Origin: a virus | Taxonomy: Duplodnaviria > Caudoviricetes | Strand: one strand, 5' to 3' | Length of the DNA: 64,000 bases | IMG/VR virus record: IMGVR_UViG_3300028591_000134 | Location: 37,233-101,232 of that record | In this document: positions 1 to 64,000 of the stretch, piece by piece | Layout of the letters: the number at the start of each line of letters is the position of its first letter | Position numbering within the stretch: position 1 is the stretch's first letter | Made by a program: the position numbers and the translations under genes | The notes under the pieces: model-generated | Told to the model about the DNA's origin: nothing | What the model saw: only the letters and a program-made list of their open reading frames with translations | Database searches by the model: none

Positions 1-3000
1 GAAATTCCGTCTATATTTTTAAATGAAATCTAGGACTTATTTAAAAAGCAGCTGCTTGTAGATTTAATACGTTGCGAAAAAGTAGAAGCGTTTGAAAAGT
101 TTTATTCTGATATAAGTCTTAAAAGAAAAAAGGAAAACGAAAGACTTAAATCTGAGAAGAAAAACCTAAAGCCTGTTATTACTAAGGAGATAGCTATAGA
201 CATGTTATATCAAAATGAAAAATATTTTGATTAGGTGTACAATAGTCTTTCAGCATCTCAAAGAAGTAATATTGAAACACAACTTTCTCAGCAAATTAAA
301 CCGTACAAAGATATTACTGTAGCTGATGCACAAGTTTTTATAAGACCTGCATTATATAGAAAGATAAGAATAGGTTTGGGCCAGTGGTCGTTTGAGCCGG
401 ATGAAGACGGATATTGTGACGAAGATGCATATAATATATTAGAAGGCATCACTGTTAATGAGGATGGATCTAGGACTCAAAACTTAGATAACGCCAACAA
501 TTGGATGAAGGACCCGAGCTTATAGAAATATGTAAAGCGCCTTGAATTATATCCTCTAAAGATGTCATATTTCCAAAACGATTCGCAACAGATTACGGGA
601 AATATATTTATAAATAGACCTATTTATAATAAAATGGCAATATTCCCGCTGTTTGCATTCTAGAGAGCAACTTCTGTTGGAGAAAAACTCTATAATAGAA
701 TGAATAAAGCTGGTAACGAATTGGATATGGTGTCGTTTAAGTCTGCTGTAAAAGTTGGAGCAATACAAAAAGGCCCGTAGGTGGTGAATACTGACGAATC
801 TACTGAGAGTGTATTAGGGTCATTTAATGATTTATTAAACTCTAATAGTGATTTAAGCTTAGATTATTCTACTGGAAAAGTTAATTCTAAGCGAGGTGAT
901 AATTTATTAGGAGTTACTATACAAGATCTGTCTAATATACGAATGCAATAGAATACTAAAGCACATGAAGCAACAATGCGTGCTATAGGTACTCAGATGT
1001 TCAAAATAGCATTCTCTAATATAATAGACGACGCGTATTACGGCACTAATAAGGCTGGAAGAAAATCAAGGAAAGGCTCTGATATAAAACGAGATATAGT
1101 AGATTGTATTAACGCTCTTACTAGAATAGGCGTAGAAAATCTAAAAGATAGGTTTTATAAGAATGGAGTAATAAACGAGAAAGCTGTAGAAGACTTTGTA
1201 AAACTTGTAGTTAAGAATAATGGCCTCGGTATAAGTGCAGAAGAGATAATATATAACGGCGGAACTGCAGCATCTTTGATATCAAGAACCGTGTTTGAGA
1301 ACAGTGCTACTGCGATTGTTAACGATGAGGTTGTAGATATAAAGACTAAAGGTGGTACAGCAATACAGCAATCACTATTCGGTTTTACTGGATACGGATC
1401 TTAGAATGTCGGGGTGTTTTCTTCAAACAACGGTAGAGAGTTAAAATGGTCTGCTTATGAGGGGTCTATGCAGGTAATGTTGAGTATGAACTTTTTTAAA
1501 GATGTAATACCTGACTTCAATAACAAAACATACGAACAACAAAGACAATGGTTGTTTGATAATAATATTATTGGAGATAACGCAAAACCGTTTGGAGTAG
1601 GCTATCGTATTCCTACACAGGGTATGTCATCAATGTTTGCGTTTTAGGTAGCAGATGTCGTACCACAACAAAATGGAGACCTCATTATAGTACCGAGAGA
1701 ATTTACTGCTCAAACTGGTTCTGACTTCGACGTTGATAAAATATTCTTGGCCACGTTCTCTTATAGACATGGCGTATTCGAGGATATTTCTGATAGCGAG
1801 TTTAAGAAAGGAAAGTATAGCAGCAAGACCGCATGGTAGAAGTCTTTGGATTATATACATTCTGTAGAAGAACGCGATAAGCAAGAACATCCAGATCAGT
1901 ATATTAGTCGATGGGACGATCTTGTAAAAGAATATCACGAACTTATTGATAATCCGTAGGGAGCTATTTCTAACAGATTATTATAGAATTATATAGATAT
2001 TATATCCGATCGTAGAAATTATGCTAACGCTAGAGCATCTATTGACGTTATTACAAATACTATACATAACGACCTGTTAAATCCAGTATTACGTAAAAGA
2101 CGCAAAACTTATATCCCAGGAATGACGGAACTTTTACCATCGTTCCAGGCTTTAAGGAAAATGGAGTTTGGTGTCGGTAAACAAGGTATTGCTCCGTTTG
2201 CATTAAATATTACAAACCTCGCTCTTACTCAGTTTACACATCTTACTATAGATTTCGGCGAGATCGGAGAAGAGTATGGATTTGGAACTTTAGACTAGAT
2301 TTACGGAAAAGACGGATTGCGTATATCCGACTGGTTATCTGCAATGGTAAACGCACATGTTGATGTGGCAAAAGATCCTTATGTATTTGACTTAAACGTT
2401 AATAAGGCTACTTACAATCATGCCAATCTTCTACTTAGGGCTGGTATGGGCGAGTCAACGTTTACATTTTTGGCACAACCAGCATTAAAAGATTTTGCTG
2501 AAAACTTGATAAATTCTGGAGGATTATATGGCGATAATATAGACGGAGACGTCATCGAATCTGAAAATAATAGTAAACGAAGAAAGAACATATACAAGTA
2601 GAAAGTTAGATATTATAATTCTATTTTAAATAATATACTTTAGAATTTTGATCTTTCTAAGTAGTTAGAAGTTAAAGCGAAATCCGCTCACGAATATTTT
2701 GAGTGGATGATAATGACTGCAAAAGAACGTAGAGATAATGGTTACGATAAAGACGCTCCAGCTCGTCCAATTGAACGTAAATACATATTTGACGAAAATT
2801 ATGGAAAACAGTCTATTTTAAACTTTGCGACTGGAGCAGATATAACAGAATAGAATGTCGATAAAGTGATAGATAGTATAATTTTCTAGATATCTGCGTT
2901 ATAGACCTTTATGGAACTTGATGATTTTGCAAAGTCGTTATCTTCTCTTGTTCAGTGTTCTCGAGTAGATAATAGAAAATACGGAAATACTATTGCGCAA

Positions 3001-5607
3001 AACATACAATACCAAAATAAAGTGGATAACTTTAAATATGGAGATTCCAATTTTACAATAAATGAACCTGATTTCGAAAAGACTGTAGCACCTTCTAATC
3101 CTGAAGTAGGAGTAACTAAATCAGATATATCTAGGGCAGCGTTAAAGCGATATTTTGGCGAGTTATATTTAGATGATAAGTTGGATAACGCAACATTCTG
3201 GATAAAAGAGATATTATCTACTCAATTGTTTTCTGCCACACCTTAGTATGAATCTATATTTAAAAATATACTCGGTATTATTGGTGGGTATACTAGTTTT
3301 GGAGGATTTAAATCTGTATTTTCTGAACAATCTATAAACGCTATTTCCCAAGGTTTGGATAATGTCATGAGATTTAACGCTCTTATGGCGTATGGTCCGC
3401 AGATATTTGAGAATGCTCAAAATAGTGATCCGGATACAAATATGATAGATCTTACTTTGGGAGGAGATATTTCCGCAGTATCATAGAAATTTGATCAACT
3501 AGTTAATGGTAGGAACAAAACGGAATCTATTTTCTAGAGATTGTCTAATTTTATTAGAGACGTTAGGGAGAATCCGTATGAAGAATATTCTGAAGATTTG
3601 GTCAACGATGATGGTGAAATAATAAACGACCTTTTATTATATCTATCTCCGTAGACGCCTAATGAGAAATATCCTATAGGAAAAATGAATTTCACAGAAT
3701 CGCAAACAGATAATAACTCTTCTCAAGAAAGGAGACTTATATCAGCGTTTGCTTAGCTATTAAGCCATAATTCTGAACGAGTCCGCAATCTTGCTCAAGA
3801 CTTGGTATTTTATGCTTATTATTCTACATACGACACCAACGTCGCAAATTCATTTTTTCATCTTGTTCCAATAGAATACAGGAAACAGTATGATGATTCG
3901 CTGAAATTTGCATTAAAGTTGATGAATTCAAATGATTCAAGACTTATAAATAAAGTTTTATAGGATGTGTCAGGATTAACAGATATATCCAATACTGAAG
4001 ATATAGAAGCATTAGCCGCATCTAATATATTAGATGTTCTATCTAGAAACTATTGGTTTGATAGTTCTATAGTACCAATTCACATTCTTACAACTAATCC
4101 TACTAAAAACGGATTCCAATCTTCAACTAGAGAAGTTTAGGAATTTACAGGTCATGATATTTATGACGAAGAGAGTGGAAGGAGTTTCCCAACATTTATT
4201 GCTACTACACGAGTTAGCGGCGATAGTAGGTTTATTAAAATTAGAAAAGGAACCTCATCATTCCTTTATAGGAAAATAGGTGTTGTAGATAGAACGTATA
4301 AAGAGGAAGAAAATGCTACAGATAACGCTAAGAAAAATCGCGTAAAGCCTAATAAGTATTCTATTTATATAGCGGTTCCTAAAGCTGGAATACGATCCGG
4401 AAATATAACCCAATTTGAATTATATTGTAATTATAGTACTTAGTCTATCTTTGATACAAATATTCTCGATGTGGATTATGCTGAAGACAATGTGCGTAAA
4501 GAGATAAACGAGTATCTTTAGGACGGTGATTATAAACTGAATTTAATTTGGGATTATGATGAAATTCCGGATATGTATTTATCCTCTAATACCAAATCCT
4601 ACGTAGATACGTCTACCCCAGCAGATCAGCCAGTTAAACGATCTATAACTGGCGCTACAATTTTAGGAAAAAAGAGTGGAGAATATTCTGGACAATATAA
4701 TGCGGATATAACTATAGATATAGTTCAGAGTCCTACAGAAGGTGATGTTGAGAGGCCTAATATTAAAAAGCTTAAGAACGGTGTAGAAAACAATGTTGTA
4801 GAATTGGCGTTGGTTGGTGATATGTCTGATACAATTAAGAAGATAAAAGATATTAAACAAGAAAATGTTAAAATTCATTTTTCTACTGTCAGATTTGATG
4901 GTCAATTTGATGTCGGCGATGAAGAAATAAACGACTATATTAATCAACAATTAGATATCTATAAACAGTTCTATTTTGGAGACGATTTGGACTCTGCATT
5001 AGAAGCAAAACGTTAGGCTCTTGTTGCCGATAAACGCACAAAGCAAAATGTAATTCAGAATAAACTTAACTCTAGAATATATGAATTTGTATTACAACTT
5101 ATTAATTCTGGAGTATCTATAGATAAGTTTAGTGCCGCCGTTTCTAATGACAAGACACATTTGGCAAAGACTGTTATGTATTTAAAATCTCAAATCGGTC
5201 TTAATTTTGGCTCTGACAATATGTCGATATATGTCGATAAAGAGTTTACACAAAAGAAGAAAAAATTCAATAGATTGTTGTCTCAACTTGGCGATATTGT
5301 TGGAGGATCTGAAAGCTCAATAGAACAAGACTAGAATATAGATTCTAGTATAGATGTTCCAGTGCAAGAAATAGATGGAATTTCTGAACAAGCTGCTGCA
5401 TCAAATGTTTCTAGAATTAGTAGATTTGAATCGGCAACTGGATTTGATTTATCAGAAAGTTCTGAAGAATCTAATGATGTTCCTCCTATATTGAAATAGG
5501 TTCAAGATGTTGAGCAAGATAAGGAAAATAGTAAAAACCAGGAATGCGCTGGCGGGTCTAGATTTAGTAGATTTGAAAACGCAACTGGTAGTTTTGAAGT
5601 AGAATAA
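1..5607 (+). CDS. Virion-associated RNA polymerase subunit of crAss-like phages (catalytic beta'-like part), 5'-partial, TAG read through
   Basis: All + ORF fragments (235, 976, 1414, 2317, 2911, 4573) are in frame 1 and end in TAG. Spot-checked stretches show no TAA/TGA until 5605-5607. Contains GYRIPTQG and the catalytic QTGSDFDVDK motif (1711-1740). Confidence 0.9.
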
Positions 5608-5609
5608 TT

Positions 5610-8600
5610 ATGATTTGCCCATATTATAGAAATAAAGAAGTATTTGACGGCTTCAATGAGATGATTGAAGCGTTTGGAGGCAAACCAATGACCGAAGAAG
5701 AATTCAGGGACGGTGAGTTAAGAAATTAGCGCACCGGCCTTGACTTCTAGGCAATGGAAGCTGCCTATGTAATGTATGATAGAAATGGAGGTAATCTATT
5801 AGATAAAACTCCTTAGGGCAAATAGTCCTTTCTATTTCAAACATTATTAGATTATTTTGATGGCAATAGAGCTAAAGCTATTGTTGCTAAATCTAATGTA
5901 TATTCTGACGAATTCTTCAACTGGTTTGGAGATTGGACCGCTGAAGAGAAAGAAAACGTATCTAAGGTGGTAGACGAAAACGGAGAACCACTTGCTGTGT
6001 GGCACGGTTCTCCTAATTCCGGCATACAATAGTTTAGTAGAGATTTAATAGGGACTACTTCAGATCAAGGCGTTTTTGGAAAAGGTTTTTATTTTACTCC
6101 ATCAAAATCATACGCAAGACAATATGGCGATAATTTATATTTAGTATATTTAGATATAAAAAATCCTATATACAAACCGTCAGACTCCGATGTGATTGGC
6201 AGAACATACGAGGAAGTGTCTATGGATGTTAATAAAGCGTATTAGTCTATGTATGATAGATAGATAAAACGTGGTAAGTCTGAACAAGAAGCTAAAAACT
6301 CCGCCGAAAGACACAAGAAGATGGTACAACAATTTAATGAACGAATGAACTTGTTGATACAAGAAAATCATGACGGCGGTATATATTTAGAAAGAACAAC
6401 AAACCAAATAAAGCCATCAGAAGAACAAATTGTTGTAGTAAATCCAAATCAAATAAAGCATATAGAAAATCTTGGTACATGGTCTACTGAAAATGATAGC
6501 ATCTATAAAAGCAAATTAGATGTTGCAAATTTGGAAGATGTAGATTATCTGGATTCTATTACTTATAGCGATCTAGGTCAAAATATATTCTCAAGATTGG
6601 TGAGTAATCTATATGTAAGTTCTGATGAAATTATTTCTTAGTTAAAAGCTGTTGGATGCTTTTCCGCGTCAAATATATTTCTTTCAGAAATGTTATAGAG
6701 GCATTCTATACCTGTAATACTTGACGAGGCGTTAGAAAAAGATACTGCAGCAGAAGCAAGATTTGATAAAAATAAAGGATTTGTATATATTGCTGTAAAT
6801 CCGTACTGGATTGAAGGTGGTATGCTATCTAAAGAAAATTTCGGACGCATATTCCTACATGAAGTCGTTCATGGAGTAACTATAAAGGCCATATACTTCA
6901 AGTCCAATAAATTCGAATAGTCTTTTGCAAACCACAACAATAAGATGTGGAGAATCGCGAAAAATGCGTTTGATAAATACATAGGTGCGCACAATTCTGA
7001 TATAAGTTTCTATGCAATAAACGACGAATACGAATTTGCTTCAGAGTTTATTACGAATAGTTCAGCTAGAGAGATAATATACGGGTTGTTTGAACGTTTG
7101 GATAATGATTCTCAAAATAAATTCGTTACTGCATTTAAGAATTTTATAAATAGTATAGTTCGTTTGTTTGTAAATAAGGATTTATTTAAAACAAACACTT
7201 AGAAGTTGTAGGAATTCCAAAAACAATTTATTGATTATCTATCTGGAGTAGAAACTGTATAGAACGGAAATGTAAATATAGATTAGGTTAAACGTGCTTA
7301 TTGGAAGTTTAACAAGAAGCAACTGGTAGATTAGGCTTTTGGTGAAAATATTACGTCTTTAAGCCACGCTTATAAAATGGCCACAATTACTTTAAGTAAA
7401 CCGGCTAAAGACAAAGTATATCGATTTGAAGATGTCGCACAGAAGTTGGAGGTGAGGGTTAAGGCAATAAGGACGTCATCTTTGCCTAAATCTGACAAAA
7501 CAAAGCTTATAAATTCTACAAATTCGTAGATAGAAATGTTTAGAAATCAGCAGCTTTCCAAGTTTGTAGCCATTACTTCTACGTTGAGACAGATAATTCC
7601 TCAATTGTTGGATGACGTTAGGGAAATATTAAATATAAGTAAAGACGATTCCAGAACTCTTCCTTCCAAAGATTATATGTATCAACTACATAGTAATATA
7701 GGAACTTATAAGAATATTGCTGAAATCCTTGGAGGATTAATAACCCAAAATACTACAAGAGAACAACTATTGACTGAGTATAATCGCGGTCTTCCTGAAG
7801 ATTAGAAATTAACAGACGACGATATAGAAGAACTTAAAAATTCTATAAACGATTTAAAAAATATAACTTCAGATGGAGAATCTGCTTTAAATATACTCGG
7901 AGAACGAGCAGCAGTAGAGGCGCTTAAGAAAAAAGCACAAGACGAACAAACCGCCGAGTAGATGGAAAAATATCTTGAAGAAATATCTGAAAATCCCGCG
8001 TTCGATGACGATATTGGTTGGTTTGCTGCAAATTTCGGTGCTGCAGATTCTCAATCTAATGAGGCTCTTCGAGCTTTAGCTTCTATGGTAAATAGAGCAT
8101 TATAGAAAGCTGATGATGCCACGTTAGATAAAACTTTAAAGTTACTAAAGTTAGAAAGAGATCTTAAGTTTGGTGAATCTGTTGTAGATTTATATGAAAC
8201 TGATGATAATGGTCTGACTACCGGATATTTAATCCGAAAATTAAATTATGGTAAGTTCTATAGAAATTACGATAACGAGTTAATTAGGATAAATAGATTG
8301 TTCAACAAGGAATTTAAGAATACAGAAGGTTACTATCTTGTAGAAGACACTTAGAGAATTGCTCCAGATATAGATATTGTAATTTCAAATCAGTAGGCAA
8401 TAGACTTAGGACTAAATATTGTAGACAAAAACAATAATCCTGTCGAGTGGACAATAAGATAGGCGTGGAACGAACTTAGGAGTAAATGGCTTTATGAAAA
8501 TTGTGAGCGAAAGTATACTAAAGCATACTATGACGCTTGGAATAAAGTTCCTCAAGTCGCAAAAGATGCACTAGACGCAATAAACTCAGAAATATTGTCT

Positions 8601-11600
8601 ATATTATCTCAAGAAGGAGTTCTTGATGATGATGGTCATTATCACTACGATAGATTGTCAGATAAAGATTGGAAAATTCTAGAGGATTTGTGGATACAAA
8701 AGAAAGTACTTCGTTCTGATTATGATTTGTTTGGAAATAAAAAAGAAGAAGGTTCTATTCCATGGAAAATTGCAAAAGCTTTACAATAGTTAAACGAAGA
8801 TTTATATCACGGAAAAGATCGCAAAATTTAGAAAGATGTTTCTGCTTGGAAACTAGCATTAAATAAAGAAATAGAAGAATGCGGCGGCATTGATAAATTT
8901 AATGCTTGGAAATCTGGAGAAAAAAATCACGGCTTCAACGTAAAGCGTTATAAAAAATGGCATCTTAGAAATTCTAGACTTGAATTTAAGAAGGATTCTG
9001 ATGGCGAGGCTATAATTTTTAAAGATATCGAAGACGCTATGTAGGGCTATGATATAGATTACGGGCCAGAATATGAAGAGTTAAAGGAATAGATAAATAA
9101 AATATTAAAACCGTACAGAGCGCAAAACGGTGAGGTAATTGCGCAGGAAATACCAGAATCTGTTAAAAATACTTTATTGGATATTTATTCTCAACAAAGG
9201 TAGATTAGAGCATAGGTATATGAAAATAATCCAGCATTGGGCGAATTAGCTGCAAAAAAATCAGAAATATATAAATCGTTTATTGTAAACGTTGATACAG
9301 AATATTTTAAAGCATTAAAGAAAGAATTATCTAAATCTGCTATCGACGATGAAGGTTAGTTCGATTAGGACTTATATGAGGCAATGTTGGATTCTTACGG
9401 TTTTCATGAATTTGACGACCTTAGTGGTATGGATTTGGGATTTGTACCATATAGATGGTTACAGCGAATGGAAGCCGTAGATAAAGATAAGTATATGGAA
9501 TATGTTCCAGGTGATGCTTGGATAGAAAAAGTAGACGATGAAGAATTTGTAAATTCTAAGTATACTGAATTGTCTAAATAGGAAGGCAATGAAGACACGG
9601 CATTTATACCTAAAGCTTTTGACAATAAAGGAAATAAACTTTATGATAATAGTGAAGCTTTTTCTAAATTTGATAAAACTTCATCTAATTATTCTTCTAC
9701 TTTAAGAGCTATGTATGATGGCGCTCTTAATACTATGCGTGAATCCAACGAAATGCAATCGAACAGACAGTATGTTGATAATTATCTACTTCCGTAGATT
9801 ACGGGATCCATATTTAAAAGAATGAAACGTCATCCGTGGTTTAATAGGCACTTGGCTATTATTCGTTGGATAAGGCATAAACTTGGTGGCAATTTTGTAG
9901 AAACTCGTCCAGACAAAATAACAGTAGTATTTAGGGCAATTAAAGAATTAATTGGTCTTGGTATAAATTCTGACGACTTATCTCAAGCTGGATTATCACA
10001 AGCTGCTGATACTACAGATAGTGAAGGAAATACTAAAGTAAGTAATGCCATTCATGGGCAATATGCTGATGGTAGAACATTTCATATACTTCCTCAATAT
10101 TATACAAGACGTATGGAAGATCCATCTTAGATTTCTTCCGATCTTGTAAATATATTAAGTAATTATTATAAAATGTCCTCATACTACAATCAAAAACTAC
10201 AAATAAAAGACGATTGCGAAACTATTGTAGACTTTTTAAAAAATAGGGGCGTCAAACGTAAAAAATATGTAGTTGCTGGAGATTATGTTGACTCTAGGGT
10301 TTATTCGTTTGCTTAGAAGTTTCTTGAAATGAATTTGTATGATATGCGTCGTACAAATAAGAAGATAAAACTTGGTAAACTCGAATGGAATTATTCTAAA
10401 ACTGCGTCTACTTGGAAAAATTGGGCTACGGCTAGAAACTTGGGTTTAAACCCAAAAGTCGCCCTTACTGGATTTATGACGTCTATGGGTATGCATATTA
10501 TAAATTCTTTAGTTGGTCAAAATTATAGTATGAATGACTCGGGATTCGCTTTTGCAGAATCTATTCGTAGACTCTTTTAGAGTTGTATAGGAGTTAGGTA
10601 CCTATGTAATCCGTCGCTGTCTAACGACGATTTGATTGTAATGGCTGAACAATTTAATGTATCTAGCTAGGCTGAAAGAAAATTTGAGGGATCTAATAGA
10701 AATCCTATTTTATAGGCTGCTTATAGACATAGTGTATTTGGATTTATGTCTATGGCTGATTTTTGGTCAAAAACTCAAATAATGACTGCGGTATTGCATA
10801 ATCACAGGTATATAAACGGACAATTCTTATCTAAAGATGATTTACGCAGCTCTAGATATAAATATGCTTCCGATAAAGATTTTAAAAAAGCTTTAGCTGA
10901 ATGGAAAAAAGGTCCGTCTTTATACCATTTATTACATAGTAAAGATGGCGAGCTTACTATCGCAGATAAATATAAAGACGCGTGGTTACAATGTAAAGAT
11001 GTTGTAAAAGATAGAGTACAAAAAACTGCAGAATATGCAGATGGAATGGCTACTCCTCTTTAGAAAGCCGCAATAACTTAGAGTATAATAGGTAGCCTTA
11101 TATTAATACACCGTCAATATCTACCTCTTATTCTTCAACGTCATTGGGGTAAACGAGTATATGACTATGATTCGCACATGTATAAAAACGGAGTATTCAG
11201 AACTTTATTTTAGTTCGTCACTGAAATGATGAAGAATAATCTTTTATTAGGCATCGGCTGCGGAATGTTCACTGGATTTGTATTTGGAGGAACTATCGGA
11301 TCTGCATTAGGCGCTTCCGCTGGAGTTTTCTTAAGAGCATATGGAGCATCATATGGTTCAAATAAAAGCGCAAAAACTGTAACAAAAGAATTCTTTTCAG
11401 ATTTTTAGAGCAAAGAATTGTCAATGTAGTCTTATGCTAATAGATATGCTATGAAAGAGGTGTTTTTTGTAAATCTTATAATGTATACAATAGTTTAGCC
11501 TTTGGTAGCAATGGCATGTTCTATTGCAGATGATGACAAAGACGATAGATGGTGGATGCAAGCTTTATTATACTCCTTACGAGCATTTGAGTGGGAATTC

Positions 11601-11933
11601 TATACTGCCTATAGAACAGATGATGTATTAAATAACATTAAATCTCCGTCTGCAGCACAATCTATTATTGACGGATTAGAAGAACTCGCATTTACTGCTT
11701 CTCCACAAACAAATTTCCTATAGGATCCGTCATAGTCTTGGGATGCTGTTGTAGATGTTGTTAATAAAAATAATAGAACTATTAAAAAGGGTGCATATAA
11801 AGATTGGACTTCATTAGAAAGAGCCTTGTTTAAACTTACACCGTATCATAATGTTTGGGAACAATATAAAGATTCTAAATCTAAACGAAAATATCTTGAA
11901 AACCAAATTATGAGAATTAAAAAACCAGAATAA
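5610..11933 (+). CDS. Giant (~2107 aa) virion/cargo polyvalent protein with ART-like and zincin (HEVVH) domains, TAG read through
   Basis: ATG 5610 (MICPYYRNKEVF); + fragments 6321-11723 are all in the same frame and end in TAG; TAA at 11931-11933. Motifs SKVVDENGEPLAVWHGS...GFYFT...EQIVVVNPNQIK and FLHEVVHG (HEVVH at 6858-6872). Confidence 0.85.
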
Positions 11934-11942
11934 TAAAAAAAT

Positions 11943-11978
11943 AAATCCGGACTACTCTTACGAGCGGCCCGGATTTTT
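11943..11978. terminator. Probable bidirectional intrinsic terminator between convergent blocks
   Basis: AAATCCGG...CCGGATTTTT hairpin with an A-run upstream and a T-run downstream. Confidence 0.8.
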
Positions 11979-11979
11979 C

Positions 11980-12315
11980 TTATTGTCCAACTATATTATT
12001 CAGCAGCTTTTTTTCTCCCGCGTTTGGTGTAAATGTGTGCATTTTACACATTATAAGATCTTTGTCTTTTGTTTTTGCTAAAAATTTTCCACACAACATT
12101 CCGTTTTCAAATTTTGTTAACACGTGTTGAGTTTCTTTGCAAAATTTCCATCTTAAATATTTATATTCATTTTTAGATACAGGCTTGTAGTAGAGCTTTA
12201 ACTCTACTACTTGTCCTGTATTTTTTATTTGAATATCTTTTAGAGACTTTTTTAACAAAAGACTAGAATCTTCAATTATGTAATTTGCTATTATTATTTC
12301 TTTTTCTTTCTTCAC
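11980..12315 (-). CDS. Hypothetical protein
   Basis: 111-aa ORF, last gene of the leftward operon. Confidence 0.6.
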   Translation of the reverse strand: MKKEKEIIIANYIIEDSSLLLKKSLKDIQIKNTGQVVELKLYYKPVSKNEYKYLRWKFCKETQHVLTKFENGMLCGKFLAKTKDKDLIMCKMHTFTPNAGEKKLLNNIVGQ

Positions 12316-12532
12316 GAAGCTTTTTAAAAATTTCAGATTGTTCCTTTATAGAGTTTTCATCGTCACTAAATTCTATTTCATCCTCATTTAAAAACTCTGT
12401 GTCATCTTCGTTTAAAAATTCTACATCATCTTCATTTGAGAATTCAATATCATCAGTTTCATATTCAAACTCAAAATCTGTTACTTCGCTATCTATAGAA
12501 TTTTGGTCTTTAATTTCTAAATTGTCTTTCAT
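12272..12532 (-). CDS. Small very acidic protein with 8-aa tandem repeats
   Basis: DDIEFSNE/DDVEFLNE/DDTEFLNE/DEIEFSDD; ATGA overlap with the upstream gene. Confidence 0.65.
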   Translation of the reverse strand: MKDNLEIKDQNSIDSEVTDFEFEYETDDIEFSNEDDVEFLNEDDTEFLNEDEIEFSDDENSIKEQSEIFKKLREERKRNNNSKLHN

Positions 12533-13575
12533 AAATTTAAAGTTTCTGAACCATCACCCTCATAATATTCTCTACTATGATCCCACTTATCGTTAGATTG
12601 ATGCCAAGCAATTTCTAATAAAGTGTTATCTATAACACAATATCTAGATTCTACCATATAAGAATCAATCTTAAATACACGAATTTCATAACTACCCGTA
12701 GTATCTATACCAACGATATAATATTCAAAAGACCAATTTTTATGATCTTCTCCACACTCATTGTCTAAATACCACCTGACAGCCATAGTATAATACATAA
12801 GTTGTCTAAGATAGTCATACTGGTCTATACTATCCTCAAAGTACCACAACTTTTGTGTAGTCTTCAAGACATAGATAATAGCTTTCTTATTCTTAAAATC
12901 AAGACTAAGACCATCCAATAAGGATTTACAAGCTATTGGCATCTCACCATAATATTCCCAGTTTATATGGAATTCATGGTGAAATTCTAATTCTATTATT
13001 CTAGAATCGCCATCCGGTATTGTTTTTATACAACTGTTACCAGATTCTTTCATCCATTCGTGCGGCCAAATAATATTTTGCGCAAGTTTGTGAGACTGGA
13101 TGTTATGCTTAATTTTCTCAAGCATTTTGGCATCCCAAGGAGTTATCATAATCCTTCCATCATTTGCTTTCAGGAAGTCTATATAATCCTTCAACGTAGA
13201 GGCTATTTTAAGCCCTTCTGAGAGCATTAAATCGTCTGACTTACCTTTTGTACTGTAAGACTCTTTATATGCGCTTAGAATGGCTTTATCGGGCTCAATT
13301 TCGACTGAAGATGCTAACTCCTGACAGAACTTCTCCTGCTGTGCAGACGAAGGTCTACTTTTGTCCCAGACTACATAGTCTTTTTGGAACTCTTCAGGCT
13401 GCAGAATATATTCGTGAATCATTGTTCCACGCTCCAACACAGAATTCTTTTCTTCTGGAGGAGGATCTGTAAGCATCTTATGTAAATAGGCTGGTCCCTT
13501 CTGTAGAAACCAGCCTATGTTCGAATTACTGATGCGAGTTCTATCAGTGTAGTAATTTTCTGTGGAATTATTCAT
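12529..13575 (-). CDS. PD-(D/E)XK nuclease family protein (RecE/exonuclease VIII-like)
   Basis: YY..R..ISNS N-terminus, GTMIHEYIL, CKSLLD, YVLKTT, Y.RQL..Y. Start taken at ATG 13575. Confidence 0.75.
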   Translation of the reverse strand: MNNSTENYYTDRTRISNSNIGWFLQKGPAYLHKMLTDPPPEEKNSVLERGTMIHEYILQPEEFQKDYVVWDKSRPSSAQQEKFCQELASSVEIEPDKAILSAYKESYSTKGKSDDLMLSEGLKIASTLKDYIDFLKANDGRIMITPWDAKMLEKIKHNIQSHKLAQNIIWPHEWMKESGNSCIKTIPDGDSRIIELEFHHEFHINWEYYGEMPIACKSLLDGLSLDFKNKKAIIYVLKTTQKLWYFEDSIDQYDYLRQLMYYTMAVRWYLDNECGEDHKNWSFEYYIVGIDTTGSYEIRVFKIDSYMVESRYCVIDNTLLEIAWHQSNDKWDHSREYYEGDGSETLNL

Positions 13576-13657
13576 AATATCTCCATTTAAATCCAGCACA
13601 ATGAGTTCGTTCGCCTTTACAGCATTTTATCATATTTCCTATTCCTAATGTATTCAT
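13568..13657 (-). pseudogene. 29-aa remnant of a homing endonuclease (NUMOD1-like tail)
   Basis: MNTLGIGNMIKCCKGERTHCAGFKWRYYE*; its ATG overlaps the TAA of the upstream ATPase. Confidence 0.6.
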
Positions 13658-14460
13658 TAGTTCTTACTGGATAAGTTCATATCACTAAACAATTCCTCAA
13701 ACGTGTCTTGAGGATTGTCATTAACTTCTTCTGCGAATGAAATGATATTGTCAAAACTTATACAGCTGAAATTCTCAACAATAAAGTCTGTAAGAGGTTT
13801 AGTTTCCTCTTTATCATTCAACTTATCATTAAGAATCTCTTGAATCATTGATGGCTGAAGCTCATCAAACTCTCTCCAGTATCGTATACGAGAACATCTG
13901 TCAAACAGATATTCATTCACATCGTCTGTGTCATTACACGTACACACCACAAGCTTTTTACCCGTAGTATTAATACCATCGAGGATTTTCAGGAGATAGT
14001 CATCATCATAATCTTCTCCAAGTTTATCGACTTCGTCCATTACTACGCATACATCAGTATCACCCAGTCTATTGAACATGTCAACCAACCTAGATGGACT
14101 TACACTACTGTCAATTAATATAATAGGAAGATTGGACTCTAGAGCTATTTCTTTGGCCATTATTGTTTTACCAGAACCTTTAAGTCCGGAAAGCATTACA
14201 CCTGTTGTTCCATCTTCAGATTTGTTATAATGATTTAGCACTCGATTTATAAACTTAATATCATTCTCAGTTTTATAAACCTTTTCTGGCATTTGAAGAT
14301 CCGGAGCAAGCCTTAAATATACAGCGTCAGACCAACGTTCTGACTTTACTATATACACTTTTCCGTTCTCCAAATCATAATCCAAACCTTCAGTTGAAGA
14401 TTTAAAATGGACGTCTTCGCCCACCTTAATAAATTTTTTATTTTCCATGATTTTCTGCAA
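13657..14460 (-). CDS. AAA+ family ATPase
   Basis: Walker A GLKGSGKT, Walker B VVMDEVDK, sensor TCN, arginine finger DRCSR. Confidence 0.9.
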   Translation of the reverse strand: MQKIMENKKFIKVGEDVHFKSSTEGLDYDLENGKVYIVKSERWSDAVYLRLAPDLQMPEKVYKTENDIKFINRVLNHYNKSEDGTTGVMLSGLKGSGKTIMAKEIALESNLPIILIDSSVSPSRLVDMFNRLGDTDVCVVMDEVDKLGEDYDDDYLLKILDGINTTGKKLVVCTCNDTDDVNEYLFDRCSRIRYWREFDELQPSMIQEILNDKLNDKEETKPLTDFIVENFSCISFDNIISFAEEVNDNPQDTFEELFSDMNLSSKN

Positions 14461-14830
14461 TTAATGACTGAATCATTTCATCTACTTGCTTGTGATTTCT
14501 CACAAGAAATAGCTTTGTTTTCGCATGATGCCGTTTCAAGTAATACTTGAACAGCTTCCAACGAATTGGAAAGGAGTCTCCCATAAGACCTTTACATTCT
14601 ACTATAAAACCTCGTCCAACGAAGTCTGGTAGATATGTAATAGGTCTTACTTTTTCTCCCATCCACTCGAACTTTGGAATTAAAGTGAAATGCTTTGGCT
14701 CATATTTAACAGGTATCCCTGCCTTCATAAAAGCTTCATACGTATAGAGTTCGAGTTTACTACGAAAATGTAGTCCATACGCATCGACCTTCGTCGCATT
14801 TCTAACTTTACTTTTAGAGTTTGTCGGCAT
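14438..14830 (-). CDS. Endonuclease, DUF1064 / T7 endonuclease I-like (possible Holliday junction resolvase)
   Basis: FRSKLE...YEPKHF...TYLPDF...IVECKG motifs. Confidence 0.75.
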   Translation of the reverse strand: MPTNSKSKVRNATKVDAYGLHFRSKLELYTYEAFMKAGIPVKYEPKHFTLIPKFEWMGEKVRPITYLPDFVGRGFIVECKGLMGDSFPIRWKLFKYYLKRHHAKTKLFLVRNHKQVDEMIQSLIAENHGK

Positions 14831-14963
14831 ACTCCTCAAACAGCAATATCACTTGTTTTGGATACTCCTTATACTTTTTCAACATAAGTGCTGCAGTGGC
14901 ATATATACCTGTAAAGAAACCGATGCCGAAGAAACCTACGGCAACCAAAATATTAGCTATCAT
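14814..14963 (-). CDS. Small membrane protein (49 aa), not in the ORF track
   Basis: MIANILVAVGFFGIGFFTGIYATAALMLKK...; fills the gap between primase and nuclease. Confidence 0.5.
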   Translation of the reverse strand: MIANILVAVGFFGIGFFTGIYATAALMLKKYKEYPKQVILLFEEYADKL

Positions 14964-15933
14964 ATCTTTCTACTGTTTTAGTTAACCAATCCTTCACGAC
15001 AAAGAACCCGTTATCACGAACAGCATCGGATATGTCCTTTGCCTTGAACTTTTTATGAACAAAAAATGCATCAAATTTGTATTGTCTACTATATTGCCGA
15101 GCATTTAACATACCAGTCCTATCTCTGTCATATAGTATAACTATATGTTTCCACTTACTTCGTAAGCTTTGTAGTATGTCTTCTGGTATAAATGTTGTTT
15201 CACTTGAAGCTGCTATAGCATGATATCCCATCTCATATAGGCACATTACGTCTTTTAAAGATTTCGTAATGATGAGAAGATTTCCACCCTCCTGTGGTAA
15301 CTCAGCAAGCCCCTGAACGTGCCGATTTGTCAGATTGGTACGCCATTTAGTATACTTAGAGGTTAGAGGTCTATAGATTTTAAATTTATCAAAGACCTTA
15401 TACGCATACATAGGACTTGTTTCTTTGTAGGTACCTCTGACGACACTATTACAAAGAAAATATTTAATGCTAAAGACATTGAAATGCTTCAATGTGTCAA
15501 CGGAAATGTGGAATTGCTTCCAGTATCTCTTATCAACCTCTGTAAACGGTTGTCGAACTATTCCGATATCTGTTGGCCCTGAACCCACCGTTTTCACGTG
15601 TGTTGGTTTAACCTCACCGAGCATTGGGTTCATTTTTCGGACGATGCGCAACAGTTCTCGTTCAAGTTGTTCTCTTGTATCGACTCCCTTATACAATTTT
15701 ATGAATTTGAGAGCATTTCCCGCTATACCAGTGCCGTGGTCTTTAAACAATAAATCCCCAGTTTTACTAGGGAATATTGCAAAAGATGGTACCTTATCAT
15801 CTGGCCTTAAAGGGCTATTTAATAATTTACCTAGCTTGAATGTTCCAATATAATACGAATAGATGTCATAATCTGTTACTTTCTCCAATAAGTCTTTGAG
15901 ACTCATTGTAATTGCTGTTTTTGTACTATACAT
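14953..15933 (-). CDS. DNA primase (crAss-type, TOPRIM domain)
   Basis: SPLRPDDKVPSF..FKDHGTG, LIITKSLKDVMCL, LYDRD.TG, KDISD motifs. Confidence 0.88.
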   Translation of the reverse strand: MYSTKTAITMSLKDLLEKVTDYDIYSYYIGTFKLGKLLNSPLRPDDKVPSFAIFPSKTGDLLFKDHGTGIAGNALKFIKLYKGVDTREQLERELLRIVRKMNPMLGEVKPTHVKTVGSGPTDIGIVRQPFTEVDKRYWKQFHISVDTLKHFNVFSIKYFLCNSVVRGTYKETSPMYAYKVFDKFKIYRPLTSKYTKWRTNLTNRHVQGLAELPQEGGNLLIITKSLKDVMCLYEMGYHAIAASSETTFIPEDILQSLRSKWKHIVILYDRDRTGMLNARQYSRQYKFDAFFVHKKFKAKDISDAVRDNGFFVVKDWLTKTVERYDS

Positions 15934-15959
15934 GACATCAAAGTACTTTAATAGTATTG

Positions 15960-16043
15960 TGAATGTGGTAGGATTCGAACCTACGCATTACAGCTTGTGA
16001 TGTTATCTACGGCCGTTACTCTGTCCAACTGAGCTACACATTC
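15960..16043 (-). ncRNA. tRNA-like RNA with a 17-nt loop in place of the anticodon loop
   Basis: Acceptor GAATGTG/CACATTC, D-arm GCTC/GAGT, T-arm GTAGG-TTCGAAT-CCTAC; stem ACGGC/GCTGT encloses CGTAGATAACATCACAA. Confidence 0.75.
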
Positions 16044-16229
16044 AATTGAGAGAGATTTGCTCGCTATTCTACGATCACCCGTAGTTAGTGTTCCTTATAT
16101 TGGCACTCTCTCATTGCAAGTTATTCTTACCTTGCGCCCCTCTTCGTGCGGTGAGTCCGCCAAGAGATGTTACTATTCTATTTACCATTACTCTGCACTT
16201 CATGGTTTTCTCACTTCAAGTAACCGTTG

Positions 16230-16295
16230 TAGCGTGCGGGAGATTCGAACTCCTAACTTCTCTTGCGAGATGTGTTACCATTACACCACGACGCT
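16230..16295 (-). ncRNA. tRNA-like RNA whose anticodon loop is a GNRA tetraloop
   Basis: AGCGT/ACGCT acceptor, GGTGTAATGGTAACAC D-arm, TCTC-GCAA-GAGA, GGAG-TTCGAAT-CTCC. Confidence 0.75.
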
Positions 16296-16429
16296 CCAGG
16301 GGTCAATTAGACCCTCCACCACTGACCTTTTCCTACGGTAGTCAGCACCATCTTGTTTGACCATTTATAATTTCACCTAAAATTCTTGCGGCTTCGTGTG
16401 GTTTACACACAAACGGCCGAAATTCTAGA

Positions 16430-17029
16430 TTAAAAGGGCAGGTCGTCAGCACCTGTAGAGTCTGCAGTCACCGGAGCACTGTTACCAGTGAGCGGGTCGT
16501 TAGGCTTCTCTTCATCAGCCTTCACGGGACGCTCCAGAAGATCGTTCTTCCAAAGCTTAATCTGCGACTCTTCTTTTGCAACTTCCATAGATTCAACGAA
16601 AATACCGTTCTTAGATACCTGAGTATAACCCTTCTTATCATAAGTTACCTTAAGACGTAAAGGACTATTATCACCATCATTAAGACACATCTTAGCCCAA
16701 GTGATCATTTCGATAAATGAAGAACCTTCAAAATCGTTATGACCACCCTTAACTGCATCAATGACCTGCAGAATACGACCGAACTGCTGATTATCACGAC
16801 GCTGTAAATCCTCGTCGGTAGTAATCCACATATTCTTCTCGTTCTTCCACTCAGTCATAGTTGCCGTCTGGCCTTGTTTATTCTCAAAGATAATCTCTAA
16901 GAAATCACGACCCTGAGGTGTCTTATTTACGTTTACCTCTTTCAAGGTAATATTCTCGTTGATGCCTACAGGCATATATGAGGAGGTAAACTCCTCGTTA
17001 CTTGTTGTTGCTGTTTTTGTACTATACAT
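16430..17029 (-). CDS. Probable single-stranded DNA-binding protein
   Basis: In the replication cluster; flexible acidic tail ending DDLPF. Confidence 0.7.
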   Translation of the reverse strand: MYSTKTATTSNEEFTSSYMPVGINENITLKEVNVNKTPQGRDFLEIIFENKQGQTATMTEWKNEKNMWITTDEDLQRRDNQQFGRILQVIDAVKGGHNDFEGSSFIEMITWAKMCLNDGDNSPLRLKVTYDKKGYTQVSKNGIFVESMEVAKEESQIKLWKNDLLERPVKADEEKPNDPLTGNSAPVTADSTGADDLPF

Positions 17030-17227
17030 AATTTTCCTTCTGACTTTATAGTTCTTAATTATAAATTAAATTTTAATGTCTATTCCTATGTAATATTCCA
17101 TTTGAACCTTTGTAATAATTTGTACTAGGACCGTTATAACGTTCAATTGGTTTATTATTAACTCCAAATACTTCATCAAAATATTCTCTATCGTCGTTAT
17201 TCATATCTATTAAAATTTAATTTACAA

Positions 17228-17971
17228 TTATTCAGATTTATAGATTTTATTCCAATAGGTCGTTATGCTTCCGTCTTCATTTCCAGTGGCAATAACGACA
17301 TCGCGTCCCGCAATATGACGGGCTCTGGCTTCCATAATAGTACCGTCGCCCCCAGATTTAAATGATATGTGGGTCTCATTATCCTTTCGGTAAACGTATC
17401 CAACGGCATCTGCCATTCCACATACAATTTTTCCGAGTTTGCCGACGAGATCGATTTCTTTGGCATTGACCTCTTCGCCGTCTTTATCGGTGATACTATC
17501 TTTGACATGTCCTACTAAAATAAATTCATCACATAGGTCTTTGAACATATCAATGACCTTTTTTACAGCATCTCTTAAGTACTTATATCCTGCTCCGCGT
17601 GCAAGAGTGGTGACATCATCACCCTTCCAATTCTTGCCAAGCTCAGTTTTTCTGTATAAAGTACATGCGTACGACATACAAATATCCTCAAGCCTGGTAG
17701 CATTATCTATAGTGATGCGACGATAAAAGTGTTTTCCTACTTCTTCATTCTTGGCACGTATGGCACTTGCAATTTCTCCTAAATCATTAATCGTTCGAGC
17801 TTGTATAGCAAGAGCATCAATGAAGTTTGTACCTCCCTCAAGGTCAATTATCAAATTGTTTGGTAACTGAGCAAGACAAGAGGTCTTACCTGATTTAGGC
17901 AGGCCATACAATATTAAGTATTGTGGGTCTGTTGAAACTGCAGGAACTGGTTTTGTAGGTAATGTAAGCAT
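17228..17971 (-). CDS. AAA_24 / Sak4-like ATPase (single-strand annealing)
   Basis: LYGLPKSGKT, IIDLEGG, ITIDN, ILVGH; adjacent to SSB. Confidence 0.85.
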   Translation of the reverse strand: MLTLPTKPVPAVSTDPQYLILYGLPKSGKTSCLAQLPNNLIIDLEGGTNFIDALAIQARTINDLGEIASAIRAKNEEVGKHFYRRITIDNATRLEDICMSYACTLYRKTELGKNWKGDDVTTLARGAGYKYLRDAVKKVIDMFKDLCDEFILVGHVKDSITDKDGEEVNAKEIDLVGKLGKIVCGMADAVGYVYRKDNETHISFKSGGDGTIMEARARHIAGRDVVIATGNEDGSITTYWNKIYKSE

Positions 17972-17974
17972 ATA

Positions 17975-18409
17975 TTATCCTTTAATAGTAATAAACAGAT
18001 TGATGATAATCTTCTTCGTTGTCTTAGGAAGACGATTGTAATAGCTAATATCCTCGAGCATATAAAGCGGAATCAACGTGCTACCGATCTGAATCTCATC
18101 CTCAAAGAATGTGATGTCATTGTTGTCAATCTTGTAAATACTCTTCTTGGGAGTATAGTTAGCAAGGAACTTAGCAGCCTTAGTGAACTCGTCATCGAAG
18201 TCACCCTTCAGAATGCTGCTGGTACGATTAGGAATAATGATGTGGTCATCTTTCTTCTCTGTATCGCGAAGATAACTGAGATAAGGATTTGCCTTAATCA
18301 GATTAGAAAGAATAAGGTCATCAAGACTCTTAGAAGGGTTGGTGTTACGAAAGGTATAGTTACCAGTGTTCTTCTCGCTATTGTTAATCTTAATCGTGTA
18401 GTGTTTCAT
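17975..18409 (-). CDS. Hypothetical protein
   Basis: 144-aa ORF in operon context. Confidence 0.7.
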   Translation of the reverse strand: MKHYTIKINNSEKNTGNYTFRNTNPSKSLDDLILSNLIKANPYLSYLRDTEKKDDHIIIPNRTSSILKGDFDDEFTKAAKFLANYTPKKSIYKIDNNDITFFEDEIQIGSTLIPLYMLEDISYYNRLPKTTKKIIINLFITIKG

Positions 18410-18445
18410 ATTTTCAGCCTAATTTTTAAATGAATACTTGTCAGA

Positions 18446-19369
18446 TTAGCATTCAATCAAGTTATTGTATTGCAGGTCATTCTCGAATTCTAATATACAC
18501 GGCTTACCTGCGTCTCTATTTTTAAGCAGGTGCATGTATACTTTGTTTGCTGTAGGTAGACGATTTGGACCATACTCCACAATGTTTAATATCTCTGGAC
18601 GATGTAGTACAAAAACATAATCACTTGCTTGAAACATTGCGTCTGACGATGATAAATCACTCCTCATGGGATAATGACTCATGGGGTTGTTTATCCTTTC
18701 CGGCTTCTCTATTTCGCGATTCATCTGAGCTATTTGAATTATACTCGTTAGAGGTAATTTCTTACATCTAATAAATACTTTTTCAAGTTCGCTGGTCGTC
18801 TCAATAACACTGCCTATTTGTTTTGTTAACAGAGTATGATCGAACGTAATTACGAAATGCTTACCAGTACCTTTTACATACTGGTCATAGAAGCTTCTTA
18901 TAGCTTGTTCTATTTGCATAGGAGTACCAGGGTCATCTATAAAATAGATTGGGTATTCCTTTAGCTGGTTTGATACTGCGATGACTCTTCTGAAGGTCTC
19001 GTCATCCAGGTCCGTTTCCGAACTATACAGGGTAGAAGTCGTTTTTCTTAGCTTACTTGAAAGCGTTCTTCCAACCTGCCTAAATCCAACCATTTCTAAC
19101 GAAAAATTAAGAACAACTATATCTTGGTCAGGATTGAGGTCTATGATATCAGTAGTTAGTGTATTACACAGACTGGATTTGCCTGAGCCACTTATTCCAG
19201 CGAATGTGTAGATAGTATTTGGTTCAATACCTCCCATGCATTGCTTATTTAGTTTCTCCCATCTAGTCTTCAGCGAGACGATATTGTGGTTTCGTCTTCC
19301 TTCTATGTAGTTTATAGCTTCTTGAGCTACAACTGACATTGGCCGAATATTAAATGAGTTCTGTTCCAT
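18446..19369 (-). CDS. DnaB-like replicative helicase (C-terminal ATPase domain)
   Basis: AGISGSGKS, FSLEM, ITFDH, AQMNR, SDL...Q.SD, LKNR motifs. Confidence 0.92.
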   Translation of the reverse strand: MEQNSFNIRPMSVVAQEAINYIEGRRNHNIVSLKTRWEKLNKQCMGGIEPNTIYTFAGISGSGKSSLCNTLTTDIIDLNPDQDIVVLNFSLEMVGFRQVGRTLSSKLRKTTSTLYSSETDLDDETFRRVIAVSNQLKEYPIYFIDDPGTPMQIEQAIRSFYDQYVKGTGKHFVITFDHTLLTKQIGSVIETTSELEKVFIRCKKLPLTSIIQIAQMNREIEKPERINNPMSHYPMRSDLSSSDAMFQASDYVFVLHRPEILNIVEYGPNRLPTANKVYMHLLKNRDAGKPCILEFENDLQYNNLIEC

Positions 19370-19919
19370 AATAAGTGTTTGTTGGGACTTCTACATTATT
19401 CATCTCCTCTTCAGACTCTTCCCATTGATGATCGACTAACCAACGCCACATAGTCTTCATATAGCTAAGCTTTCCTTCTTTCATCTTTTTTGAGATTTCG
19501 AAGTCTAAACATTTTATAATATGTTCTGCCATAGCTGTACTATTACCACATATATTGTTGAATAAATGTCGACACTTATTGACATTTGCCCTGAGATAGG
19601 CTTTAGATCCATCAGGGCGTAGTACATATACTGGGTATCTCTCATAAAACACATCAAAATAACTTTTTGACGGTGTCATAAAGTCTTTAAGCTTTTGAGT
19701 TGCTTCATAAGTGATAAAGTCACCTCTCTCTATCGAGGTGATAAGGTCTTTCTGAACTAAGTATGATATTTCGTCGTCACTGATAAGGCTGACTAATCGA
19801 TTGACGTCTTGATTCTTGGTATTTTGATTCTTATCTAATACCATACTTAGGAATACTAACTGATTCATATTGAGTGCTTCTGGGAGTTCCAGAAGCTTGG
19901 TATCTAATTCAATAATCAT
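19350..19919 (-). CDS. Hypothetical replication-associated protein (possible helicase loader/initiator)
   Basis: Between PolB and helicase; FYERYP and YMKTMWRWL..HQWE resemble phage replisome-organiser C-termini. Confidence 0.55.
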   Translation of the reverse strand: MIIELDTKLLELPEALNMNQLVFLSMVLDKNQNTKNQDVNRLVSLISDDEISYLVQKDLITSIERGDFITYEATQKLKDFMTPSKSYFDVFYERYPVYVLRPDGSKAYLRANVNKCRHLFNNICGNSTAMAEHIIKCLDFEISKKMKEGKLSYMKTMWRWLVDHQWEESEEEMNNVEVPTNTYYGTELI

Positions 19920-19947
19920 CTCTTATATACTCTGATAAACAAGCTGG

Positions 19948-21834
19948 TTACGAAAATAATTCTAATTGTATTTCAGTGAAGTTAACGATAACCTTATTAG
20001 CTTCACTGATATAGTATCGGTAGTTAATCTTTCGATTTTCTACGTTAGTATCATCAAGAGTATTCAGGATAGTAACTCCTGAATCCTTGAGCATGTGTTC
20101 TAGATCATTCTTTGATGTACCTTTGTAGATATATGGTCCGTTGATGCTTGCGTAATATCTATTTATACGCTGTACTTGAGTTTCTCCCCAAAATACCTTA
20201 AACTTTTTATCTACTCTCTGATACATCAAGAAATCTCTTATGTCAGTCTGACGTTTTATAAAGTCTGCAACTGGTTCTTTTGTGAGAAAATAGTTTATAA
20301 CAGCCTTAGGAATGATAACTGGCGCCATACCTTTCCCAAGTCGGTTTTCTGTTATAAACATACCTTTTTTCTCTATCAGTTTTGGGTCATGAGATTCTGA
20401 CCACCCTTCTTTGACACCAAAATAGTCATTGACTGCGTACTGATAAAACGCTTCATAGCGATCCTCTTCAAAAAACAAGTGTGTAATGTCTTCAACCTCT
20501 TTGATAGCCTCTCCAATAGCCTCAGAAAGGTCCTTTTTAGCCACGTACATCACGCCATCTGTATTCACCTGAATAATCTCACATCCAAGTGAAACAAGTC
20601 GATCTGTGAGCATTAGAAGTACTAATTGCCCATTTATTCTAATCTTAAAGACTGAGAATGGATCGTACATCCAGCTTGTTTCTTGTTGCATTTTTCCTGT
20701 GACAGAGTTAAGAGTTAATTTTAGAGCCTCACTCTTAAGCTTCTCACCGCTATGTTTGGCTTTAACTCGCTGCTCATATAAGCTAACGTAAACCCGCCAA
20801 AATTCTTCTCCTAAATGACGCGGAACCCATTTGTATTTGACAATAAAGCTCGGATACATACTCGTAACATCCGCATGTCCAATGAATTCATTCTCCTTAG
20901 GAACGTAGATCCGTGGCGTATTAATGGAGTGTATACCTCCTACACCTACAGATAGCGTTGTATTTGAGAGCACAAACCGCTTCTCATAGCCTTTGCGTTC
21001 TTTTGAATAGACTACTTGCTCCTTCATCTCTTCAAGAACGGCTTGTAATTTTGGATTTTTATAATGTATTGTTGGAAGAATCACATCTTTTAACGGAATG
21101 TAATCCATTGGAGAACGCATTGTTTCTAGTTGTTTCTTGCTTATACCTGTAAGCTCACAATATTTTTGTGCTAACAGTGTTTCTCCAAATTTAACGCTAT
21201 CCATAGAATAAGCGTTAATTCCGTATTCTTCTTCTATAAACTTTCTTAAAGCAATATCTTTAGATAGCTTATTCAGAAGTTCAGTTGTAGAGTCTACATC
21301 GTTGACGTTATACTCTATCATACTGTCGATTTCGTCCTCTGGTAATGGACTATCGAAGTCGCCTTCGTATTCTCGTACATTATGATAGTGCATAGTTACC
21401 TGCATTTCTTTGAGACCCACTCGTAGTTTGCTACTGAACTGCAGGGTTAGTAAATCCATAGATTCAAAATAATTTGCATACTTCCATCTTTTGAATTTAC
21501 TGGTATCCCCTTCTTCTGCTGTCACTATTGTATTAGAGAGATTAAATAATGATTGACATATTCGAGCATAATACAACTGTTCTAGTTTATAATAAAAATC
21601 GACGATATAGTTTATCACCACATCGTCGTAATGTTTGTTATTATAACCACAAAACATTCGTTGCCCATTGTTTTCATAATAGAAGAAATCTACTAATTCT
21701 TTTAGTTGATTCTTTCTTTTAGAAATCTCAAACTTGTACAATTCATTTGTTTCAGTATCTCTACAACAACAATGAAAACAGTTCGGAAATATCTCAATGT
21801 CGTATACTACGACAGATTGATTGTGTATTACCAT
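19948..21834 (-). CDS. DNA polymerase family B
   Basis: Exonuclease motifs YDIE, GYN..HYD, YNVND; polymerase motifs DVTSMYPS, KLTLNSVTGK, NTDG. Confidence 0.93.
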   Translation of the reverse strand: MVIHNQSVVVYDIEIFPNCFHCCCRDTETNELYKFEISKRKNQLKELVDFFYYENNGQRMFCGYNNKHYDDVVINYIVDFYYKLEQLYYARICQSLFNLSNTIVTAEEGDTSKFKRWKYANYFESMDLLTLQFSSKLRVGLKEMQVTMHYHNVREYEGDFDSPLPEDEIDSMIEYNVNDVDSTTELLNKLSKDIALRKFIEEEYGINAYSMDSVKFGETLLAQKYCELTGISKKQLETMRSPMDYIPLKDVILPTIHYKNPKLQAVLEEMKEQVVYSKERKGYEKRFVLSNTTLSVGVGGIHSINTPRIYVPKENEFIGHADVTSMYPSFIVKYKWVPRHLGEEFWRVYVSLYEQRVKAKHSGEKLKSEALKLTLNSVTGKMQQETSWMYDPFSVFKIRINGQLVLLMLTDRLVSLGCEIIQVNTDGVMYVAKKDLSEAIGEAIKEVEDITHLFFEEDRYEAFYQYAVNDYFGVKEGWSESHDPKLIEKKGMFITENRLGKGMAPVIIPKAVINYFLTKEPVADFIKRQTDIRDFLMYQRVDKKFKVFWGETQVQRINRYYASINGPYIYKGTSKNDLEHMLKDSGVTILNTLDDTNVENRKINYRYYISEANKVIVNFTEIQLELFS

Positions 21835-21862
21835 ATGATACAAAGATACGTTGGTTCAATTG

Positions 21863-21937
21863 TTGCGGGGGCGGGAGTCGAACCCGCGTAGAATTGCTTA
21901 TGAGACAATGCTGGACCCACCTCCAGTCTACCCCGCG
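21863..21937 (-). tRNA. tRNA-Met(CAU), initiator-like C1:A72 mismatch
   Basis: CGCGGGG/CCCCGCA, ATTGT-CTCATAA-GCAAT, GCGGG-TTCGACT-CCCGC; atypical D arm. Confidence 0.8.
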
Positions 21938-22037
21938 ATAAAACTGCAGAACGACGAAACTGCACAGCGAAAAAAAGATGTTAAACATTCGCCTTAACTG
22001 GGTTATATTACGCGCCAAACCCCGTCGTTTTTAATAT

Positions 22038-22829
22038 CTAATTCGTCTTGCAAGACGCTAATAACTTTCCATACTTATTATAGACTTTGACTTCAATACA
22101 ATCTTTGTCTTTTATCGTCTTTGCACGACTACGTAATATGTCTTTTATAACATTCAATTGCGTAAATTGTGTCTTTCCCGCGAAAGGATAACCGATGACA
22201 ACAGGATCTCCTTCTTTTTCATACATGACTTGACCGTCGGGTCCCTCATATACGAGAAAAACCCTATAGAAGGGTTCTCTTATGCTAACTTTCCCGTATG
22301 CTCTGCTGAGAAAGTTTCGTACATATTCGCGGTGTATGTACTGTTGTGTTTTATGCTGTATTTCCAGTGCCTTTGGAAAGAGATCTTCTGCTAGCTCTCT
22401 TTCCGTAGGTCCTGGGTTTTTCTTTTCGAATTTTTGCATCTTATGCTCTTCATAAGCATGCATTAGTGCTGCAAATCCCAATCGCTTGGGCTTATTTTGA
22501 GCGGTCATCTCAGCTATTTGGGCTCGCGTGAGACGTATCTGATACTTTATTCGAGGAGGAGCCTTACGGGCTATGGTTTGCGAGGCAATAGGGACTATTT
22601 TATTCTTTTGGATGCTAGATTTTATTAAATTCATATTCCTCGTATCGCTGTCATAATGCAACATAAATTGAGCATTAAATGCGCGACATAGTTCCCTTAG
22701 AGGCATCCTATGTAGCATACTAACGAACTTTATGCCTCTCTTGGTTGTAAGAAATTTATCTATTTTTTTGATAATTTCCTCTTCTTTCTGTATCTTGTTC
22801 AGTCTATATTTGATATCTTTCTGTTTCAT
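22038..22829 (-). CDS. Basic hypothetical protein (ends in TAG)
   Basis: 263-aa ORF. Confidence 0.7.
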   Translation of the reverse strand: MKQKDIKYRLNKIQKEEEIIKKIDKFLTTKRGIKFVSMLHRMPLRELCRAFNAQFMLHYDSDTRNMNLIKSSIQKNKIVPIASQTIARKAPPRIKYQIRLTRAQIAEMTAQNKPKRLGFAALMHAYEEHKMQKFEKKNPGPTERELAEDLFPKALEIQHKTQQYIHREYVRNFLSRAYGKVSIREPFYRVFLVYEGPDGQVMYEKEGDPVVIGYPFAGKTQFTQLNVIKDILRSRAKTIKDKDCIEVKVYNKYGKLLASCKTN

Positions 22830-22923
22830 ATTGATTATGCTTTAGGTTAAACATGTTAACTTGTGGATATAACAGGCCTCGATCCTGTCAAGCGCGCCAA
22901 CACCGCGTAATCCTATCTGATAC

Positions 22924-23478
22924 TTATGCAGCAATAAGGTCTTTAATGTCGTTGTCAATCTCAGTATCGAAATCAATTGACGTGTCACTGTTGTATGCCT
23001 CGATACGAGCGTCATACTTATTTATATTGAGCTGAATATCGTTCATCAGCTGAGTAATCTTAGCGGAAGTAAATATCTCACGCTTACCAGTGCCTTTGAC
23101 ACCCTTACGAGCCTTCTCCTTGGGGTCAATCGTCTTCTTGATAATCTCCTTCCAATGAGCAATCTTCTCCTTCTCCTCGCATGCTGCAAAGATTGTATAA
23201 TAGTGCTTCTGTTTCTCATCCTCATAATTAAACGAGGTGATACCGTTGTTGATGGCATTCAACATCAACTTAAGCTTAATGCGAGTCTCAGACATCTGTG
23301 TAATCTTGTTGTAAAGCTCTTTAAGGTCTAAGCCAGAGCCCATACCAGCCTTCACAGCCTTGTTAGACATCACATTTTCAAGCTTGATAATATGCCAATA
23401 CTTAGTAATAGTCTCATCAAGCTTCTTACGAGCGATAATAATATCTTTGGAATTCATCTTTGTCGTCTTCTTTGTCAT
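22924..23478 (-). CDS. Hypothetical helical protein
   Basis: 184-aa ORF with strong codon bias. Confidence 0.75.
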   Translation of the reverse strand: MTKKTTKMNSKDIIIARKKLDETITKYWHIIKLENVMSNKAVKAGMGSGLDLKELYNKITQMSETRIKLKLMLNAINNGITSFNYEDEKQKHYYTIFAACEEKEKIAHWKEIIKKTIDPKEKARKGVKGTGKREIFTSAKITQLMNDIQLNINKYDARIEAYNSDTSIDFDTEIDNDIKDLIAA

Positions 23479-23540
23479 AATATATATTGATTTAATTAAA
23501 CTTATTGATAACTTAGAAGAATTCGAGCTCGTCTACCTAG

Positions 23541-23611
23541 TTGGGATACCCCGATTCGAACGAGGGACAACAGCTCCAAAAACTGTTGTGTTACCACTAC
23601 ACCATATCCCA
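23541..23611 (-). tRNA. tRNA-Gln(UUG)
   Basis: TGGGATA/TATCCCA, ACAGT-TTTTGGA-GCTGT, CCTCG-TTCGAAT-CGGGG. Confidence 0.92.
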
Positions 23612-23730
23612 ATATTACCGGCTTGCCGTAAGTAGGTATAACCTCTTACGTTAATGCAAGCCAGTTGTTGTTTATGTTTATACTCCTTCCGAATAGATTC
23701 GTTGGTAGTAATCAGTAGCACTTGCTCTGA

Positions 23731-24300
23731 TTACACGTTGTCAAACGTATATCCGTCAAATTTTACTCGAAGATGGAGTAGTACATTTCCTACACTATCT
23801 CGGACGGGGATGTATCCCTTGTCCTCAACTACTACTTTGATATTCTTACGAACATCATCGTTATGAACGTTCTCAACTTTGCTAGTCCACGGTGTTGCAG
23901 TAGAACTCAGTCTACTACTTGCTGCGTAGCGTGCTACATCAAAGAGACGATCGATAATTTCGTTGTATTTCCTATCAAGAACCGCACTTGCGATAATTTC
24001 TTGAGACAGTCCTTTAAGGACTGTATTTCGGTTCATATTATCCGTCATTCCAACCAACGCCTTGAATGTATTAAATGCAAAGTCTTTGAAGCTGATGGTT
24101 TTCTCAAGACCAAACAAACGATTCCACCACCTGAAGCTCCTCTTGCCCAGCACGAGAGAGCCGTCTTCGTTAATATACGAATTTTTATAGGTTTCACCTT
24201 TGTCTATGTCTACGAGTACAGATTCAGCAATTTTAGAATCGCTAAGTAGGATTTGCATCAGCTGAACGTGATCTTTATCTACGATAGCCGAATTCATCAC
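23731..24300 (-). CDS. Hypothetical protein, in frame with the upstream gene across TAG-TAG
   Basis: 189-aa ORF. Confidence 0.75.
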   Translation of the reverse strand: MMNSAIVDKDHVQLMQILLSDSKIAESVLVDIDKGETYKNSYINEDGSLVLGKRSFRWWNRLFGLEKTISFKDFAFNTFKALVGMTDNMNRNTVLKGLSQEIIASAVLDRKYNEIIDRLFDVARYAASSRLSSTATPWTSKVENVHNDDVRKNIKVVVEDKGYIPVRDSVGNVLLHLRVKFDGYTFDNV

Positions 24301-24303
24301 CTA

Positions 24304-32722: not shown

Positions 32723-32932
32723 AATATTAAACCAAGTCCGTTCTCTTCTTTCCCTAAGTCTAAACGATGGCTAATGTCACCAAAATTCCATTAATAGGGT
32801 TACCCGGTTGCTGTTTATTCTACCAACTTATTTGAACAATTATCCGCATCGAATGCCTTGGATTACTCCAAGTAACGGCTGCGCCTGTAATACTTGGTTT
32901 ATGATTTTGTGGACCTGGAGGGCTAAGTTATA

Positions 32933-32961
32933 TGCAACCATATTGCTCCACACATCCGTTA
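32933..32961 (+). promoter_or_regulatory. TGCAAC-N18-CGTTA promoter for the antisense HNH gene
   Basis: TGCAAC-CATATTGCTCCACACATC-CGTTA, 14 nt before ATG 32976. Confidence 0.7.
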
Positions 32962-32975
32962 TTAAAATAAAAACT

Positions 32976-33473
32976 ATGTTAATAGAAGTTATTTGTAAAG
33001 AATGCGGTAAAGCATTTATGGCTGATTCTCGTGAGATAAACCGAGGACATGCGCAATTTTGTAGTATTTCGTGTGCCATTAAGTACAGAAACAAGACAAA
33101 TCCATATCATAAACACATATGTGTTCAATGTGGTAAAGAATTTGAAAGTAAAAGTACAAAAGTTAAATACTGCTGTAAGAGTTGTAAATATAAATATTAC
33201 AGATCTCTTATGAAAACAGAATTAAATGGCACTAAAAAATTACAGGACATTCTTAAAGAATTACCTTGTGAAAATTGCGGATGGAACATAGGACCACGAG
33301 ACGTTCATCATATAATTCCCGTCTCGGAAGGCGGAAAGAATGAGTTTGACAATCTCATTACACTATGCCCAAATTGTCATCGACTTGCTCATAGAAACCT
33401 TCTTTCGAAGGACAAGTTGATTGCACTTGTTAACTTACGGACTATCTCATCATCTTATGACATTGCTGCATAA
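32976..33473 (+). CDS. HNH endonuclease with zinc-ribbon repeats, antisense to its host intron
   Basis: CKECG..FCSISC, CVQCG..YCCKSC, CENCG..DVHHIIPVSEGGKNEFDNLITLCPNCH. Confidence 0.9.
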   Translation: MLIEVICKECGKAFMADSREINRGHAQFCSISCAIKYRNKTNPYHKHICVQCGKEFESKSTKVKYCCKSCKYKYYRSLMKTELNGTKKLQDILKELPCENCGWNIGPRDVHHIIPVSEGGKNEFDNLITLCPNCHRLAHRNLLSKDKLIALVNLRTISSSYDIAA

Positions 33474-33864
33474 GAGTTGGGCGCTCGAGCTGGTAATTAA
33501 GAGAACTATATCTCTCCAGTAGTCTCTGCACTTTTCGAGAGTGTACTCTCGACTTAGCTCAGGATTAGCATGCACAATGTTAGTTTTGAGCTATTATTAT
33601 GTTTAGCTTTCCCTGAATTCACCCAATTTTGTCATATACATTACTGTATAAGCGAACCCTATGATTCGAACCCTCGTCCAACAGCTTATTCTGGGACACG
33701 CTAAGATTGTGAGCAAGTGTGGGAGCGACCCACAAATGCCCTAGGAAGCATTCTAAGGCGTTCTGAGGCGTTTTATCTACCTGGTGTGGGTAGCTAATCC
33801 ACAAAAAGTTTTAATGCGCTTCGGAGGCCTTAAAATGCGTTGTATGTTGTGCACGGTGATATGA

Positions 33865-34122
33865 CTGATACAAAGATACTCGCATGTCGTACAAATATAC
33901 TTGATTGTCTGTATGAGCTAAAGCTGATACAATGATACACATACAGTTTGCTATTGAGCATAAGAGCATCTGTTTACGTCTATAGCTGCGACGTCTAAAC
34001 CCGCGTCTGATACTAAGATACTTGACGTATACGTTAATTCGCAATTATCTATCAACTCTACTCCTTAGGCTATACGCCACTCATTCAGTTGCAATAGATT
34101 TAGCATCTGATACAAAGATACT
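33865..34122. repeat. Four dispersed copies of CTGATACAAAGATACT
   Basis: 33865-33880, 33924-33939, 34007-34022, 34107-34122 (0-2 mismatches). Confidence 0.85.
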
Positions 34123-34174
34123 GTGCTTGGATTTGTTCTTATATAGTTTGCGAATCTATTATAAGTATGATGGA

Positions 34175-34639
34175 TTAGTAGCGGTCCCACTCTGCCATGT
34201 AGCGATACTCACCTGTGAGGGAGTTACGCAACTCTCGGATGTCCTTGTCATGCTCCTCGGTGGACTCACGGAACTTCTTTTCCTTCTCACGGTAGATTTC
34301 GGACTTCTTGTCCTTATACTCCGTGGGAGTCACCTTGCCGGCGAGAACCTCGTTGAGCAATTCTGTGCATTTCTTCAGAGTGTCTTTGGTGATACGATCC
34401 TCACGACGTCGTGCACGCAGATCAATCAACTCTTTGGTGTTGATGTACTTAGCGCACATAATCATGTTGGTCGACTCACGAACCTGCTGTTCGTCTTCAC
34501 GCTTCTTGATTTCCTCAAGAGCTTTCTGGACATTCTCGTCTTTAAGCAGGTTACCAGCTTTGATGTTTTCCATCACATTCTCCTCTGTCATTTCGGGGAG
34601 AGCTTTTGCCACATCGGGCTTTTTTGTTTCTTTTGCCAT
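34175..34639 (-). CDS. Charged coiled-coil hypothetical protein
   Basis: 154-aa ORF with strong codon bias. Confidence 0.8.
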   Translation of the reverse strand: MAKETKKPDVAKALPEMTEENVMENIKAGNLLKDENVQKALEEIKKREDEQQVRESTNMIMCAKYINTKELIDLRARRREDRITKDTLKKCTELLNEVLAGKVTPTEYKDKKSEIYREKEKKFRESTEEHDKDIRELRNSLTGEYRYMAEWDRY

Positions 34640-34662
34640 TTTGATAATGTTTTAAAAATTAA

Positions 34663-34794
34663 TTATACTTCATCCTCGTAGGACTGTTTATTGCTGCGTT
34701 TGTATGGTTCCATCTTGCGATGGTCGCCACGCTCTTTCTTTTCACGCTCTATTTCAACGCGTTTAGAGGGTCTGTCTCTTCTCGTCTTGCTCAT
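34663..34794 (-). CDS. Small charged peptide (43 aa)
   Basis: MSKTRRDRPSKRVEIERE...; ATGA overlap with the upstream gene. Confidence 0.5.
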   Translation of the reverse strand: MSKTRRDRPSKRVEIEREKKERGDHRKMEPYKRSNKQSYEDEV

Positions 34795-35246
34795 AACGAC
34801 GATATAAAATTATATGTCTTTTTGATGATTGCAATTTTCTCAGGGTCGAGACCATATTTATCCAACAAATCTTTACTGATTCTAAGGTCTTCGTTGGACA
34901 GGATGAACAATGCGTTCATGAACGCCTTGTTTTCTTTCTTTCCAGGATTTCGCTTGCATTTTTCTACTTTTGCAAGAATATCTTTTACGAAATTACTTGC
35001 GTTGTAGTTTGCAATTGAATCTGCCAGTGTTGTTCCAATGAGTATTGCCGCATTGTCTTCTGGAGTAAGCTCTATTTCCTCCTTTTTTGCTTCGAACGGC
35101 ACTACTTTTGCGACAGCTGCTGCAACCTCATCGTTTGACAATATAGCTGCTCCAACTACATCTGCATCTACTGGAAATGCTGCGGTTATTTTTGCGACAT
35201 CGAAGTCGTTGATTTCACCGCGATAGTATACGATCATCGCTTTCAT
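34791..35246 (-). CDS. Hypothetical protein
   Basis: 151-aa ORF with ATGA coupling. Confidence 0.75.
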   Translation of the reverse strand: MKAMIVYYRGEINDFDVAKITAAFPVDADVVGAAILSNDEVAAAVAKVVPFEAKKEEIELTPEDNAAILIGTTLADSIANYNASNFVKDILAKVEKCKRNPGKKENKAFMNALFILSNEDLRISKDLLDKYGLDPEKIAIIKKTYNFISSL

Positions 35247-35737
35247 ACTTCTTTGTACTTTTTATTGTTGATGATCGTATCGAATTCTCCTTGTGGTGCC
35301 GCCTCAGGCTCAGGAGGATTCTGTGCTTCTGCCGAGGTTGACGAATCTGATGGTGTAATATCTTCAGTTGTCGTATTAGAATCGTCAGGAGGGCCTAAGA
35401 ATTTGTATACTCCATAATTTCGTTGATATTCTATTACGATGTCCCGAATTGTTACTTCTTTTCTTGTTCCAAGTGCTACTTGTGCCACCTTCTGAAGTAA
35501 CTCATATGGTATCGAACAGAATGTAGAGTCGAACATACGTTCGTTCTCTATCCAGATACGATAGTCCATCACCTCTTCAGGTGTTGTGAACACTAGAGAA
35601 CTTTTCTCGTTCTCTACTACGCAGGTGTCGTTAGGTACGGATTTATCTCCGATGTACGCTGTGTATCCCCAGCCCCCCAACAAGCCGGCAGCGATTGCCC
35701 CTATTACTAAGAGCATTACATAAATTACCTTTTTCAT
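35243..35737 (-). CDS. Membrane-anchored hypothetical protein
   Basis: N-terminal TM segment MKKVIYVMLLVIGAIAAGLLGG. Confidence 0.75.
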   Translation of the reverse strand: MKKVIYVMLLVIGAIAAGLLGGWGYTAYIGDKSVPNDTCVVENEKSSLVFTTPEEVMDYRIWIENERMFDSTFCSIPYELLQKVAQVALGTRKEVTIRDIVIEYQRNYGVYKFLGPPDDSNTTTEDITPSDSSTSAEAQNPPEPEAAPQGEFDTIINNKKYKEV

Positions 35738-35782
35738 TTTTGATAAATTTAAAGGGTTAAACAATATGTTAATTGCACGAGA

Positions 35783-35965
35783 TTAATCTCTGAATATGTT
35801 GTCCCATATCCATGCACACGTTGCCATTGCGCACAAATCTATCAACAACAATGTGATTAACTGCCCTACAGTTACAGTGTGGTCTCCTGCTGCATTTGCT
35901 GTTATTGCAGTCAATATACACATTCCTATGAAGGATATTATTGCGAGTATAATTCTACCTGTCAT
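35783..35965 (-). CDS. Small two-TM membrane protein
   Basis: 60 aa with two hydrophobic helices. Confidence 0.6.
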   Translation of the reverse strand: MTGRIILAIISFIGMCILTAITANAAGDHTVTVGQLITLLLIDLCAMATCAWIWDNIFRD

Positions 35966-36203
35966 TGTATGTATTGTAATCGTTTTCTTCTAAGAATAGA
36001 CTTTCTGAGTCTATCTCTAAATCTTCACGAAGTTCTCCCAAATCATATTCATTCATTGAGAGTACACATAGAGAGTCGTTTGGTGCGTCTTTGAATGTAT
36101 AATACGGTATATCATTCTTTTCACACCACTTTTTAAATCGCTTCACGTCCCACTTATATCCACGAACTATCGTCTCATGAACACTCATTCGTCTCTTTTT
36201 CAT
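35955..36203 (-). CDS. Hypothetical protein (TAG stop)
   Basis: ATG at 36203 coupled to the upstream stop. Confidence 0.6.
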   Translation of the reverse strand: MKKRRMSVHETIVRGYKWDVKRFKKWCEKNDIPYYTFKDAPNDSLCVLSMNEYDLGELREDLEIDSESLFLEENDYNTYNDR

Positions 36204-36358
36204 CTTGTAATAATGAATTGTCCACGCCAATCAGTATACAACCTTTTTAAGGCTGCAACCCGTATTGGGGCGTTCCAATATGGGACATCTTTGAAAAGTG
36301 TCATTGTGGCTCCTTTTGCTTTGAAGATAATTTTTCTTAAATCTTTCTTCTCTACCAT
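36200..36358 (-). CDS. Small hypothetical protein (52 aa), not in the ORF track
   Basis: MVEKKDLRKIIFKAKG...; preceded by the ACATTATCAAA motif. Confidence 0.55.
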   Translation of the reverse strand: MVEKKDLRKIIFKAKGATMTLFKDVPYWNAPIRVAALKRLYTDWRGQFIITR

Positions 36359-36507
36359 TTTGATAATGTTTATTCGCTGAACTTATCCTATCAGCAAATT
36401 AGGAAAGGTGAAGCACGGGGATAATAAGAAAAACTGTGCATCAGGAATCTCATTCTACCTACAAATTAACACCCTACAACTCCGCTGAGTTGATTACTTC
36501 ACCTATG

Positions 36508-36581
36508 TGGACCAGGACGGGCTTGAACCGCCGACCTCCAGATTATGAGTCTGTTGCTCTAACCAACTGAGCTACAAGTCC
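36508..36581 (-). tRNA. tRNA with CAU anticodon, probably Ile2 (lysidine type); elongator Met not excluded
   Basis: GGACTTG/CTGGTCC, CAGA-CTCATAA-TCTG, GGCGG-TTCAAGC-CCGTC. Confidence 0.85.
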
Positions 36582-36916
36582 AAAAATACAGAACAGATAG
36601 AGAAGTGATGTAGTTTCCTCGTTTAATTCTGACTAACTATATCTCCATCAAAAATCCAGACTTCTATTCTGTATCAACACGTGTTTGGTTTCACACTTTG
36701 ATGTAATTGAAATTCTGCGCAGTAGGTGTGCTGTCAACATTACACCACTCCTTACTTAGAGTACTCGCCATAAGGCTCCTATTACCTCCTAATTTCAAAA
36801 TACACCTCATCTCGACTTAACCTACGAGCAGGCTGAGTTTCTAGACAGTGGCTGTCCCCCCTGTATGATTTCTGACAGGTAAGTATGTCTAGGCGTGCCT
36901 GGTGTGTTTAAAAGTG

Positions 36917-36994
36917 TTATCTATTCTCACGAACCGATAACACATACAAATAACAATATTAATTACGATGGATGGATTATCTATTCTCACGAAC
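36917..36994. repeat. 18-bp direct repeat TTATCTATTCTCACGAAC (two GUGA-tetraloop hairpins on the - strand)
   Basis: Copies at 36917-36934 and 36977-36994. Confidence 0.8.
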
Positions 36995-37374
36995 AGACAA
37001 TGATACAAAGTGTGAGGCAAGTTGTAAAACAAATTGTAAAATTACACACCCTCTCCTCATCCTCACTCTTGAGTCCCAGGGCTTGAGGTTTCCTGGTATA
37101 GCTGAGTTCTATGCGCACAACCAGAGGGAGCACTCATGGCTCCACTCTGGATGAAATTATGCAGTCTTTTAGTTAAGGCTCTGCATTTTCCTTATTTTGT
37201 TGTTCTCGCATCATTCGGTCTCTTACAGCCCTACGCATTTTTCTTTTGACAGGCATATGACCGTCTATGCCTGCCCAATCACTTAATGTTTCCATTTGTC
37301 GATTAACTGTTGCATAATGGCTACTATAAACATGAACGCCATTGTCGTTATTAATGCTACCAGTGTGTACATGG

Positions 37375-37803
37375 CTAACTCTTGGCTATTTCGAATGCAA
37401 GTATTGCTCCGATTTCTGCTGGCACATTACCGCAGTATGCAATCTTTGTCGGGCCAACCGCAAACATTGCGATTTTCACCGATCCGTATTTCCCGGCTAA
37501 AACATCCTCTCTTAGTTTTTTCATCTCTTTACTGAGGTTCTCAATGTTCTCCGTATCTACGTCTACTTTTTTTGCCTCTTCTTCCACCTCTTTGCTTAGC
37601 ATGGCGCCTTCGAGGTCTTTCATGATGTTTTTAAGATGCTGGATTTCTTCTTCAATATCCTCGCAGTTCTCAAGAACTTTGCTGATTACGAGATGATTTT
37701 CATCATCCACCGTAATGTCACATGGACAATCTGCCTGCAATATGTCCATCATTACCTCTGTGATTGTCACATCGGTTGTCAGGGTGAGCTTACCCTCTTT
37801 CAT
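37375..37803 (-). CDS. Acidic hypothetical protein (start uncertain, TAG stop)
   Basis: Coding-like from MKEGKLTL onward. Confidence 0.65.
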   Translation of the reverse strand: MKEGKLTLTTDVTITEVMMDILQADCPCDITVDDENHLVISKVLENCEDIEEEIQHLKNIMKDLEGAMLSKEVEEEAKKVDVDTENIENLSKEMKKLREDVLAGKYGSVKIAMFAVGPTKIAYCGNVPAEIGAILAFEIAKS

Positions 37804-37946
37804 TGATACTTTCATTGATAGATTTTGATTTAAAAATTGTGAGCAGAACTTTTGATAAGGTGTCTGCTCTCTACCTCTAATATTCCACTGGATAGTTCTT
37901 GACGATTGTACGTCCACTTCGCTGTTCTATTTCTGAAACATACAGC

Positions 37947-38276
37947 TTATTGTCTACTTCTCTTACTTTGACCATTCTCTAATTCCTTTGTGATTTGCGG
38001 GAGATACTGTCTGTAAGGTCTGCCAGTCCGTTTGGAGTAGCGGATTATAAAGGCTTTTCCTTTAGCTGAGAGGTAAATCGTCCACGTACTATCCTGTTTT
38101 TGATAAACGTAGTCGGTTTTTTGAGGTTCTTGATGCTCACGCGTAGGCGTGGTGTCAACAAATGTCTTGCCATTCCTGACCACATTCTGTGACCAGGATG
38201 ACACACTGAATATGAACGCTAGTGTTAATGCCAGCATAAATATCAGTAATGGTGGAGAGATTCTAGACTTCTTCAT
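37947..38276 (-). CDS. Secreted/signal-peptide hypothetical protein
   Basis: Hydrophobic N-terminus followed by QNVVRNGKTF. Confidence 0.7.
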   Translation of the reverse strand: MKKSRISPPLLIFMLALTLAFIFSVSSWSQNVVRNGKTFVDTTPTREHQEPQKTDYVYQKQDSTWTIYLSAKGKAFIIRYSKRTGRPYRQYLPQITKELENGQSKRSRQ

Positions 38277-38566
38277 ATTTTATTATGTGAATTGATTTCA
38301 AGCAAAATGCACGGAATACGGGTCACCGTGCTATACTGAGCGCTATCCTCAGCTTTACAACAGGACAAATCTATGGCTCAAAAACCTGTTGTCTTATATA
38401 TAAATGTCTGAAAGAGAGACCAAAAGAAAGCGGGAGAGTTGCTGAGTACAGACCAGCATCGCTCTCCCTTGCAACTCTTATGTTGCTGTAGCAGGTTTCT
38501 TGCTTATACAACCTGCTGAACGTAGCACACAAGGCAGGGAATTGAACAACTGGGATATGTTTTACT

Positions 38567-38893
38567 TCATTCATTAAATAGAAGTAAGTTGTTCTTGGCC
38601 TTTTGAGCAGATGCAGTATGAAACTCTTTGATTTGTTTCATACGCCTTTCAAAGACGCTCTCTTGAAGTGAACGACGGTTGTTCTCAGTCAATACGTCCA
38701 GAACTGAAACAAGGCTGTACAGGTCCTCATCATTCAGGTATATTTTCTTTTCAGCACCCTGAACGTGGTTGACCAACACCTCATTTACTCTGTCGTATAG
38801 ACGAGTCAACTCGCGCATGTCAGCATTGGACAAGCCCATCACGTCATAACTCTCAATAACTCTCTCATCGATGTAATTTCTCTTAATCAACAT
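38567..38893 (-). CDS. Hypothetical protein (start uncertain)
   Basis: Coding-like ORF. Confidence 0.6.
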   Translation of the reverse strand: MLIKRNYIDERVIESYDVMGLSNADMRELTRLYDRVNEVLVNHVQGAEKKIYLNDEDLYSLVSVLDVLTENNRRSLQESVFERRMKQIKEFHTASAQKAKNNLLLFNE

Positions 38894-39006
38894 AATACGA
38901 AGATATTTAATGGTTAATAAAATCATCATCGTGTCCAACTTGGGCCATATATTAATCAGTTCCTATGTTTGATGAATTCAAGAAACCAACAAAAAAACGA
39001 TGAGGA

Positions 39007-39486
39007 TTACTCCTCATCGTCATCGTTGTTGTTGTCCTCGTTTTCGGGGATGAAGTCCTTTCTTGCGAGTCGTGTTTTAAGATTGTTTAACGCAAGCAAA
39101 CGAGCCTTTTCACGCGAGCCGTAACAGGCTGGGCGCATAGTGCGCATAACGCGCCCACTTGATTTAACTTTGACTGCCGAAATACTGCCGTTTGTTAGTT
39201 CGCTAATGCTAAACTCGTAGCCGTTAACAGGCTCTTCATGCCCAACGGGCATTTCAGCCTTAAACAGCTTAAAAGCGGCTGCAGCGTCAAATTTGTCATC
39301 GTCATCTTTGCACTCCTTTGCATAGATAATGCCCAAGTCGTACGTTAACGAATAACTTTCGTTATCCGACAACGAGCCGACGGCAAATTTAGATTGACTA
39401 CTTTCGCCACACACGAAACGCACTACCGCAAGCGGCTTATCTGCACTCCATGATGCACTTTTTGTAACACTTGAAACAATTAGCAT
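39007..39486 (-). CDS. Hypothetical protein, first gene of the early block
   Basis: 159-aa ORF with an acidic tail. Confidence 0.7.
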   Translation of the reverse strand: MLIVSSVTKSASWSADKPLAVVRFVCGESSQSKFAVGSLSDNESYSLTYDLGIIYAKECKDDDDKFDAAAAFKLFKAEMPVGHEEPVNGYEFSISELTNGSISAVKVKSSGRVMRTMRPACYGSREKARLLALNNLKTRLARKDFIPENEDNNNDDDEE

Positions 39487-39607
39487 AACTGAAAATGGGT
39501 TAAGTTAGACAAAAGAAACGCTTTCACGTCAGCGGTTAACGGCGTAGTCACAACCCCATAGGGGATGTTTTCCGCGATGGATGATACAGGGGTGTGGTTT
39601 ATTGCTG

Positions 39608-39710
39608 GTTCACGTTTTCGTATGTACAAAAAATTATTTTTTTTGTTTCAGGTTTTTGTACACACAAAAAATTTTTGTTTCACGTTTCTGTACTTATACA
39701 AAAAAATTTT
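39608..39710. repeat. Three imperfect ~33-37 bp A/T-tract direct repeats
   Basis: GTT(T)CA(C/G)GTTT..GTA...ACAAAAAATT starting at ~39608, 39645 and 39677. Confidence 0.7.
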
Positions 39711-39712
39711 AG

Positions 39713-39747
39713 AAAAAAATAAAAGGGGACCCGTTTGGATCCCCCTT
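39713..39747 (-). terminator. Intrinsic terminator of the leftward late operon
   Basis: GGGGATCC-AAAC-GGGTCCCC followed by a T-run on the - strand. Confidence 0.8.
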
Positions 39748-39749
39748 AT

Positions 39750-40496
39750 TTAACTTTGCCCTTTAAGGGTATTATATTGTTGTATGATATCTTCATACTT
39801 TAAGTTTTGATGCATTTCAAAAAAGTCTTGTATTCCTCTATGATCCTTAGCAGTAATGCCTCTAACGTTTATCTTCCACAGCCATTCTTCAAACGATTTT
39901 GTTATATAATGGTCTATATGAATATCTTTTGGGTATACTTTATTGCACAATGCGTTGTGATTACCATGTATGAAGTGTAGTTTTAATTTATGCATATTAT
40001 AGCATACTTTAGTTATAAAACCATGTTGTTCGTCATATTTAGTAAATCCACATTGCTGTGTAAATATCTCCCATATAGGTTTATCATGTTCTGGTTTTAA
40101 GATGTGTCCAGAATAACCATAGTTGACCCAAGGTATTATAAGAGCTTCATAGTCTTTATATTGTTCTAATGAACCATTTAATTGTATAAATTCATCTGCA
40201 TCTATAGAAAAACACCAATCAAAGTCGTAGTTTTGTTGTATATATAGCAGACCTCTTATTATACATTCCATATGGAATATTCGACTTTTCTTTAACTAAT
40301 CTGTTTCATTTCCTAGAAGATCTCTAGCAGATGCCAGAATAACTTGAGGATATTTAGCACATATATCTTTGTGTGAAGATGATGTTATATCTTCATATAA
40401 GAATATCTTATCTATTCCTATATTTATATGATGTGTTATAAAATCCTCAAGATATTCATGTTCATCTTTAATTAGAGATAATATGCAAGATGTCAT
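39750..40496 (-). CDS. Glycosyltransferase (GT-A fold, GT2/GT92-like), one TAG read through
   Basis: IKDEHEYLEDFITHH..IG and WCFSIDADEF are in one frame across TAG 40298-40296. Confidence 0.82.
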
Positions 40497-41206
40497 TGCT
40501 CTGTAGGAGCACCGAGCGTATAAAGCCCATTTTGTTCGTTTTTTACTACAAGACCCCAAGCAGAACAATAGGCCTCTGATGCAGTTTGCGTAAATACTTC
40601 TAACGCGCTATAACCAGAATTAAGATTAAATGAACGTTCTTGCTTTTCAGGGGGAGTTTCGGATTCCATAAATATCTAACTCGGCCCTTCAGTATAAAAC
40701 GCGTAATCTCCTATAGAGGTTACTGTATCTGGAACAAATACCTAAAACGTCTGCTAATAGAACATATAATCTTCTATATATGAGTCGTCTTTTAGCTCAT
40801 AGAAGAATACAGTAGTTGCTGGAAATTGTTGTCCACTAAAACTTGGCGATCGCAAATCCTCCCCTTCTATATAATCAAATTCCTATTCAACTGGATCTAT
40901 ATTAAATACGTCGGCAGGTTTTGAAGCAAGCGACATCAAAGTGTTCTTATCGCAATAATACACTCGTTCTATATTAGAATTAATAGATTGGCTATTAGCA
41001 TCTACTATCGGAGAAACATAACCTTCTACTTCAACCATAGACAAAGCCACTACATATTTCTTTTTTGCTTCAGATTCTGACTCTTCTACAAAAGTATTCT
41101 AAACTGGTGTAACAGATGTTATAGAATCAAAAGTATACTATATTATACCCCATTCCCCTGGTTTTTCATATGCCCTAATCGGCTAATGTGTATAATTTGT
41201 TTTCAT
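40493..41206 (-). CDS. 237-aa protein with a BspA-like LRR unit; 7 in-frame TAG, absent from the ORF track
   Basis: Translated by hand: ...VFVPDTVTSIGDYAFY...IFMESETPP; ends in TGA overlapping the GT start. Confidence 0.75.
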
Positions 41207-41208
41207 TT

Positions 41209-41421
41209 TTAATTATTTAATATGTTTATATATCCTTCTGCATCTTCCCCTAGAGGCTCTAATATATACTCCCAATCCATAAAATCAGCGTTTTCACACA
41301 CATCATGACGATACATAATCTCTTGTTTTATATCTTCAGAGTATTCATAATTATCAGCACTTATGAGGGAGACAAATATGAAGTTTTTAAGCTGTTGTAT
41401 ATCATCTTCCGACTGATTCAT
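41209..41421 (-). CDS. Small acidic hypothetical protein
   Basis: ORF track; start uncertain. Confidence 0.5.
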   Translation of the reverse strand: MNQSEDDIQQLKNFIFVSLISADNYEYSEDIKQEIMYRHDVCENADFMDWEYILEPLGEDAEGYINILNN

Positions 41422-41573
41422 ACCAATTTCCTCCACTGATTAAATACTCTTCATCCCTTGAGATATTCGAGATCTCGCTCGTTCCCGTAAACCTCTCGTT
41501 CAAAGCTGATATTTTTATAGGCTTTATGTCCATGTTAGTATTTATTAAATTTATAAGGTATATATAATAGCTT

Positions 41574-42128
41574 TTATTCTATCGGCGAAACGTATTCATC
41601 CATTATAGTAGGAGTTACGTCAGCTCGTTCAACCAAAAGATCGTCTTGGGAGAGGACTTTTTCCTCATGTACGTCGCCGAATCCCCGTTCGACAGCTTGA
41701 TCATCTCCAGACTCTCCGTCTGCAATACTTGTGTTATATCCGGCAGAGGATCCTGATATTTCGTCCTCAGCACTTCTTCCTGTTTCTAAGTCATTTTTAA
41801 GCTCATTTAATGCATTTTTAACCTGCTCTTTTACATCTTTTTCCTCCTCTTTAGGAGCATTCTTTTTTAAGAATTCTGCAAGTTCATCAGGCTTCATCTT
41901 AGACATTTCAGCCCACTCATAATTCATCAAATTGCGCATATAAACTTGATATTGAGCGGCTTTTACACGATCTTCATTAGTTTCTAAGCCTTTCTCAAGC
42001 AAAGCTTTATACTTTTCTTGATACTTTTGTATGGCCTATTGAGCTTCTTCTATCGTTATTTTATGATTATCTCCAGCAGCACGAACTAATTCGCCGTCAA
42101 TATCGTAGATATTGGTGTTATTTGTCAT
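41574..42128 (-). CDS. Hypothetical protein (184 aa), one TAG read through
   Basis: MTNNTNIYDIDGELVR... is in frame with the 41574-42002 fragment. Confidence 0.75.
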
Positions 42129-42196
42129 TGTTGTCAAAATTTAATATTGCTATACCACTATGATTCCATACTCTCCTTATTTCAGGATCGTCATCA

Positions 42197-42736
42197 TCAT
42201 AAAAGTGGTTCTAAAGTCTGTTTTTCGTATCTCGTTGTATTATATCCATTGCTCTTAGATACGCCTCGTCGTTCAAGCATTCTTTCAACGTGGTATGTGT
42301 ACATTGAACACTCACGTTCTTCAGGTCTTCCGTCTTCATTGATAGTAATATGAAAGTATTTTTTGTTATTTTTCCAAGTTTGGTATGTTTTGAATGCTTG
42401 TTTTCTCTCTATTCTATTGCTATAATGATGTATATATTTGAGCATCTGTTCTCCTGTTACAGCCCCACATGCGCTCAAATTAGCTAACTTTTCTACAAAA
42501 GAAGAAACACCGTCTTCCCCAAACTTATCGTGGAGTAGATGGTATTCCTACAAAGCCTACTAAAAGTACTAGTTGTCCTAATCATATATAGGTTCCAAAT
42601 CTAAGATATAACAACTATTTATTGGGTTATTGTGAATGTAGAAGTATTTACAATTATCTGTTACTGGTATACTAATTGCCTACAGACTTAAGAAGTCTGC
42701 GTAATATAGTACAGCATTCAATTCTATATTTGTCAT
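42197..42736 (-). CDS. Hypothetical protein (179 aa), 6 in-frame TAG
   Basis: ATG 42736 overlaps the upstream TGA and is in frame with 42197-42478. Confidence 0.75.
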
Positions 42737-43134
42737 TTTCTGGTCCAACTGTTATATATACATTGGGTAAGCCAGCCTACAAAATAGGCTAAAGCTTCAT
42801 TAGAACTATCAGGGATTACATCTTCATGTATATACGAATATATATCCATAGCTGCATGTAAAGCTTCATGAGCAGCTGTGTTTATAAGATCTAGTTTCTT
42901 ATCTATTCCTACTATATTTGAATATCTATTAAACTTAATTAATACACAGAATTTATTATCGCTCTTACGTTTACATCTAGCAGTAGTAGCTTGAGAGTTT
43001 ACTATAGCATCGTCTAATTCGTCTTCATTACAATACATGTAATCTTCTTTTAGATCTTCTAAAGTAACATCTTTATTAGCTATTACTATATCTACGTCGT
43101 ATATAGTACTATATATGTCTATATGTTTATTCAT
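42733..43134 (-). CDS. Small zincin-like protein (HEALH)
   Basis: AAHEALHA...NEALAY. Confidence 0.7.
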   Translation of the reverse strand: MNKHIDIYSTIYDVDIVIANKDVTLEDLKEDYMYCNEDELDDAIVNSQATTARCKRKSDNKFCVLIKFNRYSNIVGIDKKLDLINTAAHEALHAAMDIYSYIHEDVIPDSSNEALAYFVGWLTQCIYNSWTRK

Positions 43135-43202
43135 GTCTTACTAATATATATAGTCTATACCCACCCCCTATAGTCCCCCTCCCACAGGGAAATTTGGTCC
43201 TT

Positions 43203-43231
43203 TAACGTTAAAACGAGCCGTTATAGTTGCA
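43203..43231 (-). promoter_or_regulatory. Leftward late promoter TGCAAC-N18-CGTTA
   Basis: TGCAAC-TATAACGGCTCGTTTTAA-CGTTA on the - strand. Confidence 0.72.
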
Positions 43232-43255
43232 ATTTAACTAAATTTGAAATTTTAT

Positions 43256-43284
43256 TGCAACCGATGTAGTGCGTAAACGCGTTA
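43256..43284 (+). promoter_or_regulatory. Rightward late promoter TGCAAC-N18-CGTTA
   Basis: TGCAAC-CGATGTAGTGCGTAAACG-CGTTA, 22 nt before ATG 43307. Confidence 0.72.
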
Positions 43285-43306
43285 AGGCGTCGTAAAATTT
43301 AAAATT

Positions 43307-43735
43307 ATGGCAAAGATATTACGTGTAATTGAGCCGTTCTTCATCGCAGAAGTCGGTGATAAGTTTGAATTTGACGCTAATAAAGGCGTCTATGTTATAG
43401 AGAAGAACGAAGAGTTCTATAAAATTGCAGGCGATACTAGCAGTGAGATTAACTCATCGTATTCTTCAACATTCGAGATTTCAAAGAGTTATGCTCAACA
43501 GCTCTTAGATGAGGGATACCTCGAGGAGTATGTAGAGAAAAAGGATAAGAAAAACGATAAGATGTTCGTAAACGTGTTCGACGAGATCAACGGACTTATA
43601 GAAAAATATGAGTACGATCTTGCAAACGTTGATGAAGAGCTTAAGAATGAGCCGGAGTGTGTAAGACTTGAGAAAACCACAGTGCTTACTAATCTTTTAA
43701 AGGTTCTGAATTACCTTAAAGACTTGAAGAAATAA
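43307..43735 (+). CDS. Hypothetical protein
   Basis: 142-aa ORF, first of the rightward operon. Confidence 0.8.
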   Translation: MAKILRVIEPFFIAEVGDKFEFDANKGVYVIEKNEEFYKIAGDTSSEINSSYSSTFEISKSYAQQLLDEGYLEEYVEKKDKKNDKMFVNVFDEINGLIEKYEYDLANVDEELKNEPECVRLEKTTVLTNLLKVLNYLKDLKK

Positions 43736-44160
43736 TGGACAAAGAGAAGACAATAGACCAATCGGCGTTAGCAGAAAGTGTAGCGAAGAGTATACAATAT
43801 GAATTTCTTGATCATTTTCTCGTTAAACCCCTGGATCCGGTCAAAGTTAAGAAAGAGTTTAGTAAACCTGTTTCAACTGGTACACCCGTAGAAGATGCAA
43901 ATGGAGTTAAAGCAGAAGACTTTGACAGTGTTGAAACAGAGGTAAAAGAGGTTGATTCTGATTATAGGACAGCTGTTGTAATAAAACTCGCAAAGTCTTA
44001 TGAGAAACAACTTGCAGATCCGGAGCAAAACAAATACCTAAACGAAGTCATAAACGTTGGAGACGTAATTGTAATAAGGGAAACATCTGGTTTACGATTC
44101 GATCTAGTGAAAGATAGTCGATTAATTAGGTATTACGATATTATCGGAATTGTGAAGTGA
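43735..44160 (+). CDS. Possible GroES-like co-chaperonin
   Basis: LDHFLVKP...AVVIK...INVGDVIV...LIRYYDIIGIV follows the GroES pattern. Confidence 0.55.
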   Translation: MDKEKTIDQSALAESVAKSIQYEFLDHFLVKPLDPVKVKKEFSKPVSTGTPVEDANGVKAEDFDSVETEVKEVDSDYRTAVVIKLAKSYEKQLADPEQNKYLNEVINVGDVIVIRETSGLRFDLVKDSRLIRYYDIIGIVK

Positions 44161-44372
44161 TAACAATAGAAGACGTAGCTAAAGAAGTAGCAAAGAGAAC
44201 AAACTTAGATATAGATCTTGTTTCTACTATATGTAAACATCCATTCTCATATACAGTAGACTTGATGAAAGATGTAGATGAAACTAAAGATATACTATTC
44301 AATGAGTTGTTCAAGTTTAAACTGAAGAGGCGTTTTAAAGAAAATAAGACAAACGAATATAAATCCAAATGA
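44157..44372 (+). CDS. HU/IHF-like DNA-binding protein
   Basis: IEDVAKEVAKRTNL...ILFNELFKFKLK. Confidence 0.6.
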   Translation: MITIEDVAKEVAKRTNLDIDLVSTICKHPFSYTVDLMKDVDETKDILFNELFKFKLKRRFKENKTNEYKSK

Positions 44373-44737
44373 AGAATTTATTTATTACAGAGCGCGGTGC
44401 TATTGAGATGGTGAACAATGAACCCGTATATAAAAACTCAGATCGTAATGCAATCGATAATGTATATCTGATTACAGAAGATACTCATATAGTTTACAAC
44501 AGATATGACGGAAAACGCATCGAACTCAATGCAGAAGCTGGAGATATTTTAATTAAGTTCTACGAAAGTACGTTTTCATCTCCGATTATAATTGTACATA
44601 GTGAAGAGTGGAAAAACAACATTCTCGCATACAATGAGGCGGAGCAGAAACGTAAAGAAGAGTGGGCAGCTAAAGCCGCAAAGAGCAACAATGTGGTTAC
44701 AGAAGAAATATCAGAGTCACAAGATTTAACAGATTAA
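44369..44737 (+). CDS. Hypothetical protein
   Basis: 122-aa ORF. Confidence 0.75.
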   Translation: MKNLFITERGAIEMVNNEPVYKNSDRNAIDNVYLITEDTHIVYNRYDGKRIELNAEAGDILIKFYESTFSSPIIIVHSEEWKNNILAYNEAEQKRKEEWAAKAAKSNNVVTEEISESQDLTD

Positions 44738-44741
44738 TATT

Positions 44742-44993
44742 ATGAAGAAAAAGACATTTAAGCCTTCCTATGTTGTAGATCTCGATGAGATTGAAACTCT
44801 TGCAGACATTCCTGTAGCGTTTGCTCTTGCGAAGCACAATGCTCATCTCGCATTAACAGATGAAGAGCTTCAAGATATAATAGATGCAGCTACTCCTAAA
44901 ATCACATTCATATATTGTAAGTGTGAGTGTGCTAAGAAAAAGCCTTGGTATAAGAGGTTCTGGAATTGGCTGACTAGGAAGAATAAGAAGTAA
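44742..44993 (+). CDS. Hypothetical protein with basic amphipathic C-terminus
   Basis: Ends KKKPWYKRFWNWLTRKNKK. Confidence 0.75.
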   Translation: MKKKTFKPSYVVDLDEIETLADIPVAFALAKHNAHLALTDEELQDIIDAATPKITFIYCKCECAKKKPWYKRFWNWLTRKNKK

Positions 44994-45184
44994 ATTACTT
45001 ACAGTCGGAGGATTGTGCCTTGAAAGTCTATACCGACTATAACAAAGAGGCCCAAATACAGTTGCGTATACTGTGAATACGACGGTCTGGATGAACCGAA
45101 AATGGTGTAGCGCTCACTAAATTCATCCCACAATACAGCGCTCACTGCTGAGAGTGTGAGATTGCTATTGTATTTAAGATTTTA

Positions 45185-45234
45185 GGTGGTTATGGTACGG
45201 CTTAGGCTGAGGGGTTCGATTCCCCTACCAACCA
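45185..45234 (+). ncRNA. D-armless tRNA-like element ending CCA
   Basis: GGTGGT..CGGC-TTAG-GCTG, AGGGG-TTCGATT-CCCCT, ACCAACCA. Confidence 0.6.
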
Positions 45235-45269
45235 CTGGTCCATGGTGTAATGGTAGCACGGGAGGCTCT

Positions 45270-46264
45270 TATAGTAATTTAATGATTAATTGAATGAATT
45301 TATGACAAATAAAATATACGAATTGACTGACGAACAGTTTGTTAATTTGATTAAAAACAGTACAAATATATCTGAAGTTTTATTCAAACTTGGTTATACG
45401 GTAAAAGGCAACTCTTGGGGGTTTTCGCAAGTTCGAAAACGAATGACCGACTTAAACATTTCAATGTCACTTTTTAAAGGCAAAGGAGCCGCCATTGAAA
45501 AAACTAGAAGTGGCGCATTGACTGCAGAAATGCTGTTCAAAGAGAATTGCAAACACAACAGAACTTGTCTCAGAAGATTTATTGTAGCCAATGACATTCT
45601 TCCGTATAAGTGCGCAATTTGCGGTACTAAAGAATGGAACGGTAAAACTCTTAGTTTAGAATTAGATCATATAAACGGAATTAATAACGATAATCGTTTG
45701 GAAAACTTAAGATTTCTTTGTCCTAATTGTCACAGCCAGACTACAACGTATGGTAGTAGAAATCAACAGCGAAACGAATCCAAGTATGAAATTACAGAAG
45801 ATCTCAGACAGCTTGTTGAATCTACTTACGAAAAAGAAAAAAGTGTAAAACGGGTTTCTGCAGTATTAGGCATGCGTAGATGCGTTGTAACACAAATAGT
45901 AAACGAGTCTGGTCAAAAACATTCAAACCAACAATATGTTATACGATACGATGAAAACTGGAACGAACTTAAACGATATGGAAGTTTAAGCGAATGTGCG
46001 AGAGATTTAATAAACGCTAACGAAATAAAAACAAATCACGTATCTACTGCAAGGCGCTCGATACAAACGAACGCAAACAAGAAACAATTGTGGTTAAATA
46101 GTTATTGGATTACGTTGGATGGTAGCGGGATAATAAATAATCCGTTATTAGAATCTTCTCTAATTGACTCGGAAAACAATGTTGACGAGGCGCAAGCGAA
46201 AGCAGCGTGACAGACTGAACGAGAAGACTGGGTTTAAGACCTGGATGCAACAGTCGGGCAAAAG
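45270..46264 (+). mobile_element. Group I intron inserted after U35 of the suppressor anticodon
   Basis: Exon ends in U and intron ends in G; guide GTTGGA (46114-46119) pairs with TCT|AAC with G.U at the junction; P3 TCTTCTC/GAGAAGA, P7 GACTG/CAGTC. Confidence 0.82.
45302..46210 (+). CDS. Intron-encoded HNH homing endonuclease
   Basis: CAICG...LELDHINGINNDNRLENLRFLCPNCH; homologous to the tRNA-Leu intron HNH. Confidence 0.92.
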   Translation: MTNKIYELTDEQFVNLIKNSTNISEVLFKLGYTVKGNSWGFSQVRKRMTDLNISMSLFKGKGAAIEKTRSGALTAEMLFKENCKHNRTCLRRFIVANDILPYKCAICGTKEWNGKTLSLELDHINGINNDNRLENLRFLCPNCHSQTTTYGSRNQQRNESKYEITEDLRQLVESTYEKEKSVKRVSAVLGMRRCVVTQIVNESGQKHSNQQYVIRYDENWNELKRYGSLSECARDLINANEIKTNHVSTARRSIQTNANKKQLWLNSYWITLDGSGIINNPLLESSLIDSENNVDEAQAKAA

Positions 46265-46343
46265 AACCCTCCAGGCCCGGGTTCGATTCGATGGTGGGCC
46301 GACCAATACAGTGAAGACTGAAAACTTATAAATTAAACACATT

Positions 46344-46901
46344 ATGACGATTAAATTTAAGAGACTTAATGATAAGGCAGTGATGCCTGTTCGCGCTCAT
46401 AAGAATGACGCAGGATTCGATTTGACTTCTACCAGTGTAACTACTGAGGTGAGTGAATGTGGACAATTAGTACTTGTATATCATACTGGAATTGCAGTAG
46501 AGATTCCCGATGGATACTTCGGAATGCTCGTATGTCGTAGTTCTATTAGTAAAAAGAGCCTTGCTCTTACTAACTGTGCTGGAGTTGTAGATTCTAATTA
46601 CAGAGGTGAAGTCATGGCTAAGTTCAAGGTGACTACTGACGTAATTCCTGCTCTTTATAAGGAGGGCGAACGTTTTGCACAGCTACTTATACTTCCTGTT
46701 CCAGAGGTAGAATTTGAGGAAGTTGATGAGCTTAATGAAGATGAGCGTGGCGAAAACGGCTTTGGTAGTACGGGTACAGAAGAGATAGATAGCGCACCAG
46801 TCGCATCCGAGGGTTCTCCGGAAGATAAAAGCGAGCTTACAAACCCGATGATGTCTGACAACGGTAGCGGCGGGGAAGCAAACATCCCTGAGCAGGCATA
46901 A
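46344..46901 (+). CDS. dut: dUTPase (trimeric)
   Basis: DAGFDL, RSS, GVVDSNYRGE, RFAQL, RGENGFGSTG. Confidence 0.95.
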   Translation: MTIKFKRLNDKAVMPVRAHKNDAGFDLTSTSVTTEVSECGQLVLVYHTGIAVEIPDGYFGMLVCRSSISKKSLALTNCAGVVDSNYRGEVMAKFKVTTDVIPALYKEGERFAQLLILPVPEVEFEEVDELNEDERGENGFGSTGTEEIDSAPVASEGSPEDKSELTNPMMSDNGSGGEANIPEQA

Positions 46902-46957
46902 TAATAACGTTATAAAAGCCTGAAGAGCGGCGTACATGAGATGGCAATGCTCTATTC

Positions 46958-46985
46958 ATAGGGGGTCCTGAAAGGGGCTCCCTAT
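46958..46985 (+). terminator. GC-rich hairpin after dUTPase (possible terminator; no U-tract)
   Basis: ATAGGGGGTCC-TGAAAG-GGGCTCCCTAT. Confidence 0.4.
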
Positions 46986-47037
46986 CCCCATATATGAATA
47001 TTCATTAATTAAAAGACGTGTACGTCACAAATATAAT

Positions 47038-49017
47038 ATGATAGAACATAAACTTTTATACTATCCTAGAAAGGCGCAATTTGAATAGGAGAAAGATAAT
47101 ATAGCCGATACCTCAATTGCGTTTATTGCAGATAGTGGTACCATATACACACATAAGCATGAGTTTGGTGGCAATGGTGGCGGTACTAATACAGAATATA
47201 CCTACGAAATATCTAAGTAGTATACAGACGATCAGGTTACCCAAGCTGTCGGACGAATGATGGACGCCGTAGATGCTAAGATTACAGACTTTGCTACTAG
47301 GAATTATGTAAACAGTTCTCTTACTGCATACATGCAGGGACTGAATATAACTGATAAAGTTGAGCAAATTTTAAATGCAAAAGAACCTAGTTGGACAGCA
47401 TTAGTTTCGAGGATTGGAAGTCTTGAGGGACAAGAATAGAATATACTTGAGCAAATAGCAAGCATTAAAGCTTAGATTGTAGACGATGGTAATGGCGGTT
47501 CTTATCCGCAGATAACTCTTGAGACGATATACAGTCTTCTCAATGGTGATGATGATACCGCTAAAGAAATCGCTGCAAGAATCTTTATGCTTGCAAACGA
47601 ATCCGGTTCAGAAATACATCTTGATGCTGACAGAATATACTTCGGCAGCGATACTAATAATAACTAGTTGAAAATGTATATTCGCGGAGCCATCGATGAA
47701 GTACTTAGTGTAACAGTTACAGATCCGGATACAGCATTTACATATGCCGTATTACTTGCTTCAGGTCTTAAATTTCAAGACGATGAGACTAAATTGTGGT
47801 TAACACTTGCTGACGGATTGAAACATACCGATATAAATAGCAATAGTGCTCATAATGGAGAACATGGGTATTGGCTTAAGAAAGATGGTAGTGGAGAACT
47901 TGCATTTGGCAACATTACTTGGGATTCTAATGGCAATCTTATTACACACGGTCTGATGCTTAAAGAAGCTGAAGAGATGGGTGCCCCAAATTCGTTTATA
48001 GTAGATTCTGTGGTATTATGTCCTGCAGCTAACCGTCCCGGTGTGTCAGATTCTCAGAGCATTAGTTATTTTGAGATTATAACCTATCATATCTGCAAAG
48101 CTGGATTTATTATAAAACAGGGAGAAGCTATATTATCTAATAATTATTTCATGACTGCGGATGAAGATCCGCAAAGGTATGTAAGCGTGTGGACAAACGG
48201 CACGTATGGAGTAGCTGCAGATTCTACTTTATATACTGTTGGATATAGGGCTTATAGGCTGCCAGCCATTAGTGCGTAGAGAGTTCTTGCCGAAATTAGT
48301 AGAAATATAACGAACGATACGTGGCAAAATCTCATTAAAAATAGTAATGGAGAATATATATTTGAAAACGGAGAGAACGTCTATGTAGGATTTCCTGGAC
48401 AAATAAGCATTGTTAGTTCTAATTCGGGTTCTATATTTGTAGGGGCTGTCGATGGTCCTGATGGTAGTGATGTATTCGAAGCTGCGGCAGATGTTTTACG
48501 AACTAATGTATATAACGCTTTAACTAATGACGGTTAGTGGTAGTCTCCAACATATACATATAAGGGAGAATACGATAGTAGCGAAACATATTAGAAAAAT
48601 GATATAGTATCGGTAATTTATCAACCGGCATATCCAGGCAGTTATTACGATTTTGTTAATTTTTTATGTTTGCGTGATTAGACTGAACCTTCAAGCCCAA
48701 ATCGCGATGCCGAATAGACCGATGATACCGATTGGGCCAATTGTAGTACTAATGCCAACTTATATAGGTTTAATGTGGGGTAGAGTCCGCTGTCTGTAAA
48801 TAGTGCTGGGTGGACGATTTCTAATGCAGCTCCATAGACTACAGATTTTTCTTACACGGATACAAGTAACAATCTATAGTATGTATAGATATATAATATT
48901 GGAAGCACTTATAAATATTCTATAAGGCCGAGTTTAGTTACAAACTTTAGAACGGAACCAAAACTTTTCTATGGCACTCATATTGTTTAGTGGAATAATG
49001 GTCTGTTCGATTGGTAA
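47038..49017 (+). CDS. Putative tail fibre/structural protein (659 aa), many TAG read through
   Basis: Single frame from ATG 47038 to TAA 49015-49017; DGSGELAFGNITWD motif. Confidence 0.75.
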
Positions 49018-49071
49018 TTTAAATTACTAATGCAACATGAATAAACTAATTCCAGTTAATTAAAACGAATT

Positions 49072-52000
49072 ATGGAAAATACAAATACAAGATTATATTA
49101 TTTTAGAACTAAATCGGCGTTCTTGACGTATAAAGAACAGAATGGATTTTCGAAGGGAGCTATTGCGTTTATCGAATCTCCAAAATCCATTTATACACAC
49201 AACCAATACTGGGATGGTTCCGATGTTCCTACTGCTATACAAAACGCATTAACGAATATAGATACCGGTGGTATCAAAGACGGTACTGTATTGGGCACCA
49301 TAGACGGAAAGACGTTTAAATTTGGAGATAGTATTACTACTAATGGAAAAACGTATACTGCAGGCGAAGGTATTGATATTACAGGCACTACAATAAAGAG
49401 TAAGCCTGCTACATCTGAGAATATAGGTGGAGTTAAACTTGGCTATCCTTCAAGTGGAAATAATTATGAGCTCAAAGTAGATGGATATAATAGGGCATAT
49501 GTATATGTTCCCGGAGGAGATAATCCGATTTCTGGTGAAAATGGAGGATTTTGGGAGTTGATATTTATTGCATCCAACACAATGCCGGAGCTTCCAGGAA
49601 GCAATGCTTTAAGTAGCGGGTGGGATCATTCAGTACCGAGTAATACTAAGAAGATAATATGGATGGCCGATCGTTGGGTAGACGGATCTGGCACATATGG
49701 TCCTTGGCAAGGTCCCTGGCAAATCAGTGGTGTTGATGGCAAACCTGGTGTAGATGGTGACGAATTTGAGTATATTTATACTAGAACTACTGTTGAAGAC
49801 AGATCGTTGTGTCCTGGGCTTAGTAATTCACAGATTGACGATTATGTTCCCGCAGGATGGACAGATGATCCACAAGGAGTAAGTAATGACATTAAATATG
49901 AATGGATGGCCTTCAGAAAGAAGGAACATAGTGCCACTAATCTTGATGGTACTTGGACTACATTTACTGGTCCCATTCTTTGGTCTGCTTACGGTCGTCA
50001 AGGTATAGATGGAGATAGCGTAGAGTATATATATTTCGCAGGTTTAAATAACCGTTGGACCGACAATCCTGCATATTGGGGAAATGATGCACGATTCCAA
50101 GAGGATGATTATGTACGTCCTAATAGCGGATGGTCAGACAATCCTGTAGATTTGGAAAGTGCGAGTTATGGTCCTGGTTCTAAGCAGTGGGTATCTGTAC
50201 GCAAAAAGCGCAATAACATGTGGCAAGCATTCTCTAGTCCTAAACTATGGGGTTATTATCCGAATGACGGTAGGACAGGTAATGGCATAGTGGCAGATAC
50301 TGACAACGATATGATAGCTGTGTCGCTTGATGAAAATAATGCTAACTATGCAGTTAACTATGGAATACAGATGCATATGTATGAAGATGCATCGAATATT
50401 ACTATAACTGATTCGGAAATAAAGAGCGTTAAATGGGAAGATGGTACTACTGTAAGTTATTCAAACGAATTTGTTGCAAATAACGGACTGTTGACAATCA
50501 ATATTCCTGCTGAAACATATACGTTTGATAGTACTAGCCACGGCACATCTATATTTGTGACAGTTGAAATAACTGGTACTACTACATACGGTGTAACGAA
50601 GAGAAATATTGTAGTATAGTTAGCCGGATTTAGATTTGGTACCGATGGAGCTTCATATAAACTTGGAACTTCCGCAAAGGTGATCCGTAAGTCAAAAGCC
50701 GGAGTGCTATCTCCAGATCAATTAGAGGCCTGGTGTATTAAGACCGAGGGCGCTGGAAATATTGAACGTTGGACGCCAAGTACTATAGATGCCTCATCTA
50801 ATGGCGAATTCCAACTTAAATACGCTATAAACGATGGTTCAGATACTACGCTAAGTGCAGATTCTATTGTTGTTCCGTCTAATGCGGATACTATAACAAT
50901 CTCCCTATATTATGTGTCCGGAAGTCCATATCTCGTAGATCAAGAGAATATTCCGGTCATTAGAGAAGGAAATGATGGAACATCATCGATAATGTATCAA
51001 ATTCATTTAGTACAGGGCGCTATAAGAAAACTTTATCGCGAGGCAAGTAATATATGGCAAGTTGAAGGCGGTATAACATTCTTTGTTACAAAAATTGAAG
51101 GAACGTCTGCACCTTATTACATAGATGGCTCACAACCCGATGTAACTGTGGAAGTATATCTTGGTGGTCCTGAAGGATTACAATTGTCAACTTCTATGAC
51201 ATCATTAAACGGAAATCCGTTGTTTGTAGCAGATGTTATTGGAAGGACTTGGAACGATTCATTTACTTATACTACTATATTTGTAAAAGAAGGTGGAATC
51301 ATTAGAGCTGTCGCAGTTGTTCCTACAATAGTAAACGGCAAAAATGGAGAAACTGTAGAACAACAAGCTCTTGATTATGCTGTTACTAGAATTAGGAAAT
51401 GGAAGTCTGTTTTGGGTCCAGATGACGCTAATTGGAATAATGGCACGAATGTAGAAACTAATAGTGGAGTACGTTTTATAGATGTTGTAACGTACAATGG
51501 CAATTATTATGTATGTAAATATGCAGGTACAACTTCTGTTCCGGGTACAAATGCTGATCACTGGGCACTTTTAAATCGCGGCGAAGATAGTGCATACAAT
51601 ATGATCGTTTCTAACTTTATGGCTACTAATAGTCTTACTGCAAAACAAGTTGTAATTACAGATAGTAATGAGAACGTAGTAGCTGGAATGGTTAGCGGAA
51701 ATTTAGTATCTTCTGAATTTGGAGCATGGGCTAGCAATAACTCAAACGGAATTAGAATATTCGCTGGTGATAGAAGTAATGGTTCGAACATCGCAGATGC
51801 TGCATTTACGGTAGATGGTGGCGGAAATGTTAAAATGGCAGGTGATGTAAACATTTCAAGTGGTAATTTAAATATAGCCGGAGAAAGTGTGGTCATAAAT
51901 GGAGACCTTATAAAGGTTAAAGATATGTCTAACGGCACATCGTTCAGTGTAAATGAAAATGGAGATTTCGTAGGAGCTAAGGGAAATATTGCATATGACT

Positions 52001-52464
52001 ACACATATCATACGATGAAGCTCGGAAGCAACAATACCCTGTATTCGGAAGTACATTCTAAGGAAATTAATATCGATGGTGGGACAAACACTGTAAGCTC
52101 TGATATATCTATAAAAGGTGATATAAATATAGATGGAACTGTTTCCGCAACCGGATTAACCGCAAATACTATTCAAACTGAAAGCATATCTGCTAGTGGC
52201 AATGTTACGGTAGACGGACAATTAAATGTAAATGACGTTGTTAATTTTACTGCCGATACAAACATTGAAGATTTAGTTGTAAACAACATTTCTATAAACG
52301 GGAGCGTTAGTGCAGTAAATGGTGAACCTGGAGCTACGGAAGATGTTGAAATTTAGACTCCGTTATTCGGGAGTAACTCACAATTACTTGGTTACACCGT
52401 AATCACTCTACATTTTAGTGGAGGAATATTTACAGGATCTGAAACTCATACCCAAAGTTTATAA
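49072..52464 (+). CDS. Putative tail fibre/receptor-binding protein (1130 aa), 2 TAG read through
   Basis: Fragments are in one frame; GWTDDPQGV/GWSDNP repeats, G.DG linkers, beta-rich C-terminus. Confidence 0.8.
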
Positions 52465-52496
52465 TAACAGAACCCCGACTGTTTAAACGGGGACTT

Positions 52497-64000: not shown

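Follow-up and report, generated by a model that had tools for sequence, protein, structure and literature searches.

The two gene arms of the virus described here diverge from a single point, and the gap between them contains two back-to-back copies of a bipartite sequence, TGCAAC-N18-CGTTA. This arrangement raises the question of whether the sequence serves as a promoter for both arms and, if so, what reads it. The original prediction described it as a phage late promoter, probably read by an ECF sigma factor that the phage itself encodes. The DNA studied, referred to below as the window, is a stretch of 64,000 nucleotides comprising bases 37233-101232 of a single-contig virus record of 101,232 bp; positions are those of the window unless the genome is named.

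The nearest named relatives of this phage belong to the Crassvirales, family Suoliviridae: Bohxovirus and the phage share 74% DNA identity over 1 kb, and the sigma factor of cr130_1 (Oafivirinae) is 56% identical to that of the phage. The Suoliviridae, also called "delta" crAss-like phages, rank among the most common phages of the gut, and to our knowledge no member of the family has been cultured. We found no paper in the literature that describes Suoliviridae promoters or the role of the annotated "sigma-W factor."

With TAG read as a sense codon in all open reading frames (ORFs) of the genome, two gene arms emerge, with their only divergence point at 43134/43307. The plus arm runs from 43307 across the end and start of the record to position 11933 and contains the structural genes together with two giant ORFs that resemble polymerases and include 75 and 45 TAGs; these represent the giant virion RNA polymerase ORFs of crAss type (1-5607 and 5610-11933). 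The minus arm extends from 43134 down to about 12270. PHROGs assigned almost no function to the genes flanking the promoters, and names were taken by synteny with GenBank cr130_1; on this basis, the forward arm includes a tail protein, terminase, and portal. It also carries a lysin-like gene, and a dUTPase is among its first genes.

Our main explanation, to which we assign a probability of roughly 0.6, is that the sites are ECF-type promoters read by the phage sigma and drive both arms as well as genes for HNH homing endonucleases. What has been observed is the motif together with its conservation, placement, and orientation, its presence in the same genomes as the sigma gene, and the order of the genes; promoter activity, start sites, timing, and the identity of the reading sigma are inferred.

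Four exact copies of a bipartite motif

TGCAAC-N18-CGTTA occurs exactly four times in the window, compared with 0.02 occurrences expected, and none of 100 shuffles reached this number. This confirms the predicted set of four exact, equally spaced matches, and each does stand before a gene: the sites are all oriented toward an ATG, at distances of 14, 19, 22, and 68 nt. A motif scan of the whole 101,232-bp genome, which the original prediction had proposed, showed the exact motif nowhere else. With the hexamers relaxed to GCAAC..CGT, six of the seven matches in the genome have a spacing of 18. In a scan with a position matrix trained on related phages, this genome left out, the four sites score 21.8-24.8, the next match scores 13.9, and shuffled genomes reach 12-20. 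That next match, at 22719-22752(-), falls within the shuffle range and inside an ORF and was not counted. The shorter variant that had been listed at 49031-49058(+) did not hold up as a member either: it reads TGCAAC-N17-AGTTA, without the C of CGT, and its matrix score of less than 10 falls short of the maxima reached by shuffled genomes (12-20). In five relatives, the gene behind it lacks a homolog.

Two of the four sites form the pair at the divergence point. The putative forward promoter (core TGCAACC-N17-CGTTA, an exact match at 43256-43284(+) with a score of 24.0) heads the structural/late arm, with the ATG of the first gene 22 nt downstream. The putative reverse promoter (43203-43231(-), also an exact match, score 21.8) is arranged back-to-back with it, the -35 hexamers lying 24 nt apart, and heads a 3.4-kb minus-strand unit. 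Because the spacers of these divergent copies are unrelated, the pair does not represent one duplicated sequence.

The other two sites precede genes for HNH endonucleases. The first (32437-32465(-), exact match, score 23.8) is located 12 nt inside the group I intron of tRNA-Leu(UAA), in sense orientation, and 19 nt before the ATG of the HNH gene within that intron (31806-32417(-)). The second (32933-32961(+), exact match, score 24.8) lies 14 nt before the ATG of another HNH gene (32976-33473(+); Pfam HNH, E = 1e-14), which is antisense to a group I intron core at 33427-33673(-). With one of these sites in sense and the other in antisense orientation to the intron, it is the endonuclease ORF that the motif accompanies, not the ribozyme. 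The sequence CACACAT is common to the spacers of both sites. The 5' exon of the second group I intron (core 33427-33673) ends in a T-loop-like sequence, GGGTTCGAAT.

Conservation in related phages and before endonuclease genes

The first protein of the plus arm (43307-43735) carries the domain DUF7399. A locus search with this single protein returned no loci, and an alignment of its homologs was needed; with this alignment, 80 loci were retrieved from IMG/VR, whose DUF7399 proteins are 39-56% identical to that of the phage. The relatives compared exclude the closest ones (sigma about 80% identical). In all 77 loci with enough upstream sequence, a site of the form T[GA][CA]AAC-N17/18-CGTTA is present no more than 150 nt from the start codon, with a -35 block of TGCAAC in 73 loci and TGAAAC in 4. 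The actual distance to the start codon is 23-42 nt. These forward sites contain 48 distinct spacers; the 43 distinct spacers of 18 nt have a mean pairwise identity of 0.44, and the base following AAC is C in every one of them. The back-to-back reverse copy is kept in 69 of the 77 loci, and the remaining 8 have the forward copy alone. Spacing in the relatives is N17/18 for forward and N16-18 for reverse sites. Across 15 complete relatives, we counted 40 exact sites versus 5 with a reversed-pattern control. Two invariant blocks, joined by a free spacer of fixed length and always directed toward the next gene, give the element the look of a sigma-dependent promoter.

These comparative data already refute the notion that the four matches arose by chance or are duplicated leftovers devoid of function. 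The CACACAT shared by the spacers of the two HNH-associated sites is compatible with duplication, and those copies may be paralogous. However, shuffling does not yield four matches, and the blocks are kept in 77/77 orthologous loci while their spacers diverge, which leaves this notion practically no probability.

In more distant Suoliviridae (Boorivirinae and Uncouvirinae; sigma 30-34% identical), each genome has at most one GCAAC-N16-CGTTA site, which is not above control. Two of these sites stand at the head of the late operon; as possible counterparts of the motif they are suggestive only. Four cultured crAss-like phages of other families (crAss001, crAss002, DAC15, and phi14:2) contain no exact site.

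Additional exact sites in the relatives are found ahead of endonuclease genes, at distances of 7-28 nt; these genes represent at least three families, namely HNH_3/zinc-ribbon, NUMOD4/I-HmuI-like, and LAGLIDADG-like (with Pfam scores near the cut-offs). A further gene behind such a site has an HNH-like motif by eye and is without a Pfam hit. The placement noted in the original prediction, with two sites at the divergence point and two before intron HNH genes, is the same family-wide, and it includes free-standing endonuclease genes. This would be the behavior of a portable promoter, and the sharing of an upstream signal by unrelated mobile genes speaks for a role in expression, not for an operator or structural RNA element. 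One relative (G003) has a cassette homologous to that at 32933, with the same upstream 15-mer. This 15-mer, TGTGGACCTGGAGGG (32907-32921(+)), stands ahead of the motif in both genomes, and the endonuclease gene that follows in G003 is a different one; it seems that the upstream border of the promoter-bearing cassette is preserved when the nuclease domain is swapped.

The motif could alternatively be a site for some other DNA-binding protein (an operator, or a site for an origin-associated or endonuclease-related factor) and no promoter. The back-to-back pair amounts to a large imperfect palindrome, and an adjoining conserved G5-N6-G5 element could, together with AT-rich repeats, belong to an origin. 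In contrast, single directional copies stand just before the start codons (7-28 nt) of unrelated mobile genes, eight related loci have the forward copy only, and the conserved blocks, 17-18 bp apart with free spacers, are promoter-like and oriented always with the downstream gene. We consider a site of this kind improbable.

The G5-N6-G5 element lies at 43160-43183 (minus strand GGGAGGGGGACTATAGGGGGTGGG), in the leader behind the reverse promoter, and is accompanied by AT-rich repeats at 43100-43160. At this position, 35 of 55 distinct relatives have at least two runs of G4 or longer, and other lineages have the complementary form, CCCCCTAAGAACCCCC. This flip in orientation suggests a site that acts at the DNA level, perhaps an origin or a protein binding site.

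Two further conserved features were noted. The first is a box of sequence CG(T/A)A that starts 7 nt after CGTTA in forward promoters (CGTTAnGnnnnCGtA; 43285-43300 and the orthologous positions), about where transcription should start. The second, outside the window at genome positions 16511-16539, is a GGCAAC-N18-CGTTA sequence inside an ORF, where it encodes ..AATQKQVIYVN... Its ortholog is an exact TGCAAC-N18-CGTTA site in 8 of 15 relatives, located 33-37 kb downstream of the forward promoter, and the C before GTTA is retained even where the amino acid differs. This site may represent an internal promoter or may reflect mere protein constraint.

Gene order around the suppressor tRNA

The forward promoter is followed by four small TAG-free genes (43307-44993(+)), which encode the DUF7399 protein, a homolog of the "chaperonin" annotated in cr130_1, and two more proteins. 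Next, 1.95 kb downstream of the promoter, comes an intron-split amber-suppressor tRNA(CUA) at 45236-46305(+). Its 995-nt intron (45270-46264) is inserted between anticodon bases 35 and 36 and carries an HNH gene. Joining 45269|46265 gives the anticodon CTA, and this is the only junction that leaves a U before the intron and a G at the intron end. TAG-rich genes begin at 47038, the first of them with 16 TAGs. The same order is found in relatives: an unsplit tRNA(CUA) is located 1.9-2.8 kb past the start of DUF7399 in 43 of the 80 related loci and in cr130_1, and in 14 genomes ORFs before the tRNA slot contain 0-3 TAGs per 400-550 codons versus 8-31 beyond it.

The tRNA of cr130_1 is annotated as "tRNA-Gln" (NC_055901.1 67368-67441); ARAGORN assigns it the anticodon CTA, which makes it an amber suppressor, at the same place as the intron-split one of this phage. 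The HNH gene in the suppressor-tRNA intron (45302-46210(+)) is, unlike the other two intron HNH genes, without an ECF-type motif, and it lies in sense orientation within the unit of the forward promoter.

On the opposite strand, six ORFs (39750-43134(-)) lie between the reverse promoter and a strong intrinsic terminator (39722-39747(-); an 11-bp stem with 6 G-C pairs, then a T-run) that closes the unit. This unit contains 15 in-frame TAGs, which are all but absent from the remainder of the minus arm. Its TAG-rich ORFs are 42197-42736, with 6 TAGs, and 40493-41206, with 7; the region 42281-42736 is homologous to cr130_1 gp40. Given the TAG-rich genes beyond the forward promoter and inside the reverse unit, both promoters head parts of the genome that depend on TAG.

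These observations can be combined into the following model. Host core RNA polymerase carrying the phage ECF sigma (29480-30043) would bind the four sites and start a few bases after CGTTA. From the forward promoter, transcription would proceed through the four TAG-free genes and the amber-suppressor tRNA into the arm of TAG-rich structural and virion-polymerase genes. The reverse promoter would give rise to the 3.4-kb unit with the TAG-rich genes of the minus arm, ending at the strong terminator, and the two further copies would allow independent expression of the HNH homing-endonuclease genes lodged in introns. The original prediction had gone on to a cascade from an early sigma through these promoters to the suppressor pre-tRNA, its splicing, and TAG-containing late proteins. 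The order of promoter, TAG-free genes, suppressor tRNA, and TAG-rich genes in 14 genomes fits such a cascade at the level of architecture; its temporal steps stay conditional.

More tentatively, the genetic-code switch in Suoliviridae (TAG as glutamine) might be gated transcriptionally by the phage ECF sigma, acting via the forward promoter. The first products of this promoter would be the four TAG-free proteins and the suppressor tRNA, which in this phage needs splicing, and only after the tRNA is available would the TAG-rich late genes to either side of the divergence point, among them those for the virion RNA polymerase, become translatable. Homing endonucleases of several families would have captured the same promoter and so ride the late program. 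The location of the suppressor tRNA in the first stretch of the promoter's transcript, seen in 14 genomes, provides a concrete hypothesis for the timing of stop-codon reassignment.

A sigma-70-like sequence, TTAACA-N17-TATAAT (11/12 matches), is located at 44853-44881(+) inside ORF 44742-44993, 350 nt before the suppressor tRNA, and could drive the tRNA independently. That the tRNA alone might be served in this way counts against our main explanation, as does the presence of only four strong sites for about 100 kb.

The sites could instead be promoters of the giant virion-packaged RNA polymerase, in which case they would mark early units and not late ones. The phage does encode a polymerase of this crAss type, and a common point heading both arms might be what such a polymerase requires once injected. 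However, the TAG-rich genes would then come first in transcription, and the bipartite AAC/CGT form with fixed spacing is a signature of sigma-dependent recognition. Moreover, the virion-polymerase transcripts of the crAss-like phage phi14:2 have no detectable common upstream motif (bioRxiv 10.1101/2020.03.07.982082). We regard this assignment as very improbable.

The candidate sigma factor and likeness to known systems

The candidate reader of the sites is a 187-residue ECF sigma (29480-30043(-)) with the Pfam domains Sigma70_r2 and r4_2. It passes the NCBIfam model TIGR02937 with 84.4 bits against a cut-off of 42.9 and matches no named equivalog. Its presence, part of the original prediction, is thus borne out, and a homolog is found in all 15 complete relatives. 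Each of these has exactly one ECF sigma, making 16 of 16 genomes of the lineage with this phage included, and 261 homologs were found altogether, many of them on contigs of about 100 kb. Down to 52% identity, no change is seen in a sigma2 segment (SFGGWLRIL..A.DYLR) or in the sigma4.2 helix (P..GT.KS.L.R.R), in keeping with the invariant motif. No ECF sigma was found in crAss001, crAss002, DAC15, or phi14:2, the four cultured phages of other families. The joint occurrence of sigma and motif agrees with the model; because it is confined to one clade, however, their association is effectively a single evolutionary event and does not constitute independent support. The gene itself is not new, as GenBank already labels the cr130_1 copy "sigma-W factor." Judged from sequence, the phage sigma is probably the reader of the sites.

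As a rival reader we considered the homolog (54842-55252) of cr130_1 gp54, which is annotated as "RNA polymerase sigma factor." It was rejected as a DUF7841 protein without a sigma domain, and the GenBank annotation of gp54 looks doubtful.

A typical ECF sigma is encoded in an autoregulated operon together with its anti-sigma factor. In this phage, no site scoring above 10 is present near 30043-30300, upstream of the sigma gene. The gene therefore lacks the autoregulation that is usual for ECF sigmas, which counts against our main explanation, and the sigma must first be expressed by another route. Instead of the motif, the sigma upstream regions of six genomes contain a different conserved element of about 45 nt (30044-30200(-); ..CAGC.(G/C)GT.TCTGT.ACAGGAGTGACACCTTAATAAC.. 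in the relatives), which lies just upstream of the sigma start beside a tRNA-like minihelix. Cleavage of a longer RNA may give rise to the sigma mRNA. ORF 29061-29483(-), of 140 aa, overlaps the stop codon of sigma, and two membrane helices are predicted at its N terminus. It has no family match and no similarity to the cr130_1 ORF of the same size and place (gp14), and it could encode an anti-sigma factor.

An AAC at -35 and a CGT at -10 define ECF promoters. All four sites have this layout, in agreement with the original prediction of a canonical ECF form, and the blocks are invariant across the 77 related loci; the four elements are very probably ECF-type promoters, as far as sequence can tell. 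Their AAC-N18-CGT spacing is within the validated ECF range. The forward sites, with N17-18, are at the long end of this range, and this counts against our main explanation. Counted in the same way, the sigma-E promoters mapped with S1 in S. coelicolor read xxCAAC-N17/18-CGTC (PMC6767563), and the ECF promoters of B. subtilis (sigma-W/M/X/V) combine tgaAAC with CGTA, CGTC, or CGAC at an optimal spacing of 14-17 (PMC5758882). The four sites do not have the form of Bacteroidota primary-sigma promoters (-33 TTTG, -7 TAnnTTTG), and the corresponding pattern TTTG-N17-21-TAnnTTTG has no match in the whole genome, compared with 1-6 per shuffle in 20 shuffles. TAnnTTTG alone occurs 124 times in the genome, by our estimate roughly as often as chance would give. 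Matches to generic sigma-70 hexamers are likewise at chance level (56 versus 62 +/- 8.5).

The motif is of a generic ECF form, which ECF sigmas of a Bacteroidota host might also read, and this too counts against our main explanation. The elements could thus be genuine ECF-type promoters that depend on one or several host ECF sigmas, with the phage sigma having other targets or reinforcing the host factor. The AAC/CGT form is common to many ECF regulons with overlapping recognition (PMC5758882; PMC6767563), a CGT-box class exists in Bacteroidota (PMC9723704), and the phage sigma gene has no motif upstream. Against host sigmas, the phage ECF sigma, its recognition helices invariant, is present in exactly one copy in every motif-bearing genome of the lineage, and no other enriched motif was seen that could be a target of this sigma. 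If stress-induced host sigmas were needed, the late program would furthermore be hostage to the state of the host. We consider reading by host sigmas unlikely.

Under the main explanation, with the phage sigma as the reader, the motif provides a simple testable model for the handover of host RNA polymerase to the late genes. As a family-wide promoter motif it is also a handle for annotating transcription units. The sigma/promoter pair, being compact and canonical, could be put to use in Bacteroidales as an orthogonal expression part.

Like canonical ECF promoters, the sites are bipartite, with AAC and CGT blocks at fixed spacing and no extended -10. The reverse promoters of relatives are often TGCAACTTTTT, with a T-tract right after AAC that recalls the spacer T-tract of sigma-V-type promoters (PMC5758882). 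Unlike canonical ECF promoters, they are phage-borne, have a -10 of CGTTA, and head the two arms of a 101-kb virus as well as homing-endonuclease genes. The system further departs from canonical ECF systems in that no autoregulatory copy precedes the sigma gene and no recognizable anti-sigma was found.

A counterpart in Bacteroidota, the host phylum of cultured crAss-like phages, is the ECF-type class SM6 of Flavobacterium psychrophilum, a sigma-ECF promoter class with a CGT box that was mapped by transcription start sites (PMC9723704). SM6 belongs to a host regulon (type IX secretion and membrane proteins), and which of seven ECF sigmas reads it is undefined (PMC9723704). The likeness claimed here is confined to the CGT box and the promoter class and does not extend to identity of the motifs. 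The middle/late promoters of phi14:2 (Steigviridae) have a primary-sigma-like -35/-10 and are read by sigma-70 holoenzyme (bioRxiv 10.1101/2020.03.07.982082). Both crAss-like phages would use host polymerase and a conserved phage motif before homologous middle/late genes, but phi14:2 has neither an ECF sigma nor a TGCAAC..CGTTA site.

The lytic phage phiEco32 is a precedent for a phage that has both an ECF sigma and promoters for it: its own ECF-family sigma redirects host core polymerase to phage promoters (cited in PMC7881722). Sigmas of the phiEco32 type are described as an outlier subgroup with atypical promoter elements (PMC7881722), whereas the Suoliviridae sigma and motif are of the canonical AAC/CGT kind.

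The sites before endonuclease genes find their closest likeness in phage T4, where mobile ORFs also carry the promoter type of the resident phage directly upstream, independent of the host gene or intron. In work credited to Gott et al. in 1988 and Edgell et al. in 2004, T4 intron endonuclease genes (I-TevI and others) are reportedly expressed from intron-internal phage middle/late promoters. The T4 late promoters depend on gp55, whereas those here are of ECF type, and here the endonucleases belong to at least three families and are in one case antisense to the intron. The Suoliviridae sites may thus offer a clean case of unrelated homing-endonuclease genes adopting the promoter of the phage in which they reside.

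Follow-up and report, generated by a model that had tools for sequence, protein, structure and literature searches.

A mobile group I-type intron very probably splits the anticodon of the amber-suppressor tRNA gene in a TAG-recoded crAss-like phage

The window, the whole stretch of 64,000 nucleotides analyzed here, corresponds to the 3′-terminal 64 kb of a virus record consisting of one contig of 101,232 bp, which CheckV rated 100% complete. Its TerL gene (61859–63946) contains seven in-frame TAG codons, and the encoded protein is 77% identical to TerL of cr272_1 (Buhlduvirus porcinus, Suoliviridae, Crassvirales); thus, the virus is a crAss-like phage. On the plus strand of the window, two halves of a tRNA gene are separated by an insert that carries an ORF for an HNH endonuclease, and a dUTPase gene (dut) directly follows the split tRNA locus. 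The features of the locus are listed in Table 1.

Table 1. Features of the split tRNA locus and of the proposed ribozyme core, in window coordinates
Feature	Position	Strand	Remarks
tRNA exon 1	45236..45269	+	Acceptor 5′ strand, D arm, anticodon stem GGAGG, loop CUCU (C34, U35)
Intron, group I-type, 995 nt	45270..46264	+	Ends fixed by comparison with uninterrupted alleles
Putative hairpin ATTTAAT-GATTA-ATTGAAT	45277..45295	+	Downstream of the 5′ splice site, before the ORF; in all loci
HNH endonuclease ORF, 302 aa	45302..46210	+	Pfam PF01844, 24.6 bits against a cut-off of 21.4
Putative internal guide GTTGGA	46114..46119	+	Directly 5′ of P2; TTGGA invariant in 35 loci
P2 hairpin	46123-46131 with 46140-46147	+	G46127 bulged; four pairs compensatory; RNAalifold agrees
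P3 5′ strand CTTCTC	46155..46160	+	Pairs with 46221-46226 in 35/35 loci
P4-P5-P6 domain	46168..46208	+	Compensatory changes in P4, P5, and P6a; RNAalifold predicts the same helices
P4	46168-71 with 46186-89	+	
P5	46175-77 with 46181-83	+	
P6	46190-93 with 46205-08	+	
P6a	46196-97 with 46202-03	+	Closing a GAAA loop
P7 5′ strand C-(A bulge)-GACTG	46211..46217	+	Includes the G-binding G-C pair
P3 3′ strand GAGAAG	46221..46226	+	Pseudoknot with P7
P8 hairpin CTGGGT-TTAAG-ACCTGG	46228-33 with 46239-44	+	13 sequence versions, all 6 bp paired
P7 3′ strand CAGTCG	46251..46256	+	Partner of 46211 and 46213-17
Omega G, terminal base of the intron	46264	+	Eight bases intervene after P7
tRNA exon 2	46265..46305	+	A36, A37, C38, stem CCTCC, T arm, acceptor 3′ strand
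Predicted exon-exon junction		+	GGAGGCTCT/AACCCTCC; acceptor-stem bases TGGTCCA...TGGGCCG

Exon 1 ends in ...GGAGG-CT-CT, and exon 2 opens with AAC-CCTCC and closes with a discriminator A and an encoded CCA. The initial annotation had claimed that the removal of 45270–46264 gives an anticodon of CUA, and this was borne out when ARAGORN was run on the sequence spliced in silico (45236–45269 joined to 46265–46305): a 75-nt tRNA(cta) was called, which forms a cloverleaf with a 7-nt anticodon loop. The U that ends exon 1 at 45269 and the G that ends the intron at 46264 were also as described. From the unspliced native sequence, no tRNA was called by ARAGORN, its intron option included, nor was the split gene matched by the Rfam tRNA model, which agrees with the expectation that standard tRNA scans overlook the gene.

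The T arm of exon 2 is irregular (CCGGG-TTCGATT-CGATGG). The initial annotation had noted an imperfect T-stem, and the stem indeed has one mismatch and one bulge, but the same arm is present in uninterrupted alleles of the gene. The irregularity is a conserved trait of this suppressor tRNA family and not a defect. The tRNA body had been likened to the tRNA-Gln of the phage, which held for the D arm and U1 only; the overall likeness was limited, with 59% identity to the phage tRNA-Gln(UUG) versus 61% to tRNA-Lys. Directly abutting the 5′ end of the suppressor, a tRNA-like minihelix (45185–45235, plus strand) was observed that combines an acceptor-like stem with a T arm (GGGG-TTCGATT-CCCC) and has neither a D arm nor an anticodon arm. 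The minihelix is kept at this position in both intron-bearing and intron-free relatives (L150, L114, L144, and L013), and it would be freed by 5′ processing of the suppressor tRNA.

Reading TAG as sense opened long ORFs among the late genes on the plus strand (5547 aa with 75 TAG codons, 2111 aa with 45, and 1358 aa with 18), and the early replication genes on the minus strand have almost no in-frame TAG. When 76 TAG sites of the window were aligned to cr272_1, the codons opposite were CAA at 23, CAG at 8, and TAG at 5 sites, which corresponds to Gln codons at 31 of the 76. The log-likelihood of the residue at TAG in this comparison was −163 for Q versus −234 for the next best residue, and in the reverse direction, TAG codons of cr272_1 lay opposite Q of the window 15 times. 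Q was also the best fit in a comparison with an Azobacteroides phage, a sparse sample with Q at 5 of 15 TAG sites, and TerL alone provided six informative TAG sites with K, Q, and S mixed, too sparse for assigning the residue. These codon alignments show that the phage reads TAG as Gln, in agreement with the TAG = Gln assignment in crAss-like phages by Yutin et al. 2021 (PMC7886860). The suppressor would accordingly be expected to be charged with Gln.

No other CUA tRNA was detected in the complete genome among seven tRNA-model hits and five tRNAs called by ARAGORN, and a regular-expression scan of the genome for CUA stem-loops with a nearby T-loop retrieved nothing tRNA-like beyond the split gene. 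The initial annotation had pointed out that a second, intron-free CUA tRNA elsewhere would speak against its reading; neither the tRNA models nor the scan recovered one from the complete genome. Three tRNA-model matches in the window have abnormal anticodon arms, namely 15960–16043 (−) with a 17-nt loop, 16230–16295 (−) with a 4-bp stem and a GCAA loop, and 52497–52585 (+) with an extra segment of ~17 nt, and none of these aberrant elements carries a CUA anticodon.

Relatives with a split allele were collected from IMG/VR (14 contigs by a 22-mer taken from the 3′ region of the insert and three more by the HNH protein) and from metagenomes (44 contigs by a 20-mer), in addition to a Bohxovirus record in GenBank (PV686213.1). 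All 33 distinct loci that retain both exons had the insert at the identical site, ...(C/T)TCT / insert / A(A/G)(C/A). The anticodon-stem halves pair across the ~1-kb insert in these 33 loci, with about 16 sequence versions, such as GGAGG/CCTCC, GTGGG/CCCAC, CCTGG/CCAGG, AGTGG/CCACT, GGGAG/CTCCT, GAAGG/CCTTT, and CGGGG/CCCCG, and the joined products of 27 loci were called tRNA(cta). One deletion derivative (L068; CYGL01002933.1) has the 5′ exon and ~34 nt joined to the 3′ strand of P6; having lost the ORF and P1′–P6, it is presumably a dead suppressor gene.

Uninterrupted alleles (contiguous GGAGGCTCTAACCCTC; loop CTCTAAC) were found on >111 viral contigs versus 14–17 with the split allele in the collections searched. 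The uninterrupted tRNA of a 106-kb contig (L150) equals the joined exons of the window at 75 of 79 positions, and the differences lie in the acceptor stem, where they compensate each other as a base-pair change. L150 has the same T arm, the upstream minihelix, and dut directly downstream, and it is TAG-recoded. TAG-recoded cr272_1 also has an uninterrupted tRNA(CUA), annotated as tRNA-Gln, at 12606–12679 directly before the dUTPase gene. As uninterrupted alleles are known, the boundaries of the intron are exact and cannot be slid. When the two genes after dut were compared with the related loci by tblastn, nothing was found; those genes are variable.

The uninterrupted tRNA at the same spot in TAG-recoded relatives indicates that the intron is a mobile passenger. 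The CTCT/AAC site is polymorphic for its presence among relatives, and the intron encodes an HNH protein of the PF01844 family; by sequence, the intron, its homing-type HNH gene, and the polymorphism together look like the signature of a selfish element.

These alleles also bear on whether the split tRNA is a dead gene, with TAG being read by a host suppressor, an odd phage tRNA-like element, or an undetected tRNA. Such decay does occur in the family (L068), relatives whose intron ends in A at omega should not ligate by standard rules, and several aberrant tRNA-like genes lie in the window; however, the exon halves pair with compensatory changes in 33 loci, the exons of the window are near-identical to an uninterrupted allele with the acceptor change compensated, the ribozyme core is conserved with covariation, and the genome offers no alternative CUA arm. 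We therefore consider a pseudogene highly improbable.

The final 151 nt of the insert, from the guide to omega G, fold as a compact group I core without P9. The helix order is P2-P3-P4-P5-P6-P7-P3′-P8-P7′, in which P3 and P7 cross to form a pseudoknot. In the core alignment of 35 distinct loci, 99.5% of 1301 cells were paired, and 11 pairs showed changes on both sides (64 cells); none of 500 shuffles was as good, and slid partners paired at 30–47%. RNAalifold, which was blind to the manual model, predicted P2, P3, P4, P5, P6, P6a, and P8. The end pair of P7 switched from G-C to A-U in 12 loci. Within P7, C46211-G46256, the bulged A46212, G46213-C46255, and A46214-T46254 were invariant in the 35 loci, but because the pattern collecting the relatives fixed the 5′ strand of P7 and the 3′ strand of P3, the invariance of these two strands is partly by construction. 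We take this arrangement (C-G, bulged A, G-C, and A-U) to be the guanosine-binding site, like the G-site of Tetrahymena. The pairing of the putative hairpin near the 5′ end of the intron is unproven because only one-sided changes occur there.

The guide GTTGGA was located where the initial annotation had placed it. Its GGA would pair with U33-C34-U35 of exon 1 as a 3-bp P1 with a U45269·G46117 wobble, and its GTT with AAC of exon 2 as a 2–3-bp P10; the partners of both putative helices are invariant across the relatives and show no covariation. GTTGG[AG] occurs once in the intron, and as 0.31 chance occurrences per intron are expected from shuffles, the motif alone is weak. P1 and P10 would follow from the position of the guide directly 5′ of P2, where the group I topology requires it, and from analogy. 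An alternative guide, GGAGCC at ~45486 (6 bp with GGCTCT), was discarded as a chance match that is not conserved in the Bohxovirus copy.

The initial annotation had suggested a search with group I covariance models, and this did not support it: Rfam RF00028 (Intron_gpI) gave no match at E ≤ 10 on 44900–46500 or on the core alone (46095–46275). RF00028 does detect two other introns in this genome. These further group I introns are located in the window at 31769–31971 (−) and 33427–33673 (−), score 63 and 66 bits, and are each near an endonuclease-sized ORF. An alpha_tmRNA match in the region (19.8 bits against a cut-off of 50) was rejected as an unstructured chance alignment. No second copy was retrieved from the window with R1, a covariance model derived from the alignment of the 35 loci. 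With only 9.3 bits (E 2.4) for a genuine group I intron of this genome, R1 does not link the intron families, the model being too sequence-specific (effective sequence number of 1.13).

The silence of RF00028 and the low score that R1 gives to a bona fide group I intron could be read to mean that the insert belongs to a different class of intervening or mobile sequences and is excised in some other way or by proteins, and the absence of P9, the tiny P5 and P6, and the omega A of some relatives would fit this reading too. We nevertheless hold it to be extremely improbable in view of the canonical helix order, the P3/P7 pseudoknot, the A-rich J4/5, the bulged-A G-site, the U at −1, and the omega G, features that together are diagnostic of group I. 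The core helices with the pseudoknot and the two terminal bases thus sustain the central claim of the initial annotation, that a group I-type intron splits the anticodon of a suppressor tRNA. Very probably, the locus is the amber-suppressor tRNA-Gln(CUA) gene of the phage, into which a mobile group I-type intron has inserted between nucleotides 35 and 36 of the anticodon; the intron would be self-splicing.

The HNH ORF begins 33 nt downstream of the 5′ splice site and thus lies in the P1 loop; it ends with a TGA stop at 46208–46210 in J6/7. Its last ~32 codons cross the guide, P2, P3, and P4–P6, so that the coding sequence overlaps the first two thirds of the core. The compensatory changes that fall inside this coding sequence argue for selection at the RNA level. 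A ribosome finishing the ORF and a folded core presumably cannot share one molecule.

The window copy is canonical in having U at −1 and G at omega. Among the 33 distinct related loci, the omega base is G in 23 and A in 10 (L001, L002, L008, L010, L012, L014, L032, L042, L059, and L066). Omega A is found in a clade with the tail GGTTTAAC/TA and independently in L010/L020, which represents two independent origins. The omega-A loci have an unchanged G-site and an intact HNH ORF, their P2 and anticodon stem covary within the clade, and they are TAG-recoded. In textbook group I chemistry, an A at omega should block exon ligation. With a canonical G-site retained, either the rule does not hold strictly in these loci or the core model is partly wrong, and the clade may be a naturally occurring exception to omega G. 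Two other explanations were rejected. Sliding the junction to gain an omega G is impossible because the intron runs T...A and is flanked by the final T of exon 1 and the initial A of exon 2. A tie of omega A to the recoding of both TAA and TAG with a UUA anticodon was dropped, since L012, L032, L042, and L066 fit TAG-only recoding downstream.

The relative Bohxovirus ‘endotrachealis’ (PV686213.1; L071 and L072) has a complete genome in which no other CUA tRNA was found. Its late genes open only with both TAG and TAA read as sense, for example at 8425–24627 (−) and 60977–64507 (−), and one ORF of 5400 aa contains 64 TAG and 31 TAA codons. In a protein 96% identical to those of relatives, 5–6 of their TAG sites are TAA, and the substitution spectrum has no G-to-A bias. 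No UUA tRNA was found in PV686213.1. The TAA codons reflect a reassignment of both stop codons or, alternatively, an error of assembly. Rfam also identified RAGATH-15 and RAGATH-12 RNAs and a permuted tmRNA in L072 (22765–23054, 23588–23666, and 30579–30768).

For the window copy, we propose that the pre-tRNA is transcribed together with the TAG-free genes at the start of the late operon. The exon anticodon stem, together with a short P1 (UCU/GGA, with the U·G wobble) and a short P10 (AAC/GUU), would present the splice sites to the core, and guanosine-initiated self-splicing would join CUCU to AAC; the resulting tRNA would decode UAG as Gln in the late genes. The HNH protein needs no suppressor because its ORF has no in-frame TAG; it presumably cuts uninterrupted alleles in co-infecting relatives and would spread the intron by homing. 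As the split tRNA is the sole CUA decoder of UAG detected, TAG decoding and late gene expression would need splicing.

In-frame TAG codons number zero in the genes at 43286–44993, the HNH gene, and dut, and 16 in the gene after dut (46972–49017). The initial annotation had read this as a bootstrap order serving a splicing-gated switch of the genetic code. The TAG-free genes were confirmed, but not a bootstrap design: uninterrupted L150 and cr272_1 have the same gene order, which thus belongs to the tRNA locus and not to the intron. Likewise, the logical dependence on splicing stands, whereas an evolved switch is not supported, the tRNA being uninterrupted in such TAG-recoded relatives.

A purpose-built gate would mean that the intron was kept since its splicing, or the competition between HNH translation and core folding, times the switch to TAG = Gln. 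This would suit a suppressor that is the only CUA tRNA and lies after the TAG-free and before the TAG-rich genes, an ORF crossing the guide and P2–P6 so that ribosomes and ribozyme folding must compete, and an intron core under purifying selection, although such selection is expected anyway for a ribozyme in an essential gene. We judge the idea very unlikely, as the tRNA is uninterrupted in TAG-recoded relatives that share the gene order, uninterrupted alleles far outnumber the split ones in the collections searched, and the HNH gene and the presence/absence polymorphism are traits of a homing element. There is no evidence for an evolved gate because the uninterrupted relatives share the order and form the majority. 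A kinetic gate, in which each pre-tRNA is either translated for the HNH ORF or spliced and the readability of UAG in the TAG-rich virion and lysis genes is delayed, is also unlikely. Most likely, the code depends on splicing as a side effect of the landing site, which would be the same for any intron in an essential gene.

Recoded (TAG or TGA) crAss-like genomes without a detectable suppressor have been described repeatedly (PMC7886860; PMC12386605, on the Zeta group, 2025; 10.64898/2026.08.21.746148, a 2026 preprint). Suoliviridae are included among them, and host suppressors or very divergent tRNAs were invoked in these studies. The suppressor of the window went unreported by annotation because it is split by 995 nt, and an intron-split suppressor before dut would explain at least part of the gap. 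It also offers a rule for annotation, which is to seek two tRNA halves flanking an HNH gene upstream of dut. Full-text literature searches retrieved no account of a phage suppressor tRNA that contains a group I intron. If our reading is right, phage tRNA genes join the known hosts of group I introns, and here the expression of an altered genetic code depends on a ribozyme step. The core would be a very compact natural one of ~150 nt, overlapped by a protein-coding frame, and could be useful for ribozyme work.

Group I introns are known from 21 settings in the anticodon loops of bacterial and plastid tRNA genes, for example, tRNA-Leu UAA, fMet, Arg, and Ile, and U at −1 with G at omega was reported for 98.5% of 5292 introns, with no omega exceptions (Williams 2020, bioRxiv 10.1101/2020.01.27.920355). 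The omega-A relatives, if they splice, would bend this near-universal rule. Like the anticodon-loop introns of bacteria and plastids, the window intron is of a self-splicing type with U at −1 and omega G, and it hides its gene from ordinary tRNA finders. It differs from them in its phage host and in its tRNA, a stop-codon suppressor on which the whole altered code depends. It also has an HNH ORF in the P1 loop that overlaps the core, lacks P9, is silent in Rfam searches, and has omega A in some relatives. Its insertion after the fourth nucleotide of the loop (CUCU/AAC), ‘Sup.4Ug’ in the notation of Williams, is distinct from the bacterial and plastid settings. The short P1 and P10 would lean on the exon anticodon stem, as they do in the Anabaena tRNA-Leu intron according to Zaug et al. 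1993 as cited in PMC3984707.

According to Hausner et al. 2014 (PMC3984707), every phage intron known at the time resided in a protein-coding gene, although phages have many tRNA genes. The window intron resembles the T4 td/nrdB/sunY and SPO1-type HNH introns covered there in being mobile, residing in a conserved essential phage gene, being polymorphic among relatives, and having an ORF for an HNH-type endonuclease that reaches into the ribozyme core; unlike them, it has a tRNA as its host gene. The closest counterpart of the gene itself is the suppressor of cr272_1 (NC_055903.1; Yutin 2021, PMC7886860), which shares the locus before dut heading the late genes, the loop CUCUAAC, and TAG = Gln, whereas the window copy is split by the insert. 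TRNA inserts in a TAG-recoded phage also recall the Lak megaphages, in which ‘enigmatic’ short unclassified tRNA introns were described (Devoto et al., bioRxiv 10.1101/356790). The Lak inserts are short and were not reported in a suppressor, whereas the window contains a 1-kb group I-type ribozyme with an HNH gene.
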